Below, piece by piece: positions 1 to 64,000 of a stretch of 64,000 bases of DNA; the stretch's first letter is position 1, and each line of letters starts with the position of its first letter. The stretch is taken from the NCBI GenBank assembly GCA_003971905.1, contig RSEE01000005.1, positions 558,001 through 622,000 of the forward strand, written 5' to 3'. The stretch is from Moniliella sp. 'wahieum'. Lineage: Eukaryota. Below the pieces are notes generated by a model, which made no database searches, was not told the origin of the DNA, and was given only the letters and a program-made list of their open reading frames with translations. The translations under genes were made by a program, and so were the position numbers.

Positions 1-285
1 GCCAAGATCACCAACACGGATGTGTCGCGCCTGCTGGCTTCTGAGGAGATCCAGGCCGTGCTTCGTCCTGCTGGCCCCAAGGCGACCAAGCGTCCCTTCA
101 CCCAGAAGAAGAACCCCCTGCGCAACAAGTTTGTTATGGACCGTCTCAACCCGTACGCCAAGGTCCAGCGCAAGATCGAGGCCGAGATTCGCGCTGCCAA
201 GGCTGCCGGCACCTACAAGCCCGCTGCCAAGCCCGCCAAGTTGGCACTCAACCCCAAGTTCCTCGAGTTCCTCCACGCTCCCTAA
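1..285 (+). CDS. RPL4: 60S ribosomal protein L4 (uL4), C-terminal part, truncated by window start
   Basis: Frame 1 reads AKITNTDVSRLLASEEIQAVLRPAG...KKNPLRNKFVMDRLNPYAK, the eukaryotic uL4 C-terminal domain. Strong C-ending codon bias; TAA at 283-285. Confidence 0.93.
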   Translation, partial: AKITNTDVSRLLASEEIQAVLRPAGPKATKRPFTQKKNPLRNKFVMDRLNPYAKVQRKIEAEIRAAKAAGTYKPAAKPAKLALNPKFLEFLHAP

Positions 286-1254
286 GTGTTCGCAGGAGTA
301 CAACTACGTGCCTGGGTTTCACTATTTCGTGGACTGGTGGGAGGACTTGCTCCTCCCTCTTCTTGACTGGGCGGTCGCTTAGCGCGCACGTGCCCGTGGC
401 TCTGAATGATGGGGAGGATTATCAGGGCTTGGCAGCCTATGCACTCCATATGCCGCATCCCTCCAAAAATGCACCGATTTGTCTGTCCTGGGGCGTTGGC
501 CTCCCTTCTGGTTGTTCTGCCGAATCCATTGCTCCATGCGACAAACTTGGTCTCGTTGACGTCCATAGAAAAATACACACAACGGCCAGCAGCCGGCCAG
601 CCCGCCAGGTTGGGTGCATGTGCCCAACATTACATCCCATCCCACTCTACGTAAAATAGAGAGACGTTTGGTACGGTTCTGACCTAATAGGACGTGCAGC
701 GCCGTCCGCATTCGTTCGGTCCAGGCCAGCCTCAGGGTCTAGTGCTTTTTTACGTTGTACCAACGGCATACGAGTCGGGCGAAGACAAGTGGAACCAAGC
801 CTTCATAGGGAAGCGAAAGATTCATTGGTATAGGGGTGTAGACATGGCTAGGATGGGGGTGGAGGAAGGATTGCCGGATTACCTAAAGAGGACTGTGACA
901 GGCGGTCTTCGCTGGAAGAGGGTGGCCGGTGACCGGTGAGGGCGGAACGTAAGGAGTTGTTCACTCTCCTCCCATTCCGCCTTCTTCGCAAATACATCCA
1001 TTGCCCAAACCCTTTGAACACAGGAAGCATGTCAACGCCCGGGTTTCTAAGCCCAGCGGCTCCTGCCTCCGCTCTCGCGCATGCTCGATGAGATTCTCAA
1101 GCAAGGAGACCCAGATGGGTGTCTACCATAGATCGGAAGTGTGTCCCAGTGGTAATGGCAAATAGCATAGCTTAGCATACGATCCAACGTGGAATAAACG
1201 GAGATGGGAGATGAGGGTGCAAAGAGTCGGTTCCTTGCTGCCTACAGTGGTGAA

Positions 1255-1703
1255 TCACTTCTTCTTGCCCTTCTTGGCGGTCTTGACAACGGTAGCACCG
1301 CGCGTGGCCTCTTGTCCACCCGACATCCAGTCCAAGTCTTCCTCGGCAAAGGCAAAGTCATCCTGCGAGAACTTTTTCTGGAAACGACCAAGTTGGCCCT
1401 CCATGTCGACAGCCACACCCAAGGCATTCGACCGTTCCGCCAACGGATTCCAGAGGGGTGGTTGGTTGGGTCACGCGTAAGGCGCATTGCGGCACGTGGA
1501 GACGAGGTAAATACATCGATCGAGGAACCGTCATTAAGCACGATCGTCATGGGAAACTTGGACACGGGCTTGGGCGTGTGCAGTTTGGTCGGACGCCCCA
1601 GGGCTGGAACCGAAGTGGCCAGAGTACGGTCCGCTCCCACACGATTGGCGCGAATAAGGGGAAATATCCGTCCCGAAGTAGAGCATGTGCGAAGGGCCCA
1701 CAT
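1255..1703 (-). CDS. MRPL36: Mitochondrial ribosomal protein bL31m (MRPL36-like), one frameshift near 1455
   Basis: Arg-rich presequence MWALRTCSTSGR..., then TIVLNDGSSIDVFTSSPRAAMRLTRDPTNHP(L)WNP...EGQLGRFQKKF and a Lys-rich tail, typical of fungal bL31m. Confidence 0.8.
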
Positions 1704-2130
1704 TGTGACCACGAGCGCCTTCTCAGAAAAGGAGTTGGAGGTGGTGCTGTGACAAAGCCTCGCCTCGGCCCAAGATCGACTCCGGACGGAAGAAAGTGTA
1801 AACATTTCAATGGCATATATTCGCGTGGGGTAATTGCATACGAGACCGTACGTTGAACGTACGGAAGTTGAACGCATTTGACAGCCGAACCCGCTCGTTA
1901 TAGAGGCACTTCGGGACCTTTTTGGGATGGAGCTGGTAGACAGATGCAGTAAGGCTGCCTAGCACTCCCTGATATGCCTCAAAAGAGGATTGCATGCACC
2001 CTACCGGGCTACCCCTAGCCTTTCGACAGATGAGCCACGCGGGTAGGTCTTCCGGTTGTGCACGTTGTGTAAAGGAAGCAGAGAAATGGGAGGTACACAG
2101 CTGTGCAACCTGGAAAAACATACTTCGCCT

Positions 2131-2290
2131 GGAACGGTGGCTAAGGTGGCGAAGGGGACCGGTGGCTAAGGTGGCGATGGTGGGCCGGGGGAACGGTGGC
2201 TAAGGTGGCGACGGGGGAACGGTGGCTAAGGTGGCGACGGGGGAACGGTGGCTAAGGTGGCGAAGGGGGAACGGTGGCTACGGTGGCGAC
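2131..2290. repeat. Minisatellite, about six copies of a ~26-bp unit GGGGGAACGGTGGCTAAGGTGGCGAC
   Basis: GAAC/GACC unit anchors at 2132, 2157, 2191, 2217, 2243 and 2269; the last four are exactly 26 bp apart. Confidence 0.9.
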
Positions 2291-2847
2291 GCAGCAGACC
2301 GGGCCGTAGGCCCGGTGGTCTCCTCGTGTATTCTTATAGTAGGTGTCTTTAACGTCCCCTTAGCCCAGCACAAAATGGTGCTGCTGTAATTCAATTTGAA
2401 CGCAGGGGGGCATCCGCTGGGATGGTGCTAGTATCAAGCCTAAGCTGAAGCTCATGCAACGCTGCCTCGCGCAGTGAGTTAGTGTGTGCAGGGCCTGAAT
2501 TGTATGTGAACCTTAGAGCGTCTGAGAGTAGCGCAGGTAGTACGCCCAGTCTACTTGTTCATATTAGAAGCTAGTGGCAGGACGCAAAGTACTATAGGAA
2601 GGGACTGTGGCCTCACCCCCGACTCGGGCAGATCCCACTGTTAGGCCAAAAGTGGTGCAATCGTAGTTAACTACCCGTGGATCTGCAACAACATACGCTC
2701 AGGCGCACGCAGTGAGCGGTCATCAAAAGCTGCATCTGCCATGGTTGGCTCCTCGACGGTAGGACGAAGTGCTATTAGTGACTGCGGTGGCCTGCGACTA
2801 GTGGCCTAGAGCGGCGAGTGGCCCATCAAATTCCGCCGCCCCCTGCG

Positions 2848-2951
2848 CATCATGCATCATGCATCATGCATCGCTTTTCTTCCGAGGGCTGGCTAGCGGT
2901 GACCGGTGACCGGTGACCTCACTAGTCACTGGTGACGCGTGACGCGTGACT
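2848..2951. repeat. TNA/4-bp-palindrome heptamer arrays just upstream of SEC72
   Basis: (CATCATG)x3 at 2848-2868, (GGTGACC)x3 at 2898-2918, TCA-CTAG-TCA-CTGG-TGA-CGCG-TGA-CGCG-TGA at 2919-2949. Confidence 0.9.
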
Positions 2952-3010
2952 GGCTACCACCCTGCTCCACGTGGCTCAGGTGAGCGTGTTTGCTGCCCAC
3001 CATCGCAACC

Positions 3011-3690
3011 ATGTCAGGCCCCCAGATCGTCCAAGGCGGCCCGCCGGCCCCGACCGAGAGCAGATGGCGCTGTCTGATGCCTCGTTCCAACGGGTGGAGC
3101 TCTCCTTTGACGACAGCGGCAAGCTAGTCTCGCCCACCCACAACCTCGACCTCATCAACCGTTTGGCCAATGCCATTGGCTCTCTGCCCCCCACCATGCC
3201 CTTCCCCCCTCCGCCCAATGTTGTACCACCCCAGCGCGCCATGGCCGTCAACTCCCTCAAAGAAAAAGGGAATGCAGCCATGAAGGAGAACGATCTTCCC
3301 GAGGCCGTCAAGTTCTACACGCTGGCCGTGGACTTGAGCGCGAACCGTCCTCTGTGGGAACCAGCCGCTCTGGCGAGCGAGGAGCTTTCCATTTGCCTTT
3401 CCAACCGCTCAGCTGCTCTCTACGCTGCCGGTGACTATATCGCTGCTCTGGCTGATGCTGATGCTGCTGTTGAATTGCGCCGCCCATGGCCCAAAGCTCA
3501 TACCGCAAGGGCAAGGCTTTGGCTGGCTTGGGACGCTTTAGGGAAGCTCGGGAGGCGTACCAAGCAGGTCAACAGTTCGATCCTGATAACCCGGTGCGTA
3601 CATCCTTCTCATTTTGTCTGTCCAATGGTACTAATCTGGGCGTGTAACTGGACAGGATTTCCTCAAGGCGTTGCAAGAGCTTCCCCGTAA
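3011..3690 (+). CDS. SEC72: Translocation protein Sec72 (TPR protein); frameshifts and a 3' intron (~3593-3656)
   Basis: PPPP..QRAMAVNSLKEKGNAAMK...AVKFYTLAVDLSANRPLWEP...ELSICLSNRSAA...ALADADAAVELRRPWPKAHYRKGKAL is the Sec72 TPR signature. Intron GTGCGT...CTAAT...CAG. Confidence 0.85.
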
Positions 3691-4712
3691 CGAACGGCCG
3701 TGAGTACTGAGTGGAGATGATGGTACCGGGGCTGGCCAATGTTTCGTTCCTTCGTCCCGTTCAATGTATGTCTGTTCTGGTCCACGTCGCTCATTGTAGT
3801 CTTAGGCAGTGTTCGCTTGAGGTCGAGTGTCGACGCATTCAGGATGCCAAGAAGACACTCTTGTCATTCCTTTGGACGATGGGGGCCAGGGCTAGTTGAT
3901 TGGTCCTTGTATGTTTCAAGTGCACGAAGGTGCTGTAGTGGTCCTTTGAGGCCACTGGACAGGTGAGAAGTGGGTTTTAGAAGTGGGTTTCCAGGCCCCA
4001 CAATCTACAGCGCCGCCATCCTATGTCAGGAAATCGTTGGGGCTTCCGCGCTTATGGGTCTCTGGCTGAGCCTTTGCACGAGCACGAGAACGAATCAATG
4101 GGCCGCTAGTGGGCTGGAGGTCGCGCTTTTTCATGCCACTCGGCCAAGTCTTTTCGCCCCCTCACTGGGGGCAATGACCCGGTAGCTTTTTGAAGATGTT
4201 TTGGATGAAGCTGATCATGCAATAACACCTATCAGCGTGACTCTCCGACCTCTCTCTCCACCATGTGGGGGCATCGTTGTCTCGCGCTTTGCCTTCTATT
4301 GTTTTCGCGCCGTCGAGCCGCACATTTTCATTCTCATCCTGGGCAATTGTCTCTCGTCTGTGGGCAGCTTGGGCACTGCTTATGAAGGGCCGTATGATGC
4401 CCAGAATCTTCTCGTTGGTCACGGCAGCACCTTCTGGCTACTCATACCCAAAAACCTCGACCCTCCCCCCAGCTATCACCCTCCTCTGCCCACCTTCATT
4501 GGCTGTCATAGATCTGGGATGGGAGGGGGACGGGTACAACCACGACGCGTCTAGAAAGGGAAAAGAATGATACCTCATCGCCACCTGGCCTGCTCCCAAA
4601 TTCGGCCAACATGCATTATGCACACCATGTTTAACCGCTAACAATGGAAACCCAATACGATACATTGATTTTGAGGGGACGAAGAGGATCACCCCTAGGC
4701 CACAAATTGGTC

Positions 4713-6339
4713 TCATTCCTCGTCGCTCTCAAGGACGACACGACGACGATGCTGGGAGCGGGGCTCCTCCTGCTCCTCATCAACGTCCATTGCGTCCTCA
4801 TCATCTTTGGAGGGCGAAACAGAGCGGCGCGAACCCTTGGAGCGCCGGCCAGAAGCCACCCTATTACCGGTCTCTTCCTCTGCCGACCCCTCCGACTTTT
4901 CGGCCTCCTCCTCGTCACTGCTGTCAGCACGGGCCTCCTCCTCTTCCTCATCCGTGACAACAAAGTCGTCTTGTTCGTACTCTTCCTCCTCGCCGCCGTG
5001 TCTGTGAGCTGCACGGTGGGAACGAGCAGGGGGAGAAAATTCGCGGCGAGTGCGGTGGTACCCATCGTGAGCGGCTGCCAGGGCTGAAGTACCGGCTCCA
5101 CGTCGACGAGATGGTGCGCCAAGGTCATCGTCGTACCGGTCCTCGGCTTTTTTCCGCTCTCGCTGCTTCTTGCGCTCAATTTCCTTCAAGCGACGGTCCT
5201 CCAAGGCAGCCGACTGCTCCGGATCAAGCTCCAATCCATCAGCCGTGGTGACCTGGGACCCAACCCCCAGGGGGCGTCGGTGGTGGTAACCTTAGCCACA
5301 CGCTGATGTTTAACAGCTGCCGCGAGACGCCGGTGAGTCTTGCTGTTTACATCTGAGGGCTGGAATGCGAGCGCGCCCGAAATGGGTGTGCGAACACTCA
5401 GAACTTGTGCATCCGCATCAGGTACTACGAGGTACGCCAGTGCAGGGTTGCCCGAAGCCTCGGCGGGCGGGCCCGCCATGGCTTTGCCCAGGGTTTTGTC
5501 GGTCACATTGGGAGTACCGGCTTGCATGTGCAAGTCGAACAGTTCTTTTCCCAATTGCATCGACACACTTCCGTCGGACCAGGTCACAATCCGGGCGTTC
5601 GACTCGGGAACAAAGCGCGTCTTGCCATCCGGAGTCCGCTCGTGGCGCCAACGCCAGCGGACTGTGTTCGTAGTCTTGAGCAACGAACGAAGTTTGTCGT
5701 CCGCGATTTTAGCTTCGTTACCAGCCCCTGATTCGGTCGCATTCTCCTGGCTTGGATCCCATTCGTGCTCATCAAAGGGCTGGCTCGAGAGATCCAAGAA
5801 CGAAGGCAGCTTGGCAACCCAATGGCTGCGACCTTGGCGAACCGCCTGGGCCGGCAACATGAGGTTGGCATGGATTTCCTCCTCCTCCTCTTCCTCCTCG
5901 GCCGCTTCTCCCTTTTGTCCCTCTTCCTCACGGTACTCGAGTGCCTCGCGACGTGCATACGACCCCTCAGACCGGGCAGGGGACCCACCCCTGGACTGGG
6001 AACGAGAACGAGAGCGGCTCCACTCCCGCTCAGGCGGCGGAGGAGACGGAGAGATAGCGGGAGGCGTGGAAGCTCGTCCCTTGGAAGAAACACGTGCTGA
6101 TTTGGACTTTCCATGGCATGGTCATCAGAATCGGTGTCCCGCTGGCGGCGCTTGCGCGACACGATAGGGCCATCGTCATCATCCGAATCGTCGCCAAAGA
6201 GGCCAGCGCTGCCGTGCGAGCTGGCTGGCGCAGGCGGTGCATCCTCCTCATTCCGAGGAGGAGAGCTGGGGGCAGGAACAGCAGAGGCCCCGTTGGCGGA
6301 GGATGGGCTCGCTGCGGGCGGAGAAGAGGGCTGCGACAT
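4713..6339 (-). CDS. LEO1: Paf1 complex subunit Leo1, frameshifted
   Basis: Acidic N-terminus (GLFGDDSDDDD). Leo1 core KLPSFLDLSSQPFD...NTVRWRWR...ESNARIVTWSDGSVSMQLGKELFD. Acidic C-terminus ending RRRVVLESDEE. Confidence 0.9.
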
Positions 6340-6569
6340 GGCCGGTCGAGGTGGTGTGCTGCCCACAGCGCGCGCAGGAAGCCAAGGCTCTTGCTAGGGC
6401 CCCGAGGGAGCGAGCGTGCCCCCAAGGCGGAATGAACTCATTCCGCCCTGCGTCGCGTATTTGCTGACGGGGTAGGCTGATAGGCCTGCAAGCGGTGATT
6501 ATCGAGTACAGAACATGGTTAAACATTAACGTTAACCCCATCACCATCTGCCTCCATCCCAGCTATGCC

Positions 6570-8290
6570 ATGACCCGAGAAGCGTACGCTCTCGTGCTTG
6601 TCCAGGGACATAGTACGCATCGTATCGGATACTCTATCCAAGGATCATTTGCCCTTCCAAACATCACGCTCGGCGCACGCGTTGGCATACCAAACACCGC
6701 ATCCAGTTGGCGGGATTACATTGTTGGCGACGCCCTCGTTACCGTCGAAAATGCTGGCTCCCCCGACCTCACTATTGTTTAACCCATCTACAACAATCAC
6801 GTCGTTAACTGGGGCTCTTGTTAGCACACCCACTTCATGGTCGTTTGGTTTTGCTTGCGCTGCCCTCGTTGTCACGTTCGCCCATGTCAACAGCAACGCA
6901 ATTCATATTTGAGCATCTCGGCGCAATGGGTGTTTCGGTGGTCGAAACATCGCAACTGTCGACTTATGGCTATGGTGCAACTGCCAGGACCGTGGTGGAC
7001 ATTCGCTCTGAATTCACACTGGTCCAACTCGTACCACGCCCCTCGCAGGCATTGCGGCCGCGTGCGCTATCGGTGCATGGTAGTGTCACCACTACCTTGC
7101 CCACCCCATTTATGAGGAAGGGGGTGGGACCCTGTCGGCTGCTCACAGAGTGGCACAACGTGCCTTGGCCAAAGGGGGCGAACCCCTCCGAGGAAGCGAT
7201 CCAAGCCCAAACGCGTGAATTGTTGATCGAGTTGTCGGAGCACTTGGCTTCCCGCGGTGCAATGAGTGGTATTGGTGATCCTGAGGGTGCAGACGCAGTC
7301 ACCCATGGCTCAGCGGCCAAGAAGGCAGCCGCCGAGAATGGTGAGCTGGATGTGGCCGCGATCCTGGTTCAAGGGCATGAACGCGATTGGATCAACGGTA
7401 CCAAGGGGGATGAGGTGGCTGAAGCGAATAACGGCGATAATGATAAGGGCGATGACCCCAGTTCCACTACAGTCATTCTGCGTGGCGTACAGGTCCCTGT
7501 GGGACCAATCCGATTCCAATGGGCAGAGCCCTTGCTTAACCCCCCGTTCTACAATTTGTTCCATCATGACAAAGCGTTTCCCGTGCTCATATCTCGTCAG
7601 CCGCTTGCCGTGGAGAACATTTTCTCTGCACCGAAGCCCAAAGGCACTGGCCGAGCGACGTCCGTTGCGTTGTCGCCGGTGTCTCGTCTTGGCAACCCAC
7701 GCCCTCGGGTGATGGCAAAGTTAAAGGGAACACGCCCCATCTTTACTCGACGCAGTCTTGCTAGCTGTGGACCAGGTTGGGGGTCCAGAGAGCGAACGGC
7801 TCCCGCAACTGATGGACACGATTTTTTTCTCCGGTGCAACACAAGGCACACGTTGCTTGTCCGCGCTTCTTCTCCAGTCCATTTGCTCCCGTGTAATGGG
7901 TGACTATGAGCCACCGCCTGAACTGGCACAATCGCGGTCCAAAGCAGGGCCCAAACCTGGTCAGACTCCACGGCCCCGTGGCGCAGCTCATGATGCAAGA
8001 GAAGCCCAATCCGGTGCAGCCACGCATGGTCCGTGCCGCCAAGTTCCCCAAATATTTCTCATTGCCTACAAAGACCATCCCGGACAAGTCGGCTTTTTGG
8101 GCGCCTGTGTGTCTACGGAAAGGTACGTGATGTTGAAGATGGTCATGTGCACCCCATCAGACTAATCCTGTTGTCTCACTCAATAGCTTGTCTTTGGCGA
8201 ACCAAGGGGGAAACTCTACGTGACCCAGACAGCCTACAACGACCGCGGCCTGGCCGTCGGCTTCATCATTAACATCAATGCTAAAGAGTC
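6570..8290 (+). CDS. ARP9: Actin-related protein Arp9-like (SWI/SNF-RSC subunit); divergent, frameshifted, intron 8123-8186; stop position approximate
   Basis: Stitched frames give actin-fold segments: LVLVQGHSTHRIG..LPNITLGARVG, DYIVGDAL, QFIFEHLGAMGVSVVE..TVVDI, and a C-terminus KFPKYF..YKD..GFLGAC..KLVFGEPRGKLYVTQTAYNDRG, resembling basidiomycete Arp9. Confidence 0.65.
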
Positions 8291-9139
8291 TACTACATTC
8301 AATTTTCACAGCTCCCATACTCTTTCGCATCAACGCCTACACCAACCTAACTGAACACTACTTTTCTTATAGCAAGTCGTGCCTCAGCTTGATAATCACT
8401 CACATGTCACAGCCGCCATTCAGCCTGGGAGCCTTCATTGTATCCCTCCTGGCCTAATAAGCGGGCGAGAGCGTGCTAGTTGAAGGCTAGGATCTACGAG
8501 ACGGGGCCATAATCGACATGATCAATGCGCCTACCGGACAAGGACGACCAGCCCATCTACCAGCGAACAAAGCTGTGATGTCGAAATGGCGTCGTGTGCT
8601 AAGCAAGTGACGCCCTAGTCGCTTTTGTAACGCGCAGCCAGCAACCGGTAACCGGTAGCCGGTAACCTGGAGCTGCTCGCCGGACGCCGGCAGTGGCCGG
8701 CTAGCAACTCAGCCCGTTCCTGATCCAAAGCGGGCCGACTTTGACGACTGCGGCGCCCTGCTGGCAGAAAAAAATGCACCGCCCGAGGATAGGTGCTGTC
8801 TGCTGCCTGATGCTCGGGGCCAGCACCGCGCCACTCTGTGGGTGCGGGGGCGCATGAGGAATACCGGCAAGATCCCAGTCTGCGTTGGGGTTAAGCCGGT
8901 TAGGCTGGCTGCGGGGCGCCGTCCGGGGACGGCCGGCACCGGTCGGGCTTCCAACACTGCCCCCATGCTAGCGACCGAAATCTCTCCATTTTGGCCCCGG
9001 CCTCCTGTTCGGGCGGCCGCGATCTCTTCAAGCTGCCTCAGGCCTCCCCAGTCCTCCACCCGGTTTCGATCGCACCACCGCCGCCACTGCAAGTACTCCA
9101 TCTTCTTCCCTGTCCTCATTACCCCTCTCGCTTTCCTCC

Positions 9140-10015
9140 ATGTCGGCCGTGCACGACACCGACATCGACAGCCTCATTGGCTCCCTCCAGACCGTTTCCG
9201 CCGGCGACCGTGGTTACGCTATCCGCCACCTACGCGACCAGCTCTTTGCGAGTCTCGGCAGCGTTGCTTTGGGCCCCAGCCTCCCGCCTGGGGAGGGGGG
9301 GAGGACCGTCTCCGTATCCCCGTCACCATCCCCTCCGCCTGAGGCCCCTGCCTTTCAACCCGACACGTCCTTCCCCGACACATTTGCTCCCGGTTCCGTT
9401 TCCCGGAACACACCTCTCCTGGGTCGCTCCCGCGCCGGGTCCCATGGACACCGACACCCTTCATCGTCTCCTACCCGCCCGCGTGTAGCACGCCAAGCTC
9501 GTTCCCGTGCCGACCCTTACAACATTAGCTGCCCTCGCGCCCACCTAGGCCCGCGCGGTGGCGTCCCCAGCGGAATTTCCTCGCGACACACCTCTCCCGA
9601 GCACATGGCCGCAGCCGCTGCTCAACTGAGTTCACCTTACTCCGCCTCAGCAGTATCAGAGTCGTGCGTGGGGTCGCGATCTCGGTCTGGGTCGTCGGTA
9701 TCTGCTGCATCCGCTCCAGCGCAAGTGCCTCTCTCCCCCTCCTACTCCAAGATGGAGTTGGGGGGTGCATCGGGCGCTGTGCAGGGCCCAGCTCCTTGTA
9801 GTCGCGGGCCAGCCACTCTTTCCTGGGGAGCCCAGTTTGTCTTCACCCCAATGCGCCAAGACGGTGGCATGGCGTTCTCCGTGCCTTCGACAATGTCGAT
9901 TTCCTCTGAGGAAGGTCTACTGAACAGTGAGACGACCAGCGGAAGGACGTCTGTCATCAGCTTGGCCCCAGATGCATGTTTGGCCACTCTCCCCCAACCG
10001 CCGCTAAGGAGATGA
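9140..10015 (+). CDS. Hypothetical Ser/Pro-rich protein
   Basis: Uninterrupted 291-aa ORF after a pyrimidine-rich leader. Short helical N-terminus (DIDSLIGSLQ...LRDQLFASL) followed by low complexity; no recognised domain. Confidence 0.55.
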   Translation: MSAVHDTDIDSLIGSLQTVSAGDRGYAIRHLRDQLFASLGSVALGPSLPPGEGGRTVSVSPSPSPPPEAPAFQPDTSFPDTFAPGSVSRNTPLLGRSRAGSHGHRHPSSSPTRPRVARQARSRADPYNISCPRAHLGPRGGVPSGISSRHTSPEHMAAAAAQLSSPYSASAVSESCVGSRSRSGSSVSAASAPAQVPLSPSYSKMELGGASGAVQGPAPCSRGPATLSWGAQFVFTPMRQDGGMAFSVPSTMSISSEEGLLNSETTSGRTSVISLAPDACLATLPQPPLRR

Positions 10016-11116
10016 ACTCAGGAGATTCGCAGACGTTTGCCCATGACCTCATTTCTCATCCTTGACCCCCCCCCCCCCTTTGATCCCCGCTGTGCTGGAC
10101 GTCTCCAGCCCACTAGCGCCGGCTTCGTCTCAATTGGTCTGCAGTGGTGCGACACCCGAGCACTGCTTTCTCCCCTAATTTCCCTAATTTCCTCATCATA
10201 ACTCTCGTCCTTCAACCTCATTTTCATCAATGATCTGATACCCCCATCCGCTCTCCATTCCTTCCACATTTTGCCAACATCATGATGTCTCCGAGAACAC
10301 CACTTACGTTTGCCGAGTCACGTCTTAAATGTGCATGGACCACAACTCCCGTACATGTATGACGTGTCTTTTGGAGTGCAATAAACTTGTTCGCGGTCAA
10401 GCTGTATAGCGCCGAGGATAGCCATAAGGCATCTTGATTCTGTGGAATAGCGGTCGATGTGTCGCATAAGGAATGTCATCATGTACAAGGCGCACTGCTG
10501 GTAGTTCCCAGGGGGTTGATGGGGCCGAAGGGGGAGAGGGCATACTTGTCAGCGATGATCTTGTAATGCGTGTCGCAGCTGCTGACCCCCCCTCACCTCC
10601 ATCCTCTTCAAGCCCGCCTGAAGCGAGCGATCCGCACGACGTCTTGGTGTCCCATTGCCCCAAGTTTATTGTTCCTTGCTTCGTATACGATGGGAGGATG
10701 CGTATCTGAGACCATTTGTCGGATGTCCTTACCGTCGCTGGGCTTGGTGGTTCGGCGGCACAGTGCAGAGGCGATCCAAGATGTTATTCCTGTGTCGCAG
10801 CCGTTAGCACTACTACTAACAGCTCGCATGCCATCAGCTGTGTTGTTGCGCCTACTAAGAACCCTCGCCCATCCTGTTCATTCGACGTGCCGTCAGTCAT
10901 GTGGTGAATTCGGTGTCTATGTAGACCCCCTGTACTTTTGTGGGAAAGGGGATGTATTCATGATCGATGCGACGTTAGGACATTTCGTTCAACAGTCTTT
11001 TCATCAGAGAGTAAAATTCACGGGCGTTACACAGGTTATGGGTATTGCATCGAAAAGTGAAGTAGACAGGGCTTGTGATCGACGCGAGACATAGGCTTGA
11101 TAGTCATCAGTCCTCG

Positions 11117-13993
11117 TCAAGGGAAGGAGGTGTCATCAAACACCAAACGACGTCCCACCGCATTCAAGAAGGTTGGCGACCGTGGCTCTTCCAACGATCC
11201 TGCCAGCTCCTGCCGGGGATCAACGGTCGTGTTGGGCGGCGGGCTGAAGCGACGCGTCGAGCCAACAGAGGCTGTTGGCGGGCCTCCACCAGAGTCAAAG
11301 AAGCCATAGCCCGTAGATCCCACATGCCCTGTCTCTTCTTCCTCGGCCCCTTCATCAAACACGGCAGCCAACGCCGAAAGCGATGTTCGTGGTGAGACAA
11401 TGGGCGCGGGCATACCCGTACTTACAAGATGACCGGTAGTCGTTCCGGGGGAACTGGACAGGTTGTGGAAAAGCTGCTGGTGCGTCGGTAGGACGTCGAG
11501 AGGGCAGATCCGATCGAATGGGAAGCCCCGTGCGCACGTCACACTCGTGCCCGAAGCATCAATGTAGGTCCGTACCCGTCGTGTGTTGGCAGCTGCATGT
11601 ACCGCCACGACCGCAGCGTGCATGCGCGCCAAAGCAGTACGAACATGGGCGAGGAAGCGCTTAGTTTGACGGTGGCGAGACGAAGCACACAAGGCCAAGC
11701 CACGATCTTTGATAATGTAGCCCAATCCAAACCCATGACTGCTAGTGGGGGCAAAGCCAAACAAGCGCAAGGCAGGATTACCGCAGTTGGAGGTGCTGAG
11801 GATGGCCGTGTTGAGCATGGCCCAACCCGGATCGGTAAAGAGAGGTGGCACGGCAGGTCGGGTCCTTCTTTGATTCCGCAGAACTCAAACTCATTGACGA
11901 AGGTGCTTTCCTCTCTTGTGCTGCTTGATCTGGGTCGGACTCGTCCCCACCGTCCCCACTGTCACCATCTCCTTCCACTTGCTTGCCGTCAGCACCTTCT
12001 GGCTTGGTTCCAAGGCCACGGCGCCACAGTTCGTGAAGGGCATAGAGGGCCGATCGCACCCTAATCCCTGAGCCGCCAGCCGGGACGAGCGGGTGTGAGT
12101 TGCACATGCTTGCCGAAGAGCCAGTACCACTTCTTGAGCAGAGCTCGCCTCTCCTCCGGCACCATGGTCAAGCCTCGCCGAAGCCGATTTCGTTTTGTTC
12201 TCCGTGGAAACCGGCTTGCTTGGTGGCTTGGACACCGAAGTCTTCAAGGAGGTGCCCTTGGTCGATTGGGAGGTACGTCGGGCTCGTACCGAACATACGC
12301 CTTGCAAAAGTCGACACTTTGGGGCGAGACGGTACGGATTGCTTCAGTGCGACCTTGACGGAAGTGCTTGGTCATAGCTGGCTCGTAGGTCATCACGCTG
12401 CGTCCATAGAGGGAAAAGTAGGCGGCTTGCAACGCCATCTGCACCCAGGCATCGGGGCTGAATCCATGGGCAGTGATGAATGCCTTTCCGTATCCATCAA
12501 ACTCGAGGACGCACATTCGTTGGCGCACACAAGATCGCTCAGACGGGCCTCCGCATGTGCAACAGCCGAAGCAAGTGATTGGTTCCATCGCCATTCGAGT
12601 GCACGGGGTGAAGTGCAATACGTTTGATCGGGTACGATAGGTGCGGTCGCACCTGATTTGCCCCCGAGCGTTTCGTAGGGCCGCCACGAGCATAGGGGGA
12701 GAGGGATGCGTTAAACAAGCTCTTGGTGCGTGCATGAATGCTGCGCGCAAAGCGCATGATCAGTTCGGTATACACATCCGCCACAAACCGAAGAACGGTA
12801 TGGCCATCGAGAGCGGTGTGTTCAAAGTTGATGCCTGCGCTTCCACTCGGAGTCACAACAATCTGCAGCTTGTCCCACCAGCGATTGGTGCAGGTTCCAA
12901 CTTGCACCCCGGTGTACTGGCCAAGTCGTCCTGTTCCGTTTGGTCGGGGGTGAGAATGTTATAGGTACCGGCCAACATGGCTTCGGCCAGCTGTGCAGGG
13001 TCCTCTGTTTCGCCACTTCGCTCTGACGAAGTCTCATCATCCAAACAAAGCACGAAGAGGGCCTCGTCAATCATCTTCAGGCATGCCTGGTTGTGGGGAT
13101 CCGAAATAAGCTTTTCGCGCTGGGCGTGCCAGCCCCACGCTTGTTGGCGGTCAAGATACCGACGGCCACCCCCTCTGCCGCGGCGGGTGGCCGTGCATCT
13201 GCATCATCACAGATAGCTTGCAAGGTGCGGACCAAAGTCGCTTCCGTCCAGAGTGGTCGATGCTGAGAGTCGATGGCATCAAACCAATAGGCGTATCCAC
13301 GACGGAGAACAACCACGTGTTTTGCATCTGGCGCCACCGACATCTTGCACCCTAGGCTTGTGCCAGTGGGAATACGGGCCGTGCCGAAAAGCCAAGCATA
13401 CTGGCTCATGTCAAGGGGCGTGCCTCGCACATCGTCTGCGGGCAACTGGCCCGTACGCAAGTCAGAAATGAAAGCGAGTGCAGCCAGAGTCAGATTAGCG
13501 GCGCGCATCAGCTGGCTTCCACGAGAAGGCGTGGGGTCGTCCCTATTACCGCGAGAAGAGCGGGAAAACAGAGTTAGATGGACGATGCATGCATGCACAA
13601 GGGGGAGGGGGCGGAGTAGGAAAGATCAGCAAAGGACATACTCGAGGATGAAAAAGGGGTTCAGGTTGAGCACAACCGAGTCGGTGGCTTGGAGGTAGGC
13701 ATCGTTCCAAAATTCGGCAATATACGAGGTGCGGGTGGAAGCGTATTGGTGCAGGCGTTGCTGCAGCGGGGGCCATCGTGGTGGAGGAAGTGTTCGACGG
13801 CACGGCGGGTACGCTGATGCTGTTCGGGAGCTTGGAGCGGCGCGAGGGCAGCAAGGTAGCGCTGGCAGGTGTCGGCCAGGGGCGGGATGGGCAGGCGAGG
13901 CAGCTCGTCCTGGTGCGCAAATGTCTGGCCGGTAAAGACACCTTGGGTGGCCAGTGCCACCGCGTTGGGCGTAGACGCATTGGCGGCGGGCAT
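11117..13993 (-). CDS. YAT1: Carnitine O-acetyltransferase (Yat1-like); multiple frameshifts, intron ~13545-13641
   Basis: TFAHQDELPRLPIPPL, YLQATDSVVLNLNPFF, PLDMSQY..LFGTARIP, LFVLCLDD, NRWWDKLQIVV..SAGINFEHTALDGHTVLR, SPDAWVQMALQAAY, TYEPAMTKHFRQGRTEAIR and LSTSNCGNP are choline/carnitine acyltransferase motifs. Confidence 0.92.
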
Positions 13994-14410
13994 GGCGTGG
14001 GGGGGGGTTGGGGAGGAGAGAAGGCACAGATCAGAAGGGGGGCGAGGGGTGGTGTGGCAGCCAGGGGCAGACCAAGCAAGCGCGGCTTATAAGGAGCAAG
14101 GATGCCCCCCTGCATAATTAGAACGCAGCTGCTGGGGCGGCCGGTGGAGGGAGCGTCGGAGCAGAAACGCTGCAGGCCAAGGCGCACTGCTGGGCGCAGA
14201 GGACTGCTGGCTGCGTCGACAGCCTCGATCTCTGTCGGCTGGAACCTGGAACCGCAGTGGCCTAGCCGATGAAAACCTCGCGTTGAGGCAGCTGAGCGCT
14301 GGGGCTGCTGGAGCCCAGGCTCACGCACCATGCGCCATGCAATCACCGGTGACACCTTCTTCTGCGTGCCTGGTGGCTCGAAGCTTGATCGATCCTTGAT
14401 CGGTTGCGGG

Positions 14411-14711
14411 TTATCGATTATCGATTCTCGAGTTACTAGTTACTAGTTACTAGTTATCGATTATCAATTGTCCATGAGCTTTGTTTACGTTTTGGGGTAG
14501 GATGGTGGCAGGGCCGAGCCCAGGAACGGGGGCAGTGTCCGCTAGCGGCTACCGCCGTCGGCCCTGCCAGGCCCAGTCCGCTGCCCTTGCAGCCGCTGGC
14601 TTGTCCGGCAGGTGCGGGGTAGCGAGACAATGTCTGGGATACGCTCCGCCTGCGCGCTATGCATTATGGCGAAGGCGATGATCGATGATCGATGACGCGT
14701 GACGCGTGACG
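14411..14711. repeat. TNA/4-bp-palindrome heptamer arrays upstream of the carnitine acetyltransferase gene
   Basis: TTA-CTAG-TTA-CTAG-TTA-CTAG-TTA-TCGA-TTA at 14433-14463; TGA-TCGA-TGA-TCGA-TGA-CGCG-TGA-CGCG-TGA at 14679-14709. Confidence 0.9.
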
Positions 14712-16571
14712 GCTGTGCTGCTCTGCGGTGTTTAGGAGGCACCAGGGGGCACCACGGGCACCTGCTGGATACCCTCTACCCCGCTGTGCCTGCGGCCCGT
14801 GCCCAGTGCTTGCGCATAGCGGCGGCTAATATCGTGCTGGGGGCCGCGGACCGCGGTTTTCGAACATTTGCTGTGGCCCTGTCCCCCCGCGTCTGGCCCA
14901 TTGTCCCGGCTGCCCCCAACCAACCCATCTGGCGTTGATGTGCTGGCTTGGCGCTCTGCCCGCGCTGCCCAGCCCTTGCTCCCGAAACCCCCGTGGCCCA
15001 GCCTGCGTCATCGACTTCGGCTCCCGCCCCCGCCTGTCCCACCTGAGGTGTGATGCATTGATGCTGCATTACACATCACATGTTACACTGCCCACGCCTA
15101 CCTTCCTGTCTGCCCCATCCATTTTATCGCTTGCTCGCTTCACTAGTGCACCCTTCTCCGTATCATATCTCCATCATCCGCCGGCACCGACCATCGATCA
15201 TCCACCGCCCTCAGCAACTGTGGCAGGCGCCAGAGAGCAATCCCCCACTTTAATGGTGAATCCATCCACTTTTAAATTTTATCTCTCCTTGTCCTCTGCC
15301 CCCCATCCTCACAGCGAAGAGAGTGACCCACCGCACATCTCACAGAAGAGGTGTGCATGCCAGGGCCATTAATCATTCATCATGCATCATGGCATGCATC
15401 ATTCACCATCCACTCCATTGTCCCCCCCTATATCCCCAGGCCACAGATATACTTATTCTTCCCGGCGGCAAGGGTGCGGGGCAATTCACCGTCGTCGCCC
15501 TACGCCACCCCACACGTCGGGAAACAACAATCACATCACAGTTGCTCGGTCCCCACATGCCGACCACCGCTGTATATATCGCTTCCGATCCTTAATAGAT
15601 GCGTTCAAGGTTCAACGTCCACTCTTCTCGAACTTTCTTCCTTCTCTCTCTCAGGCCTAGTATTGTTAGCATACCGATCGCTCCTCTCCTAGCCGCGCCC
15701 ACTGGTGCCGGCACCAGAGCGGCAGAGCGGTATAAGTGTAAGGGCTGCCGTTTTTCGTTTTCGGAACTTTCGCTACTTGTCTCAGATCTCTCGCGCTTAG
15801 GCACAGGCTTTTATTGGGCCCTCTGATAGCGACCGCTAAGTATACGGTGAATTACTGACTGGCCAAGGGAGATCGGTTGAGACTTGCTGTCATAGTTTGG
15901 CTGATCTCGCTCCCATTTCCAATTTCTTCGTCTCGAGCGTCTCGCTCCTTCCCTGTTCCTTCCACTTCGCACCATGTCCTGTTCTTGCTTCTTCCCCACG
16001 AACGATTGCTACACCCCTTGGCCTAGTCCGATCCTGGTCTCCCTCGCCTTAGCCCCGACTGTGACACTTGCGCTTCTTTTTTTGAAGCTTTTGCTTTTTT
16101 GAAGCTTTTTTGAAGGGCGATATTTATACTTCTCTTCGAATTGTGCGGCTGAAAAGATATAGGGAAATATAGATATCATACTCTGCCAGTGTTACATGTT
16201 ATGCTTTGCGAGACGGAGATTGGTTAGATCCATATGATCGATTATCGATTATCTCAGAATCAGTCAGAAGCTTGTATCCTATGTGCTACACCCCTAGAAC
16301 TATTTTGGGTATCTTGACGATGACAGCAGTAGAGGGCAGGCAAAAAGGTGGCTGAGAATCGAGCGAAGAGGAAACTCCGGGGGGCGGAGGGGCCGGTAAG
16401 GTGCAGTTCCCAGGCATGCCAAGCCAGTGGACCTTGTGGCGGACCCAGCCTCTGATGTGGGCGTCAGGCAGCAAAAAGCGAGCCAGCCGAACGCGTAACG
16501 TGTGTATTTGTTCGCGCGTCATTGATGACATAAGCAGGCTCCGTTGGGGCCACAAGTTGGGCAGAGCCGAC

Positions 16572-18538
16572 ATGAATAGTAGGCTTGGGTGTGCATGCAG
16601 CCCACCGCAAGCGTCGGTAGTGCAGCGCGGGTCTCCTCCATCCGCGATCCATCTTCGCCATCACCATCGGGCTCCTCCCCACCTCTCCCGCAGAACAGAC
16701 GGAAGGGACTTCTTCTCGGCCTCCGGGCACATCCAAGGACGCATGCAGTGTCGAGGATGTCCATGCGCCCCCTGATCACCAGGCGGAAGTCAGAAGGTAC
16801 CTGCAAGGACGATGTTGCATCCGACGTGGATCAATTGGCCTATGCGCTTGAATCCGACTTGAGATTGACTTCCCCATTCTCTCGGGATTCGCAACGTCCC
16901 AACTACAAGCTTGGCTTTCCCGACGACGCTGAAGGCGACAGGCGGCCCCTTGGGCATGCCAAACCATTGGACGAGCTCAATACAACCCCTCTTCCTACCC
17001 GCTTTGCTCCAAAGGGCCACCAGCAACCACCAGTCAGAGCCCAAGGCGGGCCTGGTAGTGCCTTATCTGTCCCGATCGTACTCTCGGACGATAGCTCCGA
17101 TGAGGAAGCGCCTGCGAGGACGGCCTCTCGCCCAAGGCGCAGTCATTCGCCTGAACCGAGCAAGGAAGCATGTGTTGCCGATCCAGAGCGTCCCACGACC
17201 ACAAAAACTAAGGATTCCTTTCCTTCCTGTCAATCTGCATTTGGACGTCATCAACTCAAGCAAGGCAAGGCAAGACTGCCCCTTACAGGGACTACTGCTT
17301 GCGCGAGCCTGATCCACTTCACCATGTACGTCTTATTTCTACGTACCTCTGACTCCGGGGGATTGAATGGGATGCGGGCTAACGTTGGGATGCAGCTTCG
17401 CATACAGCGAGAGGGGAAGCATCGAAAGCAAGATCAGCTTCGTCAGGTTCGCCAATGGATTCATCATGATTCCCCGAGCAAACGGTGGGGAGTCCATGCC
17501 AAGGTGGTCGATGTCATCTTGAAGGGTGGCCGTTCTACAGACTCTCGAAGTCCTGGGGGCACACACGGATGAAGAGACTCCATCGAAGGCGGGGGGTCTC
17601 CCCCAAGGCAGATGAAGAGGGTCTACCCAAGGCGCAGAAAGAGGTGCCCTTCACGGCAAAGAGAGAAGTGCCGTCTGATGGGAAAAAAGATCTTATATCC
17701 AAGCCAGAAGAAACTCAGCCGACTCCCCTCAAGCGCCGAAAGAGTTGGATTCTAGGTCGCCCCCCATTTCCATCCTCCTTGACGGATGAGCAGGAGGCTT
17801 CAGTACAGGCCGCATGGAAGGACTGCGCGTTGCTGGTGAGCATACCCGGCGCTCAAGTCACTTATCAAGATCTGCTCAGACTTCGCCCTGGCCGTTGGGT
17901 CAACGACGAGGCGATCAACTTCTACGGTCAATTGATACTCCAGCGCTCTCAACGAGCCAAGGCCTTGCGCAGCCAAGCTTTGCACTCGGGTGCTCAGGCC
18001 TATTGTGACATCCACTTCTTTTCGTCTTTTTTTGGACCAAGCTGGCCGCCCAGGGTCATGCCGGTGTAGCACGGTGGACCCGCCGAGTCAATATTTTTAC
18101 CAAAGACAAAATGCTCTTCCCGTCAATGTAGGCAATTCTCACTGGACGTGTGGATGCGTTGACCTGCGACGCCGTCGGATTGAATATTACGACTCGATGC
18201 ATCACCGGTTCCCTGCTTTCTTTCGCCAACTCCGCCACTGGCTTGTTTCCGAACACATGGCCCAGTATGGCACACCGCTCAATCTCGACAAAGAGGGTTG
18301 GACCGACTTTGTTCCCTCTCACTTTCCCGTCCAGACAAATGGGTCCGACTGTGGCGTGTTCACCATGGCTGCGCTGGAGCAGCTTAGTCGGCGCGACCCA
18401 GCTGTGCCGGTATCGTCAGCTGACGATAGCGGATCCGAGTCAGATGATCCACAGTTCAACTTTACGGGGAAGACCATGCGGTACCTTCGGAGACGGTTTG
18501 TGTATGAGCTGCACAAAGAGCTATTGGATACGATTTAA
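16572..18538 (+). CDS. ULP1: SUMO protease Ulp1 (peptidase C48); frameshifted, intron near 17325-17395
   Basis: Disordered N-terminus, then DLLRLRPGRWVNDEAINFYGQL, HFFSSFF, LPVNVGNSHWTC, IEYYDSM and QTNGSDCGVF, giving the His/Asp/Cys triad and oxyanion Gln. Confidence 0.92.
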
Positions 18539-19894
18539 TGGCCGCGTTCTCATCTCTTATAAACTGGATCCAGTCCCCTTCTGTCACGGGCTGCGGCGGA
18601 CTCGAGATACTCGAGATGGTCCGACCGAAGCTAAGGCCCGCCTACTCCGCACATGCCCAGTAGAGCGTGCTCCGCAGGCCAACCAAGTGTGATGATGGTC
18701 TTCTAAATTAAGTTTTCTTTCTCGGTCTGACATGTCTTCCTTTCTACACCCCTCTTGTATCCGTTTCCCTTTTGATCCTGCCTGTACCCCTGGTTGATGG
18801 GGGGGTTCCTTTCCCCCACCTTCCATTCTCGTCCCCACTCTCGTCTCAACCCCTCGTCTACCCTCTCGCCTATCCTGTCTGACTCTTGCCCGTTTCCCAG
18901 CCAATTGATCCAGTACAGGCAGCCTTACTATACTCTTGTTAGTGTCCGACATCTCCCCCGACCTCGTCCTCCAGCCAGTCGTCAGTCCAGTCGCGCGAGC
19001 CCTCTGGCCGCGTCGATTTCCAGTCTCAGTTGAGGCAGTGTTTGTCCGCCGCTGTCTCCTCCTCCCGTCCCTAAGTCCCGGAGGCTTCAGACACGTTACT
19101 ACGGTCCAAGCCGGTGCAGACGCAGCCTTGCCACAACGTGCAGCCGCCCCACCAAAGGCCTCTCCTCGTCCCTAGCTCCGCTCGGATACACCAACCAGCC
19201 CAAGCCCCAAACTACCGTGAGTCGACCTACCGTCGCCTAAGGGATTGTACCCCAAAACCCCAGGGCGGGTCCGCTTGGCGGCGCCCGCCCGTGACATCTT
19301 CCGGTTGTCGACCCCATCTATATTGTGACCCGCTCTTGTAGATTGCAAGTGTCGCGAATGCCCTGATTTTCATTGGCCATCTCATTTGCCATTTATGTTA
19401 TGTTTGTGAATGCCTCCCCCACAGATCGTATCCCCAATCTCTATATTGTGTGCATTCCATTGACAGAGCTTAAGGCTGGACAGGGGGAACGCTACGTCTA
19501 AACCGAACCGTTCATCTTGCGGGGTTGTTTGGAAGCGCCACTAAGGTCAAGGAACCAGGGGGATTGCCAGGATACGGGACCCTCCGGCTCTCGCCATCCG
19601 GTCCCGTACCCTAGGAAGCGCGTGTGGACACGGAGGAACGTGGTTGACATACGAGCGACCCAATCTCTATAATGATGTCAGAGAACGCGGGGCTTCTTAT
19701 GCAACCTGGCTGAAGCTGAACGACATCTTGCCATTCGCGTCGATCGACGTTTTCATATAGAAAGTTCCGGGCCTCATCTGATTAATACTACACCCTACAT
19801 ATCCACTCAGCAGACCGTTCTGCAGTATACTTTCGTATTGATCAGACCATCCCACAAGTCAAAGGCCACGTTCATGGTGCGGTCAATGGGGATG

Positions 19895-21584
19895 CTACAA
19901 TGGGTGCAGCAGCAACCAGGCGCGGCCTGGCCAGCTCCCAAAGTGCGGCACCGGCGCCGGGCCACTCGCCAGGAGCTCCCTCCGCTTGAGTATGGTGTAG
20001 GCAGAAGGGATGTAAGCGCGGTAGTAGATCCCTTCACGCGTACCTCCTTGGCCATTGGCAAGGGAAGAGCATCTTTTCCAGGGGCAATGTAGTCAAACGT
20101 GGTCTCATAGCTCTCTGGATCATTGTAAAGCAAGGGCCGACGAGATAACCATTGCAGCGTCCTGATGCGTCATCGGTTCTCCTTGGTTCCGCAGCACGGT
20201 ACTTTGCCTCGCTCCTTCTCTCTCCTGAGCCCGAGCCCGTGCCTTGGACGCAGCAATGGACGAATGCTGGCGGGCACGAGGGGTGCAGCAGGAGGAACCT
20301 TAGGCTGGCCTCTCCCCGACTTGGGGTCAATCCAGATGACAGGGTAGGTGTACCCATACAGTGGCATACCCACAGCACTTTATGCGCATGTTCAGGGGAA
20401 ACGAGCCCACCAAAGTTGGCTCCGCTCGACTCGGTTGGGTGACGTAGTTTGCTGATCGCCGAATGCACCCGTTTCCGACAAGGGCACCCCTCCCATCCTC
20501 TTAATCTGTTCGTCAATGGTGCCCATCTCCTCCTCTTCGGACGAAGTCTCTGGCGGAGAGCCAGCAGGGTTTGCAGGTTTGTCTCCAGGAACGTTTTGGG
20601 TTGGTTGGCCCAGGGACCCGCATGTGCTTCCGCATCTGGGCATCCGTGTCGGTCCGGAGTGGACTTTCGGCCGAAACGTTGTACTTGTCGAGGTCCACCA
20701 GCTCACCCACTGCACCGACATGATCGTAGGTCATGACAGAGATCAAATCGACGTGGGGAACAACCACTTCCACAGCATGGGCCAGGACTGAAGTTGTGGA
20801 TTCCTCATCGGAACGGAAGGGAGGAAAGACAACCACGAATGTCTTTCCCGCTTTTCGAATGCGTCACCGATCATGGCCACCCCTTGAGGTGACGCCATGC
20901 CGCACTGCTTTCGAATACTGCGCCATCAAACCCTTCCCGGTTCACCCATCCAAGATGGTACGAGCCAATTGACTTGCTTTTTCGGGCTGGAGACGCACTG
21001 TCATCGCTACCCATCCAACTCTCCAACAAAAAACGGGGAACCACTTGGAGGGGCGGAAGTTCTTGGCCATCAGGCGCCTCGACAGGCGTCTGCAGCCGCT
21101 TCACCCACGCCGTCCTCCTCGGTGGGAACCCGCCACCGACCGGGTAATCACCCTCCTTTCCCTTCCCGTTCTCGGTATGTGGCTGGATAGTATACCAAAC
21201 AGGAGAAACCAGATCCAGCTTTGCCGCGGTACAGCTCGGTGTTGTCTCGCCCTGCCGGCTGGTTCCAAGGGGTAACATAGCCCAGGACCGTGGCAGGCGC
21301 AGAGAGGAAGCGAGTGTGGTTTGTCCACCCGACTGGGTTGGCGGGGCGAGTTTGTCAAGGCCCCAAGAACTCTTATTGACGACCAGCTCTGCGGCTGGGT
21401 GCGGCCGTACAGATCGAGAGGCTTGGTTGAGTAGCGAGAAGAGAGGCCAAAGTGAGGAAAGTCCCCCAAATCTTCCATTGACAGTTGAGTTGCAGGTCCT
21501 GCATCATTTGATTGATGTCTGGCGTCTGTGCCCAGAGCCGGCGACTGCACTGAGCAGATACGCGGGCAAGAGAAACGAACGCAT
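19895..21584 (-). CDS. CHID1: Secreted GH18 chitinase-like protein (CHID1/SI-CLP type), frameshifted
   Basis: Signal-like start MRSFLLPAYLLSAVAG; VLGYVTPWN, KLDLVSPVWYTI, VVPRFLLE, GFDGAVFE, VDLISVMTYDH, KVLLGMPLYGY-like segment, GVALWELGQ-like end. Confidence 0.8.
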
Positions 21585-23135
21585 GGTGGAAATCGCAGGA
21601 TGGTGGCCAAAACCCAAATGAAGCGTCTTCGGTGGTGTGGGTTTAAACGGCAACAGGTAAACGGTTGGGCTCCACGTCACCATCGCCCGGCTTCTCAGTG
21701 GTTCGATCAATTTCACCATTCAGAAAGCTCAGACAACGCATCTTTTTTTAGATGAAAAAAGGCATGATCATTTTGCTATTACCATAGCAACAGTTGCATT
21801 AAGAAAGCGGCGATGGTGTATCCACACCTTGGATCAGCTTCCTCCTATATTGATCGCTCTCATGAATCAATCATGAAGCAAGTCCATTCACACTGTCCCT
21901 ACGCATCTCTCCTACGGCTTCTGGGATGATTCATGCAAGATCATCAACCTACATTAATGGGATCAGAAGTGTTTCCTATATATAAACTAACAACTTAAAC
22001 AAAAAGTGGCTCGGCAAAAGTGAAAAAACGAGTAATAGAGAGAGTGTGGGTCTGTTAGTACAGCAGCATATGCTTTCATCAACAGACTATGCACACACAA
22101 ACCTCCCCGAAGTACGGGAACTTGTAAGCTTCTCTCGAATCGATCATCCTCAAGCCACATCAGACTCAGAGCCAAAACCTCTGCGATGTGGTTCAGGCCG
22201 TTCAGGGAGGTGAGTGTTGGTGAATAATTCTTGAGCAATCCCTTGAGCGCCCCAACGCTTTTAATGACTTTAGGGAAGCTCAATGGGCAAACCCTGGTTA
22301 CGATCCCATGCAAACTGAAGAAGGAGAGCGCCAAGAGGACATAAGAGATGAACGGTGTAGTATTATTACTCAAATTGGGTGAGGCTGAATGCAAAGCCAT
22401 AGAATCGTCAAGATGGCAGTTACCGAGAGCAGCAATCAGAAGCGAACGAATTGGGTCATGGGGCGCATCGACTTTTGGGGGAACATGCATCAAAATAAAA
22501 GTTATTGGCATAAAATCAGGGAGCTTTGCCCGGGTGGCTAGCTGTGCAGAGAACTGCTTGACTTCTACCGGGGCGAGAAACTTTCGGTATGATCAGCCAG
22601 AACATGGCCTCAGGCAGCATCTCGGTTGTATCAGCATCAATACTCTTGGAATTAGGCACGGCCCCCTCACGGTCACAGGAATGGAGTATGCGTGTGGGAG
22701 CGAATACCTTCGTCGGGATCAAGTCTTGAACCTTCCCACAGCATTGTCGTAATACCACGCCTTTTTCCTTCGATCAGATAGCCCACCCTGCTTTCGTTCA
22801 CTTTCGCATCTGACTGGGCGGTCCTAAGTTGCTTGGGTACCGTCTCTTCCTTCTCTCGGGCACCATCTCTGGCCACATATATACGCAATCTCCTCTGGAT
22901 CGTTTTGGCAGAGGCAAAATGAATGCTTGTGCCGGGCGCCGGGGGACGAAAATGGCTCGCCCTAGTGGAGCACGGGGATGTGGGTGCATGAGAGCGGGGG
23001 GCATGGCAAGCTATGGAGGGGAACGGCTGGGCGAGGGAGAGAATTAATAGCATCATCGCGTCGGCAGAGAAAGGCAAGCATTGGAGCAGTCGGCCGACTC
23101 CCACTGCGCCAGTGTTCGCACTACGTTCCTCTCCG

Positions 23136-24598
23136 ATGGCTGGCTGCACAGGGGCAGTGTCTGGCGCCGGCAGGGATTTGAAGCTCGATGCGCCCAGTAT
23201 CCTCCATGGTGCTCCGGCGGAACAGGCGGAACATGCAAACGCGGGAAAGCGGAATCCGCGGCACTCGGCAGCGCAACTGCCGGCGCAGAGGGAACATCGG
23301 ATTACCCTCCTCTCGACGGCGGGTCGGAGGGTGTCTGTCTCTCGGGCCGTCTGTTCTCACTTGCCCTCGCTCGGCATGCTGCGGCGACACTGGTGGCCCG
23401 GCGGGCCATGCAGCACATTGCGGATGCCGTGGCAGTCGATCATGTCAAATGCTCGCCTGGTCTCGATGTTTCCGCTCCCGCTCCGACTCACTCTGGAAGC
23501 CTGCCAATGCACGCGGCGTCTTCGGTGGCCAGGTCCTCGCAATCCCTCTGTTCCGCGGGCCACACGGTCCGTGAGGACATGTCCCTGCACAGCGTGCACT
23601 CCTACTTTCTCCTTGGTGCTGATCCTCGCGAGCCCATTGAATTTGACGTTCAGCGTCTCCGCGACGGCGGACGGTACGCCTCTCGCGCGACCCGCGCCCA
23701 GCAGCGGGGCAAACCATCTTCATGGCAATGTCCTCCTATCATACGGGCGAGCCCGACCAACCATCCTTCCAACTTGACCTCTTTGCTCCCTGGGCCGATC
23801 TTTCTGGTACGCATTCTAAGACTAGCAACGGAACGTTGGCCGCGGCCTCTGGAATACCCCCTTTTACCGTATTATCTTCATCTGGCAAGACGCCGCCACA
23901 GCACAGTACCGATGTGGCGCAATATACGAGCTCGCTTCTTCCACCCGAAGAAAGCAAGCCTTCAGAAGATCGTTTTCGCAACCTTTTGCTTTCCAAGCGT
24001 GAAGTGGGACGCTCCTCTGACCCACTTACACCCAACTCACCACAAGCGATTGAGGCCTACTTAGCCGATCGCCGCGTCTCCCCCTTCGAGATTCGTGATG
24101 CGGACCCGGCCATGTGGGACGAATTTGGCGCACCGATACCTGGCACGCGGCAAGCATTTTGGTTGCGTGCCCGTGAGTCTTTGCTGGGCGACCAGTCCAG
24201 CACGCTACGCGACCTCAACAAGTTGGCACTAGCGTATGCATCGGACTTTAACTTCCTTCCCACCATCACGAAAGCGCTGGGAATGCACAAAGCTAGCATG
24301 ATCGTCACTCTGGACCACTCTATGCACTTTTACTCCACCGAGTTTGATGCCCATGATTGGATGCTCTTTGTTATGCAAGCGAAGCGGCAAACAATGGTCG
24401 TGGAGTGGTTTTGGGACGTGTTTACCGCCGTGACGGTGCGCTGATTGCAGTCGCTGTAAGTATCCTCACCACATTTGTTTCTCCGGGATGATAAACTGAT
24501 TCGATGAAATCCAGACCCAGGAGGGTGTCCTGCGAACAGATACAGGCAAAGCCAAGCCGAGGGAAGCGATTGACTCGTCCGCACCAACACCCAAGTAA
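23136..24598 (+). CDS. TES1: Acyl-CoA thioesterase II (TesB/Tes1 double hot-dog); start uncertain, frameshifted, 3' intron
   Basis: ARGVFGGQVLAQ, LHSVHSYFLLG..PIEFDVQRLRDGGRYASR, ALAYASDFNFL, MIVTLDHSMHFY..FDAHDWMLF, TQEGVLR. Confidence 0.88.
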
Positions 24599-25231
24599 TT
24601 GTATGGTTATCGATCCATCCACCCCATCACCCGGGTCATTACTTTGTGGGTGTATGTACGCCCTTTTCACCTCTGATTTTTCACCATTCCCTGTATGACT
24701 GTTTTTGTAGATCATGCGTGGATTCCACCAGCATGTTAGTCACGAAAGGGATCGCAATAGGCTGAGTGCATCGTCTAAGTTTCCTAAACGGAGGATAGCC
24801 GCTCCCATGGTATGGATGTGGTGCGATGAAAAAGGAGAACGAAGCAACTTGGGTAATAAGCATGTCCCGAGAAGCCCGTGTCCCAACATGAGCGCATGAG
24901 CTGTTTACGTGTTCTGCCGATCCCCACACGACAGTCCCACTCATGGGGGCCACGAACCCAAAGTTCAAGCAATGTAGTCGGCGGCAGCCAATCCATGTGG
25001 TCGCTCCATCAATCGCTCTTAATTGTGCCAATCATCTCTCAGTTAAGGTCTAACCTGACTGCATCCTGTCTTTAATTAAACCGAAAGTCTATGAACAATA
25101 CCAGGTCCCAATATGGTAGCAATGGCAATGGGATTCGCCATGCAGGCATGGTGGCATACGAGGTGGCAGAACACCAGACATATTTTGAGGTAGGTTTGCA
25201 AAGCTCAACGAGGAATGAGAAACATAATGGT

Positions 25232-26405
25232 TTACTCGAAGACAGCCTTGAGCTTGCGGGGGCCGAGGAAGGCGTCGGCCTCCTCGCGGGTCTGGAACTG
25301 ACCGTGGCCGTGCTTGGACGAGGTGTCGATCCACTTGAGAGCGACGTTCTCGAGCGCAGCACGCGAGGTGTGGTGGGCCATCGACTTACGGAGGGTCACC
25401 ACGCGCTTCTTGGTACCGGGGATGGAGCCCTTGAGAAGGACAAAGTCCGAGTTGACAATACCGTAGTGAGGGAAGCCACCCATGGGGGTGATGGCCTTCT
25501 TGGTGGCGTCGAACTCAGTCGAGCCAGAGCCCTCCTCCGAGCAGTGGCAATCCGGTAGATCTTCTTGTTGAGCTCAGTACGGTGGTGGTAGCCGTCCTGA
25601 CCAGCACGGGCGACAGTGAAGCGCACGTTGGCCGGGTGCCACGCACCAATGCAGGCAACCTTGCGGAGACACGGTGGGTCTTGCGAGGAAGCTTCTTGAC
25701 ACCCCAACGAGCCACGACACCCTCGTTACCGTGACCCTTGGTGATCGAGATGACGTCAACGATCTCGTTCTCGGCGAAGACCGACTTGAGGTCAACCGTC
25801 TTCTCGAAGTGCTCCTTGGCGAAGTCAACCTTGTCCGAGATCGAGCCACCGTTGACCTGGATCTCCATCAGGTGCGCCTTCTTCTGCTTCAGGCCAGTCT
25901 TGGAAAGCTGAGTGTGGGCAAGCACACGGACGACCGTGCAGTACTTGCGGATACGCTCGAGCTCCTTGCTGATCGAAGCACCGCCATCTTCAGAGTACTT
26001 CTTGGCGTAGGTAGTGAACGCCTTGCGCTTGGAACGGTACCAGTTCTTGTAGAAGCGACGCTTGACCTCCTCCGACAGGTGCTCAGCCCAGACAGTGGTG
26101 AGGGCGCGGAGACCCTTGGGCGTCTCAATGTAGCCAACGGCGCCGACCACAACAAGAGGAGGGGCCTCGACAACGGTAGCCGACTCGACAATCTCCTTCT
26201 TGTGCATCTTGGAACCAGGCCGCTCGAGCTCTCGCACAATGTGGGTCATGCCAGCCTTGTAGCCGAGGAAGGCGGTGAGGTGGACGGGCTTCTTGGGGTC
26301 GTCCTTGGGGAAGGCACGCACGCGGCCGCGCGGGTGCGCAGCACGCTTCCGGGGCAGGAAGGCCGTGCTACCGTGACGGGGGTGCTCGTACTTGCAGTGG
26401 GACAT
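25232..26405 (-). CDS. RPL3: 60S ribosomal protein L3 (uL3); intronless, two frameshifts
   Basis: [56 protein letters not shown](G)[35 protein letters not shown]. Confidence 0.97.
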
Positions 26406-27403
26406 GGTGCTTGGTGGTCGACGGAAGGAACAGGTCGGGGCTGCTCGGGCTTGCCCAAGGCGCCAACAAGCCAAGAGGGTGCATAAAGAATAGGGTTAGG
26501 TTGAACTACAGTGCCCCCCTGCGTGTTGCCGCAATTTATTTAATTACTGCGGCCAGCAGCAAATTAGGTGCCTTAGGCCTTATTTGAAACCAACAACATG
26601 GTGAGACGAGAACTGTGGACGAGCATTTGCCCCACATTGCAACAACGCAACTATGTCTCGTGCCCAACAGCACCTCCTTCAAACCCTCGGTTTGGACTTC
26701 GCGGCCGCTCCGACTGGGCAAACGCATTGTTATAACGTCCTTGGCGTACACTCATAAGACTCATGATGGGCATTCGTTCCCCTTCCCATGTAATGTCAAA
26801 GATTATTGCACGGACGAGAGACTGTGGCTTCTCCGAGGACGTCAGAGGAGAGACATTCGCGGTGTGTTAAAGGACTGAAGAGCCTCGAAAGTGTTTTTCG
26901 CTGCCATGACGGGATGACGCACAGAATGATCAAGAGCTCACTCTGTTCAAAACGAAATTGTCGTAGGCGCTAGTGGCATACGGACCAGAATACGGGCATG
27001 CTCGACAAGTGCAACCGTCTATCACTGCAGAGCGAACTACCCTCACCACTGCAATAGTATTAAAATCTCTCTTCATGAGCTTCGTATGCTACATAGTGCA
27101 TCCATCTCTACTCTATCGACGAAAAAATGCATATAAGGGTGAGGGGTGGGGGCAGTAGACATTCAGTCTATGCCACAGCACGCCAGTATAAGCAACACAG
27201 AATTGATGTAACATCAATACAGAGTGTAATCGGGTCAGGGGGATGTAAAAAGGTGTGCCAAACACAGCGGGGCCTCGGAGAGTACTACCAGCAGTGTGCT
27301 GCGGTATCGAGGGAGTATAGTAGGTTGCTCCATGAAATCGCGGGTGTATATAGGAGAGAGGTCGTGAAAGGGGTGAGTGAGAGACAGGATGCTCTACAAA
27401 AGA

Positions 27404-30400
27404 TTACTGAGTACTAGGCGAAACAGAGGAAGGGCTCTCTCGCGAGAGACGGTGGACGATTTGTTGGTGATGCGCCTGGAGTTGATGGTGATACTGCGCC
27501 TGGCTGTTCCCCTCCTTTGGCGATTTCTCCGAGATGGGAACGGTCGGACCGGGTTCAACACTGCGATCTGTATCGGTAGGGATGCATCCATCGGTGGAGG
27601 ATCTGCTGTCCCTCGGGACGGCCACAGCGCCCAGACTCGGGGTGAGCGGAGCCGATCCCAGGCCAGACATTAACCGGGCGATGGTACCAGGGGTTTGGGG
27701 GACAATTTCCATCGGGGTCTCTAAACCCAATCCTGACGAGAGTTCCATCGGCAGTAGATCACCAAGAGGCAAGTGGAACTCCCGCGACCAGTCCCCCATC
27801 TTGTCCATCTCACTCGATGGTGTGCCAGCCTTCTCCTCCGCCACCTCTCCTGGCACAGTCGCGGAGGTACCAGGGTCCTCTCTCTCGGTTGGGAATGTCA
27901 TATCCCTTCCTAACAGAGTTGGTGCCTGTTCTGGCGCTGCGGCCACAGCAGGGGATTTGGTAGTAAACTGAAGCACCACCGAAGCATTGTGCTGCGTCTT
28001 GACTAACGATGGAGGTGGTCGTGGGGCCACTGCCTGGGGAACAGAGCGCGATATTCCAGGGAAGGAGCGGGGGAATGAAGTTCGTTGGCGTTTTCCCGAA
28101 CGACGGCGTTCCAGATTGGGCACCCAGTCGTTCGCCTCGTCGCCATCGTCGTCATCGTCATCCTCAACAGCCCATTCGGTGTCCTTTTCATCAATCACAA
28201 CGCGAGGGCGAACCTTGTGGAAGCCAGAGATGGATCCGCGGCTGCGCCGGCCATGCAGAAACTCTTCCTTAGCTGGAGAAAGTGGAGAAGGTACCATCGA
28301 ATGACCCGGCGATGGTGGTTGAGGATGAAACAGACGCACGACGCGCAGTTTACCCGTGAGAGCCGAACCAGGGGAAAGCCCTTTAGCTGGAGAATCAGCA
28401 GAGGAACCGTCGGATTCGGACACGGCATAGGCTCCATCTGACCATCCAGGCACGGGGTCATCGTCCACCGAAATGTAGTACGGCGCCTTGTACAGATCTT
28501 CGCGGTGCCGAGCTAACCAACAAGGGTCAAACAGAGCGGCTGGCAACCGACGACCGCGAAGGGAATGGGGAATGTCCAAATCCAATGGATAATCCCGTCT
28601 CCACCGTCTAGGTTCGGTAGCGTCGCCTAGGTCAGGATCGACTGAAACAGGGACGCTTTTGCGCCTCCGTGTGCTCGAACCAAGGGTACGCATAGCCTGG
28701 CGATCGGCTGCCACATAGGCCCGGGTCAGGGCTGGATTGCGCCAGAGAGGGGTAACCGCTTCAACCCCCTTGGGCAAAGGTTTCTTGCCCCGCCGTCCCT
28801 TGGCACATGAGAAGGAAGAGGGCGAGCTATCTTCAGACAAGTCGAGGTGGCCGAGCTTGCGTTTCGTTCGGCGCGCCAAGATTCAATCGACATGCCATGC
28901 AGATCATCATCGCTTGCTGCGTCGTCGCTGTAGGCACCTGGAATAAGCAATTGGCGCGGGATGGGCTTGCGGAGACGAGCTGCGCCGCGTTCACGATCGC
29001 GCTGCTTCGTTTTAGCCCGTTCCAACATACGCAAACGAAACACCTTCTGTTCTGCCGTTTCGTCCGCTGTTTGCGAAGGTTCGGCTCGCACGCCTTGCCG
29101 AAAACCCGAGCGGGCACTGTCCAACAAGTCTTTCGCCACATCCTCCACATGACTGGGCTGGAGGACCCCAGGAGCCACGCCATACTCAAATGGCTGGGCA
29201 CGAGTCAAGGCATGACCAACACGGATCAGCTCGTTCATCAGCGCTGAATTGGTGCGGTAGTAGTCCTTGCTCTGAAAGTCAATGTGAAAGAGCCGATGCT
29301 CGGGAGTGACACCGAGTTGGGTTAACGCCCCCCGCCACCGGGCAAACTAGCTAGTGCAGCTGGATCAGGGTTGGGGTGATCCACCCATTCCACCACATCG
29401 TGCGTCGGTCGGTGAGCTGGCGGAACTCGGTTGTGTCCAGGAAGCGATACAGGTACACCCGCAAGTCACGCTGGATGAGTAAAACGTGTCAGTGGAAGAT
29501 AGAAGGCGGGAATAGGCAGGGGGGGGGGGAGTGCAGCGATAAACTGACCAAAAGTTTGCGGTTTCGATACCTCTTGTCGCTCGGTGCGATCTCTGTCACC
29601 AGCTCCGAGTCAAACTGGGGTACTGATGCGGACTTACGGTTTCGGCGTCCAGGGAAAGGCGGCATGGTCGTGGCACCAACCACATGCGTAGTAAGGATGC
29701 AGCATTACCCTGGGGGCACCAAAGTGGTAAGGAGCTGAGTTGGAGGATAGTGAGGGGGGTTGGTAGCCCGTGGGACCCGGTTGGAGCACCGAAGCTTGCG
29801 CGCTGGCTGGTTGGCTTAAAGGGAGTGGTCTCAAAGGAGACGGGGCGTTGACCGTTGAAGAATGGGCATCTCGCACGATACGAGAGTCTTGCGCTTGGTC
29901 AGGGGACGTGGCGGGCTGGTTGAACCAACTGGCCATATGAGGATGCAGGCCAATTACACTCGCCGGCATTCCCTCTAGTGCTGCAGACCCCCCACAGACG
30001 CGTTCGAACCTAACGTTGAAGCCGGACCCGAAACATTCCCCGCGTCCATACTGTTTGCTTGCATCGACGCTTGCGCAAACGAATGGATATGAGGCATCGC
30101 GTCATCTTGGCCTGAACTGAGTCGCCGATTGGAAGCCGCCACAGGGTGGTTGAAAGAAGGGAGGATCGACGCTGATTGGCTGCGCGACTTGAGCGAGTTG
30201 GCGAGTGCGGTTAGGTGCTGAGGAAGATGCAGTGTTCCGCCAAGTTGATGCTTGACCTGGTCATGTGTTGCAGTCGGGACAAAATGAGTAGGGTGGCGAG
30301 GGGGCGAAACTGTCATGAGTTGCGCACCCAGAGAGGTGTCATCGATGGAGGGCTGTCCCTGTCGAGGTGGCGGGGGCGCAGGCTGTTGAGGAAATTGCTG

Positions 30401-31191
30401 GTGGGGTAGAGGTGGGGCCGGGGTAAAGCCAGCAACGTTGTTGGGGAGCTGGGGAAGGTGATTGGAGGAGACGCTAGGGACCGAGTGGCGCTGGTGCGGC
30501 TGGTCGGGCAATTTCATGGAGGCCATCATTGTGCCAGCAGAGGGAGCAGGTACCATGCCCACACTCCCTGACCTGCTGTGGGCAGCTGACGAAGTAATGG
30601 CGCTTCCAGAAGGTGAGTCGGGCTGCAAGCTGGGAGAGCTAGCGTGCGAGTCGGTGGTGACGACCGAGCTGGACAGATGGGGCAGCGGCGGGGGGGCGAC
30701 AGGTGCATGTGACGGGGCGCGCACTCCCCACGAGGAGACGAATTGTTGCACCGAGAGTGGGCCAGAGTGGAAGTCTGGGCAGACGCAACGGTTGGGGCAG
30801 CTGTGGCCGCAGGAGGGGGGCGAGAGTCGAGGGGAAGAGAGAAAATCTGGTGGGTGTTCTCCTGGATGGTCCCCATGAGTTGCCGCACAGCCGCCTCCAT
30901 GGAGGCAACGTCCTGGGCAGTGAGTGTGCCATGGGCAATGCGTGCGGCAGCCATCTGGTTGGCCAGCGCACCCAGGTCGGATTGGACGGCAGCCATGATC
31001 CGGCAGCGCGAGAGGCAGCGTCCCAAGAGGGAGCTGCGGGGGCGTCCGGAGGCGGTGGGGCCTGGGCTTGCATGCGGGGGTCCAGCCAGGGGTGAGGGAC
31101 GTCGAAGGGGAGGGTGGGATGGATAGGCGGCAGTGGTACGTGAGCCTGCGTCTGGCATAGGGACATCCGAGACGGCGGGCATGAACGACAT
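27404..31191 (-). CDS. Large hypothetical protein with low-complexity Ser/Pro/Gln N-terminus; frameshifted, intron near 29470-29570
   Basis: Chain of long same-strand ORFs (30526-31191, 29975-31222, 29634-29969, 28726-29238, 27404-28879). Ordered core includes TPLWRNPALTRAYVAAD and RLPAALFDPCWL. Confidence 0.6.
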
Positions 31192-31761
31192 GGCGACGGG
31201 GGCGGTGCAGACGCGGATGCACCGGTCGACGCCAATAAAAACGCAGAGCTAGCTAGCTGGTGGGGGAGCCCAAGGTGCCCGACTGCAACCAGCGGCTCCC
31301 AAAGCCAGCAGATACGCGGCGCGCGCCGCTGGGTCTCAGTCGGTGATCTCACCCGTGACTTGGGCTGGGGCCGACGCGGGTGGGGGGCGTACACAGGCGT
31401 GGTGCGGTCGTTTGGCTGGCCGGCTCCGTGCTGCGTGCAACTAACTAACTAGCTAGAGCAGGCCAGAGCGTGCTGCAGCGGGAAGCTTGCTTGCCCTCGG
31501 CAGCCGTGCAGGCCGTGCTTGCACCGGGACCTGGCCACTAGGCACTGCAGCCGCAGGGGCGCACCATGTCTCGCCTGCTCCGTCACAGGTGGGGTGCCTT
31601 GCGGCCGCTAAGCCGCATCGGGCGGGGAGGGGGCAGTCTGGGACAGTCTGGGACAGTCTGGGGCAGCACAGGGCAGCCAGCATGCAGCACAGCAGAGCAC
31701 CGCGCGCCCGATTCAGTTCCCGACGGGGCCGGGGTGTGATGCCTGCCGGTGCATGTGCCTG

Positions 31762-32980
31762 TGACATGTGATGCATGATGCATGCATGGGAACACCCGAT
31801 GGGGTCTCTCGGCGCTACTCTTCAAGCTTCACTAGCTTCACTCCCCAGCGTGCAGCACCCGGGGCCCCGAAAAAGGGTCCCGATCCCCTTCTCTTGGAGA
31901 TTGAGGCATCGCTCCGATCTGGTGGCCTACGACGATATAGGGAAGAACTGTGGCTAGGAGGGCCCAGGGCTAGTCACTCGATATGGTCACTTGTCACTTG
32001 CAGCTTCAAGCTTCAAGTGAAGCTTCATTGTTCGCCACCGACCAGCCGGTATACTGTGTAAGAAGTGGTCCGGCCAGTTTGCGTGTGATCTGAGACACGC
32101 GCGTGACATTATGGGAATGCAATATGCACCTCCGATAGCTGAGCTGAGCACCAGGCTGACCGCGTGACGTATCGGTTGTGGCCTTGGGGGTTTGACGATG
32201 TTGACGCGGATGCGTGGACGTGTTGGGCGTGGGCCGATGGGGCCTGGGGAGCCTGGGGGCTGGGCCGGTTGGGGGGCTTGCTGGGGGGGCGATGGCAGGG
32301 TTTGGGAGTGGTGATCGATGATCGATGATCTCGGTGATCGTTGGCCTCTGTTAATCCGATCGGCCGCCGGCAGGCAGAGACTGATCTCTTGGCATGCAGT
32401 GGTTGCCTGCGATGGCTACAGGTATTGGACGCGCACGAGGTGTACGCAGGCGGCCTAATATTACCGGTACCGGTTACCACGGGCTTTACCCATTTGCCGT
32501 GCATCGCGTTTCCTGCACCCCACACCTGCTGACACATCCGGTCACCTAAGGCCAACACGTTATACATAGGATAGACAGGAGGTTTAACGCATACTGTGTG
32601 TGCTGTGTGGCCATCGTTCACCGATTACCGATCATGATCATCTCATCGATCTCAGATCTCATCCATCATCGAGATCATCGGCATTCTGTGATCTGTGGGA
32701 CCTGATGAGTATGAGAAGGGCCGGTACACCCATGCTCCATGCGTGTGATGCATGTGATGCACACATCCGAAAAAACGATGCAAAAGTGATGAACGTTGTG
32801 AACCAGTATCTCAAGATCTCATCACCAGAATAAGCGGGCCAACCAGCGTCAAGCATCCCGGATACCATCACCCTGAGTACCTTGAGTATGCCGTCGAGTA
32901 ACTCAGACTTAGTACTCTCACTCGCTGAACTCAGAGCTCAACCTCAGGCCTCACCGCCTCACCCTCACCGGTGCACTGAG
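31762..32980. repeat. Intergenic cluster of TNA/4-bp-palindrome heptamer arrays
   Basis: TGA-CATG-TGA-TGCA-TGA-TGCA at 31762, TCA-AGCT-TCA at 31822 and 32006, TGA-TCGA-TGA-TCGA-TGA at 32312, TCA-GATC-TCA near 32652, TCA-GGCC-TCA near 32944. Confidence 0.8.
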
Positions 32981-33355
32981 CCTGAAAGCAAAACGCCGCC
33001 ATACCAAGTAAAAGAGGGTATGCTAAAGGGTGTGACGCACAATCGGGGGGGAAGGTATATATCAACAGCTAAAATGGAGGAGAGATAGATGTTAAAACGG
33101 TTGTGTGGGCGAGATATGGGTGGTAAGAACAAACAAGAAGAAAAAAAGGAAGAATTGGTGTGCGTAAGCAAAACAGACAAACCACGGAGAGAGAGAGAGA
33201 GAGCACGCTGGTTACATAAGCTTAAGGGGGGTGGCAGAGAGGGATGACATCCACAAAGAGTCCAGCAGAGGAGCACAAGATCAAACGCAAGAGGCATGCA
33301 GAGTATTGGATGGAAGTTGAGAGACAGAGGTGGACTCGAAGGGGGGGTTGCGGGG

Positions 33356-36300
33356 TTACATAGCGATGCAGGTGCTTGGAATGGATCTGCAGGGTGTGCG
33401 CAGGGGAGGTGGAAAGATGCAGAGCATCAAGATCGTTGTGGGCACGGCGAGAAAAGTGGAGGTGATTGCGTGGTGTGCTGCGCACTAAGCCGACGCGACG
33501 CTCGAGGGCGAGAGATATGTATTCCATGCCGTTTCCCGGTTCCCACCGGCCTAGAAAGGCAGCAGGACGGTGTCCCTGAGAGTGATGAATGAGTGTTGGT
33601 GTGTTGAAGGATGCCAAGTCCTCGAGCGCTTCACTGCGAGAGTGGTACGTGTACTAGCCGGCTTGCACAGACTGGGCCTCCGTTGCTGGATTCTAACAAG
33701 GACGAAGGCAAAATAATGGTGGGGGGCAGGTCCGTCAGAATGGCGACGGGTGGAGTCAAGGCGTACCCGAGAGCTATGTTGATTTGGTGAATGATATCGG
33801 GCCGGTGTTGAGTGAAGACGCTGAGTTGAAGAGCTGCGACCGCGAAGCCGATGATTTCTTCGTGCAGAAGGAGTAAAGTCACTACCCGACTCGACCCATG
33901 ATTCGGGATGGAGGCATCGAGTGGAGGCGCCGAAGTACTTAGCCGTTGCAAAGACACGAGGGGATGCAAGGCAGGGCGCCCGAGCAAGGCAACGCCGGTG
34001 GCACCTAGCCCACACTTGGAACGCATAGAAGCGAGTCCGACATGGGCATAATCGCCTCAAAGCACACGCTGCACTCCAAGGATTGGCTAAAGACGGCACG
34101 GATGAAGTTGTGCTGTTGCACAGCAGGTTCCGTAGTTGATACCTGGGAGGGTTACGAAGACGAGTGTCGCTCGCTTTAAGCTGAAGATTGTCAGGGAGGT
34201 AAGAGAAGCTTGGCCCCTGCCAGGCTCTGACATGGATGGGTGCCGGGTGAGGGGTGTAGTGGCCACAGGTGAAGTAGGGGGTCCAAATGTCACTTGAGAC
34301 AAACGGCGAGCTTCGGATGAGATGCGATGCAGGGCCGGTAATGAGTTTTGGGCCACCCTTGGGTCACTGGTCCATACTTGGTCAACCAAGGGTGCGTACA
34401 TAGATCGCTGGCAATGGGACGGTCTGTAGGTAACTTGGAAAAACAAGACATGAGAAACTTGGTTAGGTCCTCGGATATATCTGAGGGCAGGGGAGGATGA
34501 GAATCGGTTACGATCTTATACAGAGCCTGCATAGAGTTGAGTTTTGCGTAGGGAGGATGCCCTGTCAACATTTCGATCACCAGACACCCCAGAGACCAAA
34601 TGTCACTCGCTTTTGAAGCCCCTTGTAGCGAAACAATTTCGGGTGCCATCCAGTACGTGGTGCCATCACTTCATGAGCATGGGAAGGCAAATTCACCGAC
34701 CAACGAGAGACGCCAAAGTCGGTTAGCTTAATATTTCCCGACTTGGTGGTCAAAATGTTGGCTGCTTTCAGGTCGCAATGGATCACACCCGCTTCATGAA
34801 GGTAGCGTAGACCATCAAGAATCTTCAGTGTGTACGTGGCCACGAGCGGCTCTTGGAAATGTCCGAAGGACCGTAGCATCTTCAGAAGCGAACCATTTTC
34901 AACATACTCTGTCACAATGCACAGATGGTGCTCTATCTTGACTGCGCCATAGTACCGCACTACGCTCGGGTGACTCAAACGCTTGAGCATGTCAACTTCT
35001 TGAGAAAGCGAGCGAGCCTCCTCCTGGTCCTTTCCCTTAAAGGGGATTACCTTGACCGCCAGTGTCTGGCCTGTACGCATCTCAAGTGCGACGTAGACCA
35101 CACCGTATTGCCCCCGCCCAATGGGTTTCCGGCCCAGGGTCTCGGCAAGGTCAATCAACCACGCGGTTCACAAACAAATTTCACGATCAGTCCATCTCAG
35201 TTTCTTCAAGAAAGAAAAGAGGAGGGGGACGTACCAGTGACAACGAAGAACCGTTCGCCTGCTGAGGGTCGAGATTTAGGGGGTTATGGACGAATGATCC
35301 CAACGAGCTGGAATCCAAGTCGGAAACAGCCGAAGACTTGGTTGTGCCCGATGAGACATGATGCGGGCGAGGAGAAGGAATGCTGGCCGTAGTATCAGAA
35401 TTGCGCCGGAGCTGATGAGGGGCAAGTTCGTCCAGAGTCCGGGGAAGAAATGGGTAGCAGAAGCACCCAGATGTCCGGATTCCACATCTCCCGTTGTACT
35501 AGTACTGTCAGATACTGCCCTTGGACATTGACCCTTCCTTCTTCTTAGGGGACGAGAGACGCTTAAAGCGCAGATTGCCCTGCCTTCCCGGATTGAGAGG
35601 GGGAGACGAGGAGAACGCAGTGCCAGATAGGTGAGAAGTGGAAGTTCCAGTCCTTTTGAGAGGATGTGAAACCTCGTTTAAACTCCCCTTGCTCCATTAT
35701 TCTTCCCGTTCCGTACTCCTTTCTGGTCCGATGTCATGGGCAACAAATACGATGGGTGAGGGAACGGAACCGACGATGTATCTGAGGGAAAACAACGGAG
35801 ATGCGCGACAGAGGTTGCCATCGATGGCGATCCAGTCATCGATGGCTCCACCGGAATTGCTTCCTGGGCAGATGGACTAGAAGTTGGCTCCTCCATTGAA
35901 TGGGCCTGAGGAGGGTGTTTCCCAAAGCAGGATCCTGTGGCAGCTTGATAGTTGATAGAACTGTGGGGTGAATCGGGTTCTTCTTTGAGACTTGTCAAGA
36001 CCATTTCTGTTTTGAGTGTCTCGCGACGCTCATAGGTCGTACCAGTAGAAAAGGGGGTAGCAGCTGGTCGAAGAGGTAGCAAACTGGGGGCCAATCCCAT
36101 CTGAGTCACCTCAGTGCTGGAAGTGGAACGGTGGACTTGACGATTAATGGCCCTGCTAGACCTGTTTCCCTGGATTCCCATGGGCAAACCATCGGCAGAG
36201 CCCGGTAGCCTTGATGGCTCGCTGGCACGGATCAATTCGGACACGGTTGGTTCCCTGTCCGATGTGGGGAGACCAGTACTACTGCTTGGACCTGCTACTG

Positions 36301-37265
36301 CATTCGATCCAGTAGTGGCATTACTCACTGCGCTGCCGGCTCGTCCTGGGGAAATGTCACTGGCGGACCGAGAGAAAGTGGTGATACTGCTCCGGCGAGA
36401 GGGATTGGACATGGGACAGAAGGATCCTCGCTTTCCCTTCCCACATCCAGAGAGACCGGGGTGTGCTTTGAGCTACTGGTGTGCCACACGAAGGTGACGG
36501 ACTTACTAGATATGGACTGTTCTCACTAGAGTGGTCTGAAACTTTGCGGAGGAAACTGGAAACCCTCCGGCTCATCCGCTCCTCACCGCTCCCAGGAAGT
36601 GGAGTCGGATTGGTAGAATCAGTAGAACTGGTGCGTGCGTGAATGGAATGACGGATGCGATCCACCAGTCGAGCCGGGGGTTGGCTAGAATCTGCCTTGG
36701 AACTTGGGGGACTGGTTGAAGGGTTTTGGACCCGAACTCGGTTGCCAGAGGCGAGGTCGCGCATGGCTTGCTCTCTTTGGCCGACGGCCTCGCCGGAACG
36801 GAAAAGCTCACTTGAGCTAGGTTGGTAACAGTCCACGTCTTCCTGAACCCAAGAGACGGTTTCAGAGTCTTGGATATCGTATTATTTCTGCTATTCTGAG
36901 AATTGTTCGCTGACGATGGATCCAGACCTTGGAAATCTTGTCGCCCACGATATGAGAAACGTGCGAACGAGGCACCGGCACATCTTGTGATTCACCATGC
37001 GATTGCACTTGTCCTCATCCTGACGGTGGTGCGAGCGCGGATGAAAGAAACGATGAAGAGCTTGACCCTTTCTAGTGGGAATGTCGATAGGAGCTGAAGG
37101 GCGATCTGTGGTTAGGCCTGGGGGACCCGGTGAATAGTTATCCCCAGAATCCAACACGCACCGGGGGGCGTCTCGTCGTCCGAGAAGATAATACAAGCAG
37201 AATGAGGGCGTGAACCAGTGGAAGGGGTGCGGGAGCGGGGAAAGCAGCTGCGCATTTCAGGCATG
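33356..37265 (-). CDS. STE-group Cdc15/Cdc7/SepH-type Ser/Thr kinase with long disordered N-terminus, C1 zinc finger and probable CaaX end; frameshifted, both ends inferred
   Basis: GRGQYGVVY..GQTLAVK, EYVENGSL, HCDLKAANILTTKSGNIKLTDFGVS, WMAPEIVSLQGASKASDIWSLGC..TGHPPY..QALYKIVTDSHPPLP (about 34370-35140). Downstream HNFIRAVF..CSVC..C..C..CHRRC; TGC ATC GCT ATG TAA (CIAM*) at 33370-33356. Confidence 0.85.
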
Positions 37266-39887
37266 CTCAAATGTAATGCACCAACCAGGAGGGGAGCAGG
37301 GGTACAATGTACGAAGCGGTTGGAAACGGGGTTTGCGTTAACGTTAATGAGATGGGCACACCGCGATACCGGGTTAGGTGATGGGGAGGGACAGAAGTAC
37401 GCCACACAGCCCACGGCGAGAGCGGGGGCGGCGGCTGTGATGTCGAAGGAAGAGAACGATGATGAGCTGACCGTCAGATGGTTTTGCAGCAGCGCCCAAT
37501 GGGGGGGGGGGGGGGTCGATGGAGGTGGGGATGATAATAGTGCGATTGCAGGGGACACAGGGAATGACAAAAAAGGTTTCGAGTGGCGGCTGAGTGGAAT
37601 GTGCGGCGCTGACGTACTTGCGGGGAGGGGGCTGTTATAATATAGCGCGAGGGTCGGTACTTAGTGTATATATATGTAATTGCCTCCTGATGTGGGTACT
37701 GGGCCACTGCGCCAGTCACCGCCCACAGCAAACTAGGAACCATATAATAAACGCCGTTACGCTCAGCCCCCCAAACTGCTCCGCGCATCGAGTATCCTCT
37801 TACTCCTCATCTGCCCTCCTCCATCCGGCCCGGGACGATTCCCTCAGGCCTGAGAGGATCAGCTGCGCTCAGGCTGAGCTCGAGCATCGTCTTCGCTTCG
37901 CCCGCTCGTTGCGCAACAACATTGCGAGCAATCCAGCCCATAAAACTCCTTTCCGAGACCTTCTCTCACATCCAGGAGCCCAAGGTCATACATATAGCAA
38001 TCCGTGTTTTACGGCATGCAAAAAATGATTGAACATGTAATCCGCACATCATACTTCAAGCTTTAACTCACCTTCAAACTACTTCTCTCTTCACGAGCTT
38101 CGCATCACGTATTAACGTCTAACCGTGCGCATGATGCATGATGCACAATATGATGTACACATGGTGTACACGAGAGGCACATCATGATCTGCATGATCCA
38201 TGCATGACGCGTGACGCGTGACGCTCATTTAAAAACATTGCAAATGCATTCCCTTCTTTTGGACGCCGGCCGCGCATTGCCGCTCATATATTAGAGAACT
38301 AAGGATGATCGATGACCGGTGACCTATGAATATGACCGTTTGCAGCCTCTTTTGTGCTGAGGAATACCGACGGCGACTTTTCTCTTAACGCTGGCGCACA
38401 GCCGTCAGATATATATACCGGCACAAAGTGGTTGCAATCGAAAATGTGGCACACAATAACTGTTGGTCTTTGAAATTTGACACTACAGATGTGAGAAGAG
38501 AGAGTTTGACAGCTGTGAGAGGGGAAGAGCAGCTTTTCTTCTTGTTTTGTTAGCTTATTATGACCAAAAGGTCCCTTAGCTAGAGTTCGACCAGTGGGAG
38601 CACTACCACGGTCCCCATTAGAGATAAAAAAAACGTACCGCAAGAGAGGGTGGTTATAGACACAAGTCCTCTGATGTAAGCAGTTTGTGGGGCGAAGGAG
38701 ACGGGAGAAAAGCAAACAAGGGGAGGTGCAAAACCTGATGCGGGTGGAACGAATCAGTCCAAACGAGAGCAATATGTCACATTCACAACAGATCATCGAT
38801 CAACTGGGGAGAGGACGGGGAACGTGGAACCTGCCCTCTCAGATCTCACACTCCGCATCTTCGGCCCTTTTCGCCGGTCACCAGTCACCGCCACTAGAAG
38901 CTCGCTGGTTTTGTCTCACTTCTGTATTTTCCTCGTCTCATATCCGGTGGTGACTGGTTTTTTATATCGCTGTGTAGGTGTCGTTGGTTGGCTTAGACCA
39001 CAGCCCCTACATTCACTGGGATTCAATTTGCCTCGAGGGGCCATGAGGCCCAGGACTCGTCTCAAGATCAAGACACAGAAGAGTGGGACCACAGCAGGAG
39101 ACGAGGTCACCAAATCGCGTGTATACTCCAATAATAGTATAATTTACCTGGGCAATCTCTCTTCTCCTTTTCATTGGATCGATTTTGAGATTGTTTGTAG
39201 GGTTAATCGTGTTAAAAGGGACCTAAAGCCCGACCAGACGAGGTAACTATAAGGAGGAAATGAGGGAACGGACAATCCTTTGAGGAGGAAAGCCACACAA
39301 GCTTAGCCGCTGACAAAAGGGCGCAGGGAAGAGACTGAAGGAGTCTGGGGTCATAAGACGAAATGGCGAAGGAAGAGAGCCAAGAACGCGAGCGTCGGTC
39401 TCGTTTTTTGTTTTCCAAAACCTCCTGTCCAACCGTAAACTCCACGTGGGGGCAGCCCTATATAACCCCAATGACACTATATAGGCCACTGTCAGGGAGC
39501 TTCGGCCCGAAAATGAGAGAAACGATGGGATTTACACATGGATATAGAAACCGGGGAGTTAAAGAGCGGATATATACCCAATGGAGTAGAAAGAATCTAG
39601 GATAGAAAGAAGGAAGGAGAGGAGAGGACAGAGACTGGGGTGTTTTTGCTAATAATAACATCCATCTACACCACGCACAATTAAGAACCTGCACATCAAA
39701 AAGAGAGAGAATGGGAAGCTTCAATAGACTATACATACTATAAATACCAACGGAATGTAGGCAAAAGGGGAATGAGAAATGGATAAGGCATTAAGAATAT
39801 ACTGAAGGGAAAGTAACACCAAGAGAAAAGCAAGCAAAGAACGGTAACATGATGGCGATGGTAGGCCAACAGTAGAATGATACGAAA

Positions 39888-42800
39888 CTAACGGAGGCGG
39901 CGTCCTAGACCCCCCGAAACAGCACGCCATAACGCGCGAGCGATCATGATACCCCAGCGGTCAAAGGTGCGAGTAAAAATCTCACACACGATAAAGAGCA
40001 GGGTGTAGCAGAGGAAGAAGTTAAGGATCATCGCAGCCCAGTACGGGATCCCTGCAGCCAGCATCTTCAACGTCGATGCTGCCCCCACAGTCCAAAAGAC
40101 GGTACCATGCAGAAGGTAGAGCGAAAAGGCATTCCGACCGAAGATGGACCAGATTCGGAGAGTGAAGAGAGTCCGGACAAAGTTGCTCAAGTCGCAAAGG
40201 AGGAAGAAAGAGAAGACCCAAATACAATCTTGTATGGCGGGTAGGTAGTACATCAATGGGGTCTGCGTCCACTTGTTGGGAGCGCCAGTCTGGAAGTTAG
40301 CCTTGATACCAAACTCACCCCGGGGTGCGTCAAAGGTTCCATTCTGGGTGAGCCACGTAATGACGGCACCGAGGAGAAGAGGACCCAAGCGAAGGGTTCT
40401 AGACTCATGGTGTACTTTCCCAGCACCTTGATTCCCTTGCTTGAAAGCTGGCGATAATTGAGACGGTTGTCCAGGTCCGCGATCATCAGTCCACCAATGA
40501 AGAAATAGTCGTACCGGTTAGACCACCATTCCAATGTGAGGCACGCCATGTAAAACCCATACCGCTTCCACGGATTCTTGATCTCCCTAGAGATGAGGGC
40601 GCATAGATAGACCGTCCAAGACGACTGGATAATGACGGGAACGGTCCAAAGAATGCCGGTAGCGTAATGGCGCGTGAGGGGCGTGATTGAGGGGGGTTGC
40701 ATAAACCAAAGGGCGAGGTAATCGTTGATGAATTCGCCAGCCGAGCCATAGTCTTGGAAGTACGACCAGATGCTGTACGTCCGCGAGGGAAGACGAGAGA
40801 CCCAGTAAAAGGCACCCTAAATGAAAAGAGGATAGGTTAGGATCATAGCTGCAATGAGACCAATTCAGACCACGACATGAACGTACAGATTCGATCAGAA
40901 AATAGTTAATGAACAAAGCGGCCGTGATGGTGGTACCCAGGCGAGGAACTCGAGTGAAGATCTGCTGTGCCAAATCTTGCAGATTTCCACGTACCAAGTA
41001 CCTGTTGGCAATTACGCGGGCAGCCAGGACAAAAAGATGCCGACATTGAGCCCACCATTACATATGATTGGACCCAAGATTCGGTAGATCCACTTGTCAA
41101 ACCCATAATGCGAAGCCTCATTTCAGTCGTGAAGGCGTATTCGTAAATGAGCATCCAGTGGTGCAGCGATACAAGCAAGCAAGCAAATCCACGAAGACCA
41201 TCCAGATACTCGACTCGTGCCGCGCCCGAAGCTGTCGCTCGTCCCTCTCCCTTGTGAACAAACACCTTGTACTTGATACGTTCCCAGAATGTTTCCGCAA
41301 CTCCTTCTCCCTTTTCCGCCTTGTCAGCCTCGGCAGTTGCGGGTTTGGCCAGCTTTCCCTGCTCATCGCTCTGGCTGGTTGGGGCAGCCGGCTTCCACTC
41401 GGCGATCGGTGTCACCCAGTGTACAGGCGTCGCCGAACCATCTTCCAACAGGAGTTGCGGATGTGGGTGTGGTGTAAGGTGACCATATCCGGCATCGCGG
41501 CGCTCCTAACCCGTCCTCTCCAGATACAACCGATGGCTCGTAAACCGAGGAGCCGTGGTCGCCCGATGGAATCTGATCCAAACGTTGCTGCCGGAACGAA
41601 TCGGTGGTACCCATGTCACCCGAACTAACGGCAACTGGGGTTAGAGCGACCCAAATTGGGTGTCATCGTCCTGTAGGCGTACCACGTCCCGTCGGAGTGG
41701 AAATGCCACTGCGGATCCGTGCAGCGAGGTCGGCGGTGCTTCCAGAGGGGGACATAGCGCGGCTATGGAGGAGTACCGGGAATGTAGTGGACCGAAGGAA
41801 GGCGATATCCGGACTTGAGACTTTGAGGCAGGCTGACCTGGGAACTAGTTTCGGCCTGGTGCTGGTAAAATGGGTCTTCAATTATGCCCTCCTCTTTTTC
41901 GTCAATGTCGGACGAGTCATCTTCAACGTCGTCAAAATGGTCCGCCAAGAGTTCGGGGTTGTCCCAAGTAGCCATTGCCTCGTCAAACACTTTTTGATCC
42001 GCCATTTCGGCCAGCTCCACATCGGTGTAGTCGCTATCGCGGAGACGTTTGGACGGAGTTGGGTGAGACACGTCCGAGGGAGTACCAGTCTGAGAAGCCT
42101 CTTCGGCCTTGATTTTCCTGTTTGTCGTTGTAGTCGTCATAGAAAATGCGACGTTTGATACGGGCTGAAATCACACGGCGAATGTAGGCGTGAACGAATA
42201 GGACAGTAAAGATACCGATTGAGATGGTAAAACCAATCCAAGCGTATGGACGAGGGTGGTAGTGTTTGTGGGGTAAAACCTGATTTTGGGTCATCACCAT
42301 GTCCACCTCAGTGGAACCGCGGAGCGTCCAGTCCTCTGTTGAGCATACTTGTAACCCTCCAGCGGCGGAGCATTGAGTCTCAAATTGGGAGGTGCGGGAT
42401 GCGAGCGACGAGTTGAAAAAGAGACGAGCGTATCGGACTTGTGCAAGAGGGGAGCTGTGCCTCGGTGGACCCCGAGAACCGGTGGGAGAACCGTTGGACC
42501 AGGTGCTTGAAGCTAAATGGTGCCGGAAGAACAGGGATCTGGGTCCCCTTTTTCTTGGCTTCAACCACCGACGTTAGACTTGCATTGCTTCCGTCGTTGC
42601 TCCAACTCAGCACGTTCGGGAGCCAGTCCATTCGATATTCGTGCCAAACATTGTTTTCCATACCAGGGCTAATGTTCGATTGGTTGACAAACACAGGTTT
42701 GAGCGAGTTCGAGCTGGAAGAGTAGCCCATGGCGACAACGGCATCCGTCGCATTGTCGTTACTGAAAAAGGATGTCTGAACAACAGACGACTCATTGTAC

Positions 42801-43293
42801 GCGAGTTCAATGTCGAATTCAGTGCCAGCATTGACATCGGCTGGAGGCAAAACCATAGTGCGGAATGAACCGTACAGAATGTCCCGGCGACGCGTCTGGA
42901 ACTGGCTCCCATAAACAACGCGGTTTTTGGTGTCGGCTGGGGCAACCATCATACCCATACTGTTGTTCGTGAGAAAGGTTGTTGTACGAGACAGCGCTGC
43001 GCCAGGTGGCGGAGAAGTCGTCCTCCCATTCATTTGTGCGTTGACTGTTGATCCAAGCTTGCTGATCTGCGCCAGCATATCCTGCACTATCCCGCCCGAA
43101 TCGGTCCGCAGACTTTTCCGGAACAAAGACGACCTGGTCCGCGGCACCAGTCTCATTAAAGTAGGTATGACTGTGTCGGTAAAGAGGGCAAGCGTGGAAG
43201 GGTCTTGGTAGCCGCAAGCGCACTGAGAGCGGACACCAGACAAGTGGCCATCGTGGCTCCGACCAACAGCAAAGCAGTGGTAACAACCTTCAT
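39888..43293 (-). CDS. Membrane protein: signal peptide, GH16-like domain, TM helix, acidic linker, acyltransferase-3 (OafA-like) domain; frameshifted, intron near 40817-40886
   Basis: MKVVTTALLLVGATMATCLVSA-QCACGYQDP; RRDILYGSFRTM, TEFDIEL (ExDxE), WHEYRMDWLP; TM YAWIGFTISIGIFTVLFVHAY; RVEYLDGLRGFACLLVSLHHW, GILWTVPV, FGRNAFSLYLLHGTVFW. Confidence 0.82.
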
Positions 43294-44019
43294 CTGGAAG
43301 AAGGTGATCAGAAAACAGATGAACGTCAGTACAGCACCTAAGAGGGCCCTTGGGGGTTGGGACGGTAGGGGTAGGAAGCAGGCGACACACCTGTGGAGCG
43401 GCGATGAGATGTTGGGTGGGTTAAACGCTCCGGAGTATTTTAGAGCGCTAGGACAACTTAAGGGAGGGTGCGGGGGGGGATGATACAAAGATAGAAGGAA
43501 GAAGGAATGGAAAACAGGGGATGGTGGAGTACGGGTGGTAGAACGGGTGGAGAAATATGGGTCGGAGGGGGGGAGAGGGCGAGGGGGCGAGGGCGAGCTG
43601 CTGGGGGGGCGACTGGCGGGCGAATGCTGGGGTCTTTAAGCCGATGTATATGGAGGGCTGCTCGCGTATCAAAATGAGTGACGACGGGCACTGTGTGGGC
43701 CGGAACGCTTTCCATCTGTGGGCGCAGCCGGTACGGACTGACAGCGTGCTTACAGATCTCAGGAGCGGCGGCATCTGTATGTATCGGCCTGTTGCCGTCG
43801 TATACTAGTCAAATCGCAGACGTTGCGACGAGCGAAGCCGTTCGCAGAGGTCGAACGGGGAGAGCAGTGCCAATGCATGTCACCTGTATAATAGAAGCGT
43901 GAAGCCAAGCCTCAAGAGGACTACAAGTGTTGCATGTCCGTAATTCACAGTCCTCAAGCTGGAGCCTTAGAGGCCTCACATGCTCGCATGCCATATGCCA
44001 CGGACCCTCGGATCTCGGC

Positions 44020-45640
44020 CTCACTAACGTTTAACGTTTAACGTACTTCACTTGGTCTTAGGTCTGAGATCAGACTGATCTATCTCTAAGATCTAAGAGA
44101 CCTTCAAGCTTCAAGCTTCGGGCCTCCGGGATAATCGATAATCGATAAAACGTTAAATTGTAGACTTGGTCCTACGTACTATCGGCACTCACATGGTTTA
44201 AATTGATTTAAAAGTGGCTTTTGTGGCGCAAGCGTCATCGATAATGGATAACTATCGATGATTTAATAATCGATCCAATAGATAATCCTCGGGACGCCTT
44301 TGCCAGTCACATGGTCACATGGTCACGATGTCACGCAGTTACGCGTTACGCGTTACGAGAGTGCGAGAGCCTTGAAGCTTGAAGCTTGAAGCTTGAAGCT
44401 TGAAGCTTGACTCAGGACTCAGCCAGGACTCAGGCTGAGTCCTGAGGCCGGCCTGAGAGCCTGTCAATGTCAAGCTTGAAGCTGAAGCTTGATTGAAGCT
44501 GAAGCTTGATAGCTTGGATAGCCTGAGGCCGCCTGTGACTTCACGCGTGATGTGTGGCGCTTGGTGTTGTCCCCCGCCCTGGGGAAGAGCGAAAGACTGA
44601 CGGAAAGACGAAGGCGGGCAGCAGCAGGCAGCTTGAAGCGTGAACCGTGAACTTGAGACGGAATAGAAGCGCATACTTGCCCGAGGAGGAAATTGCCAAG
44701 TGGTTAACGTTTAATGTTTAACACGTTTAACCACGCTTAACTAGATAAAATGTGACGCGTGACGCGTGAGATATGGAGGTGAGAGCGCCGCTGAAGACAG
44801 TCGTCGTAGGCATATTGGCTCACATGTGAGTTGTGAGTACTGAGTCCGTTGCATAGACCTCTTCGAGTGCTAGCCCAGGTCTCGTCACGCATCAGACTGA
44901 AGCTGTGAGCTCTTAGGGTTATTGACCACGCGCTCGGTGCCCGCTATACCAGGCTAGTATACCCCGCGCCTCTCTTTCCTTCCCTGATACACGTTAAAAG
45001 GAGACGTGGTTCCTCGCTGCGAAAGCCGAGGTGGATCTCGCAAAACAGCGAGGGGCTTACTCTGAAAGACTGGACGCGTGTGAGACGCGTGACGAGAGGG
45101 TGGCCCTCGGTGGCCGGTGGCGGGCGAGGTTCAATAAGATTGTGCACACTGAGCAGCGCTGTGAGGCCGCTGACGCCACAGAGCGGGGGCTATCAGTCCA
45201 TGTCAGCGCTCAGCCTGAGCGCTCAGCGCCAGCCGTTGAACGCTGAAACAGAACGTTGAATTTGGGTGAAATTTGAAATGAACCACGTGCGAGCTACTTA
45301 CGCGAGTGCGAGCAGCGAGGTTGAAGCCCGCGAGATGCGCGACGGACAAATATATACCCCCAACCCCTGACCATACGCTTTCGTAGTGTAACCGAAGTTG
45401 ATATGCACGAGGACTATGCAAAAGACGCCACACTCGGAACAACCCCCAGTCTCGCATTGTGGCATTCAAATTGTTATTGTGGGGAGTCACACATGTGTCA
45501 GAGCCACACTGGTCACTCACTGGCACTGCTTGAAGCCTGAAGCTCGACGGAAGCTCTTGAAGCTTGACACGTATGTGACATCCAGTATAGCTTAACTATA
45601 GTGACTATTATATTATAGTGACTAGTGACTGCTCTCACGC
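44020..45640. repeat. Densest cluster of TNA/4-bp-palindrome heptamer arrays
   Basis: ACGT-TTA-ACGT-TTA-ACGT at 44027, TAA-GATC-TAA at 44087, TCA-AGCT-TCA at 44104, TAA-TCGA-TAA near 44132, TTA-CGCG-TTA-CGCG-TTA at 44339, (CTTGAAG)x5 at 44371-44405, TGA-CGCG-TGA-CGCG-TGA at 44753, TCA-CATG-TGA-GTTG-TGA-GTAC-TGA at 44820, TCA-GCGC-TCA at 45203. Confidence 0.9.
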
Positions 45641-47250
45641 GGTCAACGCGAGGGTTGTGGCTATCAAACTGAGTCCTGATCGCACTGATCTCTTGGCAGC
45701 TTCACATCAGGATCACATGTCCCTACCGCACATCAGCGCATGTTATAGACCCCAAGATATGATACGGCCGCGGTTACCATCAATTATTAGTCCGTTTAGT
45801 ACCGGCTGTGTACCAGAGTTTCCCTGCTTTACCACACGTGTGATGAAAAAAAAAATTATATAGGTGCAAGAGAGCAAAGAGGTGAGCGATTCTTATCTCG
45901 ACAACTCTCGCCGTTGGGCCGTTTAGAACATATGGACGTCGGTCACAAACATTATCCCCACTTCCAGCCATACCCGGTGTGGGCAAAAACATTACACCGC
46001 AGCGGGCCCTAAGGGATCAGTACCACATTAATTGTCCACACACAGCAATCCAGAGGGTATAGCATCGCCCATTCCAGTCCAGTTCCACGCGAGACCATTG
46101 CGACCCCCTCTCCCGCCGCATCATCATCTTCCCTAGGATTTTTCCTCGCTGCGCGCAATCTAACTCTCATCCTGCTAATGTGGCACCACACTGGTGGTGA
46201 TGGCCCCGGTAATAGCCCAATAAGCCCGGAGCCTTCCGGTCCATTCTTTCCGATATTCCTTTTTCCTGGAGGACAGGAATATCTCTAGCTCTGTAGCTCA
46301 TTGCGTAATATGCAATGCAATACACCATCATCAACTGTTTGATGCTCTCTGGTTTCTACGGCGAAGCATTGCCTCTCCGCCTCCTTGCCCATGATATCCT
46401 TTGCTTCCTCCGCGGTGGTGTGTGCAAAAGCACTTGCTGTGCGCCCTCTCCCGTGTTTCTCGTCATCGCGTCATTCAATCCAATCTTGTCGAGCATCCCC
46501 GATGAGGCGCATCCCATTCCGTATGTCGCCTTGTTGACAACCCAGTCGATAGACCACAGGTTGACATGCTCACCTGGGTTCTGTCGGCTTCCAGCATGCG
46601 CTCCTATATATATAATGGAGGGCCACGATGGTGCAAACGGTCGTCCTACTCTTCTCCATTGTTTCTACTACATCCCTTCTCTTGGCATTCTATAACCCTT
46701 TCTGTCATCAGGATCGTTCTCTTGGTTGCCAAATATGAGATACTTGGATTCGCAAAAGACTTACTGAAAAGATGGACAACCTCAGCCCATCTATGACCCT
46801 ATGATTGTCACCTCTCCTTACTTGCCACGGAGTACCCTGGCGAATGGGTTCAATGCGGTTCTAGCTGGCGCTCTATATGGTTCTCAAAGGTTTGCTTATG
46901 CTGCTGGTGGCGTTTCCCCAAGTACATATTCCCGAAGATAAGAGAGAAAGCTAGTGACGGTTGATATATGATACGTTGATAGATGACAAGAGTCGTGTCT
47001 AAACCCGTGGGACATTGTGGGGCAATGGGATCATTATTCGCAGACGTTAAAGGGAAAGAATTACACCTTCGTCCTACCTGGGGCGTATCCCACGACCATC
47101 AAGAATGAAAAGCGGGGAAGGGTGACGTGCTGAAATAAGAAGAGAGTACGGCAATTGATCAAGGAGTGTCGGAGCACGCCCTGGACGAAAATACTGGCAA
47201 TAGTAATGGATCTTGTGGGTGAACATAGTAGGGAAAACGCCCCATTCGTT

Positions 47251-48751
<1,501 letters not shown>

Positions 48752-49186
48752 CGCAGACGATTCAGTTTGAGTACTCCGTCTGAGTCCGGTCCCACGCAGT
48801 CTCGGCCGCACGCCAGTCTCGCCGCACCGCACCGCCCCGGCTCCCCATCCATCCTGTCCCGCTCCGGAGCTTCCCGCGCGGCCCTCGTGGCGCACAGCGC
48901 CCCTGTGCCGCGCGTCAGCACGATCACATGCATCACAGGTACATGTCACATGTCACACTGGCCTCGTCGTCCTTGGCGGATCCCGTTTTGAACTTGGATT
49001 TGCTCCACGCCTTCACCAGCATTCCGCTCTGTCTTCCCCATTCCGCCCGAAGCATGTCCCGCCCGTCGCCTGGCATCCTGCCAGTGTCGCTGGCCGCCCA
49101 TCGGGAAAAAAATCAGGTGCGCGCCGCAGAGAGGCGCCTGCCCGCATCCATCCTCCTGCCCAAGCGCGTCATCCACCACCACCATC

Positions 49187-50958
49187 ATGTCGGTGCCGTA
49201 CTATAACCAGGACGTCGAAGACGAGGAGCTTCTTGAAGGCGGTCGACCTCGGTGTCGACTATGCCGCTGCTGGAGCCGAATTGCTGACGATGCCGCGCAC
49301 GCCGCCATGGTCGCTGAGCCCAGAAGGCTGCTGCTGCCCAGCAAGCCGCCGCCCTGCAGCAAGTGCCGGCACCTGTCAAGAAGTACATCATGGCTTCACA
49401 CGCGGTCAAAAACAACTCTCTCCATGAGATCAGCTCAGCTTACGAGGGCGGCTGGGCAACCTGACGGCGAAGCACTATGCCAAATCAGAGTGGCCGATGC
49501 GGAGGTGATCGCCCCTGGTGGAGAACGACCAGGTGTTCTCATCCTCTACAAGGAACTCTGTACCGCATGTCTATTCACGTCTGCAGCCCACGGGGGAGGA
49601 CCGTTTCAGTTCATACGACAACTACTGCGATTCTTCAACTATGTTCTTAACAATGAGCACGGCCCTGTGCCATTGACCTTCCTCTTCAGTGGCTCGGGAC
49701 ATTATCGACGAGTTTATCTACCAGTACCAAAGCTTTACCCAGTGGCGCAACAAAGTACACCAAGATGAGGAGGATCTCGAGCTGCTGCGCGAGGGTGGGG
49801 TGTGGAGTAGCTACTCAGTGCTCAACGTCCTTTACTCTTTGATTCAAAAGGCCAACATTGCCCAGCAGCTTGCTGCCACCGCCGCAGGGACAGATCCGGA
49901 TGAAGTGGCGGGCGAGTATGGCAGCACGCAGCTTTACAAGACGCTTGGTTTCTTCAGCTTGATTGGCTTGCTGCGCGTGCATGTCCTGCTCGGCGACTAT
50001 ACGCTTGCGCTCAAGACGCTTGACCACATCGAACTAGGCAAGAAAAACGCCCTGATGACCCGCGTGACGGCGTGCCACGTTTCGACGTATTATTATGTCG
50101 GCTTTGCCTACTTGATGCTCGGCCGCTATCCCGACGCCATCCGCTCATTCACCAGCATTCTTACCTTCATGCAACGTCTCAAGTCCTTCACGCGCTCGTA
50201 CCAGCACGACCAGCTGACCAAGACTGCGGACCGAATGTATGCACTGCTGGCCATCAGCACCGTCCTCTGCCCTACTCGCCTGGACGAAGGTCTGCAATCG
50301 GCCCTGAAGGAAAAATACGGCGAGCCTCTGCTCGGATGCACAAAGCTCAGCCTTCGGCATTTGAAGAATTGTTCCTCTATGCCGCGCCAAAGTTCATTGC
50401 CACCTCGGGTCCGGCGTACGACGACCCTGAAGCGATGAAGGTGTGGGATGATGGCCAGCTATCTGATCCGGTGCAGCATCAACTCAAACTATTTATGACT
50501 GACATCATTCCTCAACTGTCCACGGACGGTTCGGAGCTTTGTCAAGCTCTACAAGTCGCTTGGGATCGATAAGCTCGCGGCCTTCTGCGACGCCGATGAA
50601 GAGGACGTGATTGAACGCATGATGGTCGCCAAAGCGGCGACGCGGCAGTTCAAGTGGCAATCAGGAAACCTTCTGGAGGTACTGTGATCAACACTTCGGA
50701 CCTCGACTTTGTCCTCGACGCGGACACGGTTCATGTGGCAGAACCCGTGCTGGCCGCCGGTACGGGGACTGGTTTTTGCGCAACGGCACGCGCATGGCCG
50801 ACACGACCCAGCACTTGCGCAACATGCCGCTTCCCATTGCCCCAGTTGAGACAAAAGAGGAGACCGCTACGGAGCCTACGGCTGCCCCGCCCAAGAAGCC
50901 CGCTTTCCGGCCACGCGGTGCGTGGGGGGCCCGGATCGCAGCCACGACGGAGGCGTAA
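49187..50958 (+). CDS. EIF3L: Eukaryotic translation initiation factor 3 subunit L, frameshifted
   Basis: EWPDAEVIAP, ILYKELCYRH-like, [84 protein letters not shown]. Confidence 0.93.
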
Positions 50959-51965
50959 ATGGCCCCATGAGGGTGCTATCATGAACCCGCCCCCCCCCTC
51001 TCTTCGTGTAGCAGAATGGGAGGTTGTATTGCATGCTTACTACGATTGGTGGCCTGGTCGATCAGATTGGCGATGATGTATATAGAAGATGGTTGATGAA
51101 CACTTGACCAGGAGATAATAAAGAAGGGCGTCGACAGTGGCCTTACAGTAGGGAGTGACGCTAACGGGGAATATGAATGCAGAACAAACGGTCACTCTTC
51201 GAGCTGGGCGCCAACGTGTTTCAATGGGTCCTGACGAAGCAGCCCAACTTTGGACAACGAAACGCTTCGCCTAAGCCAACCCGTCCATCCTTCATATTAG
51301 GGCCAACCCAGTTTAAGGAACCAGGGGGATCGCCAGGAGATCAGGACCCTTTGGTGCCCGCCATCCGTTCCCATACCCGAGGTAGCGCGTGGGGGGATAC
51401 GGATGAACGTGGTTAACAAGGCGACAGGAGGGGGCGAACGCGTAGCAGCCGACGCACGAAACTGGAAACGGTCTTGTTGTTCGGCCTTAGGCGTCAGAAA
51501 ATTGAAATTAAGTTGAACGTCTGCCACCACGGGAGCAACTTGCAAAGCCCAGGGGCTTGCACCGATCAGCGCGGACTGCTGGCAAACGGACGCTTGCTGG
51601 ATCGATGGGAGACCTGGCAAGCGGGGCCGTGCTGACGTCATCGTCATCCCTCTGCCGGTGCCCGGTGAGCGCCACAGGGCCAGTGTGAGTGGTCGTGCTG
51701 CGTGAAAACTCAGCTCGTCGTGAATCGAAGCACTTTGCAAGTGCCCCGCGTGTGGGACGTGGAACACAGACACACTGCCGACATGCCGCCTCTCTGCCCA
51801 CCGGTGCGCAGCTTCCCCCCGTTTCTCTGGCGGCTGTTGCGACCGGCGCGCGACGTGGCCCGGACCCGGGGCGCCGCCTGAATCCGAGTGGGTTAAAAGA
51901 GACGGCAAGGTAGGCATTGCGCCTCTGCCCTTCCCCCATCTCTACAGTTGCGCCCATCCCTCGCC

Positions 51966-52487
51966 ATGTCCGAATTCAAGTCCCAAGCACTCTTCACCCA
52001 GATCCAGGAGGGCCTCAAGGCTGCCGGCGAGAAGGACAAGAAGGACATCATTAAGAAGACCAACGGCATCTTCGAGATCCACATCAAGAAGGAGGGCTCG
52101 AAGGAGCTGGTCTACACGATTGACCTCAAGAAGGCGGGCGAGGCCTACGAAGGCAAGGCCAAGGGCAAGGCTGACGTGACCATCAACACGTCGGACGAGA
52201 GTATGTTCCCATTGTCTGATATCTCTCACTATCGAAGCGCGTGCAACGACTAACCCCTGCTTGTGCTCACGCGTCCCACTCAGCCTTTGTCGACATGGCT
52301 GACGGCAAGGTCAACGGCCAGAAGGCCTTCATGAGCGGCAAGCTTAAGGTCAAGGGCGTAAGTACTCCCATGCTTGTTCTCGTTCAATTGGTTTCGATAA
52401 AGGTTGCTGACGCGTTATTCTCTCTAGAACATCATGCTGGCCACCAAGCTGGACACCGTGCTCAAGGCCCAGAAGGCCAAGCTCTAA
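51966..52487 (+). CDS. SCP2: Sterol carrier protein 2-like (SCP2) peroxisomal lipid-binding protein; exons 51966-52200, 52284-52357, 52428-52487
   Basis: Spliced product ...[63 protein letters not shown]. Canonical GT/CTAAC or CTGAC/AG introns; C-terminal AKL is a PTS1. Confidence 0.93.
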
Positions 52488-53538
52488 AGGAGGACATCGC
52501 AGTATCCATCAATGCCTGCACCTCCCGTAGCTAAATGTACATGTCCAGATCAAATTTGGTGGAAACTATCTGCAGATGAAAGGGCCTCGGCTCGTATCCG
52601 ACCTTGGAGCGTTATTGACCTGAGCGCAAGGATTGAGGTGTGTGTGGGTAGGATGATGATAGATACACTATTAGAATGTCCTACTCGACTGGCGTCGCAA
52701 TATGCGCGCGAACCATGTTCGCGTAACTCGATTTGAAGACGGATGGTGGGGTCTACCGAAAGTCTTAACCAACTACCGACGCCCTCAACCTTCTAATTCC
52801 ATCGGAGAGTGTGTAAGCTGAAGCAAACAGATGCGCCAGCCTGGTGGCCAAGAGAGTTCCCATGTCCCTGCCTAACTTTTGATGAAGGTTTTGTATAAGG
52901 ATTTAAGTTACACTGTGTGCTGCATGCATCATGCACATTCATGTGCACCATGCATGTGTAATGGGGCGATGATGGTCAACACGAATCGATATCCCCCCAA
53001 ATCACTGGTATACGTGCGTGTTGCTGTGTATGACTTCCATCCAATTCTAAAGGGATATCGTCTCAGGCCTCAGTGTGCCTAGAATGGTGACCATCTCTTG
53101 CCTTTTACAGCCACAGAACAAGTTCATGTTGAAAACGATCATCGCGACCAATCCAAAAGAAACGTTTTTGACCAGTACCTGTGGCTGTGCAGCGGGCGAG
53201 AGTGCACCACAAGTCCATTACGACCCATGCTTCTCTCGCTCTTCCCTTTTGTTCCCTGCAGATACCTCTTGTTTACTCACTTAAACGATCTTGTGACATG
53301 TGATGCCCCCCTCCCCGTAGTACCTCTCTGGCTTAGACCTTATAGTCTCTCTCGCTTAATAGATCGGACTATGATTGCAATGGCTATCGTTCGTGTCATT
53401 TCATTCACCGGATTCACCTGCATCACTCCATCACAACGGAGGTGCACAAAGGGATACCGATTTTTCACTTCTTTGACATATATTTGCTATGGATGGTCTC
53501 AAAAGTTCTCACACGCCAACGCTAAAAAAGCTCTATTA

Positions 53539-55640
53539 TAAGATCTAAGATCTGAAGCTTGAAGCGTGAACAAGGCTGAACGTTTTGATGTAAACTGTCA
53601 CAGGCCTAGCTAGCGATGCTGGCGATGGTCGATGGAGATGGCATTCAAGAGCTAAGGAGAGCTAGAGCTATGGGCCTTGATAGGCTCCTGGCCTGGAGGC
53701 CAGTGGAAACCCGTGGAAGGGTCGGAACTCACTGCCCCGGTGCACTGTGTGGATCGGGCCACGTGTCACTGAAGGCCGATGGGCTCTAGACCACTGGTGG
53801 TCAACATAAACTACGAGAGCTTCAAGCTTCGAGCTTCGACGTTCACAGTTAAACGTTAACCCTTTTCATCCTGCTATAGATCTTATATCACCCTGATAAT
53901 AATAATAACTGTTAAAAACGAGGACAAAGGCCTACGGAGAGAAGAAGAGAGAGGAGGTGATGGATCTATCCAAGAGAGGAGCCCATTAGGGGCAGAACAT
54001 AGGGGAGAGTCGGATAGAACAGCGCGATGCGTGATGCGTGATCAGCTGCATGCATGATGGCGCTGACAATAACCATAACCGATGTAACCGATGTCTTCAA
54101 GCTTCAAGTTTCAAGCTTCAAGTTGAAGCTTCATCGTCATCCTCCGTCAAAACGTCGCATCCACGGGGTTACATTAACTATAGTAGGCCCTGACCCTGAG
54201 GTCCTACTGGACATCTATAAGTCTTGTAAACTTGAGAGCCTGAGAGAAAACACTTTTAGTTTCAAACTAGCCAATCCTCAAAAACCTCAAGTCTCTCGGT
54301 CGCGGTACAGCTGGTACAGAGCACATGCTGTTGGCTCATCGAGTGTTGTTTGTGAGATATCTGTGAAAGCTGCAACGTAATATAAATCACACACTGTGAT
54401 GCATTCTTTGAATGTGCAATAAGAGCATTGTTTGATGGATTTGCGACTGGACTGGAAGTTATTGAGTACTTAGTACTTCGAGTTTCTCGGATCTCAGATC
54501 TACATGTCACATGATTATGTCACACCTGTCACACCAGATCTTTGCCACACACCACACACACCACACACACACACACATCAGAGACACAACACCATGTCAT
54601 CAATTCATAAAGCTGTTTCTTCTGTTGTTGGGTGGGGTGGGATTACCTCGATGACCCTTGACTAGCTTGAAGCTTGAAGCTTTGAAGGCTTGAGAGGTCC
54701 TGAGGCCTCAGCCTGAGGGTTATAAGGGAGCCCTGAGTCCTGAAGATGCCTTTTGAAGCTTTTGACCTTAATAGAGACTTGCTCTTCCCTCTTCTTGCAC
54801 ATGCTAATGTCTACATGAATGAAGCTGTGAAGCCGCAACCATTATGCCTTTGTATAATGTTATGCCCAGTGACTAGTGATGAAGACAGTATGATAAAAGC
54901 CTGCCAAAGCGTACATTAATTTGAAGCTGGTGTGGTATATGTTTGAGGGGTTTCTGTAAAAGAGGGCTCTCTCGCTTTTGTTATTGTCCCGGTTGTTGGG
55001 TAAAATGTTGAGCATTCTTGAAGTTAACGAGATGAACGTGTGAACAGGTTTGTTGGGGTGATGCCCCAATCACGCCATCCTTGTGCGGGACAGGCACCAC
55101 CCCCCTTATCCACCCAGAAGCTCCCTCTGCTCTCCCCCGGTACTCTCGGCTATATAAGCCCTACCTTTCTCATAACCTCCTGTTCCTCTCCTCAGCACCA
55201 CATCCGCCATTCTCCTCCTTCAGCAGAGTTGAACCGTGGAGTATACGAGTTCCGAGTACTAATAAACTTAATATTAGGCGTTACGCGTTATTGGGCTGTG
55301 TAGGCCTTATACGCGCTTGACGTGTTGTATAATTGACCCTTTATAGAGTCGGGCGGGCCGGGTGCGGGAAAGCCAGTAGGTCGGATATAAATCTGGCTAC
55401 GTACCACCTATAGGCGTATGTAGTACTGAGTACTCAGAACTCAGAGCTCAGATCCAGAAAGTACACAGATCTCGGAGAGATCTCAGAACATTAGGCTCAG
55501 GCGCTCAGGTCGATCAGATCTAGATCCAGACCACTGGTACAGAGTACTGAGTGCACTGAGTCATCCTCACAGTAACTGAGTACTTATTATTACTAGGTAC
55601 CGACTGCTCGGGCCAGGACCGAGCTCCTGAGTCACAGCGT
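53539..55640. repeat. Intergenic cluster of TNA/4-bp-palindrome heptamer arrays plus a CA microsatellite
   Basis: TAA-GATC-TAA-GATC-TGA-AGCT-TGA-AGCG-TGA at 53539-53569; TCA-AGCT-TCA-AGTT-TCA-AGCT-TCA at 54097-54120; TGA-GTAC-TCA-GAAC-TCA-GAGC-TCA-GATC at 55427-55454; (CA)n-like tract near 54546-54577. Confidence 0.85.
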
Positions 55641-56325
55641 CAGCGTAGTACACACTAATAATACCACCCCACCGGCTGCAACCCGGCAGATGGTCACAGT
55701 CACTTTCGCAGTCACATGTCACAAGCGCGTGCACCTGTCACCTCCACCCACTCCATCACGAAAATACATCCCTCCTTCCACCATGCATCACCGGTCACGC
55801 CAGCGTCACCATTGTGCCAGCGACCGTCACAAGTGCGGGAGGCAGCCCACCAGCAGAAGCGCCATGGTCGCGGCAGCAGCAGCCGCCCACAAAAAAACCT
55901 CCGATAGTGATGGGTTGCATCGAAGTAAGCTTTGGCACAGTTCGTACATACGGCGGATATACGTTGGGGAGACCGGAGCATCCGTCGTGCCCCTCCAACT
56001 AATATACTGCCGGTGGGGGCAAACCAAAAATACGTGTGGCATTGGTGGTGGGTTCTGGCGAAGGCTGCATTTGGTTCTGTTTCTACCACACAACACCACC
56101 ATTCCCGCTCCCACTTCAAGCTTGTCTCTCCCATCTCTTATTCACCTCCCTCCAACTAGCAAAAAAAACGCTTGGACTCCACACTCATTCCTTCAACGCA
56201 ACCTGACCTCAGTCGCCCCCCCCCCCCCATTTCCACCGCCTCTCTCTCACCGCTCTTCTCACCATTATTGTCATTGGCGTTCTCTCTTTTTCCTTGCTTC
56301 TCACCTAGCTAGGCACCAGCCAACG

Positions 56326-59102
56326 ATGAATTTGGTCTCTGTCCTGCACCCCCCCTGCAGCAGCCTAATGCCAGCCTCGACCGACCTGGCTCAATGCTCG
56401 GCACGGTTAGCCCCTCCCCTCTTCCCGCCACCCACCCCATCCGTCATGATGTCACGTCCGGTGTACCAGCCTGATCAACAACCCTTGGATGGCTTCATCT
56501 TCCCCCACCACCTGACCAAGTTGATCCCCTGGCCCATGCCCATGCTATGTATGCATCTGTTTTGGCCCACCTGATGACGCTGTGTTCGGCTGGTCAACTC
56601 GCAACACCGTCGATGCACCCCAACGGTCACAAGGTTTGTCGACTCCCTACTAATACACCATGGTGTGCCTCTTCATGCATAAAAAATACTGACACCCCCC
56701 TTGTATAGCCTACCGAACCCGTCTCGTTTTACGATGTGCAACAAAAGATCCAGCGCCACGGATACGTTTATCCTTCGGAATTCGAGATGGACGTATTGAA
56801 GATTCTTTCTGACGGTCTTGTTGCCTCCAAGATAGGCACGCCGGGAATATGGCCAAGTCGCTCGGATGCAGCATGTTTATATGGAATTGGTCAACTGGCC
56901 CCCGTTCAGCTCCATTGCCGGAATTGAGTCCCACATGGATGCGGTCATGCACCTGTCCGCACTAGAGCCTGCACCATTTGCTTCGGTTTCTAATGGTCCA
57001 GGGGAGGCGGCACTGGAAAAGTCCACTTCCAGTAGTTGTGATCGTGCCCTTCGATGAAGTTCAACTTGGCGTACCATCCACGCTTGCCCACCGTGAAAAG
57101 GTGTTCTTTGATCATGCCGTGTTCAAAGGCCAGACATACCGTGTCGGTGACTGGGTCCATGTGCTGAATCCATCGGATCTGTCCAAGCCTATCGTTGGGC
57201 AAATTTTCAAGATTATACAGAAGTTGGCGTCGTCGAGTTCGCATTCATCAAATTCCTCTTCTTCCTCAAACCAAGTTGGGGCACCCACCACTTTCAACCA
57301 ATATTACTTTTCCATCTGCTGGTATCATCGCCCGGAGGACACGGTGCACCCTCCCTCCCGGCGTTTCTTGCCCCATGAGGTCGTCAAGACGGGGATTATG
57401 TGGACCACAAGGTCCAAGACATTGTGGAGCGCTGTTACGTTCTATTCTACACCCGTTACATTCGTGGCCGACCCACCTCTGCCGTGTGGAATAAAGAACG
57501 CGAGCAACTCTACGTGTGCCAGTATCGCTATCATGACCAAACATGGAGGTTCAACAAGATCAAGTCATGGAACTCTTGCATTCCTGAAGAGCTGCGAGGA
57601 GTTGAACCCCCGTTGGATCTGTTCCCTGCATCCGTTATCTCGGACCGTCAACCGTCGCCTTTCCTTACAGGAACGGCGGATGGTCCGGGTTATTTGTGCC
57701 CAGAACCGGAGATATCTCCCATTGAGGTATCGCAATACACGCCTCAGGGACGTAAGCGCTCAGCCAAGGATGCGGGTCTAGACTTCTCCGTGACTCAGAG
57801 GTCTTCTTTCTATCTATCTCGTCCAGAAGCTCAGCCACTTTCGATCATGGTTCCGAATTCTGCAGCGGGACAGTGGTCTGCAACTGTTGCTCAGGAGCTC
57901 AGTCCTCTACCCTCCCCTCATGCTCCCCATGATGCAGCCTAACGCTTGGCCTGGCTCACTCTCGCCGATGTCAGGGATCCCAATGGCTTCTCGGACCGTG
58001 TCAGCAAGTGGTGTACTGGACATTGGCTTTCGCCAGGGGTTTTCTCTGGAAGAAGAAAGTGGGGCACGAATTCCTCATTCCGCAGGCCTATCACCTTCTC
58101 AAACGTTCGTTCGGTAGTGCACCATTGATGGATACTCCCCACCTAGCCCCCCCGTCCCCTTGCTCCGTTACTTTCCCTGTTACGCATCATCCTTTGAGAC
58201 AAGGGGTTACCTCCTCATCGATGGTGATGACCCCATCCCGGCGCGTTGCGCCGGAGGAACGGATTCAAAATGGGCTCACACACCTGCTGCGACGGCTCAG
58301 GAATCCTCCATCCCGGAACTCACCTTTGATTCCCTTGATTCATCAGCATGGACTAGCCCGGCCACCCCCGCGCTCTCAATGGATGCATCTGCATTAGCCT
58401 CATGGCAAACCGCAGCCCCTGTCTCCGGCTGTGTACCCTCGACCATGCGCGCTCCAGCAACCTTCAGCTCAGGCGGGAGGACTTCTTGTTCCGCAACCAT
58501 CCCCATCTGGGCGGCCGTCGCAATGGTCTGCGCGAAGCTGGGACGGTCAGATGGCATTGCCCAGACGGCGAGCTGCTCTCTGCACCGGCGTCTCCCACGG
58601 TCTTGCGTCGAGCTTCATTCGATACTCTCTTTCCCACCAATGACACATGTTTGCCTATGAAAGAGGCTACTGTTCAACTTGATGCTCCCTGGGTGAGCAG
58701 GTTTCCGAGACTCTCCCTAATATGCCACTCACTTCGTCGCTGGGTCCGGACTCAGTTCACATGCTGAGCGTGGCGGACTCTTCCATGCCCTCTCACTTCT
58801 ATCCGTCCACTTCTGCATCCACTTTCGCCCCTGTCATACAGCAGGAGGGGCCTTCTTCGCCCAAATTGCTTACGATTCCCTGGGAACCTATGCCGTCCCA
58901 GGCTGACATGACCTCCTCATCTCTTATTGCCAATCAGCTATCTCCACTGTCTGGGCCGACCGACCGGCCGAGGACGGTTCCTTCTCCTTTGACAAGTTTT
59001 TGCCTTTGGGAGCAGGGTCTGAGACCACACTGGTGTAAACACTGTGGTACACGATCGCATGACGCTGCTCTCAGAGCCGCTACTGGTATCTCTTCTCTAT
59101 GA
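56326..59102 (+). CDS. Rsc1/Rsc2-like chromatin-remodelling subunit (degenerate bromodomain + BAH); frameshifted, both ends approximate
   Basis: EPVSFYDVQQKIQRHGY..EFEMDV (bromo-like). BAH: FKGQTYRVGDWVHVLNPSDLSKPIVGQIFK..CWYHRPEDTVH..RRFLPHEVVKTG..DIVERCYV..YIRGRP..YVCQYRY..FNKIKSWNSCIPEELR. Confidence 0.8.
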
Positions 59103-61873
59103 TGCCTATACCATTTCCCCCAAATCCCTTTCCGCGATTCTCCAGATTCTATTCTCGCCCACGACGTGTTTTTTTGCTCTGTACGCCTTGCCAAGACACG
59201 GATCTTCAGTTTTAGCTCACTTGCCCCGACCGATCCCCTCCTCACTACGCCTCTGCCTCCGTCTCTTTCATGACTAGCCCAAACTCTATTTGGCACACGC
59301 TCCTTTATGTGCTCGTCTCTCTCGTCCACGTTTCACACGTTCTGATTTCTTCGTGCCACCTCTTCCTTTACGAACATATTTTTGCTACGTGCGAAATGAT
59401 AGGCATCAACACCCACTGTTTTTTGGGATGTCTGATTATAACGCCCACGGGCCACGCACAACCATTAGTATGTCTACGTCGTTGCTTGGTCTCCTGTTTT
59501 CCCAATCGATATATACACTTGAATTTAATTTGAACCCAGCGATGAGAGCTGCACGGGCGACCGGTCGGTCAGGCACACTTGCGCCGGTGAATCTGAGGAC
59601 GGGCATCATGTCAAAATGGAAGAGAAGGTGGGAGCGGAGGTGGCCCTAGCTCCCGATGTCATCTCTATCACTGCGCTCACATGAACTGATGTGAATTGAA
59701 ACATTGTTGGCAGAGGCGCAGCGCCGAAATATACCTGAAGGGCCAGGCGCCGGCTGCCGGTTATGGCTTCGCCTGTACACCACAACACAAGACTCGAAGG
59801 TTATTCTGTTATATACCGCGTGACGGTGAGTGAAGCTTGAAGTGCATACCAGAAGGATGGTGGAGCCTGTGCAGCCCATTCGCGTCTACTGTCGTAGTCT
59901 TGACACAGTATTCCGACGACATTACCGCCGAGCACATCCGCTCCGAACTTCTGGAAAAGGTCATCAAAGAAGAGGACCTCTTGTTGAGGGTAGTGCTAGG
60001 GTCCCCCGGCACGGCCCTCAATATTCAATGGATCAGTGGCGCTCGCTTAGCCGGGGGGAAGAGTTCCGCTCGCAGGGCGCAACGCCCCACTGCTCGCTGC
60101 ATCTCCCTCCCTCTCTCCTTTCTCTGATCTGAGAGAGCACACCGGCGGCGGTGCTTTACTGCTTTCAGCCTCAGGCCCCTCAGGAGGCTCATCAGCCTCG
60201 GCCTATCAATCTCGGGCCGCTTTGTGATTGGAGAGGGTCACATGATGCACATGATGCATGATGCATGATGCATGAGATGATGATGATGTTGATGACCACA
60301 AGCTGGCGGTGGTTTTCAAGTAAGAATCTTAATCTTTAATTACCATATGGCAGGACCCATCAAAAAGTGGCAACCCTACTGCTCCCCGACCTGCACGTGA
60401 CGGGGCTGGCTGGCTGCGCCAAGTATCGGGCATATGACCGACGCGTCCCTCCACCCACTTAAAATGCCCCCTACCCGTGTACTCACCGCCGGTGTCCCCA
60501 TTGCGGCACCAACGACCATACTGCTTCAAGGTGCCCCTCAATCCACGCCCACGGTTGTGCCCCCACTGCCGTCGACCTGGCCACAAGGCTGCCGCGGAGC
60601 GGTGGAGCAAGGAGGAGATGTGGAAAGCAATTGGGGTCTTTGCGACAAAAATAAGGTGGGGGGGGAGAAGGACAAGAAGAGGGGGGGAGGACAAGAGAGA
60701 GGGGGGGACAAAGGGAATTGGTGGAAGGATGGAGCAAGGATGATCGATGGTCCAGAGGTGGCGGGATCGATCTCCACGTAACGTGAATTACGACGACCCT
60801 GTCGCAAGCGGGCCCTGCCAGGGGGCTCGCTCAGGTTGGTGGGGCAGTCCCTTAGGTGAAAGACGACTCACGGTAGTTTCGGGCTTGGGCTACTTGGTGG
60901 TTCCGAGCGAGGTGGAGAAGCCTTTGGGCGTGAAGCCGAGGCGGGCTGCTGGCGCGTGGCAAGGGTGCGTATACGCCGGCGGGAGGGTAGCATCGTGTGT
61001 GAAGCCTCCGGGGCTGAGAGAGGTAGATGCAGTGGAGCGGACAGACACTGCCAGGCTGCGGCATGGCAGTGGCTGTGAAAGGAACCCACGCGACATGTTG
61101 TGGTACGGGGAACCGACGCGGCTGATGGAAGGCTCGCGCGACTGGGCAGATGGAAAGCTGGAGGATGAGGTTGGATGATGAAGATGATGCAGCTAAGTGG
61201 AGACGAGAGGTGCCTGTATTACTGAATCAATTGGCTGGAAACGTTCAGGAGTTTGGCAGGAAAGGCGGGAAGGGACGAGAAGGGAAGGTGAGATAAAGGA
61301 TCTCTACCAATCGAGGATGCTGACTGTTGGTGGCCCCTTTTTGGTAACCCACCGCACTGGGATAGATGTTGACAGAGCGAAACAGACGAACCTGCTATAG
61401 AGTGCGACTTGGGAGCACTCGCGATCCTATGGATCAGCTGCAATGCAGCCTTCAGACAAGGCGTGAAGGCAAGTTCAAGCACATCTGAATTGAAGGGAAG
61501 GAGACAGGAGAGAGAGAAGGGAGATGAAGCGAGCAGGGCGCGCGCGCCCTGCGAGCGGAACTCTTCCGCCCGGTTAAGTGAGCGTCACCGATTTACCGAG
61601 GACCGTGCAAGGGAACCCCAGCACTACCCTCCAACAGAAGCAAGCGAAGACTGCGAAGGCACTAAGAATGTCATCCGATAGCAATTCCTCGTTTCCAATG
61701 TGTACCGACGGTCGGGAGCTGGTTCATTTCCTTGTTCCGCAGTTAAGCCCCTGGCGGCGACTGGCTGCTTGATGTTTCCTCTGTAGGCGTTTCCTCTGTA
61801 GGCGTTGCTGGCTGGCTTAGACCACCACCAGTAGTGCAATTGCCTCACCCTTGAGGACCTGATATCACAGCAC

Positions 61874-62100
61874 AGGCCTCAGGCCTCAGGCCTCAGGACT
61901 CCAGGTCTCATCGATCATCACAGCGGAAAAAAACAGCGGAGCTTCTCGATAGGCTGAGGCCTCGGCCTGAGGCTCAGGCTTGAGGTGAGGCTTGAAGTTC
62001 AAGCTTGAGGAGGGACTGAAGCTTGAAGAAGCATGGCCAAGCGCACGAGCCATCCTATCGTCATCATGCATCATGCGCGTGCGTCACGCGTCATGCATAT
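61874..62100. repeat. TNA/4-bp-palindrome heptamer arrays upstream of thioredoxin
   Basis: (CCTCAGG)x3 at 61877-61897, TCA-AGCT-TGA near 61999, TCA-TGCA-TCA at 62064, TCA-CGCG-TCA-TGCA at 62084. Confidence 0.85.
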
Positions 62101-62232
62101 CCATTTGCTTGTGCACGGTGCAATCTAGCTCCAAAATAGAACCCCGCGATTACATCATCGCTTAATTAGTCCCAACTCGCTCGCCTTCTTCGCCGTAAGC
62201 AAGCAACGACACTGCTTCTTGTTGCCACCATC

Positions 62233-62990
62233 ATGTTCTCTCGTTCTACCCTCGCTGCTATTCGCCCCTTGCTGCCTCCGCTGGAGTGTGTTGGGTACCT
62301 CCGCCCTGCGTGCCTGCATCCCTGCAGCTCGCCCTGCCTTTTCGGCTTCCTTCCACGGTTCAGCCCAGGCCGGGCTGCAAAGCACGCGCAAGACTTGTGC
62401 GGACGACGACGGACGAAACGGCTGCTACGCCTGAATCCCCTCCTCGCGTGGAGCCGAAGAACGTGCATGAGCACCCCCGATCTGGATTGAGATGTGAACT
62501 ACGAGACGCTGGGCCAACTGTGTTGACCCCTGTTGAGGGCGGTGAGGGAGCCAAGTTGGAAACCAGCATCGCCCTCATCGACTTTTACGCCGACTGGTGC
62601 GGGCCCTGCAAGGCGCTGTCGCCCTTGCTGGAGAAGCTTGCCAAGGAAGAGGGATTGGACACGACGTCATCTCGCTCGATGTGGACAAAAACCCAGAGAT
62701 TGCCCAGGCTTTCCAAATTACGGCGCTGCCGACGGGTATGGCCTGTACCCAGAACAAGCCGGTGCGACGCTGTACGTGCCCTCCCGCCTACCACATCTCT
62801 TCCAGGTTTGAATCGGACTTGCTAACCTGTTGGATCTCGCATTCGTCCAAGGCCTCTGCCCGAAGAAGCTTTGCGCCAATTTGTTCAGGACCTTCCTACT
62901 CTAGCTGCTGAGGACGCTAAGGCGGAAGAGGCCCTGACCGCTGCTGAGGCCGACGAAGCTGCCTCCGAGTCCGGGCCGACAAAGCAGTAA
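62233..62990 (+). CDS. Thioredoxin, probably mitochondrial; frameshifted, intron about 62772-62851
   Basis: Presequence-like MFSRSTLAAIRPLL; ALIDFYADWCGPCKALSPLLEK, LDVDKNPEIAQAFQITALPT; stop TAA at 62988-62990. Confidence 0.88.
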
Positions 62991-64000
62991 TGTTTCCATC
63001 TCTCAGTGCACCAATTAATCTCCCTTTTTGATCCATGCATGTACAGTCTCTGAAAGTGGGCATATACGTAGCTCGGCATAACCCGATCCAAGTAGCCCTT
63101 CTCCCCAATTTTTGCGTCCCCCCCGTGCCTCAGCCGGATGTTCATCCTGCTGGCAATCTGTCTCTGGGGGTCATATTATGCTTCTGAGTTGTGGCCCCAC
63201 AAGAGGCAGGGAAAGGTATGTGAACTATTCCACTCCATTGCATAATCAACGTTCAACGCAGTCAACAAAGCCAGGGCTGGGCTCAGTCAAACCTTGTTGC
63301 CGAAGCACACTGAATGGCGATGAAGCCGAAGCTTGCTCTGTGGGGCTACCTCAAATTTGTTGGTGCCTCATCGCCAAACCCATTGTGCGCGTTGCAATGT
63401 CTAAGATAGAGCTGAAAGAGAAGCACAACGATTCCACTGATGTGACGCCACACTGGAGTAGTGTCACCGGCAGCTCCAGTCCGGTCGACCTCTGGCGGTG
63501 CATTCCTTTCGGGAAGAGTATTCCTTACTGGAGGCCACAGGAATACTCTATGGCCTGTGTAATATACAATAGCTCATGTACAATAGACACCAACTACCAT
63601 ATCTGTCAGTCTGATTCTCGAGTTCCTAACAAAATTGAGAAGGTCTAGGTGTGGAGCTACAGACTGTTCTGAAGTTCATCCACAGCGTGTGGCGTATCTG
63701 AGGAGATAATAGGCATTTAACGATGTCCAACATCCTGCTTTATTCCCCTGACCTTCTATATATACTTTCCTATATATACTTTTCCTTGTCGACGCTTGCG
63801 CGTGTGGACCATAGGTCAAACTAATTGGCCTCGACTTTGCATCACCTAATACGGGGGCGGTCTGTGGATTGCCCAGCTCTGTGTGGGCCAACAGATGCAA
63901 AAAGAGGATCGACCTAGTATCGCTCTCTATTACGAGGAGGGGAAAAATGGTCGTACATGTGCTGGCTGTGGCTGCTGCGTTGCTGATGTTCCTGTCGATC

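Follow-up and report, generated by a model that had tools for sequence, protein, structure and literature searches.

The DNA analysed here, which we call the window, is a single stretch of 64 kb from one assembly, and all our counts refer to it. The host is an Exobasidiomycete-like fungus; its eukaryotic nature is evident from the uL3, eIF3L and Leo1 genes in the window and from the presence of introns. Over the eIF3L exon, close relatives reach 93% (P0124) and 87% (P0125) identity. Rfam and tRNA scans of the window gave no matches. The intergenic DNA contains islands of short tandem arrays of period 7, in which T-N-A triplets (TNA) alternate with 4-bp palindromes of the form xyy'x' (Table 1). 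Perfect arrays account for 5-8% of the bases in six array-rich islands, with 6.9% in island E. Island B is flanked by two divergent genes, a minus-strand carnitine acyltransferase gene and a plus-strand gene with a Ulp1 domain.

Table 1. Array islands, array pairs with a common TNA and single elements in the window
Feature	Position	Strand	Remark
Island A, directly upstream of a plus-strand TPR gene; TGCA, CCGG, CTAG and CGCG units	2200..2950		
Period-6 variant, TA + palindrome + TA + half palindrome	6527..6536	+	sequence count
CTAG-unit and TCGA-unit arrays, one TTA in common	14431..14465		
Island B, 7 arrays	14440..16582		3.27 per kb
TCGA-unit then CGCG-unit array, one TGA in common	14676..14711		overlap 3 nt, same frame
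Island C, 7 arrays	31253..33362		3.32 per kb
CATG-unit and TGCA-unit arrays, one TGA in common	31760..31784		
Island D, 5' side of a minus-strand protein-kinase gene, 7 arrays	37661..39315		4.23 per kb
TCGA-unit and CCGG-unit 12-mers, one TGA in common	38304..38324		
GH16 domain	42383-43420	minus	
Island E, 5' side of the minus-strand GH16-domain gene, 15 arrays	43636..47259		4.14 per kb
Densest part of island E, many different TNA + palindrome heptamer arrays	44020..45640		
Longest array, y'x' + (TGA-AGCT)x5 + TGA	44371..44410		40 nt = 5 + 7x5
Island F, upstream of a plus-strand BAH-domain gene, 16 arrays	52499..55596		5.16 per kb
Island G, array-bearing, also holds an inverted duplication	59831..63258		
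Canonical 12-mer, W = TCAAT	60018..60029	+	paralog alignment

The window contains 183 perfect arrays of period 7 that are 12 nt or longer, compared with 48.7±5.1 in shuffled sequences. In 76 of them the unit is a TNA plus a 4-bp palindrome, a type whose chance share is 2.7% and of which about one array is expected. The rule-bearing intergenic arrays that a preliminary description of this DNA had picked out are therefore a very strong signal. Among the perfect arrays of at least two periods, 48 have period 7, 36 have period 6 and 4 have period 8, and period 7 is found in 43 of the 118 TRF rows. The 48 period-7 arrays (at least 14 nt) are head-to-tail tandem copies, as in slippage microsatellites. 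For 33 of these the unit can be read as a 6-bp palindrome with one additional nucleotide, and all 33 have the form A-xyy'x'-T + N, which is again a TNA plus a 4-bp palindrome.

The preliminary description had proposed that palindromic spacers be compared with non-palindromic ones, with other spacings and with shuffled controls. For this comparison we used 30 dinucleotide shuffles and counted in the 15.8 kb that lie outside long stop-free frames. TNA-N4-TNA with a palindromic N4 occurs 71 times and in shuffles 3.4±1.9 times, whereas with a non-palindromic N4 it occurs 64 times, against 53.8±6.5. Palindromic spacers of other lengths give 13 observed against 14.2 shuffled for N2, 32 against 15.0 for N3, 8 against 3.5 for N5 and 2 against 0.8 for N6. 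The enrichment of TNA-N4-TNA is restricted to palindromic N4 and to a spacing of 4.

The grammar of TNAs and interchangeable palindromes first described is real, but its minimal element is one-sided and sharper than had been claimed. This basic element is 12 nt long: W, which is T-N-A-x-y, appears twice, and its last two bases in reverse complement stand between the copies; the palindrome is thus templated by one flank. The canonical 12-mer is found at 58 loci in the window, against 0.4 in shuffles, and no rule-free microsatellite behaviour is seen, as the unit sequence and the array boundary both obey the rule. Counted in registers, there are 115 for T-N-A compared with 0.3 in shuffles, and with other outer bases 0 for A-N-T, 2 for G-N-C and 3 for C-N-G. 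Analogues with one inverted base occur in 9 registers for T-N-A (5.9 in shuffles) and those with three or four inverted bases in fewer than 3 registers each, meaning that 5- and 9-bp analogues of the 7-bp rule were not found in this window count.

The array boundaries follow the same one-sided form. Array length modulo 7 is 5 in 41 of the 76 arrays and 6 in 15 more, the latter being the canonical boundary with one extra chance base. When the 70 arrays with two same-N TNAs are considered, 47 are extended by 2 nt or more on one side only, 15 on both sides and 8 on neither; with random flanks, at least 2 matching bases would be expected on a given side in 1/16 of cases. The exact forms (2,0) and (0,2) together number 31, compared with 2 for (1,1) and 3 for (0,0). 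A symmetric 10-nt core with chance flanks is rejected by these counts. We can also reject a perfect 10-bp palindrome as the basic unit. N is the same in both TNAs in 89 of the 115 ten-mers and complementary in 14 pairs, so the ten-mers are direct repeats and not 10-bp palindromes. All four N and both orientations of the element occur, and within the window orientation shows no visible polarity with respect to replication strand or transcription (21 vs 24, intermixed).

Which palindrome is used seems to matter little. The 115 ten-mers use 15 of the 16 possible 4-bp palindromes, with frequencies that roughly match the background of TNAxy, and therefore there is no sequence choice in the palindrome. 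The twelve palindromes containing G or C had each been reported at a position, and all are present there; at 55427 the two N differ (TGA..TCA). Palindromes made only of A and T had been thought absent. This was wrong, as AATT is found at 15272, 38471 and 45267, TATA at 46962 and ATAT at 60018, although such spacers are mildly depleted (5 of 45, with 9.7 expected).

Arrays lengthen in 7-nt steps and their copy numbers drop off roughly geometrically: among the 70 arrays, 56 have one spacer, 11 have two, 2 have three and 1 has five. The longest array retains the canonical one-sided boundary. Neighbouring arrays are frequently in register, with a common TNA frame in 9 of 18 close neighbours (2.6 expected), and in four pairs the arrays overlap by exactly one TNA, at which the left array ends and the right one begins (Table 1). 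Ordinary microsatellite slippage, in which palindromic heptamers expand better via slipped strands that fold into hairpins, could account for the geometric fall in copy number. It would also be in line with the arrays of the commonest unit being widespread in metagenome contigs, and with predicted array folds that have T-N-A triloops with 5-bp stems. Slippage requires a prior repeat, yet most arrays have a single spacer and canonical loci far exceed chance. It further leaves unexplained the one-sided 5+7k boundary, the restriction to T..A, the missing 5- and 9-bp analogues and the TNAs common to different units. The predicted folds do not help this explanation much either. The longest array is predicted to fold with T-N-A triloops at -9.9 kcal/mol (z = -4.3), and predicted folding is clearly better than that of shuffles in 2 of 8 arrays; in the other 6, z lies between -1.3 and +0.6, no better than shuffles, and hairpin stability alone was therefore rejected as the driver. 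We agree with the earlier dismissal of slippage and consider it an unlikely origin of these arrays.

A templated origin brings these observations together. We suggest that the arrays are probably products of a recurrent, templated insertion of 7 bp at intergenic T-N-A sites. In one event, ...T-N-A-x-y... would become ...T-N-A-x-y-y'-x'-T-N-A-x-y..., with the 5 nt TNAxy copied directly, while the 2 nt y'x' would derive from the opposite strand of the neighbouring flank. The outcome would be a 4-bp palindrome set by the flank and a second TNA in 7-bp register. A repeated event at either TNA would add another 7 nt to the array or, if on the outer side, place a new palindrome in the same frame, and it is this re-striking of newly created TNAs that would explain the grammar. 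Growth from 5 nt to 12 nt is the most parsimonious interpretation. The heptamer y'x'TNAxy that would be inserted forms a minimal hairpin in its own right, with a 2-bp stem over a T-N-A loop. The 12-mer with W = TCAAT has an inverted paralogous counterpart near 61.59 kb, which falls short by exactly 7 alignment columns at this spot, and the pair has also diverged at the site itself.

The preliminary description had inferred a dedicated generating process from one symmetry rule shared by unrelated units, and this inference holds given the excess of canonical loci and the range of palindromes used. Of the origins it offered, fold-back or template-switch synthesis comes closest: the palindrome is indeed half flank and half inverted copy, but N is copied directly. 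The two inversion centres that it saw as the cause of period 7 can be dismissed, since N is directly copied and the element is asymmetric.

For the molecular steps of the 7-bp insertion we have a preference, which is tentative and carries considerable doubt. The event might start with a nick 5' of the T, after which TNAxy would be re-copied by strand-displacement synthesis. The polymerase would then move onto the displaced strand for two bases, and synthesis would rejoin or return at T/A via a hairpin-like intermediate. The product would be identical if a staggered 5-nt break were combined with the addition of 2 nt on hairpin opening (P-type). The trigger might be a nicking activity directed at TNA. 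What counts against the templated insertion as a whole is that the T..A restriction goes beyond base-pairing alone, with 2 registers for G..C and 0 for A..T. Polymerase switching normally yields varied products, and an inverted part fixed at two bases is unusual for it. The weakness of the predicted hairpins and the concentration of arrays on the 5' sides of genes also count against it. It is conceivable, though we regard it as less than probable, that a dedicated activity of this lineage, for example a domesticated TNA-targeting nuclease or nickase together with strand-switching repair, writes flank-templated 7-bp hairpin units in accessible DNA on the promoter side, with a frequency similar to that of point substitution. 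A rough steady-state calculation from array density alone would put the +7 events per TNA at 0.3-1 times the substitution rate per site. If true, new intergenic sequence would be made continually, the size and composition of promoters would be set by it, and the arrays would be the readable signature of a previously undescribed germ-line mutational process.

The arrays are largely confined to non-coding DNA. Confident coding sequence contains 2 arrays in 14,456 bp (0.14 per kb) compared with 1.49 per kb elsewhere in the window, where confident coding means segments scoring at least 14 in a weak codon model with a null maximum of 13.8, a crude mask, and where arrays contain stop codons by construction. 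The avoidance of coding regions that had been noticed by eye is borne out by this count. A mask of long stop-free frames is biased because of the stop codons that arrays carry, and an over-fitted hexamer coding model, which covered 19% of the window, was set aside. In six long intergenic regions on the 5' side of genes there are 55 arrays in 13,380 nt (4.1 per kb), and in three convergent spacers 2 in 2,928 nt (0.68 per kb). This 5'-side concentration could reflect function or chromatin-limited access.

One functional reading is a selected cis-acting code, in which a protein recognises TNA (mostly TGA) half-sites repeated every 7 bp, or in which selection maintains the arrays as a structural part of the promoter. 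The 5'-side concentration would be expected under such a code, as would a TNA register that runs on across different units. The spacer is dictated by its flank, however, and nearly all possible palindromes are used, so no defined consensus exists. A binding site would need neither a flank-templated palindrome nor a one-sided half unit, and the element occurs in both orientations and with all four N without polarity. In addition, 47 loci are one-mismatch relics that lack one of nine constraints (8.6 by chance), nearly as many as the 58 perfect loci, which suggests decay and not conservation. The protein code that the preliminary description had listed as a candidate fails to explain interchangeable, flank-templated palindromes, and we think it improbable. 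We think it most likely that the arrays are neutral by-products.

Could the arrays be the excision footprints of a cut-and-paste transposon that inserted and excised repeatedly at the same sites? Such an element might be of the TNA-targeting PIF/Harbinger type, or it might make a 5-bp target duplication with hairpin-derived palindromic bases. The form of the element, a duplicated target on both sides of flank-complementary bases, is that of hairpin-type footprints. TNA target duplications are moreover described for the PHIS superfamily, which is reported in fungi too and in which NuwaII uses C|TNA|G (PMC4482050). The T-N-A triplet is duplicated in our arrays as well. Still, PHIS elements duplicate 3 bp (TWA or C|TNA|G), and their excision is precise, in 109 of 110 events for mPing (PMC2836001), whereas extra bases are present in the arrays. 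The arrays have no C/G flank preference. A C|TNA|G target would need palindromes starting with G, which make up only 21 of the 115 ten-mers, and N is G or C, not W, in 70 of the 89 same-N pairs. No transposase, integrase or reverse-transcriptase domain was found in the 86 open reading frames of at least 150 codons in the window. A self-BLAST of the window gave 10 pairs only and no dispersed TIR family. Around 60 visible events in 64 kb without a resident copy would be implausible. The PIF/Harbinger footprints proposed earlier are thus unsupported as stated.

Off-centre opening of DNA ends that are capped by hairpins leaves palindromic (P) nucleotides and excision footprints (PMC5499845). The footprints of hAT, MULE, Transib and V(D)J-type reactions resemble the canonical element in having two flank-complementary bases between short duplicates. 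In contrast to those footprints, which are variable and draw on both flanks, here a single form is enriched, only one end contributes bases, the duplication is 5 nt, the site is T-N-A and events recur at the same place. The product is stereotyped, without plain 5-bp duplications or palindromic bases at the TNA end, and the window has no period-5 excess of comparable size. No hAT, MULE or Transib elements were found in the 64-kb window. Taking both transposon variants together, we see little likelihood that excision produced the arrays. Slippage by one unit, footprints of PIF/Harbinger elements and a code for protein binding all account poorly for the arrays.

Among known repair pathways, SD-MMEJ by polymerase theta offers a close parallel to the templated insertion. 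In SD-MMEJ, short insertions are copied from within a few bases of the lesion, partly in direct and partly in inverted orientation, just as 5 nt direct and 2 nt inverted from the adjoining 5 nt are seen here. A repeat of a single base can suffice for priming, and in the study concerned TA/AT inverted primer repeats were among the commonest. The difference is that our arrays show one stereotyped product with a net gain of 7, no deletion and a thousands-fold specificity for T-N-A, reiterated into arrays in a fungal germ line, whereas SD-MMEJ junctions are heterogeneous, usually with deletions, and follow an experimentally made break.

Heptanucleotide repeats are also known from bacteria. The GGGNATC type repeats of Xanthomonas and Nostoc share the period of 7, the presence at many loci and the over-representation in non-coding DNA, and their origin is likewise left unexplained (PMC4692102). 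In each genome they comprise a single G-rich unit or a small number of them, frequently as four units or as inverted arrays that face each other (PMC4692102), in contrast to the dozens of self-complementary, flank-templated units that obey one construction rule in our eukaryote. Searches of the mainly open-access literature turned up no account of such palindromic heptamer arrays from fungi.

A metagenome scan with the commonest unit of the window returned at least 120 stretches from many unrelated organisms; none of the stretches listed matches the window itself. As a pipeline control, the canonical boundary is seen in 12 of 115 metagenome arrays of this unit among the matches listed. The same contigs, again among the matches listed, hold 14 extra canonical loci in 673 kb where about 4 are expected, and a weak version of the grammar is seen in a few of them (L038, L044, L060). 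In one near-identical pair of metagenome contigs (L010 and L017) the indels are unrelated to arrays. No sequencing error mode known to us produces 7-bp palindromic insertions that are templated by their flanks. If the arrays were an artefact of sequencing or assembly, it would have to strike at TNA alone and spare coding sequence, and a weaker version of the element is present in unrelated metagenome assemblies as well. We regard an artefact as very improbable.

With their single construction rule, the arrays point to a recurring, hitherto undescribed way in which 7 bases would be inserted at T-N-A sites. If this is true, a single event, a gain of 7 bp at T-N-A with five bases direct and two inverted, would make up a large share of intergenic turnover. 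It would be an unusually clean natural mutational signature and provide a direct handle on strand-switching or hairpin repair in vivo. The arrays would show the birth of new palindromic DNA and of new microsatellites, and the process might explain why the 5' intergenic regions are long although the genome is otherwise compact. Standard surveys of microsatellites usually stop at hexamers, and for this reason the pattern may have escaped notice in Ustilaginomycotina. As the rule is simple and can be counted in any genome, comparative genomics could find its phylogenetic spread and the gene responsible. A rare period-6 variant that lacks N is also present in the window, at 5 distinct non-simple loci (7 registers compared with 0.6 in shuffles; example in Table 1).

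Across the whole window Tandem Repeats Finder returned 118 rows, 43 of them with period 7 by our own count, and on reading the sequence the region around 44-45 kb (see the table) is dense in short heptamer repeats. When arrays are defined as maximal perfect runs of at least two periods, the window holds 74 at period 5, 36 at period 6, 48 at period 7, 4 at period 8 and 11 at period 9, so that period 7 departs from the four-fold drop expected with each additional base. With the cut-off set at 12 nt, period 7 accounts for 183 arrays, where 20 shuffles give 48.7±5.1. Among the 48 arrays that reach 14 nt, the unit of 33 combines a 6-bp palindrome with a single base, and all 33 of these units have the form A-xyy'x'-T plus any base N, that is, a TNA triplet followed by a 4-bp palindrome. 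The same form is found in 76 of the 183 arrays counted at the 12-nt cut-off and in 2.7% of random heptamers. These shares bear out the preliminary description, which had proposed TNA triplets spaced at period 7 by interchangeable 4-bp palindromes, and every palindrome that it cited was found in place. It had seen no arrays with A/T-only palindromes, but these are present, if slightly under-used (5/45, with 9.7 expected).

A comparison of spacers, made over the 15.8 kb not occupied by long stop-free frames, supports this rule. TNA-N4-TNA with a palindromic N4 is seen 71 times against 3.4±1.9 in 30 dinucleotide shuffles, whereas a non-palindromic N4 is seen 64 times against 53.8±6.5. With the same control, palindromic spacers of 2, 5 or 6 bases show little or no enrichment, and those of three are doubled (32 against 15.0). 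The two neighbouring N of a ten-mer are identical in 89 of 115 cases and complementary in only 14; the ten-mers are therefore direct repeats, and we rejected the 10-bp palindrome as their underlying nature. The 14 complementary cases, perfect palindromes of the form TSA-palindrome-TS'A, compare with about 4 by chance, and some of them sit where two oppositely oriented arrays abut.

The boundaries of the arrays are one-sided. Among the 76 arrays with a TNA plus palindrome unit, length modulo 7 is 5 in 41 and 6 in 15. An array either begins at T and stops midway through a palindrome, or begins with the second half of one and ends at A, which is the reverse complement of the first form. In the 70 arrays with at least two TNAs of the same N, an extension of at least 2 nt past the outer TNA is found on one side only in 47, on both in 15 and on neither in 8; the exact forms (2,0) and (0,2) together number 31, against 2 for (1,1), 3 for (0,0) and 3 for (2,2). 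A 10-nt core with random flanks would predict that about one in eight arrays reaches 12 nt, and nearly all do. From this we take the basic element to be a 12-mer: a five-base word W (TNAxy), the reverse complement of its last two bases, and W again. Each palindrome is thus half the flank itself and half an inverted copy of it. This element has 58 loci in the window against 0.4 in dinucleotide shuffles. Plain slippage fits poorly, as it cannot give rise to 58 single- or few-copy elements with such boundaries.

The geometry is also fixed in other respects. Counting canonical-form registers (all registers, both strands), T-N-A is found 115 times against 0.3 in shuffles, A-N-T never (0.3), G-N-C twice (0.5) and C-N-G three times (0.6), and forms in which one, three or four bases are inverted show no enrichment over shuffles in the window. 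The choice of xy mirrors the TNAxy background fairly well. A rare variant of period 6 lacks N (TA, 4-bp palindrome, TA, half palindrome); it has five loci, with 7 registers against 0.6 shuffled. Among the metagenome matches listed for the commonest unit, TGA+AGCT, only 12 of 115 arrays have the canonical boundary; the boundaries are thus not imposed by the pipeline. An assembly or sequencing artefact as the source of the arrays is unlikely.

Longer arrays retain the boundary and differ in length by whole sevens (19, 26, 40 nt); 56 arrays have one spacer, 11 have two, 2 have three and 1 has five. Array pairs at most 21 nt apart share a TNA frame in 9 of 18 cases (2.6 expected), and four pairs overlap by exactly one TNA, at which the left array ends and the right one begins. 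In keeping with this sharing, T is enriched at -7 (21/45) and A at -5 (23/45) upstream of oriented arrays. Shared TNAs would be expected if a single TNA can fire either way, each time using the two flank bases of that side. The two orientations are about equally frequent (21 and 24) and intermixed, with no orientation bias of N among them. Three successive TNAs close all three frames of the strand on which TGA or TAA reads (7 mod 3 = 1), but this is probably a coincidence, since no more than 14 of 70 arrays contain at least three TNAs.

The sequence itself shows that each event adds seven bases beside a TNA, five by direct copying and two by copying the other strand of the adjoining flank. We infer that a 5-nt site becomes a 12-nt element; this polarity is the more economical, because a 5-nt insertion needs a pre-existing TNA plus palindrome, a site rarer by a factor of 16. 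As a minimal hairpin the added heptamer y'x'TNAxy has T-N-A for its loop, and so does every fold predicted for longer arrays. One possible route would begin with a nick 5' of T, after which TNAxy would be re-copied by displacement synthesis. The polymerase might then jump to the displaced strand for two bases, and synthesis would rejoin the displaced 5' end or go back to the template at T/A. Such a route would yield the exact product observed, unchanged N included. The same product might arise from a 5-nt staggered break with both ends filled in, if hairpin opening added 2 nt to the end distal to the TNA. Both routes would cover the product form, but neither the use of T..A only nor the exactly two inverted bases. 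That the geometry is fixed speaks for a step imposed by a protein, and the fold energies, no better than shuffles in 6 of 8 arrays, argue against DNA thermodynamics alone. Taking array density as a steady state, we roughly estimate that the event rate per TNA differs from the substitution rate per site by no more than an order of magnitude.

The preliminary description was right to posit a dedicated process behind one symmetry rule, and fold-back or template-switch synthesis was the closest of its three candidates. Footprints of a TNA-targeting transposase have the right shape but are poorly supported, given a single product type and no C/G flanks. There is no such element in the window either: none of its 86 ORFs has a transposase domain, and self-comparison revealed no dispersed element family. 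Moreover, the only superfamily known for TNA targets excises precisely (PMC4482050, PMC2836001). The closest known processes and classes are SD-MMEJ templated insertions (PMC5728401), P-nucleotide footprints of hairpin-forming transposases and bacterial heptanucleotide repeats of unexplained origin (PMC4692102); none of the three is known to have the T-N-A rule, the 5+2 construction or the reiteration into mixed arrays.

Beside the 58 perfect elements, 47 loci meet eight of the nine element constraints, against 8.6 by chance, about the number to be expected if neutral elements decay by mutation. The first T is the constraint most often missing (12 loci) and G/C complements make up 5 of 10 N mismatches; these small numbers weakly hint at a variable return point from inverted to direct copying inside T-N-A. 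A code for a TNA-binding protein, the third candidate, is poorly supported: it would not need flank-templated palindromes, and conservation would be expected where we see relics. A possible before and after of an insertion lies in an inverted duplication, one arm of which carries a 12-mer where the other lacks exactly seven columns; substitutions have accumulated at the site as well, and it is suggestive only. The duplication itself resembles duplicated gene-flank sequence more than transposon ends.

The arrays form islands: 55 of them fall within six long intergenic regions that total 13,380 nt (4.1 per kb) and have 4.8% to 8.0% of their bases in perfect arrays, whereas three convergent 3'-3' spacers hold 2 in 2,928 nt. 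Judged by the strands of the flanking Pfam hits and the order of their domains (TPR; carnitine acyltransferase with an Ulp1-domain gene; kinase; GH16; BAH), all six take in the 5' side of at least one gene, which leaves some room for function or chromatin-limited access. As first described, arrays avoid coding sequence: 14,456 nt of confident coding sequence has 2 (0.14 per kb, against 1.49 elsewhere), on a mask that rests on a weak coding model. A second caveat is that arrays are bound to break reading frames, since any TNA reads as TGA or TAA on one of the two strands. No Rfam families or tRNA genes were found in the window.

By exon identity the host is a basidiomycete of the smut subphylum (uL3: 79% Tilletiaria, 77% Violaceomyces; eIF3L: 73% Microstroma glucosiphilum, 71% Tilletiaria, with two closer relatives at 93% and 87%). 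Its genes are split over frames and therefore contain introns. No description of such arrays in fungi was found in the literature searched, a search whose scope leaves out most subscription journals. TGA+AGCT arrays of three or more copies occur in at least 120 stretches of environmental metagenome contigs of many kinds. The 673 kb of flanks around the matches listed contain 14 further canonical loci (about 4 expected), and three of these contigs (L038 at 4290-15500, L044 and L060) display the grammar faintly, with other TNA plus palindrome 12-mers. The process may therefore exist elsewhere at a low level, while it is rampant in this lineage. The observation, confirmed and refined from one window, is best placed with templated insertion and microsatellite birth, and has a distinctive signature that can be counted.

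Positions of arrays and other repeats, in window coordinates
Feature	Position	Details
Dense heptamer repeats	43900-45800	
A/T-only palindrome spacers	15270, 38469, 45267, 46962, 60018	
10-bp palindromes (examples)	14343, 29238, 32018, 37844, 44470, 44541, 44820, 45216, 54124, 54701, 55427, 61999	
Array pairs sharing one TNA	14431/14454, 14676/14693, 31760/31769, 38304/38313	
Period-6 form without N	6527, 32462, 33217, 35497, 37346	
Inverted duplication	59982-60124 / 61501-61636	~145 nt, 80% identity, 1.4 kb between arms
12-mer in one arm of the duplication	60018-60029	
Paralogous segments, inverted	18853-19296 / 60800-61279	about 450 nt, about 70% identity
Paralogous segments, direct	19549-19649 / 51315-51418	104 nt, 82% identity
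G-rich minisatellite	2134-2291	26-bp units, about 4.7 copies, internal 9-bp periodicity; a short way upstream of where heptamer arrays lie in island A, an array-rich intergenic region
G or C homopolymers	37501-37515, 10066-10078, 56216-56228	13-15 nt
CA-rich simple repeat	54546-54592	in island F, another array-rich region; among the few non-heptamer microsatellites of the islands
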